From positions 1 through 45,736 of the forward strand of contig NGBS01000048.1 in NCBI GenBank assembly GCA_002245135.1: a DNA stretch of 45,736 nt. The letters run 5' to 3'. The stretch is from Proteromonas lacertae. Lineage: Eukaryota. This document shows positions 1 to 45,736 of the stretch, in pieces. Position numbers and translations under genes: made by a program. The notes below the pieces were generated by a model. That model was not told the origin of the DNA. It worked only from the letters and a program-made list of their open reading frames with translations, and made no database searches. Each line of letters starts with the position of its first letter. Positions within the stretch are counted from its first letter, which is position 1.

Positions 1-1222
1 TCCACTTACTATATATTTATGATCAATATCTAAATCTAAACATAAAACAGTATCTGTATGTCCTTTTAGAAAATTTACAAGAAAATGAATCAATATTAAA
101 GATTCTTATCTATTTTATATATTAATAAGAAATAATATTATATATTATATATACTAATTCTGAATTAGATGCAACGGCTATTCTATTATCATCGATATAT
201 TTCATATCAATTATTTCATCATTAAATCCTGCAATTTGATTGGTTACTTCTAATGTTTCAGAATTGTAATATAAAAAGTTACATTCTTTGGTTATTCCTA
301 TCAAACTATCTTCATCTTTATTGTATAATAAATGGATAAATGGTTGGTTTATATTACTACTATTCTCCTTTTCTGCTGATTCACATTTTGTAACTATATT
401 GATTATTCAATTTCTCAAAAATTTCCATTTCTTTAACTTTCCTTCAGCTCCACAGGTTATAAAATATAATTCGTTTATTGTACTATTCTTTAAACACTTT
501 ATTCCTTCTAATTCTTCATAAAATTAATACAGTCTTTAATAATGAGTAGTTTTGACTGTTGTATATATTCACTACTTTATCTCTACCAGCTGTACACATC
601 CATTTGTTATTTATCTGAAAAGGAAATTGAACTACATACACTTAAATGTTCGGTTAAAATCTTAATACAGGTGTTTATAGTCAAATCCCAGATTCTAATC
701 TTTGTATCATCACAACAGGTTATTAAATGTAGTTGAAATGGGTTGAATATTAAGAAATTAATCACTCCTTCGTGATCTCTGAAATTATGAGTACAGAAGC
801 CTCCTTCGATATTCCATACTTTAGCTGTATGATCGCTACTACCTGTGGCTAATAATTTTCCTGTGCTTTCAAAACACATTGACAATATTGGTCCATCGTG
901 AGCTTTCCATTGTCTTACACATTCCACCCTGTTGTTAAATCCCAATGACGTATCAGGAAATTTTGACTTGCAGTTATAATTTCATTTTTAACTGGATTTA
1001 GTTCAAAACAGATTATTTTCTCAGCATCTCCCTCTGGTTTAAGTTTTCTGGTAATTTGGGCCATTTTTTGTATCGAAAAAAGTAACACTGCCTTCATTCT
1101 CACAAACCAAAATCGAAGGATCAAGTGCATACTGTATTTTTCCACCTGTATAGAAGCTTTCATAGTTTTTCTCTACCTCCCAAACTTTAGATGTTCCATC
1201 ATTCCTGTAATTTCAATTCCAT
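1..1222 (-). CDS. TBL3: U3 snoRNP WD40 protein TBL3/Utp13, 5' part; runs off the left edge
   Basis: Joined reading gives ...KNYESFYTGGKIQ..., LIRHWDLTTG-ECVRQWKAHDGPILSMCFESTGKLLATGSSDHTAKVWNIEGGFCTHNFRDHEGVI and AGFNDEIIDMKY..IAVASNSE, all typical Utp13 motifs. Apparent frameshifts near 930, 1060 and 1200; short introns further on. Confidence 0.9.
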
Positions 1223-1284
1223 TTCAACCAAAATAGAAATGACAGGCTTGACAGAAAGCTTGAATTTTATCAGTTTAAGAGAAA

Positions 1285-3812
1285 ACGGGAGATAACGTAG
1301 AAAGACGTATACTTGGAGTTCCATATATCTATTAAATAGGATTATCAAGGCCCAGAAGGCTTGATCCAATAACAGGACTGTCTACCCCAACTTCTAGACG
1401 TCAATCATCGATTCGTAGGATATCAAGATTAGCTGGTCCAGGTATTATTATTTTATCATTGTCTAGGCTGCTGATGACCAGTACGGAAATGTAGAATTAC
1501 AACATCAGTATATTTCTTATATTTCATAATTAATAGTCGAACTTCAACCATAGTTGGCCGATCCAGTCCAATAGTATTTTGCTTGTATTTATTATGTAGG
1601 ATTTAGATTCACCACTTCCTAAGTGTAAATCACCACTAAGTAGCCAATCAGGTGTATTTACATCGTGTTTTGATTCAAATTCGAGTATACCAGAAATTGA
1701 TGATGAACTGGCACATATAAAACCAGATAAACCGTTTATAAAAAGTCCAATAGATGCATCAGCTACAAAATCAACAAATAATCTGCCGAAAGGTCTAATC
1801 CTGCAACAGCAACAAGCAAACAAAACAGTAGCAACAACAACTACCACAGCAGCTAAAACTGCAAACACAACAACACCATCTCCGATAGGTAAAGCTCCAC
1901 CAATCAATTCCAAAGCAGCGAGTAATCCTGGTGTGAAAAAATCACCCATTGTACAAGATAAAAAAGTAACTACTACACAGAAATCTAATGTAAATACAGT
2001 GAAACAATCAGCATCACAAGGAACATTATCGCCATTATCTAAACTACCAACTGGTATAAAACCACCCACAACAACAACAACAACAACAACAGCTAAACCT
2101 GCTGCTGCTGCTGTATCAACTACTGCAAAACCATTAACAAATGTAAAATCAACATTACCAGCTGCAAAGCCAGCTAATTCTACTACAAATGCTGCTAAAC
2201 CTGTAGCAAAGCCTACAGCAGCTGCAAAACCAACAGCAAATACAGAATCATCAAAATCACTCCCTCCGCTAGGTGGAAATGCAAAAGCAGCTAACAATAG
2301 TAAAGTAAATAATTTAAAAATCAATATGGATGAAGTACTAGAAGAAGACAAAGGAGAAGATGTAATAAATAAACAAATAGAATCTAGTGTAAAGAAATTC
2401 GATACTGGTACAAAGAGTTTTGTAGTCAATATACGTTATGTAGGTAGAGGTAATTGTGCAGTAGTATACAAAGGTGTTCATGTTCCATCATTAACTATTG
2501 TAGCAATTAAAGAAGTGAAGATTATAGATGAAGCAATCAGAAAACAGTTTATTAATGAATTGAATGCTTTGAGTTGTAATAGAGTATTTATGACAACCAA
2601 TGGAACAATGTCATTACCTCCATGTCCATTTATTGTTTCATTTTATGATGTATTTAATGATGAAACCAAAGGTAGAACTTGTATAGTAATGGAATATATG
2701 GATGGTGGTAGTTTACAGGATATTATAACACACAATGAAGGAGGTATTAGAGATGAAAATGCATTGTATAATATATCATATGCAATAATGAAAGGAATTA
2801 ATTATTTACATAGTCGACATATGATTCATCGAGATATCAAACCTTCAAACCTTTTAATTAATCATTTTGGAGATGTAAAGTTATCTGATTTTGGTATAGT
2901 TAAGGAATTATGTAATAGTTATGGTATTGCTGATACATTTGTTGGTACTTTGCCTTATATGAGTCCAAGTAGAATTGGTGCTGAAGAATATAGTTATGGA
3001 AGTGATATATGGTCATTTGGTTTATCAATCTATGTATTAGCGAAAGGAGAATTTCCATATGATAAGAATAAAGACTATTGGACGATTCTTGAACAAATTA
3101 AAGACAATCCTGCTCCAAGATTGTCTACTAAAGAGTTTTCTAAAGAATTTTGTAATTTTATTGAGATGTGTTTGAATAAAGATGAGAGTAAAATACCAAC
3201 TATTAATCAACTATTTTCACATCCATTTTTTAAAGGTAAAAAGCCAGTAAGATCACAAAATGTATATATATATATATATAAACTATTTTTTAAAATGAAG
3301 AAAATATATATATAAAACAAAAGACGGAATTAATAGAAAATATATATTATTATATTCTTTGTTATGAATGTCGATTTTATACAGATACTTCTGATTGAAT
3401 TAATCTATTATCTATTATTATTATTTATAATTTTTTATATTCTAATATATTTTTATAGCCTCTTAATACAAATACATGTAGAAGAGAGTTAGATGATGTG
3501 ATAGACAAAGTCTTATCATTTCATGTAAGAAATCAGTATAACAAAGTGTTAGAAGAAGTAAAAAGAACAAAAAATCAACATCCAGCAATAGAAAAGACAA
3601 TTAATTTACCAATTTATTCAGAGACTATATTAACCCATTTGGCTAAACAGATTGGTTTGACATTTAATGAGACATATCAACATTATTCTAAGAGATGCCA
3701 AGATATGATAAATTTAGTTAAAGATAAAGGATTATTGTATAAAGATCCTGAAAATGGTAAAACAATTGGTGAAAGATATTCTGTTGATGAAAGGAATTGT
3801 TATTTTGGATAA
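1285..3812 (+). CDS. MAP kinase kinase (STE7 family) with long T/A/K/P-rich N-terminal extension
   Basis: VGRGNCAVVYK, VAIK, HRDIKPSNLLIN, DFG, activation loop S-x5-T (SYGIADTFVGT), YMSPSRI. Short 5' introns (e.g. 1307-1339) and a longer intron 3262-3458. Start codon uncertain. Confidence 0.9.
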
Positions 3813-3897
3813 TTAAAGTACTTTAAAATAATTAATTACATCTTGTTTTTTTATGATGTTTTATTAAAAAAGAGATTTAAAAATAAAGAAATAATAA

Positions 3898-6385
3898 TTA
3901 ATTTATTAATTGAATCAACTTTGAAGCAAGTGCAGCATTATCAGGACTTTCATTTACAAAAGTATTTATATTCTTTATTAAAGCATCACCATAAGGAGTT
4001 TTATTTTGTAATAAAGCAGATGCAAAATCAACAATATTATCTTGACATAATGGATTTCCTTCTTCATTAACAGGATAAATCAATCTAAAAACACCAACAA
4101 ATAATCTATTACTTAACATATCAACTCCAAAATCACCATTCTTTACAACATTTCTTATTATTTCAGAGGCAATTTGACAAGTATCCACTTCATTTAAAGC
4201 ACATATTAAATAATCCATTATTGATAGAATTACATGTTTCCATGTTTCTCCTTGTTCTACTATTTCATTTATTTGATTTTCATTGGATATTGCACAAATT
4301 ACTAATTCATTTAAAATATCTAAATGATTCAAATCCAATACTTCTAATTTATTTGATTCTATAAATGTCAAGAAACATTCTATCAAATCAGATGGATGCC
4401 AATATTCAATTATTCCACTTATATGTATTGTTGTGGTAGTTTGATAAGGATATAAAATATCATTCACCTTCTGTAATAATGGTTTATAAATATTAGTAGG
4501 TAAAGATAATAAACATTCAATAAATGGATAATTCATCTGTGAATAAAGAGGTAATAAATGAACACCATAACTTAAAGCAACCATTAAAACATTTGGTGGA
4601 TTAGTTGGTATTAAAATATCTAAATATATTCTAATTAAATCATCTGAAACATTACTATTATTATCATTATTGGAGGTTAATATGTTATAGATTAGAATCA
4701 CTAATTGTGCTTGAACTTCCCACCATTTATCATTTCGAATCGTCATGATTTGATCATAACAAGCCAAGACAGCATTCAAATCTCTTGTTGCTAAATTTGC
4801 TAAAATACAAACACCACTTGCTCTAACTGTTGGATTTGGATTCTTCAAGCCGATTTGTGAGTAATATAAATATAAATCTATTATCTCCTGTGGTAATTCA
4901 TATTCACTATTTATTAATATTGACATAGAAAGAATAAAACATGGAATATTATCAATTTTTTCTTTCAACATCTTTAATACTCTGCTTCTATCAGGATTAT
5001 CACCTGTTACAAAGTAAGATAAAATATTCATTAAAAATTCAATTCTATCACTATAATGACATATTAAAACTGCAAATTTTGGTAATAAATAATCACAAAA
5101 TAAACCAGATGATAGTTTCTTATCTTGTTGTGCTATTCCTTCAGCAAATAACTTCATAAATGATCTAAAAGTATCAAATACTTGAGTATTCAATGGTAAA
5201 TATTGAAATACTGGATATAATAAATCAGATAAATTCCAAAACTCTCTTGGGGAATTACAACAGATTTGAATTAAAGATTGAACTTTGGTTAAACATTCAC
5301 TAAATATTGCATTTAATCCATCAATAGCTGTGTTTGGAATATTGTTATTTCCACCATTCATTGCTTTCTTTGATAATAAATCAGTGATTGCGATGAAAGG
5401 GATGGGAATTGTATCATCTATTTTATGTTGTTCCTTTGCTGCATTGTCGAAGAATTCTAATATGGAAAGTGGACCAACAGGGTGTGAAACATCATCTTTG
5501 ATTGGAGCACCAATTGATGCAGAACTTTCTAATCTACTAGCACTTCTATATTTAATAAATATATATCAATAAATATCATATATATATATATATATATATA
5601 CGATGAAGCAACCTGTAATTCCATTTGTGCTCTTACATGACTCACATTTTTATCAACTTGTTTAACTTCAACTTTCTTAGCATCAACTGCTGGGATTGGC
5701 TTACTCTGAGTCAATGTTCTGTTTACTCCTTTTACTGTTCTTGTTGCATTTATACTACCTGACATTGAACTATATCTATTTGGATTCAATATCTTATCAT
5801 CTTGTAATTTAGTTTCATGGTTTTCTAAAGTATGTTGCATTCGATTGGAGATATATTCGTCATTCTTTGAATCTGCTACATCTCCTTCTTTCATTGATAG
5901 ATGTATTGCTGTTGAAGCGTTAGTCTTAGCATAACCAGGAACATCTTCATTTTGATCAATCTTAGGGATTTTGATATTACGGTTTGTTAGATGTTTGTAA
6001 CATTTTGCTAAGAATGGAATGACAAATCCTTCATTACAGAATATAATTCCATCAACTTCTTCCTTTGTGTATTTAATATCAATTTTGTCAAGCAGTAACA
6101 TAATCTGACCCCAGTTATTTTTTTTGCATGCTAATGATGAGCCATTCTCAAAAGAATGCATTGATATTTCTGATGGATAGTATCTTGAGAAGATTTCTGC
6201 AACTAAAAATCCATTACAAAAATCCCTATAGTAACATTAAACATTTTTTACTATACCTCTTGGGATTTTTTATTGAATATGACAAATCTAATGTCTGAAA
6301 CCATTTTAAAAGCTAAAATAAATTAAATCTACAGTAAATATACTTCTCTGGGAACATTTTCACGAGCTGGTGCTTTGCTATACAT
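3898..6385 (-). CDS. SPATA4: SPATA4/SPEF1-like calponin-homology (CH_2) protein with long helical C-terminal region
   Basis: Spliced N-terminus MYSKAPARENVPRE|LLKWFQTLDLSYSIKNPKR|DFCNGFLVAEIFSRYYP..MHSFENGSSLACKKNNWGQI matches the SPATA4-type CH domain; joins ORF 3898..5361 through an intron near 5550-5600. Confidence 0.8.
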
Positions 6386-6536
6386 CCAAAATTAAAAAAA
6401 CGTTTCTTTTCAAAACGAATGTCAAGCTTAATTCAAGCATTAACAATAATATTTTTTTAAACAATAAAAAACGTGTAACAGGGTATATATGACTTTAATT
6501 TTATATAAAAAATTATAATTACATGGAAAAAATTTA

Positions 6537-7197
6537 TTAATATAAATCAGGATTTATAAAAGGAATTAAACTCAAACTAACAGCCTGGGAATAAAAGATA
6601 CTTCGATCGATTATTCCATTGGTTAATATTCCTACTGTCCCATCATTTTGACCACTGTTCTTTCGACTAAATATTAAATCATCAGCTTTACCTAACTCAA
6701 TTCCATCTATTTATATATTAATATTATAAATACATACTACTCACTAATTCTTGAACATTTGGAGGAATTATAAATGATCCAGTTCTACCAAAACCCCATT
6801 TGTTATCACTTGGTCTTAAAACGGCTATCCAAGCAAAACATACCATACTGTTTCGACTGATTTGATGATCGTCAAATATTGGCTCATCTTTCACTCCTCC
6901 TTCTAAACCAATTATATAAGAAGGAGTAGAAGAGGAATTCTCTTGTTTGTATTTATTAAGTGCATCAATCACTCGATTTATTGCTCCTTGTCTCGTCTCT
7001 TTCTCGCCAATGGGTTGACAAGACACTTTTGAATCAGAAGCACAGTCTATACAATTAATTTTGCAATTTTTGAAAATCTATTATCTGCATTACATTAAAT
7101 ATTATACTTTTGAAAATCCATCTCGACAAGCTTTCACTTTTACTGGATTCTTTGAAGCAACTAATAAATTAAGACTATTTTCAATAGGTATTGACAT
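6537..7197 (-). CDS. yjjX: Non-canonical purine NTP phosphatase (ITP/XTPase, YjjX / NTPase_I-T family)
   Basis: Spliced: LLVASKNPVKVKAC, VSCQPIGEKETRQGAINRV, IGLEGGV, FAWIAV, GIELGKADDLIFSRKNSGQNDGTVGILTNGIIDR..YSQAVSLSLIPFINPDLY*; two short introns. Confidence 0.9.
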
Positions 7198-7385
7198 TTT
7201 GTATATAGATCTTATTAATTTATGAGAATGTGTTGTATGTGATGATAAAAACATAATCAAGCCAAATTATTATGCTTGATTATCTTGATCTGAGTTTACC
7301 TCACATTTGATTTTTTGTTATTTTCTCGATTATTCAGGACGTTAATAACAAAACAACAATTCATATATAATATTAATGAAGATAA

Positions 7386-9575
7386 TTATATGAATATGAT
7401 GAATATTGTTGTGAATATGAATATATTGAAAGTAAATGTTAAACCTTTATTACTTTCATCACTATCACCATTATCATCATCATCGTTATTTGTTCTATCA
7501 CTTATTCCTTCTTCTTTCTTTATTTGTTTTATTCTATCTTCAAATTCTTTAATAGCATCATTTTTCAAGTTTTCATTACACTCAATAAAATTATTACCTT
7601 CAAATTCAACAAATTTGTGATAATATCTTTTATGATTTTCCCTTACTAAATACTTATCTTCATATCCTTCTACTATGTAAAGATTATTATAATTCTCATC
7701 TCTACTGCTATAATAATCATCTTTTTTAATGCCAAACTTAAACCCACTATAATCAGTGAGATTTTTATTGTTATAATTATAATTATTTGAATAAAATACT
7801 TTGTTGTATAATGAGAGTGATATTATATCATCTAGATCTCCTTGTAAATTAGTTTTTAAACACTTATCATCAGGAATTGGTTTGGTGTATTTTGTTATTC
7901 TATTGATTATTTCATTTAATTTTGTTGAATCATATTCTCTTAATGATATTGTTTCATCATCATCAAAATCACCAATGCTGTGGATTGTTAAGTTTGCTCC
8001 TTTTTTAGTAATACTCAAATTATATTCTCTATGAATATGTTCATATGTTAATTCATCAAATCTCACTTCACATTTCTCATATTTTGTGTCTTTATCTTTT
8101 AATGGAATGAAAGAACTACATGATTTATCATCATCATATTCAGGATCATATATTGGTTCTACTCCACTCTTTTCTTTATCAACTACTTCATCTTCAAAAT
8201 CTTCAAATCTCACAGATTCTATTTAGATAGCATAATAAAAATGAATAATACTTGTTTCTGAATCTAATTTTAATATTAATTTCAGTTGTTTGATATATCC
8301 TATATTATTATTATTATTTGTTTGCGTTATTATTGTTAAGATATCATCAACTACAAAATATCCTTTGTAATAATCATTGTAACTTTCTTTTATTTCTTCA
8401 TAATAATATCCTTTTGTTGTTTCTTTTATTAATTCTTTATTTTTCTTTTTGTTATTATAAGACGAGTTTCTTATATTCTTTTTATATGCATTACTGTTCT
8501 TTGCATTATTATAAACTACATCAAAAGCATCGTTAAAAACAGAATCAAAATCAGATACCTTTTCAAAGAGTGGAGTTTTTACCATATTCCAGTTATCTTC
8601 ATTGTAATTATACAATGAAGAAATGTACTTACACTCATTGTCCAAACATATTAACGCTGAACTATCATCTTCACCATCTACAGTTTCATCAGTAACTTTC
8701 GTATAATTTCCTTCATTTTTCAAAAACCAATTTGCTGTAACTACTTCAAAACTATTCTCAATATACTTTATTCCTAACATTCTGTTATTTTTTAATCTAA
8801 TTACAAAATCTTTATCTCCAAATAAACTTTTAAGAGAGAAATTATTTGATGGTAAAGCATATGTATTTATATTCATATTGTTCAATATAAAACTTGTTGT
8901 TTTTAATCTCACTATAAAGATGTATAATATACTGAATACTATAGTCGTTCATTTCATGCTTTTCATTATTTATAGTTAAATAAATTGCATCATTGTATTT
9001 ATTTTGTATATGTGTGATTTGAGTTGCATTCTTCATTTCTTTTATCATTTCTTCAATCTCGTTTATACCATTTTCACATTTACTTTTCAATTCTCTATAT
9101 TTAATAGAAGATAAAAGAATTATACTTATAACTATATTCTTTACCATAATCTACATCACATTCTACTATTTTATATCTATTACTAAACCAGAATCTTGAT
9201 TTCTCTTCATCCAATTCTACATTCTTAATATTGATTAAATCAGTTTTATTTTCAGATTCATAAGTAAATATCCATATATAATAATAGTCGTAACTTCTTC
9301 GAAAAACACCAATTGCATCATCAGTAACATATAAATTATAATCTGAGTAAGAATTATGATAGTCCACTCCAAAATTCAATGATGAGTTTACCAGTGACTT
9401 AATATTTGTTCTACTATTGCCATTAACATTAAAATCTCTTCTTAGAATACTTTTCTTCAAACTTTTGAACATACTCTCTTTGTTCTTATTTAAACACAAT
9501 ATTGGGGTTAACAATATTACAAAGAATAAAACTATATATTTTAATCACTCATAATATACTTCTAATACTCTTCAT
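7386..9575 (-). CDS. Uncharacterised secreted, probably GPI-anchored surface protein (paralog A)
   Basis: Spliced signal peptide MKSIR|ILFFVILLTPILC; ORFs 9101-9514, 8842-9147, 8223-8912 and 7386-8213 join through GT-AG introns; ends in an acidic spacer plus hydrophobic tail SNKGLTFTFNIFIFTTIFIIFI*. Confidence 0.75.
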
Positions 9576-10026
9576 TTTTGAAAAATGGAAATGAGAAACG
9601 GTTCAAAAATTTCATTCTTTCAATTCTATTGGCTATATTCTTATACTGAGTTAAATGAGTGTCTTTTGATGATATTTATAACTCATATTTGATTAAAATA
9701 CTCCAAATATTGTTATGAAAGAATAAAATAGAGTTTAGTAAGTGATGTAGAGAATGGTTAATTAGCTTAGAGAGTAATGTAGATTATTAGTATAATTTTG
9801 GTTATAATTTACAAGTGAATATTTAATTTTGTGGTTTATATTATTATTTGCTTAACTATAAGACTTTGTTAGAGTATTTGCTCAAATAATGGTTTTCACA
9901 TCTAATGAACATAAAAATATACTCCAATGAGTAATATTGAATCAAATAAATACTATGAAATATAAACCATAACAATTTTCTAATTAAACCAACAATAATC
10001 AACAGATAGACAATTATATATATATA

Positions 10027-11395
10027 TTAGTAGTGTGTATCATTTACCAGATGAACTTCAAATTCATCATCATTATCATCAACATTTACACTATTTCGAA
10101 ATTGACTGTCAGAGATAGAAATTAATGGTTCTTGAGGTACTGAATTGGTAGTTATTCTTATTTCGCTGTTATTTGAAGAAAACTTCTTTTCAGCTTACTA
10201 ATGTGGGTGTAGAATTTGGACTTTCTTCATTCTTATTTTCATCATTTCTATTATCAATTATATTCATATTATTTAACATTATTTTATCATTTATATCAGA
10301 AGAAGATGATGATGAAGGAATATTCTCATCTTCATCATTATTATTCATTATAGTTGATTCTTTAGTGTATATTCCTTTCTTAGTTGTAATTATGTTATTA
10401 TTATCATTAATTGTAGGAGAAGGAGGTGGAAGAATTGAAGATGGTATATTTTCATATTCATTATTATTATTATTACTATCATTATCGTATTGTAATTGTT
10501 TAATATGAGTAGGAGGAGGAGGAGGAGGAGAGGTTACTATATCATTACTATATTCTTCTTCATCATTACTATAGTTATTAGTTTTATTCATTATCTCACT
10601 CATTTTCATTTTCATTGGAATATATATTGAACTATCAGTAGTTGGATTTCTTCTTATTGAATTACTAATTGTTCGATTATTATTATTATCATTCAAGTTG
10701 ATTGTATTTGGTAATAAAGGATTGGAATGAAGTGTATGTAATAACATTGGTGATTTTTCATAAAAACTAGAAGTAGTTCAAATTATCATTATCTATTTTT
10801 CCTATTGATTTCTTTAAACCTCCTAATGTATTTCTTTTCTTTCTTTCCTTATTATTACTACTTTTCATACTATCAGCATATATATTTTCATTATTATTTA
10901 AAAATGATGTTTTTGAATTTTTATCTCTCATTCTATCAGTGTTTTCATTCATTAATTTAGAAGTATTATTATTACCATAATATGGAGGTAATAATGAAGT
11001 ACCATTTCTTGTCTTTGATATTAATTCTGTTCTTTTCATCGTTTCTCTAATTGTATGATGCTGAGTGTTAATTGTGGATGATAATGTCACATTTTGATTC
11101 TTTAAATAATCAATATAAACTTTCAACTTTCTTCTTTTTGTTACATATCTCCATGAATGAAATACATAAATGTATAATTCTATAAATACAATGTCTTTTC
11201 TTCACTACTTTCAGCTTTACGATGTAGACTTAAATAATCGTGAATAAATCACTCGTATCTTAAATCCTTCAGAAATTACATCTTTACAGCTTAAGAAGAA
11301 TGTTTCACAATTCTAAAAAGTAGAAATTTAGTAAAACATACTGAAAGATCATCCATATTTACACCAAAAAAAGGAATGCTTGAAGAACAACCCAT
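10027..11395 (-). CDS. Hypothetical Asn/Ser/Pro-rich low-complexity protein
   Basis: ORFs 10767-11126 and 10190-10747 plus a spliced 5' exon (MGCSSSIPFFGVNMDDLS|NCETFF); several apparent frameshifts; start could be the downstream ATG near 11356. Confidence 0.5.
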
Positions 11396-11488
11396 AAATC
11401 AAAATAAAAATTCAAATTAATAACGACTATTTTTCAATACAGCTAATACATGTGTATTTGTATAAATTTCTATCTTTCAGTTTTATCA

Positions 11489-13543
11489 ATGATCAGTCTA
11501 AATAGAGCATTTTTGAGTATATTATATATTTATTTCTTTTAATAGTTGTGTTTTTAGTATGTGTCATAATGACAAATGATTTAGTTTCTGCAACTTTTTG
11601 GTTTTCAGCATTGAAAGTAAGAAGTCAGACTTTCCCCACAGTAATCATGACTAATAATGAATTGGCATATATTGAAGGTATTTCTATAACAGAAGTGAAG
11701 AAGTTTGTATTTTTACTTGAAGAAACACATTATTGGGGTGAGAATACAATAGAATATACTGTAAATAAAACTCTAAATGATGATAAATCATTTTTTATGT
11801 TTTCAAGGCAAGATATTGAAATAGCCAAATCAGGTGGTAAAGAGTGTAGTATTACTATAAATAAAGAATATAAGTTGAGTGAATTACAAATAAAGTGTGA
11901 ATGTTTATATAATGATATAAATACGAGAATCTCAAATTTCAATAAAACAATAACTGTTGAAGAATTACAAGGTGATTTATATATATCGATAGTTAGTGGT
12001 ATAGCTGATACATTATCATCAGAAGTAGCTGATATACTTATTAATCTAATGAAAGTAAATCCAAAAACATATCCTGTTAAAACTCATTATTTCGAATATA
12101 AAATACAAAAATGGAATTTATATTACAAACAATAAGATAATATCATTTTTATTTAAATTTGATGTAGAAAGCAATAATCTGAATGGTAGTATAGAAACTG
12201 ATAAGATTATTAGTTGGGTTGATAAGAGTGATTATAGTGAAATAATAATAAAGAAATTAGGTGGTAATTCACATATTGTAACTAAGATATATTCATTATC
12301 TTCAGATTCCGATATTGTTCATTATAAAGGAATATATGAAACTGGTGATAATATATTTTTATCATTAGTGGGAGAATCGATGAAGGAAGAATATATGGAA
12401 GAAGAGATAGAACTTCGATTAACAAACGTTGTGGATAATATAAAATATAGTTATAAAAACGAAAAAAGAATGAGAATGAGAATGACATATATTAATGACA
12501 ACACACCAAACAAAATAATAAAAGCTAATGCTATTGACAATTGGTTTTATGAAGATGTGACAAATGAGTATTATAAAGGATATTTCATTTCTGGTGAAGA
12601 TTTTGCTTATGTTGAAAAAAGTAAATCAAATGATGCAAAAGTGTTAGAAAAGATATATGTTGAAAAGAAAATTGATTTAACAGTTGCTTCACCTACTATA
12701 ACACTTTCTGATACAGATAATGATATGAAAATAAATTTGAAAGAAACAGTTGCAGGTTGTAATGGTAAAACTGAATATAAAATGTATTTTTATCTGTTTT
12801 TATTATTATATTTAAATAGAGAAACAATAAAACAATTATGTCCAAGTGCTAATCCTAAATTCCAAGAAGTTATAATTGAATTTTCAAAATCAGGTGATAA
12901 GGTGAGTATGACAATATCAGGAAAAGTAAAAAACATGAAACAATCAACTATTAAACAAAACACTCAACTCATAAATTTGATTGGTTTAGAAACATATTCA
13001 ATACCAATTGGAAAATACATAACTCATGAAGAAAGATATGTAAATGATGTTAATATTCTTGAAGATCATTATTATAGAATATTTGAAAGAATAGAAATGG
13101 ATTTAAGTGAAAGTGATAAAGAAATAAAAGACTATATCAAATTTGGAATATTTTTGAATGAAAGAGAAGATGTTGGTGAAAATACTGAACTTGGTATATT
13201 ACATTTCTTCACAATACCTAATTTAAATAATAAATATATAATGCAAAGAAATTTAACTGATTTTTATGAATATGATAATGAATTTAATTCATATGTTAGT
13301 GATTTGGATAAAATGACAAATGATACAAATAATAAATTAGATTCTATAATCAATAGAATATTTGATTTTATGAAAGATGATGATGTTACAACGACTGCTG
13401 CTAATACAACACCTGATACATCTGATACAACTGCTGAAACAACAATAACCACAATTCCTGATAGTACAATAGATCCAGATAATGGATTTTGTTTTTCAAT
13501 GAATTTCTTATTGTTAATAATAGTATTTTTATTAATTATATAA
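11489..13543 (+). CDS. Uncharacterised secreted, probably GPI-anchored surface protein (paralog B)
   Basis: Spliced signal peptide MISLNRAFL|IVFLVCVIMT; Thr/Asp-rich stalk then DNGFCFSMNFLLLIIVFLLII*. Confidence 0.75.
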
Positions 13544-13697
13544 TAATTTACAGCTTTTATATATTCAATTTTTGTTTAATATAATAGAATAATCCATAAA
13601 TATGAAAATACATCTTTAAAATTTGTCTGTTATAACAACAAGAAAAGAATTTAAAGTAACCAAGTATAGAGTAAATTTTAAATTTAAAATTAATTAC

Positions 13698-15881
13698 TCA
13701 TTCTATCCATGATTTCAATAACTCACAGTATCCATATCTGAAATAGACGCAAGGATATAAGTTTTCTTTAATATCTTTAACAAGTGTATGAATTATATTA
13801 TCACTGTCTTTAATATTGAATGTTCTTTTATTCATATCAAATATTATTTCATATTCATTGTTTTTTATATTAATTCCATATTTATATTTATCCCAACCAT
13901 TTATTCTATTTTCATTGTTCCAATAGAATGACATATCACCACCTTTTACAGCCACCATTTTTGCTCCAATTCTGAATTCTTCACCATATAGTTTGAAGAT
14001 AAAATGATAAATCCCTTTTTCTAATTTAATATTAAGACAACAACTTGAAGGAAAATGACATCCATAATGATCATTTCTTGTATTAGATGTAAATATCTTT
14101 TCAAAAGTATCTAATTGTCCATGTTCATCGTGTGTACATCCATTGAAATGAATTTCTATGAAAAATGTATTCTATATAAATACTATTCTTAATGAATAAT
14201 TTAATTTCTATTTTAACTTTATTACATGCATTTTTTGCTGTGATAGTGTATTTATTATCACAATACTCATCAGCAGTTCCTCTAATAATTCCATTACTTT
14301 TATCTAATGACAATCCTACAGGAAGATCTAAATATTATACAATGAATATCATAATACCAGGTTGAACTGTTACTTCCTCTACATCAACAATATCATCAAT
14401 TTTCGGTAATAGAAATACTTTTTCACCAATTTTCAAATCATTATAATATTCTGAATAACTAATTGATTTTAATTTATGATCTATTATATATATCATAACA
14501 ATTTATACACCTAACCATTTTTTTTGTTTTTTCATCTTCTATGATAGAATCAAGTTTTTCACATTCTTCTTCTTTGAGTCTAAAACTGTGAATATAATTC
14601 AATAGAAATTGATATTTATTTTGACTAAATAAATTTTTGTTCTTAAACAAGATAAACAAGAATTCTATCCCTAACTTTTCTTTCATTTTTTCAAATATCA
14701 TTTCATTATATTTCTTTCTATTGTCATCTTCTAGTATAAACAAAACAATTTCTTTCAACAATAATTTCTGTTTTACCTCATCATCCACAGAATTGTAATA
14801 ACAACAGAAAAAATCAAAAACATTAAGGTATTTTGTAGAATCAAATACTAAATTTAACGAATGATACAAGTTAATAGCAATCATAACCAGTTTAATATTG
14901 TCAGTCTTTAACAAATTGTCCAAATCATATAAAATATCTTCATTCTTCAAAGATACTAGATTAGATTCTATATAAATATAAAACAAAACTAATACTATTA
15001 AATGAAAATTCTTGTATATCTTCTTCTGGATAATAATGTACCAAAAAGTCATACAGAAATTGATTTTTTATTTCAGGAATTGAAAAGTATTTAATTGAAT
15101 ATTTTTCATTTTTGTTCATATCAGGGGTTATTGCTAATTCATTCATCAGTTTTTTATCTTCTTTATTTAAACTATTCTGATTATCGAAACTAAAATTACA
15201 CATTTCCGATTATATGCTTAATCTTGTTTTTTACTCTCAAATTATCTGTATTACACCTGTAATAATCAATCAATAATTCCAATAATCCAACTTCATTTCC
15301 ATTAAACAGTATTCCAGATGAAAAAATATATTCTACATTATCAATTAACAAATTGTTGAACAAACCACTTTTAATGATTTTATAGCTTTCATTCTTTATA
15401 AATTCTTCTAATTCTTCTTTCAATTCTTTTAGATTTTCATTTTTTAGTATTTCTTTCTTATTCAACAAAACTACTGCTATATTTCCATCTAGATTGTTAA
15501 TCACATAATCAATTAAAGTTGGAATTATTCTACTTTCATTATAACAAACACAAATTGATAATAGGTCAACACAATTCTCATCATTTATTTCTATTTCAAT
15601 CCCCTGATAATATTTTTCCAGCATAAAGAAGCTTTCTTTACTACATCCATCACATAACTTCAACGGCTCTTCAAATAGAGGATCATCTAGCAGCTTTCGA
15701 AAAGTATCATTGCACATATAAAGAATATATTTAAATGTTCTTATTTCTTCCTTTTCTATCTCCAATTTTAAGTCTCCAAATCCATTTCTCACTGCTTCTC
15801 TTATTAAACTATTTATCTTATAATAAAAGCCGATAATGTTATATACCCATCACAACTGTAAATTTCACTTTTAATTATCAT
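13698..15881 (-). CDS. BTB/BACK-like + putative Ig (He_PIG-like) + SPRY/B30.2-like protein
   Basis: GDLKLEI..IRTFKYILYMCNDTFRKLL..CSKESFFMLEKYYQGIEIEINDENCVDLL (BTB); VQP|DLPVGLSLDKSNGIIRGT..YTITAKN (Ig); EKGIYHFIFKL..FRIG..IFDMNKRTFNI..LYPCVYF (SPRY-like). Start MIIKSEIYSCDG| at 15881. Confidence 0.75.
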
Positions 15882-16169
15882 CCCAAATACTCAATACAAT
15901 GATTTAAAGGGATTTTAATGAAAATGTAATTCTATGTCAATATGACAAAATTACAAGATTATATTACATTTTCAATATTTCATATCCATTTCACGAGAAT
16001 TAAAATAATAACTGGAATTATTGATGAAAAGAGTATTTTCATAAATAAAAAGTGGTTGTTTCATGAGATTTTAGAAAAAGAAAATTCAAATTGAAGCTTG
16101 ATAATCACGATCTGATCTACTCTCAATTTTATCATTCAAAAAACACAATTGTTACAAGTCATTATTATT

Positions 16170-19100
16170 ATGAAGTCCTTTATACAAATATTTTTATGTA
16201 TATTTTAGTTTATTATACCCACTCATTTTTTATAAATGTTATATTTATGTATATTCTTATAGTTGTTAGCTTAATTGTTGTATTATGTACAGCATTTAAC
16301 TATGAATCAAATCATCCTCAATTCAAAAAGGATGTGACAATTGATGTTCTTAAACCTGATGGGATGGGGAATGGTAAATACACAGTATCTACTGATTTAC
16401 CAACTGGTTTATCGATTGATGAAACAACAGGATATATTTCAGGAATACCTACTACTGCAGGAACATTTCAACTTACAGTATTTTTTAATAAGAGAGAAGA
16501 TGATGATGATACATGTTCTTTGATGATATTCGGTATATTAAGTAAAATCTATAACTATAGTTCTGGATCCTCCTGTAATAAATTGTGGTGTTTCAAAATA
16601 AACATCTTATGCTTTAATAAACACTGAAATTGAATGTAGTTCAACAGGGAACATTCATGAGGACGATTGGTCAATAAGTCCAAATAATTTGAGAGGAGTT
16701 GAACAGAGAGGTTCTAGAATAGTATTTCGTAATTTTGATGCAACTCAATCTAGAACAATTACTGTAAGAGGTTCAAATGAAGGAGGTGAATCTTCTTATA
16801 AAATAGAGATAGTGAAAATTGAAAATCCTACATTATATGATGGAATCTATACAAGATTGAATGATTTAACCACAACTCCATGTGATCAATATTATGATGG
16901 AATTGAAGTATATAATACATTTCCAATAAATGGTGCAATGTCGAATCTTAATGATTTAACAAATCAAAGTCAATGGATTAAAAAATGGAATAATATTTAT
17001 TTCTCAGGTATTTTTACAACATTTAATGGAACTTTGGATGGATTTATTGATATTGAAACATCTGGTGAATATACATTTTATTTACAAACAGGTAAATCAA
17101 TGGGTGCTAGAATATATTTAGAAAATGAAGAGATATTATCAGATTGGGGTGAATGTAAAGAATGGAATGAAATACCATTATCAAAAAGTATAACCTTAGA
17201 AAGTGGTTTAAAAAGAGTATTTATAGAAATAATGGGTGGTGAAAGTTTAGATATGCATTTTGTATTTGACTATTCGACACCTGGTAGTAGTGAAAGAAAA
17301 ACAATTCCATTTAAGTATACTAAAGCTGAATTTGATCCTGTGATATTCTTAAATGTTGATGCTACATTGATTAGTTGGTTAAATGATGCAAATAACTATA
17401 CTCCACTTCATGTATTAAGAGGTGTTGCTGATAGTTGTTGGATAAGTAATGAAGTTGAATTACCAGAAGGTTCTGAAATTACAACTGATTATATAAAAAG
17501 CCATCCTCAAGAGAATATGGATTATAAAACCTATAAAATTAAATGTAAAAATTCTGATAGTGAAACAAATGAAATAACAATTCAAATTCGTGTAACTAGT
17601 AAAACATTACCTGGTGTGGTTGCTTATTATTATAAACCAAATAATTTTGACACATTATGTGAAACACGATATGGACCAACTACCAATGGACTTGAACCAG
17701 TTTATATTCAAAGACAAGAAAATGTAGAAATAGTTGAAACTGAAGATGATCCACATCCAGAAGGATTGAGTATTGATTTCTTAGATGATTATGCTGCTTA
17801 TTTTGAATCTTATTTAAGAATAAAAGATGATCAACCTGAAGGAGTGTACAATTTCCGAGTTCAGTGTGAAGGTGGTTGTTGGGTATATTTTAATAATGAA
17901 ATGGTAATAAATAAAGCTGGTCGAAATAGTTTTGATGATGCTTCTTATTTCAATTACACTTTGACATATGATTATTTATTGTATCAAGTATATTATTCAA
18001 CTCATAATGGTTATGCTAAAATTGATATTCAAATGAAATACTACAGTGATGAAAACTATGATTATAATATTCAAGAATATTATGTACCATCAAGCGATTA
18101 CTTTGTAATGACTCAAAGATATGCAACTTATATAAGTGGTCAAACTGTTAGTAATCAAGCAATTCCAGTAGAAAGTTTTTATTGTAAAAGTGTAACAGTT
18201 GAACCAACATTACCTGGTGGATTAATGGCTTTATGTCGAACAACTGCAATAATTGGCGGAACAATTGAATCTGATTTTAATCATGAAGTTGAAGAATATA
18301 CAATTACAATTGTTAGTACTGAAGATAATTCATATTCTTATCCAATTTATATAGGAATCAAAAGTATATTTTATAATGTAATTTAATCTAATAGCTTCTG
18401 CAACTCCAAGTGGATTATATATTCAAGATCTTGAAGCAGGAGAAATATATAAAGAAACAATTTCTTTAATAATTGGTAAATTTTATTCTTTACAATTTCA
18501 TATTGAACAAGGTTATGTTATATCATTTAGATTAGATAATATACCTGTTGGTTTTAGTTATGATTGGAAATCAAGTACACTTTCAGGTAGTCCAATAGAA
18601 GAATTAAATTCAGAATTACATATAGAAGCAATGCTTCGTCCATTTGATGGTGATAGAATGGAATTTAAATTTGGTTTAACAGCTACCAGTGGTTGTGAAA
18701 GTGGAAGTAGTATGCATGCATTTGTATTTTCATCTACTTTTAATAATGGTTATTTCACCTCTGTTACTGTTTTTGCTTCGAATGGAACAATGATTATTGA
18801 TTATAGAAACTATGAGACAGTTGATTTACCTTTTACACTCAGTCAATGTATTCCAATTGATGTCTATACAATTTACACTAATGCATTTTATGCTTATACA
18901 TTTACAGTATATAATAATGGTGTTAAAGTACATAAATCTTCCCATAATAGTTACGAATCTGCTAATATTGTTTTAAATACAAGTATATATTTATATAAAT
19001 AATAATAATAATATAGAACCAGTTTTACCAGTTTTCAATTATTCATCATCCAATGTTACTATATATTTAGGTAATGAAATATTAGTGAACATTATGAATC

Positions 19101-22100
19101 AATCAATCCAACTGCACTACCTGATGGAATTCTATTTGATAATATAACCGGTAGAATATATGGAAGAGCAAGAAGTTTAACAAATTCAACGAAATATACA
19201 ATTACTGCTACTAATGGCAAAGGAAAAGCTACATTTGATATGTTAGTGCATGTAATACCAAATACTGAAGAAGATGATTGTGAAAATGCTGAAAAGTTCT
19301 TATTTGGTTTAAAAGTATCCGTTCATAATCATATCCAGAAAGAGTAAGTTATGAATTGATTGATTCAAATGGGAATATTGTATTTAATCAAATTCAAGGT
19401 ACATTTGAAGCTAATACAGACTATACAATTAAAATGTGTCTTACAAAAGGATGGTATACATTAAGACTTAGTTGATTATACAACTTATGGTTGGGGTGGT
19501 TCAACAGCAACATTATTTGCAGGTGATTCAGTGATAGGAAAATATACTTTGGCATTGTATGAAGGAAAAAAGGATATAACAATGGATTGTATAAATATAA
19601 ATTTATTATTATTATTATATAGTATCTTATCTTATGGATACACATACTAAGTGGGAATATAGTCAAATGTATCAAGAAAATTGGATGTTAAATAATTTTA
19701 CTTCATCATGGCCATCATCTAGAATAAATGAACTTAATAAAGCTACTTCATCTAATCCAACTTATTACTTAAGATATCCATTAATATTTAGTGATTATAA
19801 TAAATATTCAGGATATTTTATTAGATTTACTCATAAATCTGGTGTAATTATAAGAATAAATGGAAGAGAAATATTCCGAGATAATTTAGGAAGTGGAGAT
19901 ATTAATCAAAACACTCAAGGAGACAGTACATATGAAATACCACAACAAGATAAATTTATATTACCAATAGATGATTTAAATACTACAGCCATTATATCAA
20001 TAGAAATTCATAGATCTCCAACTGATGAAAATTTCCCAAATGAGGATAAATTCTTTTTATTTCCATTAGATGGTGATGATGATGAAGATTGTATTCTAAT
20101 CACTTTATATGGAGGAGGTATTGCATCTTCATCAAGTGAATCTTATTGTAAAGGATATAATTGTGCTGATGCTGCATTTGATATTAATGATGATACAGTT
20201 TGGCTGGATGATTATGGTACAGTAAGTGGTCAATCTTATGCTGATTATACATTTGGTAGAAATAGTTATTATTCGTTTAATCAATTTAAAATAGTTAGTA
20301 AATTATTGTCAAATTATAATTATCCAACCCAAGTGTCACTAACAGGGAAAGTTGGATCAGTAACATACAATTTAGGAGAAATGAATCCAGTATCTTATTT
20401 TGAATTAAAAAAGAATAAACCAAGTATTGCTACATTTAATGTTGATCCTTATACATTATACACAGGTGTTAGAATTGATATACCAAAATCCAATCAAGGA
20501 TCTAGTACTTCTAAAGGAATGAGAGTAAATGAAATTAATTATCGTTTATGTCGTAATAAGAAATGTCCAACAAATATAGCTCAAGAGCTTCCTGAAGGTG
20601 ATTCGAATACCTTTTTCAAAAGCAATTGTTCTGGTGGTGGATTAGGTGAAAGATATTTTTATTGTTCAAATTATGCTGTTTGGGTAGAAATTAATTCAAC
20701 ATGTAATGAATTACCAGTTTTTATTACCTCCCTAACAACTATCTCTTTAGATGCAGGTCGTTATTATACAAATGAAGCAATATTTGAAGTATCTGGAAAT
20801 GTAGACACATATGGATTTATATGTTCATCATGTTCGAATGGAGAATTTATCCCAGGAATGGAATTTAGCACATCTACTGGTTTATTAACTGGAATGGCAT
20901 ATAAAGGTGCTACATATTCAATAACATTTACTGCGCAAAACAGTTATGGGATTGGCAATAAAACAATGACTATAATCGTTGAACCCAACATCTGATCTTC
21001 TTGTTTGGAATTATACTGGTGAAGTAAATATGATAGTGTATAGTGAATACAACGGATTACAAATTTTGTGGGTAGAAAGTCCAACTTCTGTTATATATTC
21101 TGCAATAACTCTTCCATATGGTCTTAAAATTGATTCATCAAGCGGTTTAATTAGTGGAAAGCCAACAATAGTAGATAATAGTATGTATTCAATAATTGTT
21201 AAAAATTCAAATCAAGAAGTAATAAAAACTATAAGATTTATAATTGATTTACCTGATGATCCAGTTGTTGCAAATAGTGATGATAAATTAGAATTAATTT
21301 ATATGTACAAATATGATGCGCATTATCCATTATTATGTTATGCAAAAGAATTAACATATAATGTAAATAAAGATTTACCAAAAGATCTAACTTATGATAA
21401 AATGACTGGTTTAATGAGCGGAAGAGTTACTGCTTCAGTTCAATCAGCTGAAACTTATAGCATTTTCATGCCAAGCTAATGGTCATACTATTTCAAAAGA
21501 TATTCCAGTTTCAATCGTAGTTTCTGATATTCCAATTTTAATAAGTAAAAATGAGTCAGTAACAGTAAAAGCAGGTGAAGAATTAAACAATGTATTATAT
21601 TTCACAGTTAGTGGTTCAAATTTAGTTTACTCAATTAGTCCTTCATTACCATCAGATATTTCAATGAATGAAAAAACAGGAGCTTTTAATGGTTATGCCA
21701 AATCTGAAAGTAGGTCAACAAATTATACAATAACAGTATCAAATGGAAAAACTATTTCATTTACAATGGCATTTACTGTTGAAAAGAATGATGGTCCAGT
21801 AATTCCTGATTCAACAGTAATAAAAGAGTTATCAGTAGCAACAGGAGTAGTAGTTTCAGTAAGACTATTTGAAGTAATTGGACATGGATTAAGTGTTACA
21901 ATTGTTCCTAATTTACCAGATGGTTTTACATTGTCTCATTCCGGATATTTGCAAGGTGTTGCAGTTTCTGATGTCGAATCTAAAGAATATCTAATTACAT
22001 TGACAGATGAAGAAGGGAAAACAGTATCAGTAACCATTACATTAAAATTCGTTGCTAAAAAATGTCCTGCTAATGATGGTTTTCCTGAAACAGTAATTGG

Positions 22101-22383
22101 TGAGCAAACTGTAATGAAATGTGGAAATGGAAAAAATGGATTTATAACAAGAAAATGTCTTTATGTAGATGGAGATGCTGTGTGGCAAATTCCAATTGAC
22201 GAATGTTCTTCAAGTATTGTTGGCCCATTAATTGGAATTATTATTGGTTGTGTAATTGCTGGAAGTGTTTTATTTTTAGCTGGATATTGTATATTTGTTA
22301 GATTTGGTGTTAGAACTAAGCATGTTAGAAAAACAACTGAACAAATAATAGATACATCTAAAGATACTGGTGTTAGAGTATAG
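16170..22383 (+). CDS. Large (~2000 aa) type I membrane protein with multiple putative Ig repeats, two PA14-like domains, galactose-binding-like and HormR-like modules
   Basis: Signal peptide; repeated LP.GL.ID..TG.ISG.P motifs; PA14-like GFIDIETSGEYTFYL..GARIYL and YLRI..GVYNFRVQCEGGCWVYFN; GVIIRINGREIFRDNL; CP..DGFPET..G....KC...G..TRKC....W....C; TM IVGPLIGIIIGCVIAGSVLFLAGYCIFV; short tail. Fragments join by introns or single-base shifts (about 20985, 21463). Confidence 0.85.
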
Positions 22384-22473
22384 ATTCGTTAATATGAGTG
22401 TTGTTTCTGATTATTTTTATCTCATTTTATCAAAAACACAAATTAGATAAAATTAACTTCAATAATGATTTTC

Positions 22474-23705
22474 TTATATCTTTACATATCTTGATACGAC
22501 AATTAAAGCAACACCAATAAACATAAACAAGAATGTCAAACCTAAGAACAAATAATTTCTCTTTCCTTTAATTTCATGGAAACTATGTAATAATAATATT
22601 AATAATAAATATACTAAAATAATCCCCAACAGCTAGAAACAATACTTGGACCAGGTACAATAATTGGGAAAGATAATGCATAAGAAAGTGCGTCATTAGC
22701 TACAAACCAACATAAATCAGCAATAGCCCACATACATCCACTAATTAAACCAGGAATAATAGCTTTTGGGTATAATTTAGGTTCTTTGTTCAAAATGCAG
22801 TATCCAACGAAGTAAATAGTAGATGAAGCATATACACCACAAAATAATGAAAACGCTAAATCAATTGTTTTAGTCCATCTTAATGGATATTTCTCATAAT
22901 CTACTTGAGCTGGTGTGAAGTTAATACCATAGCATACTCCAGCGCATAAAGCCATGGCTATACCAATAATTCGCTTTTTTGTTGGATTCATTCTCTCAAT
23001 CCAAGATTTCTCTCTTCCATCTATTAAATGTGATGAATCAGGTAAAGCATCGTGTTTATAAGTGGTTACACCATCATCAATTAATGGTTGATCTGTAGCT
23101 GTAGACATTACACCAAATGAACCAACACTTTTTAAACCATGTTGCTTCTTTTCTTCTTCACCTCCTGTTTCTGTTTTTACAAATAATGAAACACCAACGG
23201 AGACTAAGCAGAGTATCATACCAACAATATTTAACCAAAATGTCTTAATTTCGGCAGTTTGTTTTTTGATTCCAAAGAAACCTACTACACCTGATAACCA
23301 ACCAGTTAACATGTTTGATGATCCCCAAATGAGAAGTCCCATAGCTAATCCAATAGCTTGAATAATTGGAACAGTTGCTAAATTACCTGTACACCAAACG
23401 AAACCGCCTAACATTGCTCTCCAACTCATAGCTGGTAATCCCAATATTAAGTAACATACTAAACCAGTCATCCAAATACCTATATGGATAAAATGATAAA
23501 TAAAATAGGATACCTGTTGATAAAATGAACTGGAAAGAACATGCCATCTCCAGTTTCATACTTTTTGACGGGTATGAAATTACTTCCGAAAAAGAATACA
23601 GCGATTGCAGCACATACAAATCCAATCCAATCTATTGCAACATAATAATGATTAATTATTAATAGAATAATTTTCATAAATGTATTATAGATATATACCT
23701 TCCAT
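22474..23705 (-). CDS. TMEM144: Transmembrane protein 144 (DMT-superfamily putative sugar transporter)
   Basis: AVFFFGSNFIPVKKYETGDGMFFQ, AMLGGFVWCTGNLATVPIIQAIGLAMGLLIWGSSNMLTGW, PGLISGCMWAIA..WFVANDALS..FPII..GP.IVSSCWG; three introns and one apparent frameshift. Confidence 0.9.
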
Positions 23706-23923
23706 TTTAAAATGATAAAAAACACAATGATCTCAAGCCTATTATTTGATTTTAGAAACACAAATCTCATAACAAACATAGTCGTTTTATAAAATAATTT
23801 GGCTTGATTTGATTATTAATTTTTCATTTTGCTTTTTAAGGTATAATAGAATAATTATACACTATTTAAAACATATAATTTATTTTTACAATAGTTATAT
23901 TTGTATAATAAGGAGTTTAATAA

Positions 23924-25007
23924 ATGAGTGATTCAACTTACGTATATTTTGTTTATTTTTTATTCAATTTAATAGGTACCAGTTCCTGTTGCTGAAAGAG
24001 TAACTGGAATAATTATTCCACCACCAGATATCAAAACAGTGGTTAATAAGACTGCATTATTTATAAGTAAGAGAGGCAAAGCATTTGAATCAAAAATCAT
24101 GGAGAATCAAAAAAGCAATATATCATTTGGATTTTTAAATCCTGATAATCCTTACCATGCTTTTTATGAACATCAACTTGAAAAGTGTATTAATGAAAAG
24201 TGTATATATACATTTTAAATTTGTTTCTTATATATAATCAATAGTAACACAAGAAAGTCAATTAGAAACAGAAGAAGAAGGAAATCAATCAAATAATGAC
24301 AAAGATAATTCCAACAACAATGTAATCAGTGCAGCAGAACCATCCAAATTGGCACCACTAATTGCAATGTCTAGAAACTTACCAGAAGGCACACCTCCAG
24401 AAAGACAATTTCCTTGTGTTCATCCACATCTAATTAAAATGTTTGACATGGATTTGATTAAATTAACAGCTCAATATACTGCATTAAATGGTAAAAAGGT
24501 ATATTTTATTGAAATTTTATTTATTGTATATAGTTTTTAGCTGGAATTACAGAAAGAGAAGCCAAAAACCCTCAATTCGATTTTGTCAAGCCAACACATA
24601 TGTTATTTAAATATTTCACATCATTAGTCGAGTTATATACAAAGTTAATAACACCAACTGAAGGAGTCAAACATAGGCTTGAGACAAATATTAATGATAA
24701 AATGACAATATTAGGCCGATGTGTCCATCGAGTAGAATATGCAAGGAGAGAAGAACAAAAAAGAAAGAAAGTAGGAATTACAGATGAAGAAGCTGAGTAT
24801 AATGCAATTGATTGGTATGATTTTGAGATAGTGGAAACTATTGATATATCTAACTTGGATGATGAAACATCAAGTAAAACAAATCAACCTAATATTGATA
24901 CTGTATATTTATATATAATTATGTATTTATTTATTATTTTATAATAGAATGAAAGTGATATGGAAATAGATGAAGATGAAGAAGAAGAGAATAGAAATAA
25001 TCTTATT

Positions 25008-25038
<31 letters not shown>

Positions 25039-25595
25039 TACTACAGCAGCAGCAGCAACAACAACAACAATATCAACAACAATATCAACAACAATCATCT
25101 CAAAATGAAAGTAATAACAACAACAGTAGTGATTCATCAATTCGTGAGAATTACCAACCAAAACCAAAGGCAGTTCAAATGTCCACCACTTCCTTATACG
25201 ATCCAGTCACTAAGCGATATGTTCCAATCGAACAAAGTCAACAACACGCCAGATACAGTACAATAGATCCACGATATGAAGGACAACATCGTAAATATAT
25301 GGATAGATTTGAAACATCCAATCTAGCACAAGATTCAGAAATATCTCGTAATTTATCTGAAATGAGTAGTAAAAGACCTGATATTTTCCACGCTGATAAT
25401 GAAAATAATGATGTTGGTCATGATGTAAAGAGAGTTAGAACAAGTCAATATAATGGATCAGAATTTACTGAAGAACAAAAAGCACAAATGTTTAGACAGA
25501 CGTTGGTGGAGAAGCAGAAAGCTGGCTTATTCCCACAAAGAGGTGTTTCTACACAACCTTCTATTGGTCCACAACAACCACCTCCTTCACAATAA
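23924..25595 (+). CDS. SF3A1: Splicing factor 3A subunit 1 (Prp21/SF3a120); no C-terminal ubiquitin-like domain seen
   Basis: GIIIPPPDIKTVVNKTALFISKRGKAFESKI..FGFLNPDNPYHAFY (SURP1); DLIKLTAQYTALNG..NPQFDFVKPTHMLFKYFTSLVELY (SURP2); IDWYDFEIVETID; HARYSTIDPRY; KRPDIF. Confidence 0.93.
25008..25093 (+). repeat. CAA/CAG trinucleotide tract encoding polyglutamine in SF3A1
   Basis: Directly visible (CAA)n/(CAG)n run. Confidence 0.95.
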
Positions 25596-25739
25596 TAATA
25601 AATTCACAATATTTCTATTTATCAATATTCTTATATATTTTTAACTATTAAAACTACACACAAAAATAATTTCATAATGAAAAAACAATCAATAATAAAA
25701 TACGTTATATTTTATAGAAAAACCTAGTAAAATACTTAT

Positions 25740-28552
25740 TCACCATTGACTATAATTCTTTGGACTAGGTTTTACATCTTCAAATCCTTCAGGAGGTAAA
25801 TCATTACTAAATATTAATGATTGCTGTTGAAGTTGTTGTTGTATATCACCTTGTGATTGAGATCTTTGCATTGAAGATGAAATTACATTATTCATTCCTT
25901 GAGGTTGAATGTATGAATTACCTATAATACCTTCAGAAGAAAGAAGTGGAGGGTTAAAATCAGAATGAATGGTATCAGATAATGTAACAGATGAAAACTA
26001 TTAGAAATAATATTTATATTATACATTTGGTATTATATAATGTCTTGGTTCTCTATCTTCCCATCTAAATACATTCAATGTATCTTTAATTACATACAAA
26101 TAATTCATTGATTTGACATACTGTGGAACAATCATAATAATTGTATAATAATTTACTGATTGTCTCCCCATCACCATTAAATATTCATTTTCATTATCAG
26201 AATATGATAAATAAATTTCTTGAACATATGGAATGAGAGGAGAAGGAATATATAATGTTATTGACAATTCTATTTCACCAACATGTAATTGTTGTTGTTG
26301 TTGTTGTTGTTGCATCATTTGTTGTTGTGTTTGTGTTGATATTGATGGTAATCGTGATTCTTTTCTATCACTGATAGTTGAAGATGAAGGAGTGGTAGAA
26401 TGTGTTGAAGATGATGATGATGATGGAGGAGGATGTAATGGAGGAAGACTCTTTGATTGTGATGGAGTTGATGAATAGGAAAAAGCAGAAACAAATTTTC
26501 CTTTATTATTATCATTAGATGATTCTTCTAATATTGATTTTGCTGTATGCAATTGTGGAGGAGTTGGAGATAACTCTAAACGATCTAATGATGGAGATTG
26601 TGATGATTGACTATTATTCATAGATTCTGAGACTGTTTCTAAATGAAATGATTTACTTTCTGAATATAGCTGACTCCAACTTGGACTTTTCTATTATAAA
26701 TTATAAAAACAAATAATAAAAATACATCAATTATTGGAGATTCTAACGAAAATGATTTTCTTTGCTATAACATAATAATAAATAAATAGAAATAGAATAC
26801 TGCAATTTTTATTACATCACCTGCATTTTGAGATGGTGATAATATATATTCTCTTGATAATGATCTATTCAATTCAGGTCTTTCTGTTGGCTGAATTGTT
26901 TCTAAGTTATTCAACTCATTTATTTGTTTTATCACATGATCACTCGAAAATGAACCAAGCAGTGGAGTGGATGATGATCTTGTCCTAGTCAACTTCATAT
27001 CGGTATTATCCTCATGATTCTAACATTTTATTATATATATATATATATTTAATTATACGTTTAAATTTTGATCTGACTGTAATGTAACAGTTGATAATGT
27101 ATTGGGAATATCTTCCAATTCTTTTATTTTTCTATCAATCACTTTAATTTCATTTGTTTTAAATCCTTCATTAGTAATAATCCTTGTTATTTGCTTTCTT
27201 TTCTTTTTATTCTTCATTTTCTTTCTAGAAGGTGATGATGTATCTTGATGGTTATTAATGCAATTATTCTGTTGTTGTTGCTGTTGTTGTTGCTGTTGTT
27301 GTTGTTTTACATCATTCTGTGAAGATGATAATTGTTTCTGCTTTGGTTGAGTATTGATTGATGTAACTGTTGATTTTATATTAATACTAATCGTATAATT
27401 CTGATTCTTGTACATTATATATATAAAGTAAGTAATTACTCCTAAAATCAATGTAATAACACTATAAAACACTCTTTTCATATTTCTACTTCTATTTTCA
27501 ATATTCCTATAATCAGCAATAAAGAAATAATTCTTTGTCTCTCTATAAAACCGTTGATTTTCTGAATATAATACTTTCAAATATCTCATTATCGTTGTAT
27601 ACATATCCTCTTCCTCTTTTGACATTGTTCTATCAACATACATCTTACCAAAACCAATACCTTTACGATCTTCTATTACATACTTATAAATGTTCATGAA
27701 AAATTTCATTTTTGGTTTTTTCTTCGCTATTTTATTGGCTGATAAAATAAACTCTTTATGTAGTTTATTACTATCCCATGTGATGTGCTTACCTACTAAA
27801 AGTAATACAGCTGTTGAATCTAGATGATTTAAGTCCTCTGTATAGTCATCACCCATATAATCAACAAATCCATTAAATCTTCTGAAATAATGACCGTATA
27901 CATCCATATATAAGTGTGGATCATTCATTTGTCTATTTTAGCATATATTTATTATGATAATAAATCATACAATAAACAACTGAATATAGTATCATAACAA
28001 TTTGAAGCAACATTAGAATCTGAACCATAAATCAATTCTGTTAATGGACAGGCTCTTCTTAAATAATAGTAAGAACTCTCATGACTTCCATAATACACTA
28101 ATATCAACCTATTAATCATTACACCATTGCATATACCTTGCCAAATATTCCAAAGATATTTCATAATACTTAATTTCAGGAATTTCATTTGACATGAATC
28201 CCTACTTGTAGTCGGAATTGTATAATTGAAGCCTAGGTAGGTGTCCTTCAACAAAATTCCATACTTTTAAATTATCTAAGAGATAATCTTGAGCTAGAGT
28301 TGTGTTCAACTATAGAAGAATAACAATTGTTCATACAACCTCCAGTGCATCCAATGCAACTAAGTAATTTATAGACGATTTTAAAACTAATTCATCTAAT
28401 TTTTCGTATGATAATTGAAGGGGTTCAAGATTATATCTCACATATGAAAAGTAATTGAAATCTGTATTTTGGATTTCAGCACTTTTGGCGCTATTGGTAA
28501 ATAATATAGATAAAGCAATTAGTAGTTGAATGAAATTCATATTCATTTTCAT
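25740..28552 (-). CDS. Single multi-exon type I membrane protein with Q/S-rich cytosolic region and CBM20-like C-terminal domain
   Basis: Signal peptide MNFIQLLIALSILFTNSAKSA; TM VFYSVITLILGVITYFIYIMY; ORF 27053-27928 splices in frame (QNLN|NHEDNTDMKL) to 26765-26998 and onward; MNYLYVIKDTLNVFRWEDREPRHYIIP resembles the CBM20 C-terminal motif. Confidence 0.65.
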
Positions 28553-28604
28553 AACCCAAAAAAGTCGCTTCATTTTTTTCGTAGAACAAGTTTTCAATTT
28601 TAAA

Positions 28605-29131
28605 ATGCAAAATTACAGTTTGAAGGTATACAAAAGCATTTTGAATGTTAATTTTATCAATAGGATAATTTAATCAATATTTATAACTGTTATAATGAAG
28701 TAAATATACAAGATTTATATTCTGGAATCTTTCAATTCTATGTAAATTTAAACCCTTCAATTCCATTAGTAGGTTGTGTATTATTTTATCATTTCTTGAT
28801 TTTAACATCATTACTATATAATGGGTATTTTTTTATAGATTATTATTTATTTGTTAATAGAAACTATCCAAATTGGAAAGCTTGGGCAATTATATCACCA
28901 GTGTTGCTCTATGGTCATTTTAAAGTAATTCAGCATTATGGTCTAGTGTATTATCCTGATTTATTCGATGTTAATGGAATTTTTCAATTATTGCTTTTTG
29001 ATGTTCCAGAACTGTTCAATCAAGGAGTTGGCTTATACTTTGTATTGACTAATATCAAACAAACATATAAGAGGTTTAAAGAGGAAGATTTAAAAGAGAA
29101 AGAAGGAAGAAAGAATCAAAAGACAGGATGA
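28605..29131 (+). CDS. Small hypothetical membrane protein (multi-exon)
   Basis: AAAATG start with GT-AG introns, hydrophobic segments and a charged C-terminus (..FKEEDLKEKEGRKNQKTG*); exon structure uncertain. Confidence 0.5.
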
Positions 29132-29311
29132 GAGAAATAATCGTAGATTAGGTTTGAGTGATCCACTTCCTAGTGGTATAAGATAAATTAAATAATTATT
29201 TATTGTATATAGTGTGTATATGTTGATAAATAATAAATACACTCTAATACAATTTCAAAAAATATACTCGTTTCTATTTTAGATTTTTTTTATTGAAATT
29301 CAGCCAATTGA

Positions 29312-32300
29312 ATGTTTGGGGTTGATATCGGTGGATTTTGTTACAATATAGCAAAAGCTTCTATTAAAGGAAGTGGTGCTAAAAACGAAAACATAACTGA
29401 TGGAGTTAGTAATAGAAACCCAAGGTATTATAGTGTCGCATATGATCTATCAATTATAGAACTTGCTGTCTCTTTTTTTCACCACAAAAGAATACCATAT
29501 GTTTTCGAACTAGTATATTTTTTGTTAAATTTATGTATTGTATAGAATAGAACAGAATTAAAGAACACTGCCATAAATGGAAAAGATATGTTAGGTTTAA
29601 AATATTCAAATTGTAATAAAATACTTGATTTATACAATCCATATCATGTAAAAAGAACTGTAAATGATGACCCTTATTTCTTAGTCAATTATCGTGAAGA
29701 TGAAATGAAAATGGGAATGAAAGACTTGTACGAGTTATACATTTATACAATTTACACCACTTTAAAAGGTCATTATAAAAAGATGCCAGATCAAGAATGG
29801 ACATTATCTATACCAGGTTATTACAATGATAATCAAAAGGCAATATTGAGAAGTTTATGTAATGTGAATAATGATTTAATGAGTATATATATATATTATC
29901 TTTTATTTTTAATAATTTTAAAATAGAATTGAAATGTAGAGATATTATTAGTGAAAGTGTTGCATTTGCATTAGGATTTTACCATGAAAGTTTGAAGTTA
30001 AAAAAAGATGAAATGCATGTGATGATATTAGCTGATATTGGTTATATAGGAATGACTGTAAGTATAGTAAGATATGAAAGAGACAAAATCGAAATATTAT
30101 GTGAAGAAAATGACTATAGCCATTTAGGTGGAAGAAATATTGATATATTATTATGTGAATATTTAAAAAAGAAAATATTGAAAGAACATAAAGAGTTAAA
30201 AGACTAAAATCGATTCTAGTGATAGTTATTCAAAGATATTGAACGTAGTTATTGATTGTAAAGAAAAACTAAGTACTTATGAAAAAATAGAGTTTAAAAT
30301 ATTGAAATTAGGTGGAGAAGTGGATTATGAGGGATGTTTAACAAATGATGAAATAATAAAAGTATTAAAAGATAGTGATATTGAAAAAAGGATGAAAAAA
30401 CTATTAGATCAATGTTTGAAAAAAGCTGAATTAAATGAATGTTATGTTCAACCAGATGAAATGATTTTAAGAGGAGGAACAAGTAAAATTCCATATATTC
30501 AAAACATATTAAATGACTATCTCTCTAAGAAACTGAATAATGAAAAGAAAGCAATAGTTTTAGAAACTGGAGATGGATTATTAAGTAGAGGTTGCATTTA
30601 TTATACTTATATACAAAATCATAAATTAAGATATATGATAATTGTTGATAAAATAAACGATGGTCCAAAGAAAGATCCAATTGTTGAAGAAGCAAATGCA
30701 CCACCACCAGTTCCAGGTAATAAAGACAGTAATAATGCTGCTGCAGTGAATAAAGGTAAAGATGCTTTAGCAATAACAAAATTAAGAGAAAGATTAAACT
30801 TATTATTAAATGAAACTAGGAGTATTACAGCATTTCTAGTTGGACATTGTGATGAAAGGACTACTTATCCATTGATTAGTGATTTATATGAAGAAATAAG
30901 TAACTTATACTATTTCACTCAAAATGCTGATAATATTGACACTTTGAAAGATAATATTCGATATGAAAGAGAGATTGATGATACTGAGAAATATCGGAAT
31001 GAAATTGATGTTCAATTAACTGGAATGAATAATGAAATTAATAAAATTAATCGATAAGACATTGATTAAACCATTAACTGGAATATGTGGAGAATTCAAA
31101 GAAGTATTTGTTTAGTGATAAAGATGAAGTGAGAAGTATACCAAAATTGAAGATATTTTATGATGTATTTATTGTTAATTATTATATTTTTAATTTAAAT
31201 AGAAAGTGTTGAATGATTATAATACTTTTAAAGAAATAGCAAAAGAAAGAATTGTTGTTGTATGTGATGATATTTCAAACATCAAAAGAAAATGAAAGGA
31301 AAATGTAATTTACAGGAAATTGAAAAAATAAGAAAGACTGTTTTAGGTTCAAAGGTTGATAAAACAACATTAGATGAATATTATAACGACTATAGTGTAT
31401 TTATTTATACAGATTATTATTATTATCATTATATTGACATAGAATGTATTATTCAAAAGACAAACTATTACTAGTAATGAATGGAATAGTTTAATCACAA
31501 TTTTAAACGAATGGATTAATTTCCTTCAAAATGTGGAAAAAGAAGATATCTATAAGCCAATATTAAACGAATTTGATGTTGGTAAATATCTGAAAATATT
31601 AAATAAGTTTGATAATGAAATGAAATCAATGACAATACAGGATATTACAATTCCATATGTTATTGATGTTTCAACTAAAATTGGTCAATTGGTAATAGAA
31701 ATATTTGACAGTTGTGTTGCTGCTATTTTATCATATTTGTATATTTATGTATATAATATTATTAGAGTCATAATAAATAATGATTATATGGCTTATCAAG
31801 ATATAGATAATGAAAATATCAAAACAATTGTTGTTATAAAACCAGAACTAGAAGAAATCACTAAAAAGAAGAATGGCGAATTGATCAATATTGAAACAAT
31901 GAATGAGATTAATGATCTTTATTTGGAATTATCAAATTCTTATAACAGTAATCTTCAAAGTATAATAAAAGAAGGTAATAAGATGATGTATATATATTTA
32001 TATATATTTATTGTTGTAATAGAAATGAAATATTAGGTGATTTGGATGAAATGCAAAACAAACCTGATGATATAAACAAACTAAATGACTATGTTATAAA
32101 GAAATTCCCTCAAAAAGAAATTGTCTACAATTCACCAACACCAGTTACTGAATGTACAAATTATTACATTGTATTACATTGTATTGTTTTTCTATTGTTA
32201 TTAGGATTTGAAATATCAATATGACTTATCTCTCAATTCTGCCAATATTCAATTTAGTGATAATTACAACACTATTCATGGATTGATTGATGGATATAAA

Positions 32301-32862
32301 ATACCAATCAAAAAACCATTCTTACTACAAATTGAACAAAAGAAAAAGACATACAAAAAGATTAGTGATGCTTATAAAATGATTGAAGAGATAAAAACAA
32401 TAGAAAAAGAGTTCTATGTAAAAATGCAAGAACAATTAGTTAAGAACTTGAAATTAGTCATTGAAATTGGTTCAACAGCAGTGTACAAGTGTCAAATGTT
32501 TGATATTTCATTCTTTGAAAAACATTTACTCACTTTAGAAGATATTGAACATTATAAAAGTGAAAATATAAACAAAATATTTGAAGATATTTGTGATAAA
32601 GCGTTGGAAATTAAACCAATCATCAGAAGAAATATGGAAAATTTGTCGAAAGCTTTGGATGTGAATAACACTGAAATTAGAAATACTATTAATGAATATT
32701 CAAAATTAACTGCTTTACCAGATAAACAACAATTGTTAAGTAGTTTGAAATCTTTTTATGATGTATGATAATATTTTCATTATTAATAATTCATAATAGA
32801 AATTCTTGGAGTATAAAGAGAAAGGATTATTACAACCAGGATTTGTTGAAAGTCCACATTAA
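29312..32862 (+). CDS. Divergent Hsp70/Hsp110-like actin-fold ATPase domain fused to a long helical C-terminal region
   Basis: MFGVDIGG, LSIPGYYNDNQKAIL, IISESVAFALGF, ILADIG, HLGGRNIDILL, CKEKLS, LRGGTSKIPYIQ, LSRGC; many short introns. Confidence 0.8.
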
Positions 32863-32886
32863 TCATATTATATATATATATATATA

Positions 32887-34643
32887 CATTGTAGTCAGTG
32901 TATTATTGGTAAAATTATCCTTAAAATCTTAAAATCAGATAATTTTCTATATTATTATTTTGTATTAATATATTTCACATTTATAATTATCTATTCATTA
33001 AAGAGTTTTAACACACATACCACCTGATTTTGAAATTTGATTTTCTTTTTAATGTTCTTTATATCCTCTTTAATAATCTATCTTGTCTATTCTTATATTC
33101 TTCAGTTATTTTCTTTGGATAAACTCTCGCTAAGTCTTTATATTCAGTCACTCTCCATATTAATCCTTGATTATTACATAACAAGCCAAACCTTTCTAAT
33201 TTTGATTTTTCATATAATACTGTATTTTCACCTGGTTTATCATTCCCTGCAAATTGTTTTTCATAATCATCTCTATCGATAACAAATGCTTCAACCCATG
33301 ATTTTGGTACATCTAAATATTCAGGTTTTTTAGCTTCACTTAAATCAGTATCTTTTGCATTACTTAAATTAATTGTTCCAGTACCACTTGCTGATGTTGT
33401 TCCTCCAGCACTACTACCACCACTTCCAGCTGCATTACTATTTTCACCATTTCCACCACTTGCTGATGCTGTAGTTGTTGCTGTTGCTCCAAGATTTAGT
33501 TCATCTTCTTCATCTTCTTCATCTTTGGTTTTAATTGCATCTTTTAATTCACTTATATCTGGTTCATAAAATACATTTCTATAATAATAAATAAATAAAT
33601 ATATATATATACTCCCAAATATCACGATTTCTTAAATTAATACCAGTACTATTTAATGGAATCTCATCTTGCATCACCTTCACCCACACATTCTCATTAT
33701 TCCAACAAAATAACATCTTTTCATACGGACTTTTATCTATATCATATATAAATCCAGTGGAAGGTTCAATAAAGATATGTTTTTCCACACTTCGTTTACC
33801 TGCTTGTACCATTACCCAACAGTGTATTCGTTTACCTGCTAATAAATCTTCTTCTTCTTCAGGATATTCTTCATCACTCTCATTTTCATCATATATTTTC
33901 TTTCTTCTTTCTTCTTCCTCTTGTTCTTTTTGTTTTTCCAATTGGAATAAACTATTTTCATATCTCTTCTTTGGTACTTGATAAGGACGATCTGGATCTT
34001 CATCTTCTTTCTTTTCTTCTTTTAATACTTCTTCAGTTTGTAATAATGGACATGTTTGTTTTAATAAGTTCTTTTCAGTAATGTACTTGGGAGCTATTCC
34101 ACATACACAATATGCATCTACACCACTGCCTAATAGTAATGAACATAATAAAACACTCATATCAAATGAATCACCTCTTCGCCATTTTAACACAATTTCT
34201 GGACTTGGTAAGTATTCAAGGTATCTAACTGGATTTTCTAATGGTTCATAGGCTAAGAAATCTGCTAGAAATACTGCAGTCTCTCTTATATCATACAAAC
34301 CACGATATGGCATTTGAGTTGGTCTAATTGTGGTACATATTTATTTTTGAACATCATATTCATTTAGTGGGAATAGCAATACTGGAGGTTTGTCAGGGTA
34401 TAATCTTTTGTATTTTGTATCGAAGTTTTGAACATATCTATGCAACAAATGATTAATATAATTTTTAAATACTCTAAAGCAAGTTCTTCTTTGAGATTAT
34501 TGGATATGTATCTTGGAGGTAAGTCATCTGTCTTTTTTAAAGCTGCAATACGAAGAGTCTTTTGAAAAGGTAGCTCTACAGAAAATATCAAATAATATAC
34601 GTCTAATTTTATAATCTTGCTGCTCTTGTTTCCCCTTTTTCAT
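32887..34643 (-). CDS. DRC7: Dynein regulatory complex subunit 7 (CCDC135), N-terminal half only; truncated or degenerate
   Basis: ICTTIRPTQMPY..LY....AVFLADFLAYEPL..P...LPSP..VLKW..GDSFDMSVLLCSLLLGSG.DAYCVCG, RIHCWVMV..GKR....IFIEPSTG, WNNENVWV, LDVPKSWV; reading degrades after RQDRLLKRI near 33060. Confidence 0.85.
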
Positions 34644-34708
34644 TTCAAAAATAGCAAAACTTGAAAAAAAAAACGATTTTGAAACGAATATTATTTTACA
34701 AATTTAAA

Positions 34709-34726
34709 GCTTGACAGACATCAAGC
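34709..34726. promoter_or_regulatory. Candidate promoter motif pair GCTTGA..TCAAGC in the DRC7/APC4 bidirectional promoter
   Basis: Inverted pair in a ~100-bp intergenic gap; the same hexamer recurs upstream of several other genes. Confidence 0.5.
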
Positions 34727-34745
34727 CTAGTTCAAAAATTTAAAA

Positions 34746-36780
34746 ATGAATCAGGATAGAACACTTTATTGTGAAAATCAAATCAAGCAGGAAATAAAAT
34801 TCTTGGTGTTAAATCCTAAAATGGATATAGTTTGCGTTGTGACTGTTTCTAATCAAATTTCTTTGTTTGTATGTTTTTAACAGTTATATGTTTTAGAGAT
34901 TCCCATCATTTGAACAAATTAGTATAATTAAAAGAAGTGAATTAGGAGGGGGAGAGTGTAGTTGCTGTATTTGGTCTTTTGATGGTATTAGATTATGTAT
35001 AGGAAATGATAAAGGTAGAATATCCATGTACAATATTGAAACATGTAAATTTGAATCAATATTATTCAATAATAATCACACTTCGAAAATCACTTCAATG
35101 TTATGGATAGAATCAGATATAAAGGTTCAAAATATAGATTACCTAATACTAAGCACTAATATTCCAGAATTAAACATTAATAATCATCAGAATACAGCAA
35201 AATCACTCTCATATTTAATAATTGGAGATGAAGTAGGAAATATTTCATTTATTCTTAATGGAGTTTATTTATTGATAAATTTACAACTAAATTCTCAAAT
35301 AAACAATATCATATTATCTCCTAATAAGTTATATATAAATACAGAAAAGAATCTATATGGTTATAATTTGGAATTTCTACAGAATAATAATTATATTTTA
35401 CATATTGTATATTCTAATAATTATTTAATATTTTTTCTAATTTTTATTAATAGATGTCTAGTAGACTTCCTTCCATTACAAAGATAATTAATCATATGAA
35501 AGATACAATTAATTCAATGAAAAGTCAATGGGAAATAGGAATTAATTCATTAAATGAAAAAATGAATGATTTTCAAACAATTATTACTAATTTTATATCA
35601 TTCTTTTTATTCTTATTTATTTTTTATTAATTTCTTTAATTTTTACAAGGTTCTGATTATTCTGTGAAAGAATATTTATGGAAATTATATTGTACAGGAA
35701 TTATTGATGATTCTATCTCTCAATTCTTCAATACAAAACTCTCAGCAATTGAAGCAAAGAATCTATACATTGATATTAATAGTTTAATAGATAAAATAAT
35801 AAAATCATTTCAATATGATATATATAAGAATTTAGAGAATATTTTATTAATCATTTCATCAATAAAGTCTTACACTGAATCTACCAATAATAATAATAAT
35901 AATAATAATGGTTTATACAATAACAATACAATAACTCAATTCATTCAATTAATAAATGATTTTGGTAAGACAATATATGATTCAATTGATTATATATTCA
36001 AATGTAAAGAATATTTTAAGATATTATTTGGATGGATTATAAAACAGGCAAAACAAGTATATTTATATATATTGTTATCTCTATATCTATATATAGATAA
36101 GTAATGACAAAACATCAGATGATATAGCAATTCCACAAATAGATTCCTCACTAGTGGAAATTGTTTTATATTCAAATTCAGAAATAGAAAGTGAGAAATT
36201 AATGAGTTATAAATCATTCTTTTATTGTAGTATTGATGATTATTTTATAACATTCAATGAAATGATTAAACAGCTTGAGAATCAAATAGAATTAATCAAT
36301 TCTGAACCACTAAATAAATGCAATTCAATGATGATAGAATCATTGAATATTAATCCGTTATGCAGTAATCTATGTAGTGTAAATGATAGGGATAATGATT
36401 ATTTATATTTATTATGTGATAATGATGAAAATTGCTTGTTGCTATTATGTATAGATTATCATACAAATCATGTAATAAAATACACTTCAATTCAGTTAAA
36501 AGAATACTCTATTATTGTTGATTATACAGTTAGTATGAAAAGAAGAGAAGTGTATATAACATATGCTCAGTCAAATGGAAATAATCTTGCAGTTAATAAT
36601 ATAGAGAATATGAAATGGGTTGAAATTAACAACAAATTAAATGATTTGGATTTTTCATCACTGAATTGGGAGTTGAATGAAGTTCATATGAATTATGAGA
36701 TAGGTGAATATGAACATATTGCCGGAAAAAGAGATTATTTAGCAGTATCATCATCAAACAACATTCAAATATATAAATAA
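34746..36780 (+). CDS. ANAPC4: Anaphase-promoting complex subunit 4 (WD40 + helical domain)
   Basis: LNPKMDIVCVVTVSNQISLF|RF, CIWSFDGIRLCIGNDKGRISMYNIE, LIIGDEVGNI...LNG, QWE, LWKLYCTG: the APC4 motif order. Confidence 0.8.
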
Positions 36781-36812
36781 TTATTCTTTTTATTGTATTT
36801 ATATTCTAACTA

Positions 36813-37047
36813 TTAAGGAAGTGGAATTTTATCACCATAAAGTTCAGATAGAACAACTGCTGTTGCAAATACTACAACTGTCACTACACTTTTTATCTAA
36901 ACTATGTCAATTCGAATATATACATTCTTATATGAAATAAATCCAAATTTTGTCTTTATTCCAGATTCTTTAACTGGTGCACTAGGCAATCCACCTCCCA
37001 TCCTATTATGGTATTATTATTATAGAATACATATTTGGCATCATCAT
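36813..37047 (-). CDS. 59-aa single-TM protein, Tom6-like candidate (three exons; not in ORF track)
   Basis: Exons 37047-37031, 37002-36924, 36896-36813 with 28- and 27-nt GT-AG introns give MMMPNMMGGGLPSAPVKESGIKTKFGFISYKNIKSVVTVVVFATAVVLSELYGDKIPLP*. Confidence 0.7.
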
Positions 37048-37152
37048 TTTTCAAAAATGAAATTTTATCGAAAATTTAAAATTGGGGTATGAAAACAATA
37101 AATATTAAACAAGTTTAAATCAACGTACATTTGTAATTTATTCAATTGCTTA

Positions 37153-37591
37153 ATGAAGCGGTTCTGTTTAATCTTATTTTTCTCATATTTGTTAGCTGTT
37201 TGTCCAAATTATTGTAGTGGACATGGTAAATGTGGTGAGAATGGAATCTGTGAATGTAACAAACAGATTGGCTTAGCTTTGAACAAAGGAAGTTTTTTAA
37301 CATATTTGTACACAGGCGCCGATTGTTCTCATCGTATCCTTATGTTGTATATAAATTGTATTAGGAACTTGTCCAGTAGGAACACCTTTTGGAGCGTTTG
37401 AAAGAGTTGAAAAATTACGAAGTGAGGGTGATGATGGATGTAGCAGTGCTCCTTGTAGAAGAGCTTTAAGTCAAAATAATTACAGATTTTTACAAGAAGA
37501 TTCAACAGCAACTCAATCCTCAGAAACTACAGCAACATCATCAATTGCAATACCATATATTATAGAGGATATGAATAAACAGGATATTTAG
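37153..37591 (+). pseudogene. 5' portion of a secreted EGF-like (tenascin/Sig1-mastigoneme-type) gene, apparently interrupted
   Basis: Signal peptide, CPNYCSGHGKC..CEC..YTGADCSH|RTCPVG.PF, S/T-rich linker, then TAG at 37589-37591 just before the element-like block. Confidence 0.65.
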
Positions 37592-37734
37592 TGTTCCTAT
37601 ACCCAAAATATCCAGTTCTGTTGAATAATTTTGCGGAAAAGTTCTACATCATAATCAGTATAGCTGTACAAATCTATAGTTTTTCTCTACAGTAGCAAAG
37701 CCCCGTAGTAGAACAGCTCACTACATCTATAAGT

Positions 37735-37752
37735 CACTAACCCTAACCCTAG
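37735..37752 (+). repeat. Short telomere-like repeat CACTAA-CCCTAA-CCCTAG
   Basis: Directly visible; matches (CCCTAA)n over 15 nt; no other such tract noticed in the window. Confidence 0.8.
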
Positions 37753-37953
37753 TTAGATCTATTTAATCATTATTATGTAATTATTTTTTTATAATATTTG
37801 ATGCATAAATCATCAAAAACATCAAGAATTTATCAAATGAATGATAAATCATCAAATAAATCAATTTTATTTTAACAATATAAAAATTGCATCTTGAATT
37901 CATTCGACATTTTCCTGAACTTTTCAGCATAAAATATTTTTTGCTTTATTAAC

Positions 37954-38685
37954 ATGTCTCACTTACATCAAATTGTTTACGTATCTGATAGTGATACAGA
38001 TAGTGATTATGAGAGAGATATTGATAGTATCTCTAATCCTAAAATCAGAAAAATTTGTAAGACAATTTATTTAGAAGATAAGGCTGCTGGTATCAAAAGA
38101 CCAAAATATAGTATAACTTATATTATATTATAATTTATAGGTGTACCAGTAACAGGTGCTTCATTTAACCCTTTTAATCCATACAGGTCTTTATCCATCA
38201 AAATTGAGTCACCCAATGGTGAGCCACCAAAAGAAAAATCACCATTATACTCACCAACAACTCCACCTGATACAGAATCAAATGTTAGACGTTTAATTAA
38301 CTCTACTGTTCAAGAGCCTCCTCTACCACCACCAATTGTTGCTCATTATGATTATCATCCTGAAGAGCCTCCAATGGTAATTGCATCATTCAGTACAAAT
38401 TTACCAGATAAGGACACCTTAACTTATGAAGAGATAAAGAAGCTGAGAAATGAGAGCTTAGTTGGTAATCGTATTAGAAACGGAAGAAAGAGAGTAAAGG
38501 CAATTAGAGAAGATTTAAGCTTTAAAATAGCAGCTGATGTAAACTTGTCAATGGACTTACAAAGATATTATGATGTAATGTTTAAGAAGAAGGAGTTAGA
38601 AGATAAGTTGTTTAAGCATCATAACCTAGAAACAAAACTCTTAAAGAAGATCACCAAGAAGGTATTACAAGATAAAACTAATTAG
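37954..38685 (+). CDS. Element hypothetical protein (Pro-rich middle, basic helical C-terminus) with one 30-nt intron
   Basis: MSHLHQIVYVSDSD..KRPKY then intron 38111-38140 (GTATAA..TTATAG) restores the frame into ORF 38374..38685. Confidence 0.75.
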
Positions 38686-38852
38686 TTATTAATTATTAAT
38701 ACTTTCTTTGATTGAATTTTGTTTTTTTATTGGTTGATTAAAAATAACATAAGCCAATAAATTAATCGAAAATCCAAGTGTTTTTTAACACTATAATTTC
38801 GATAAGATTTTCATTTGAAATTTTCTTGCTTCTTTTTTTTAAAAAAAAGACA

Positions 38853-39365
38853 ATGAATAACTCTAATATTGATAATATATATAGAAAATGTAGCACATGT
38901 AATCATAAGTATAAAATAGAATTATTTGGTAAATATAAGAATGGTAAATATCATAAATGTTGTAGAAGGTGTAGAAATATAACTAAAATACATGATAGAA
39001 AAGTTAGAGAATATTTAAAGTTAATTCCATTACCAATAAATAATAAATCAGTGAAAAAATGTAGCACTTGTTATAAAATATGTAATTTAGATAATTTTAA
39101 GAAGAATGAAGATGGATCTTATAATAAAACATGTAATCATTGTAGAGAGATTAATATAAAAAATAGATTAAAAAGATATAAAGAAGCTATAGAATCTCAT
39201 ATAAAAAATGAATCTGTGAAACAATGTAGTTACTGTTTTAATGAATATAGTTTAAATTCCTTTTATAAAAAGAAAGATGGTTCATATTTTAAATTATGTC
39301 CTAATTGTATTTTTAAAGCAAGAGAACGATATAATCAATTAAAAAAAATAAATGATAATCATTGA
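38853..39365 (+). CDS. Element protein with three CxxC..CxxC zinc-ribbon repeats
   Basis: KCSTC..F..YKNGKYHKCCRRCR; KCSTC..F.KNEDGSYNKTCNHCR; QCSYC..F.KKKDGSYFKLCPNC; true ATG at 38853. Confidence 0.8.
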   Translation: MNNSNIDNIYRKCSTCNHKYKIELFGKYKNGKYHKCCRRCRNITKIHDRKVREYLKLIPLPINNKSVKKCSTCYKICNLDNFKKNEDGSYNKTCNHCREINIKNRLKRYKEAIESHIKNESVKQCSYCFNEYSLNSFYKKKDGSYFKLCPNCIFKARERYNQLKKINDNH

Positions 39366-39456
39366 ATTATAAATATCGATTTTTATTGGGTTTTTCATAA
39401 TTTATCATTTTACTTTCATTTTCATTTTTCTTGCTCTTTTTCTAAAAATATAAAAA

Positions 39457-40155
39457 ATGAGTTATTTTGAAGATGAAAATATAGAAGGATTAAAAACATG
39501 TTGTCGTACATGTGGCACTATATACAATCTTTATGAAATGGGAAGAAAATCAAATGGTTCTATATATAAAACTTGTATAGCATGCAGAGAAAAATTACGA
39601 TTACAGTATAAAAATAAAAAGGAGTCTGTTCCATCTTTATCTGAAGAAAAAGGGTTAATTAGTAATCCATATTTATCAATTAATGATGAAATTGATAGAA
39701 CAAGATTTGCTAAGTGTGGTAAGTGTAAGAAGATGTTTAGACTAACTGATTTGACTAAAAATACTAAAACTAATGAATATTTTCATCAGTGCAATCAGTG
39801 TAGAGCATATTGTAAGTGTTATAAGAATTTATTAAAACAAAAGAAATCAATTCTTAATTTAATGCATGAGGTATTTCAGTGTAGATGCTGTTCATTGTTC
39901 TATGATAATGATTATTTAGGTAAAGAAGAATTAAATGATAAAGTTATGACATTTTTATGTAAAGGTTGTCTTAGATTTAAGTTAAGATTAAAAACATATA
40001 AAAATTTATATAAAGATGAAGTTATAAGTGATAGTCAACTGATGAGATGTTATTATTGCGGTATGTTGAGAAAAAAAGAAATAATGACTTATCAAAACAT
40101 TTGTAATATCTGTATTAAAAAATACCATCATTGTTTAAAAAAACATTCAATATAA
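39457..40155 (+). CDS. Element protein with four CxxC..CxxC zinc-ribbon repeats
   Basis: CRTC..KSNGSIYKTCIACR; CGKC..EYFHQCNQCR; CRCC..CKGC; CYYC..CNIC. Confidence 0.8.
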   Translation: MSYFEDENIEGLKTCCRTCGTIYNLYEMGRKSNGSIYKTCIACREKLRLQYKNKKESVPSLSEEKGLISNPYLSINDEIDRTRFAKCGKCKKMFRLTDLTKNTKTNEYFHQCNQCRAYCKCYKNLLKQKKSILNLMHEVFQCRCCSLFYDNDYLGKEELNDKVMTFLCKGCLRFKLRLKTYKNLYKDEVISDSQLMRCYYCGMLRKKEIMTYQNICNICIKKYHHCLKKHSI

Positions 40156-40225
40156 TTTTTTTGTTAAATATATAGTTATTGTTTTATTTAGGTATTTCTT
40201 ATCATATTAGAGTTAAAAATATATA

Positions 40226-40573
40226 ATGAATATTTCATCAAATACATCTTTAATGAATTCATTAAAAGATGTATCAACTACAATTGATTCACTTAAAAAT
40301 GAGATGTATATAGTATTATTTTTGTTAGGTTTATGGGTTTTAAATAAAATTAAAAAAATATGTGTGTATTTATATCGGAGACATTGCCCAGAAGATATAT
40401 CAAAAATATTAGATGAACCTGTAACACCAATAACAACAATACCAATGTCGACTTTTATGACTAGATCAATGCCTCCACCTTCACCAAAAGTATCAAGAGT
40501 TCATTCAAATAGATCACTTAATACATATATAGAAGATATTGATATAGATATGAATGAAAAAAAGAATAATTAG
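40226..40573 (+). CDS. Small single-pass membrane protein (element)
   Basis: Hydrophobic MYIVLFLLGLWVL followed by basic residues and a Pro/Thr-rich tail; intronless. Confidence 0.6.
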   Translation: MNISSNTSLMNSLKDVSTTIDSLKNEMYIVLFLLGLWVLNKIKKICVYLYRRHCPEDISKILDEPVTPITTIPMSTFMTRSMPPPSPKVSRVHSNRSLNTYIEDIDIDMNEKKNN

Positions 40574-40705
40574 TATATAATATATATATAACTTATATAA
40601 TAGATATAAAACCCAAAACAAAACAAAAAAATAATTCAATTCTTTAAAGTACCTTTTTAATATAAAGATAAGGTATAACTTAACAAAGTGTTTTTTATGA
40701 TTTGT

Positions 40706-42306
40706 TTATTGTAAGAAATCATCAAATATACTACCATCATAAGCTGGACTAAATTCAATATCATCTGGTTCATTAGTGATTATATTACCATCTTCATCAA
40801 AGTTTAATTCAGGATTTTCTTCTTTTAATTTTTGTACATATACTTTTTTTAAAGCAGCTATTTGCTTTTCCAATTCATTCTCATATTCCAATTTTCGTTT
40901 GAAGACATCATACTGAACTTGACCTGAATTCTTTACAATTGTACCAAACGGTTTTGGTACAATCTTTACCAAAGGTTTCGGAGGTAATGGTGGTGGTAGT
41001 GATTGATTTATTATTGGTGGTGGTTCATTAATTGAAACATCTATTTTCGGAGCTATCGGTTTTAATGATGGTTGAATAAATCGATTTCTTGTTGCCCAAT
41101 TGTGTTTGGTATAATGTTCCGGTTCTGATTTTGCTTGCTCTATTTCCTTTATAGTATTCGGATTAATGATACTTTTTGGTGTACTAATATTATCATCATT
41201 ATCCTTAGATTTATCTGTTTTTGATACATCAGCAGCTTTTGGTACATCAACCATTTTATCAATAACCTTTACATCAACAACTTTATCAACCTTTTTATCA
41301 GCAATAACTTTAGCTACATCATCCTTTTTATCAACAACTTTTGGTGCATCAACAACCTTTTTATCACTAACCTTTTTATCATCAACCTTTTCAGCATCAA
41401 CAACTTTATCAACCTTTTTATCAACAGTAACTTTAGCTACATCAACCTTTTTATCAACAACTTTTGGTACATCAACAACCTTTTTATCACTAACCTTTTT
41501 ATCATCAACCTTTTCATCATCAACAACTTTATCAACCTTTTTATCAGCAGTATCTTTAGCTACATCAACCTTTTTATCAACAACTTTTGGTACATCATCA
41601 ACCTTTTTATCAGCATCAACTTTAACATCCTTTACATTATCAACCTTTACATCATCAACAACTTTAGCTTTTACAATGTTTATTTTAATGACTTCATTAT
41701 CATCATCTTCAAAATCATCATCTTCACATACCCAGTCTGTTTCTTTATCATTTAATGCTTCATCATTTAATTCTTTGAGACTCTTTTAGCCTTTTTAGCA
41801 GATGGTTTCCTTGTAACAACTTTACGAATTTTTTTAGGTTTATCATTAGTATAAATATCTACATTATCATTGTTTGATTTTCTCTTTACACCACCTAATA
41901 ATTTTACATCTGAATCAAAGTTGTGTCCAACAGCATATGGACTTATTGATAAAACATCATCTAGACCTTTAAAGACATTAGCATTTACATAAGACGGATT
42001 TTTGTTAATACAACTAAAGAAGTGGTTTATTGCTTCTGCATACTGGATGACTGATGTTAAAGATAATAAACTTGGTGAATTGGAATAATGAATGTATTTA
42101 ATTTTATCATCACAAAAATTTATTATATGTGATGATAACATTTTAATCTTGATCCATTCTTTTACATCTATGGCATTGTAGCTCTTTCTACTAAACCACT
42201 GAGCTATACCTTCATGTTGCTGAGACTTCTTAACAACTTTTGATGTTTTTGATAAAGAATTTTCTTCTTCAACTCTTGGTGAACTGTGCTTAACACGAAT
42301 ACTCAT
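40706..42306 (-). CDS. Element protein (~530 aa) with V/D/K-rich tandem repeats; one apparent frameshift near 41775
   Basis: ORF 41767-42306 continues after a one-base shift into ELNDEALNDKETDW..(VDKK repeats)..MVDVPK, i.e. ORF 40706-41254. Confidence 0.7.
41272..41610. repeat. 123-bp (41-codon) tandem repeat, about 2.7 copies
   Basis: Unit starts CATCAACAACTTTATCAACC at 41272, 41395 and 41518. Confidence 0.92.
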
Positions 42307-42497
42307 TTTTTAAAAAGTAAATGCGAAATAAGTGATGAGAAAATAGGAAATGAAAAATGATTTCAGAATCAAGAGAAACCGTTTTTATAGAAATGTTTGA
42401 TGATTTCAAGCTTAATTTAATAAAATCAAAAATATTAAATGATATAGTTAATTTAATTTTTTATTTTTATGTATATCTTGAATTAGGTCTTATAGTT

Positions 42498-43630
42498 CTA
42501 CCCAAAAGAACTCTTTCTTATGTTTTTAGGTACAACATATGCTACTATATCATTTTTATCACTATCATTTTTGTTTGAATTTATGCTTTTTATTGCACTT
42601 AATCTAAATCTACCTTTAGTTTTAATTGCATTCTTAATTTTTCTTAATTCATAAGGTTTAAATTTAAATAATCCAAGGTTTTTAGGATTAAATTCAGAAG
42701 GAATTGATCCATCTATATTCTTTAATGAATAAGAAAAAGGTGTCTTTTTATCAATCATATAAACTTTATCACTAAAATATCTGCTTTTATCTAATTTATT
42801 TCTTCTTCTCTCTTTAACTCTAACATATTCATTTTTATTAAATTTAGTATCTTTAATCTTCGTTCTTTATTTCTTTGCCTTGATTCTTTATAAAACAAAT
42901 CTTGTAATTCAAAATCATTATGAACTTCATTTGGTGTATACCCATTAAGCGAACTATGTGGTTTTGAATTATAATATAATACTACAGTATTTACTATATT
43001 AATTAGACCATTAAGATTATTTAATTTATTAAATTCTTCATCATCTAAAGTATTTAAGTATCTATAGAACATATTTTTGATAGTTCTTACTGCACTATCT
43101 AGTATCTTCATTATATTATGTTCATCAGTATCTTTCATTATAAATCTAATATTGTTTTTATTAAATAGCTGTAAGAACTTATTACCATATATCACACCTG
43201 ATTCTTGATCCATTAAAATAGAACCTACAAATCTAGCATTTTCATCAGTATGTGCTAAATCTTGATAAAACCATTTTTCAAATACTGGAAATACGCTTGA
43301 TTCAGTTTTACTTTTAACATAATATATCCACACTTTTCTACTAACTACTTCAATAATAAATAAAAAAGGTATGTTTGTATTATTGAAAAAAATAATATCC
43401 ATTTGATATGAACCAGGTATCTTTTCTATCTCATACTTTATTTTTATTCTATTTTTAACTGCTACTTGATAATCTGGTTTTGATTCAACTAACTCTTTAG
43501 CAGTTCTTGTTATATCAGGTTTTGAATACTTTGATGATAATTCATCAACACTAAATTTTATAAAATCACTTTTATTTAAATAACCAAAGTCTTTATATAA
43601 TTCATTTATTTTATGTTGTAAATCAGACAT
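42498..43630 (-). CDS. Retroviral-like (rve) integrase of Polinton/Maverick type; one apparent frameshift near 42853
   Basis: YQMDII..FLFIIEVVSRKVWIYYVKSK..LMDQES..F..NNI..HNIMKILDSAVRTIK..YNSKPHSSLNGYTPNEV, then after the shift FNKNEYVRV..FSDKVYMI..YSLKNIDG..FKPYELRKI. No N-terminal HHCC, no adjacent RT/RNase H. Confidence 0.9.
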
Positions 43631-43678
43631 TTTATTTAAAAAATAAACAAATATATAATAATAAAGAATTATAATTTT

Positions 43679-45736
43679 TTATTTTTTATGATGTCTATCT
43701 TTAAGCCACTTATAATATAATTCTATATCTGCTTTACTTAAACGACATCTAGTAGGATCAATACCATTACTTAAAATTGTATTAAAAAATTCTTCTCTTG
43801 CTTCATCACTACTAAATCTTAATGTATGTAATTGTGAATTATTATTTATATCATTATCATTTCTAATAGGTTTATAAAAAGTATTATCACCTACAGCCAT
43901 AATTGAATCTGGATCATCATCATAATCTTTTTCTTTTTCAGTATTTGTTACTGTAACTAATTCTTTATTATTTGTAGCTGCTACCTTCATTTTGTTGATT
44001 ATTAACTAATGTTATATCAATTTTTCTTCTTTTGTTAATACTTTTTGTTTTAACTTTTTATTATCATCAGTAATAAAATCTTTGTTATAATATTTTGAAT
44101 TTTTACGTCTCTCATCATTACTTCTTAATACTCTACCTGGTAATGGTGGTGGTGGTTCATTAATTAATGTTTTCTTTCTTCTTACAGTTTTCTGTTTTTC
44201 AGACTCTTCTAATTCTTTTAATCTTATTTCTTTTAATCTTTCTCTTCTTGCTGCTTTTTCATCTCTTGCAAGTTTTTCTTGTAATAATTTTAATTCTTTT
44301 TCTTTCTTATCTGCCTCTGAAGCATTTTTTATTGTATGAAGAATATTATTAATAACTTCTGTTGTTTTTATACCCACCATTTTTAACTACATCAATTGCT
44401 TTAGATGTAAGATTTATAAAATCATTTAACATATTTCTTCCATTTTCTTCTATATTTATATAATGATTTTGAATAGTAGGTTGTGGTGGTGGAGGTTCTT
44501 CAATTGGTTGAGTCTCTTGTACATTAGAAATATCTAAAGGAGGAACTTGATGATGAGGTACTGGTAGTGACGGTGGTAGTGGTTCTTGAATAGGTAATGG
44601 TTCTTGTATATCTTCTATATCATCTTCTATTTCATTATTGTTATCATGAAGTGATATAGTAGGAATTTCAAATGTTTTACTACTTTTATTTTTCTTACTT
44701 CTATTATATTTTCTTTTCTTATTTTTATAAAATGAATAAGTATTTCCATCTTCATCTTCATAAACCATCATCATTATAATCTGTAATAAAATCTTTATAT
44801 TTTGATGGCCTTTTTTTAATTCTTTTACCTAATAATGAATCATCTGTATTTGTTTCTACATCTCTAGTAACTTCATTTACAGTATTTGTTGATTCATCAT
44901 TTATGAAATAGTAAAGGACTAGTTGATTCATCATTTAATGAAATAGATATAGGACTTGTTGATTCATCATTATGTGGTGGTGGGGCAGGATGATTAATTA
45001 TTATAGGTGGTGGAGGATGTATTTCTTGTTGGCTTTGTAATTGTTCTAACTGGTTTTCTAATTTCTCAATTTCAAACAAATATGTATCTCTTTCTTTTTC
45101 TAATTCATAAATTGTTTGATTCATTATTCCTCCTTGTTGAGATATTTGTATTAACTGTTCATTTATTTGTTTTGTATATTTTTTTAATTCTTCTTGTAAT
45201 CTTTCTCTCTCACGTATTTCATCTTGTAATTGATTTTCTATTTCTCTTTGTCTATTTATATTATCATTTGGTTCAATATCTATATTATTTCCCATTATTA
45301 ATCTGATTCGATGATTATTAGAATTTATAATATTAGTTGAATCACTAAGAATTAATGAATTATCATTATTATTAATTATTAAATCAGTTGATCCGTTATC
45401 TATAAATGTTCTTGAAGGTGTATTGTTTAACGAAACAACTAAAGGTTGCATATCATTACTAGGAGGGAATATTACTCTTAATCTTCTATTAACTGTATCA
45501 GTTGATGTACTAGTATCTGATACTGATGGAGGAGGTTCTTGTATTTCTACATCATCATATCTTTGATGAATTAAATCTCTATTTGTATATTGATTTATTA
45601 TTATGAGGTCTTGTACTAGTTAATATTCTTCTAGGTGATCTAACAATTGAATCTATATGATTTCTATCATTAACTATTCCTATATTTGGTATATCAGTTG
45701 ATGTACTAGTATCTGATACTGGTGGAGGAGGTTCTT
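43679..45736 (-). CDS. Long Pro/Asn/Glu-rich coiled-coil element protein, fragmented by several frameshifts; starts beyond the right edge
   Basis: ORFs 44897-45451, 44349-44774, 44012-44380 and possibly 43679-43990 overlap or abut on one strand and share EPPPP motifs; joining is inferred. Confidence 0.5.
45496..45736. repeat. 45-bp direct repeat (45496-45540 and 45692-45736, one mismatch)
   Basis: TATCAGTTGATGTACTAGTATCTGATACTGRTGGAGGAGGTTCTT twice; encodes EPPPSVSDTSTSTD-like peptide on the minus strand. Confidence 0.92.

What the first reader, a model, noticed from the sequence alone, without database searches (positions are those of the whole stretch)
37592..45736. Large integrase-encoding Polinton-like or virus-like element with mostly orphan cargo
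Intron-dense host genes give way abruptly to over 8 kb of nearly intronless ORFs in two converging blocks: four plus-strand genes, then minus-strand repeat proteins and a Polinton-type integrase. It interrupts a host gene and has a structured left end. None of the cargo looks like canonical Polinton core genes, so it may be an undescribed family of endogenous DNA virus or giant transposon in this protist lineage.
Basis: partly seen in the sequence, partly recalled or inferred. Interest (0 to 1): 0.88.

Follow-up and report, generated by a model that had tools for sequence, protein, structure and literature searches.

The report
Virus-like element splitting a protist gene
An 8-kb block of tightly packed genes, including a stand-alone retrovirus-type integrase, cuts off a host gene in a single-celled eukaryote and is likely the left arm of an integrated Polinton-like DNA virus, a known kind of element, whose polymerase and capsid genes would lie beyond the sequence available.

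Summary
The insertion is real. A host EGF-repeat gene matches only residues 1-137 of 779-782-aa homologues and stops at a TAG at 37589-37591. After it comes an 87%-coding, intron-poor block that runs off the window. The block holds a stand-alone rve integrase with an intact D-D-D triad and no HHCC finger or RT. Its closest relative is 75% identical and intact, and a distant relative sits 5 nt behind a protein-primed polymerase. No polymerase, ATPase, capsid or protease gene was detected in the 8.1 kb, and the right end, TIR, TSD and copy number could not be tested. The 'structured left end' is not supported (z -0.29). The frameshifts are probably assembly errors, since a host gene shows the same kind. 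The minus strand likely has four genes, not eight. New details: a host-type intron in gene 1 and a shared initiator-like motif before 4 of 7 genes, suggesting nuclear transcription. The host is probably a flagellated relative of Blastocystis, a group where Polinton-like capsid genes are already reported. Verdict: most likely a new member of a known kind (about 0.68); a capsid-less giant transposon is not excluded.

The parts
37153..37591 (+). 5' part of a host secreted EGF-repeat gene (exon 37153-37333, 31-nt intron 37334-37364, exon 37365-37591), ending after 135 codons at a TAG that overlaps the element's first bases
   Evidence: Homologues P0201-P0203 are 779-782 aa and match only residues 1-137; intron read from the sequence
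37584..37589 (.). ATATTT, predicted target-site duplication if the element starts at AG 37590 and duplicates 6 bp
   Evidence: Inference; the right end is not in the window, so untested
37590..37953 (.). Non-coding left end beginning AGTGTT; candidate terminal inverted repeat
   Evidence: Sequence; no inverted partner among the longest inverted repeats of the window; not more folded than shuffles
37737..37751 (+). 2.5 telomere-like CCCTAA units; role unexplained
   Evidence: 1 match in the window, 0.01 expected, pattern chosen after seeing it
37954..38685 (+). Gene 1, 233 aa, with a 30-nt GT-AG intron (38111-38140); acidic start, Ser/Thr-Pro-rich middle, basic helical end; likely a nuclear regulator
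   Evidence: Intron joins two open frames in phase; upstream motif at 37900; no family hit; function inferred from composition
38853..39365 (+). Gene 2, 170 aa, three paired-CxxC zinc-ribbon repeats; likely DNA-binding
   Evidence: 6 CxxC; PHROG 2255, N-terminal part of HNH endonucleases, E 9e-7; no homologue among 18 candidates; upstream motif at 38811
39457..40155 (+). Gene 3, 232 aa, four paired-CxxC repeats; paralogue of gene 2
   Evidence: 8 CxxC; 27% identity over 111 aa to gene 2, E 7e-5; upstream motif at 39416
40226..40573 (+). Gene 4, 115 aa, predicted single membrane helix and Pro-rich tail
   Evidence: Hydropathy 1.78 from residue 29; no convincing family hit
40706..42306 (-). Gene D, probably one gene of about 530 aa with a frame shift near 41786: helical N-terminal part, basic stretch, three 41-aa Asp/Val/Lys repeats, Pro-rich and helical end; possibly a DNA-condensing core protein
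   Evidence: Frames overlap; 123-nt x3 repeat, 93%; single-sequence model unusable, pLDDT 38.7; upstream motif at 42360 and 42353; function is a guess
42467..43630 (-). Stand-alone rve integrase, about 385 aa: D78, D141, D178, C-terminal beta domain, no HHCC finger; frame shifts near 42850 and 42500 in homopolymer runs
   Evidence: 75% and 69% identity of the two main pieces to intact P0001; D78 and D141 invariant in 18 of 18 aligned; model of P0001 matches retroviral, MELD-virus and mavirus integrases
43679..43990 (-). Gene B, 103 aa, unassigned
   Evidence: ORF; no convincing family hit
44012..45736 (-). Gene A, probably one long low-complexity, Pro-rich, coiled-coil repeat protein (over 570 aa, start outside the window) broken by several frame shifts
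   Evidence: Five overlapping ORF pieces whose frames read on into each other; 62-nt repeat 196 nt apart; only coiled-coil-type weak hits; the joining is inferred

Best explanation
The block is likely the left 8.1 kb of an integrated Polinton-like DNA virus that probably used its own stand-alone rve integrase to insert into the second exon of a host EGF-repeat gene, which is cut off after 135 codons. Shown: the truncated host gene, the dense intron-poor gene block, and the integrase with its catalytic triad. Inferred: the integrase joins the ends of a linear genome with terminal inverted repeats to staggered cuts in host DNA, leaving a 5-6-bp duplication. The replication enzyme, packaging ATPase and capsid genes lie further right. 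The left arm carries accessory genes. Genes 1, 2, 3 and D share an initiator-like motif 41-54 nt before their ATG and gene 1 has a host-type intron, so they would be transcribed and spliced in the host nucleus as an early set. The frame shifts are probably assembly errors, so the copy may be intact.
For: Host gene truncated at the block edge. The best 150 of 1,887 integrase relatives are 131-539 aa, median 370, none over 600, so none is a Gag/RT fusion. No HHCC finger in the 12 nearest relatives examined, a feature of Polinton integrases (PMC2836005, passages). The only relative fetched with context (L001, 25% identity; profile probability 99.3) starts 5 nt after a pPolB gene. In the viral fold search the MELD-virus integrase has the highest identity of the 50 matches shown, 18%. 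The end begins with AGT, like Maverick ends (PMC8097293, passages). Insertion into exons is common for such elements: 13 of 22 sites in PMC8547959 (passages). A private cluster of 285 Polinton-like capsid genes is tabulated for an Opalinata flagellate (PMC10120064 supplement rows), and a MELD virus with polymerase and integrase for Blastocystis datasets (PMC8502044 section 3.4). Frame shifts of the same kind occur in a host gene at about 19100, 20990 and 21460, and PMC10120064 (section 7) reports them as common artefacts.
Against: No polymerase, helicase, ATPase, capsid or protease detected in 8.1 kb. L001 lies outside the 14-row clade that holds this integrase, so its context transfers only loosely. 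No member of that clade could be fetched with flanks (searches confirmed no locus; the single locus is outside the clade). The end AGTGTT is not one of the repeated Maverick motifs (AGT)2 or (AG)3. There is no GC contrast with the host, unlike many endogenous virophages. The promoter motif has a 1-nt spacer, not the published oomycete 2-nt one. With the 2-nt spacer only 2 of 7 genes match at one mismatch or fewer, and an unbiased shuffle test gives only 8 of 500. The host lineage is inferred, not tested by phylogeny.
Confidence: 0.68

Rival explanations
1. A capsid-less giant DNA transposon, or an internally deleted derivative of a Polinton-like virus, that moves by its rve integrase alone and carries lineage-specific cargo.
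For: The integrase is the only recognisable mobility gene in 8.1 kb. GC is matched to the host and one gene has a host-type intron. The integrase clade is distinct (SH-aLRT 100, quick tree).
Against: Known rve cut-and-paste transposons (Ginger1) are 2.6-7 kb, have a zinc finger and start TGTNR. This element exceeds 8.1 kb, has at least 8 genes and no HHCC. Dense head-to-tail genes with 22-191-nt gaps are virus-like.
Confidence: 0.18
2. A piece of a larger endogenous DNA virus (Nucleocytoviricota-related, mriyavirus-like or similar) that happens to carry an rve integrase.
For: Zinc-ribbon repeat and low-complexity repeat genes are common in large DNA viruses (recalled). rve integrases occur in mriyavirus-like clusters (10.64898/2026.06.19.733378, passages).
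Against: No large-virus hallmark gene in three family libraries. The integrase lies 5-6 kb from a sharp end.
Confidence: 0.06
3. An assembly chimera: a host contig wrongly joined to a repeat or to an unintegrated element.
For: The assembly appears noisy (indels in host and element genes). The rest of the EGF gene is not in the window. No reads could be laid over the junction.
Against: The join falls at an AG-starting non-coding stretch followed by a complete first gene with its own upstream motif, as expected of a true element end. No repeat is shared between the two sides among the largest repeat families.
Confidence: 0.06
4. Ordinary host genes, or the remains of an LTR retrotransposon.
For: Most top fold matches are retroviral or LTR integrases. 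TGT at 37592 resembles an LTR start. Composition equals the host's.
Against: The integrase has its own ATG, no HHCC and no upstream RT or Gag frame. Its relatives are stand-alone. Intron-like motifs are at chance level in the block. No cargo ORF matches the host part of the window.
Confidence: 0.02

Closest known systems
Polinton-like viruses endogenous in protists, including the capsid cluster tabulated for the Opalinata flagellate Proteromonas lacertae (PMC10120064; 10.64898/2026.07.28.741278)
   Same: Stand-alone rve integrase, dense gene block inside host DNA, many unassigned genes, probably the same host group.
   Different: No capsid, ATPase or replication gene seen here, so the link to that capsid cluster is untested. 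No GC contrast. One spliceosomal intron.
Blastocystis MELD virus (PMC8502044, section 3.4)
   Same: Integrase-bearing mid-size element from a gut stramenopile whose virion genes were not recognisable by sequence. A MELD-virus integrase is among the fold matches.
   Different: That virus has a pPolB; none is visible here. The sequences were not compared directly, and the MELD integrase matched is not labelled by host.
Maverick/Polinton elements of animals (PMC8097293)
   Same: rve integrase without HHCC; end starting with AG; two gene modules on opposite strands.
   Different: None of the other seven conserved genes detected; end motif not (AGT)2 or (AG)3; TSD untested.
Endogenous mavirus-like virophages, EMALEs (PMC8547959)
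   Same: rve integrase, insertion into host exons, element-specific promoter motifs.
   Different: EMALE genes have no introns and differ in GC from the host. The mavirus integrase is only a distant fold match (14%).
Ginger1/Ginger2 DNA transposons (PMC2836005)
   Same: Integrase-like transposase without RT.
   Different: Ginger1 elements are 2.6-7 kb with a zinc finger and TGTNR ends; this one is longer, multi-gene and lacks the finger.

Membership tests
Polinton / Polinton-like virus | Stand-alone rve integrase with catalytic triad and no HHCC finger | tested here: met
   third acid is Asp rather than Glu, as in most of the 18 aligned relatives
Polinton / Polinton-like virus | Replication gene (pPolB or primase-helicase) | tested here: inconclusive
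   None detected in the 8.1 kb seen; the element runs off the window
Polinton / Polinton-like virus | Double-jelly-roll major capsid protein, penton, A32-like ATPase | tested here: inconclusive
   None detected in the 8.1 kb by family scans; visible ORFs are short, Cys-rich or low-complexity; the rest is unseen
Polinton / Polinton-like virus | Terminal inverted repeats and 5-8-bp target-site duplication | not testable with these tools
   Right end outside the window; no genome held
Polinton / Polinton-like virus | Length about 13-30 kb | not testable with these tools
   Only a lower bound of 8,147 bp
Polinton / Polinton-like virus | Inserted into host DNA with a sharp boundary | tested here: met
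   Host EGF gene cut off at 37574-37591; not confirmed by reads
Vertebrate Maverick | End motif (AGT)2, (AG)3 or (AC)3A | tested here: not met
   End reads AGTGTT against PMC8097293
LTR retrotransposon | Integrase within a Gag-Pol polyprotein with RT, HHCC finger | tested here: not met
   Own ATG, short unrelated ORF upstream, no HHCC, relatives stand-alone
Ginger1 transposon | TGTNR end, zinc finger, 2.6-7 kb | tested here: not met
   TGTTC at 37592, no finger, over 8.1 kb
Virophage (mavirus-like) | Virophage capsid, penton, ATPase, protease; dependence on a giant virus | not testable with these tools
   Morphogenesis genes not in the window; the intron in gene 1 argues for nuclear expression (inference)

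The most novel reading that the evidence does not exclude
A lineage-specific class of giant (over 8 kb), multi-gene, nucleus-transcribed DNA elements of gut stramenopiles that move by a D-D-D rve integrase yet carry neither a polymerase nor a recognisable capsid: cargo-laden integrase transposons, or viruses with an unrecognised virion module, with their own early promoter motif and host-type introns.
Probability: 0.12. Interest if true: 0.75.

Novelty: new member of a known kind. Interest (0 to 1): 0.42.

Why it matters
If right, it gives a first look at the gene content and an exact insertion site of an integrating DNA virus in a gut-protist lineage. For that lineage the papers I saw report only capsid-gene counts or one assembled virus. 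It shows such an element cutting a secreted surface-type host gene. The intron and shared upstream motif give testable hints that it is expressed in the nucleus without a helper giant virus. As a kind of system it is known.

Tried and rejected
No genome is held, so copy number, right end and TSD were not testable. No sequencing run was listed, which says nothing either way. Integrase queries found no confirmed locus in viral contigs, genome contigs, phages or PDB sequences (one irrelevant hit at E 0.3). Cargo: gene 2 had no homologue in the 5.8-billion set or in phages; the N-terminal piece of gene D and gene 3 had none in viral contigs (exact-peptide seeds, low sensitivity). Genes 1, 4, A, B and the repeat part of D were scanned against family libraries and the 30 fetched loci only. 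The Atlas gave no result. The model of gene D's N-terminal piece had pLDDT 38.7 and was not searched. A 15-base left-end pattern gave 29 viral loci, none with an extended match or a related ORF: chance. No Rfam match in 36500-45736. A terminal hairpin was considered: a 14-of-17 palindrome at 37578-37617 spans the junction, but folds at only -4.5 kcal/mol and 77 other sites in the window fold as well, so I do not rely on it. Blastocystis in the strict sense was rejected as host because the window has flagellum-associated genes that Blastocystis is reported to have lost. Decay of the element was rejected as the default reading of the frame shifts. Earlier-findings look-ups by place and sequence were empty.
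Full report
OBSERVATION. The window is AT-rich throughout: 26.9% GC left of 37590 and 25.5% right of it. Host genes carry short introns. A strict GTAT..TAG motif occurs 48 times in 37.6 kb against 12 simulated, but only 5 times in the last 8.1 kb against 3.8. That block holds four plus-strand genes followed by minus-strand genes and is 87% coding under my gene models. It runs off the end of the window, and no genome is held.

THE INSERTION. The gene starting at 37153 encodes a hydrophobic N-terminus and an EGF-like domain. A search with its second exon among longer proteins gave 3 hits of 61 candidates, 779-782 aa long. They match the window over residues 1-66 and 69-137 only; their remaining 640 residues, with further EGF repeats, have no match in the window. 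In the window the frame ends after 135 codons at TAG 37589-37591. Similarity ends at 37573, and an intact gene would not have this stop, so the junction lies between 37574 and 37591. AG at 37590 is the simplest end (inference), which predicts ATATTT as the duplicated target. A weak palindrome across the junction is not exceptional.

THE INTEGRASE. The ORF from 43630 gives only a sub-threshold Pfam rve hit. It has 3 relatives among 401 candidates, at 75, 43 and 40% identity. The closest, P0001, is an intact 390-aa protein that covers both main window pieces, so these are one gene with frame shifts near 42850 and 42500. D78 and D141 are invariant in 18 aligned sequences, and the third acid is D178. 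A model of P0001 (pLDDT 61) matches retroviral intasomes, a MELD-virus integrase and the mavirus integrase. A profile search found 1,887 relatives at E 0.001; the best 150 are 131-539 aa and none exceeds 600. The 12 nearest examined lack an HHCC finger. In a quick tree of 72 rows the window's protein lies in a 14-row clade with SH-aLRT 100 and no bootstrap. Rows: the window, L001, four close relatives and hits P0028-P0100 of at least 300 aa; P0101-P0175 were left out. The 13 clusters looked up carry no names: 12 Logan, 1 ENA. The one relative with context, L001 (1 of 184 candidate stretches), begins 5 nt after a pPolB gene but lies outside that clade.

CARGO. No element ORF reached a curated family cut-off; PHROGs gave only short or coiled-coil matches. 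Genes 2 and 3 are paralogous zinc-ribbon repeat proteins; gene 2 resembles the N-terminal part of phage HNH endonucleases (E 9e-7) and has no homologue in the large protein set. Gene 4 has one hydrophobic helix. The eight minus-strand ORFs probably reduce to four genes (A, B, integrase, D), because neighbouring frames read on into each other, mostly at homopolymer runs. A host gene at 16067-22383 shows the same kind of break (judged from frame continuity, no homologue test). PMC10120064 section 7 reports such breaks as common artefacts. I therefore do not read them as decay.

EXPRESSION HINTS. Gene 1 has a 30-nt GT-AG intron that joins an ATG at 37954 to the downstream frame. Genes 1, 2, 3 and D, but not 4, B or the integrase, have a TCATT...WTTT.C motif 54, 42, 41 and 47-54 nt before the ATG. 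With a pattern built from the oomycete INR and FPR definitions and a 1-nt spacer, 4 of 7 genes match at one mismatch or fewer, against 63 of 1,978 ATGs in the window. That spacer was chosen after looking; the published one is 2 nt (PMC3599244, passages), with which 2 of 7 match. An unbiased shuffle test gave 8 of 500. None of 9 guessed host upstream regions had the motif at one mismatch or fewer. This is modest evidence for an element-specific early promoter read in the nucleus.

HOST. Introns of about 30 nt recall Blastocystis (PMC12129017, abstract and passages). But the window has a CEP76-peptidase-like gene and a sperm-type CH-domain gene, which I label DRC7-like and SPEF1-like from recall, and Blastocystis is reported to have lost its cilia genes. 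A flagellated Opalinata-like stramenopile is my inference; it was not tested by phylogeny.

MECHANISM. Most likely (0.68) this is one arm of a Polinton-like virus. By established retroviral-integrase chemistry (recalled), the enzyme processes the 3' ends and joins them to staggered target cuts, leaving a short duplication; here the target was an exon. Replication and virion genes would lie to the right. Rivals: capsid-less giant transposon or deletion derivative 0.18, piece of a larger virus 0.06, chimera 0.06, host or LTR genes 0.02.

COMPARISON AND NOVELTY. It works like a Polinton or PLV; membership is unproven, since only the integrase and the insertion criteria were met and the rest could not be tested. 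Polinton-like capsid genes are tabulated for an Opalinata flagellate: 285 genes in one cluster (PMC10120064 supplement rows; also mentioned in 10.64898/2026.07.28.741278, passages and section 7). A MELD virus is described from Blastocystis datasets (PMC8502044 section 3.4). Searches listed no paper whose title or abstract start describes the gene content of such elements in this lineage. Subscription papers, figures and bioRxiv supplements were not visible. Also seen as passages only: PMC2836005, PMC8097293, PMC8547959, PMC12835684, PMC4409740, 10.1101/2023.08.22.554363, 10.1101/2024.03.23.586382, 10.64898/2026.06.19.733378. Verdict: new member of a known kind, interest 0.42; the novel case has probability 0.12 and would merit 0.75.

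Noticed in passing
window 37737-37751: CTAACCCTAACCCTA, 2.5 telomere-like units inside the element's left end; unique in the window, 0.01 expected by chance (pattern chosen post hoc).
   Followed up: partly
window 37578-37617: Imperfect 14-of-17 palindrome across the junction; weak, but terminal palindromes are reported for some endogenous virophages and PLVs. If real, the end would be at 37578.
   Followed up: partly
window 16067-22383 (+): Very large host gene that looks like a membrane-anchored Ig-like repeat surface protein (label by eye, not scanned), with apparent 1-nt breaks near 19100, 20990 and 21460 and an in-frame stop near 16600.
   Followed up: partly
window 33579-34313 (-) and 5529-6236 (-): Flagellum-associated genes (CEP76-peptidase-like, probably DRC7; CH_2 domain, probably SPEF1) in a genome with Blastocystis-like short introns.
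   Followed up: partly
window 7386-9544 (-) and 11506-13543 (+): Unassigned AT-rich ORFs, two ending in a hydrophobic tail, possibly a lineage-specific surface-protein family.
   Followed up: no
window 42467-42510 (-): The integrase tail and those of several relatives end in an Arg-rich R-x-x-R/K-P motif; a nucleosome-binding role is a recalled possibility, untested.
   Followed up: no
L001 2-5139: GC-richer metagenome contig with a pPolB gene directly followed by an rve integrase: a Polinton-like fragment.
   Followed up: partly
P0030 cluster: Many of the 15 listed members are fragments (78-257 aa) beside full 435-aa copies, suggesting broken and intact copies coexist in a related lineage.
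   Followed up: no
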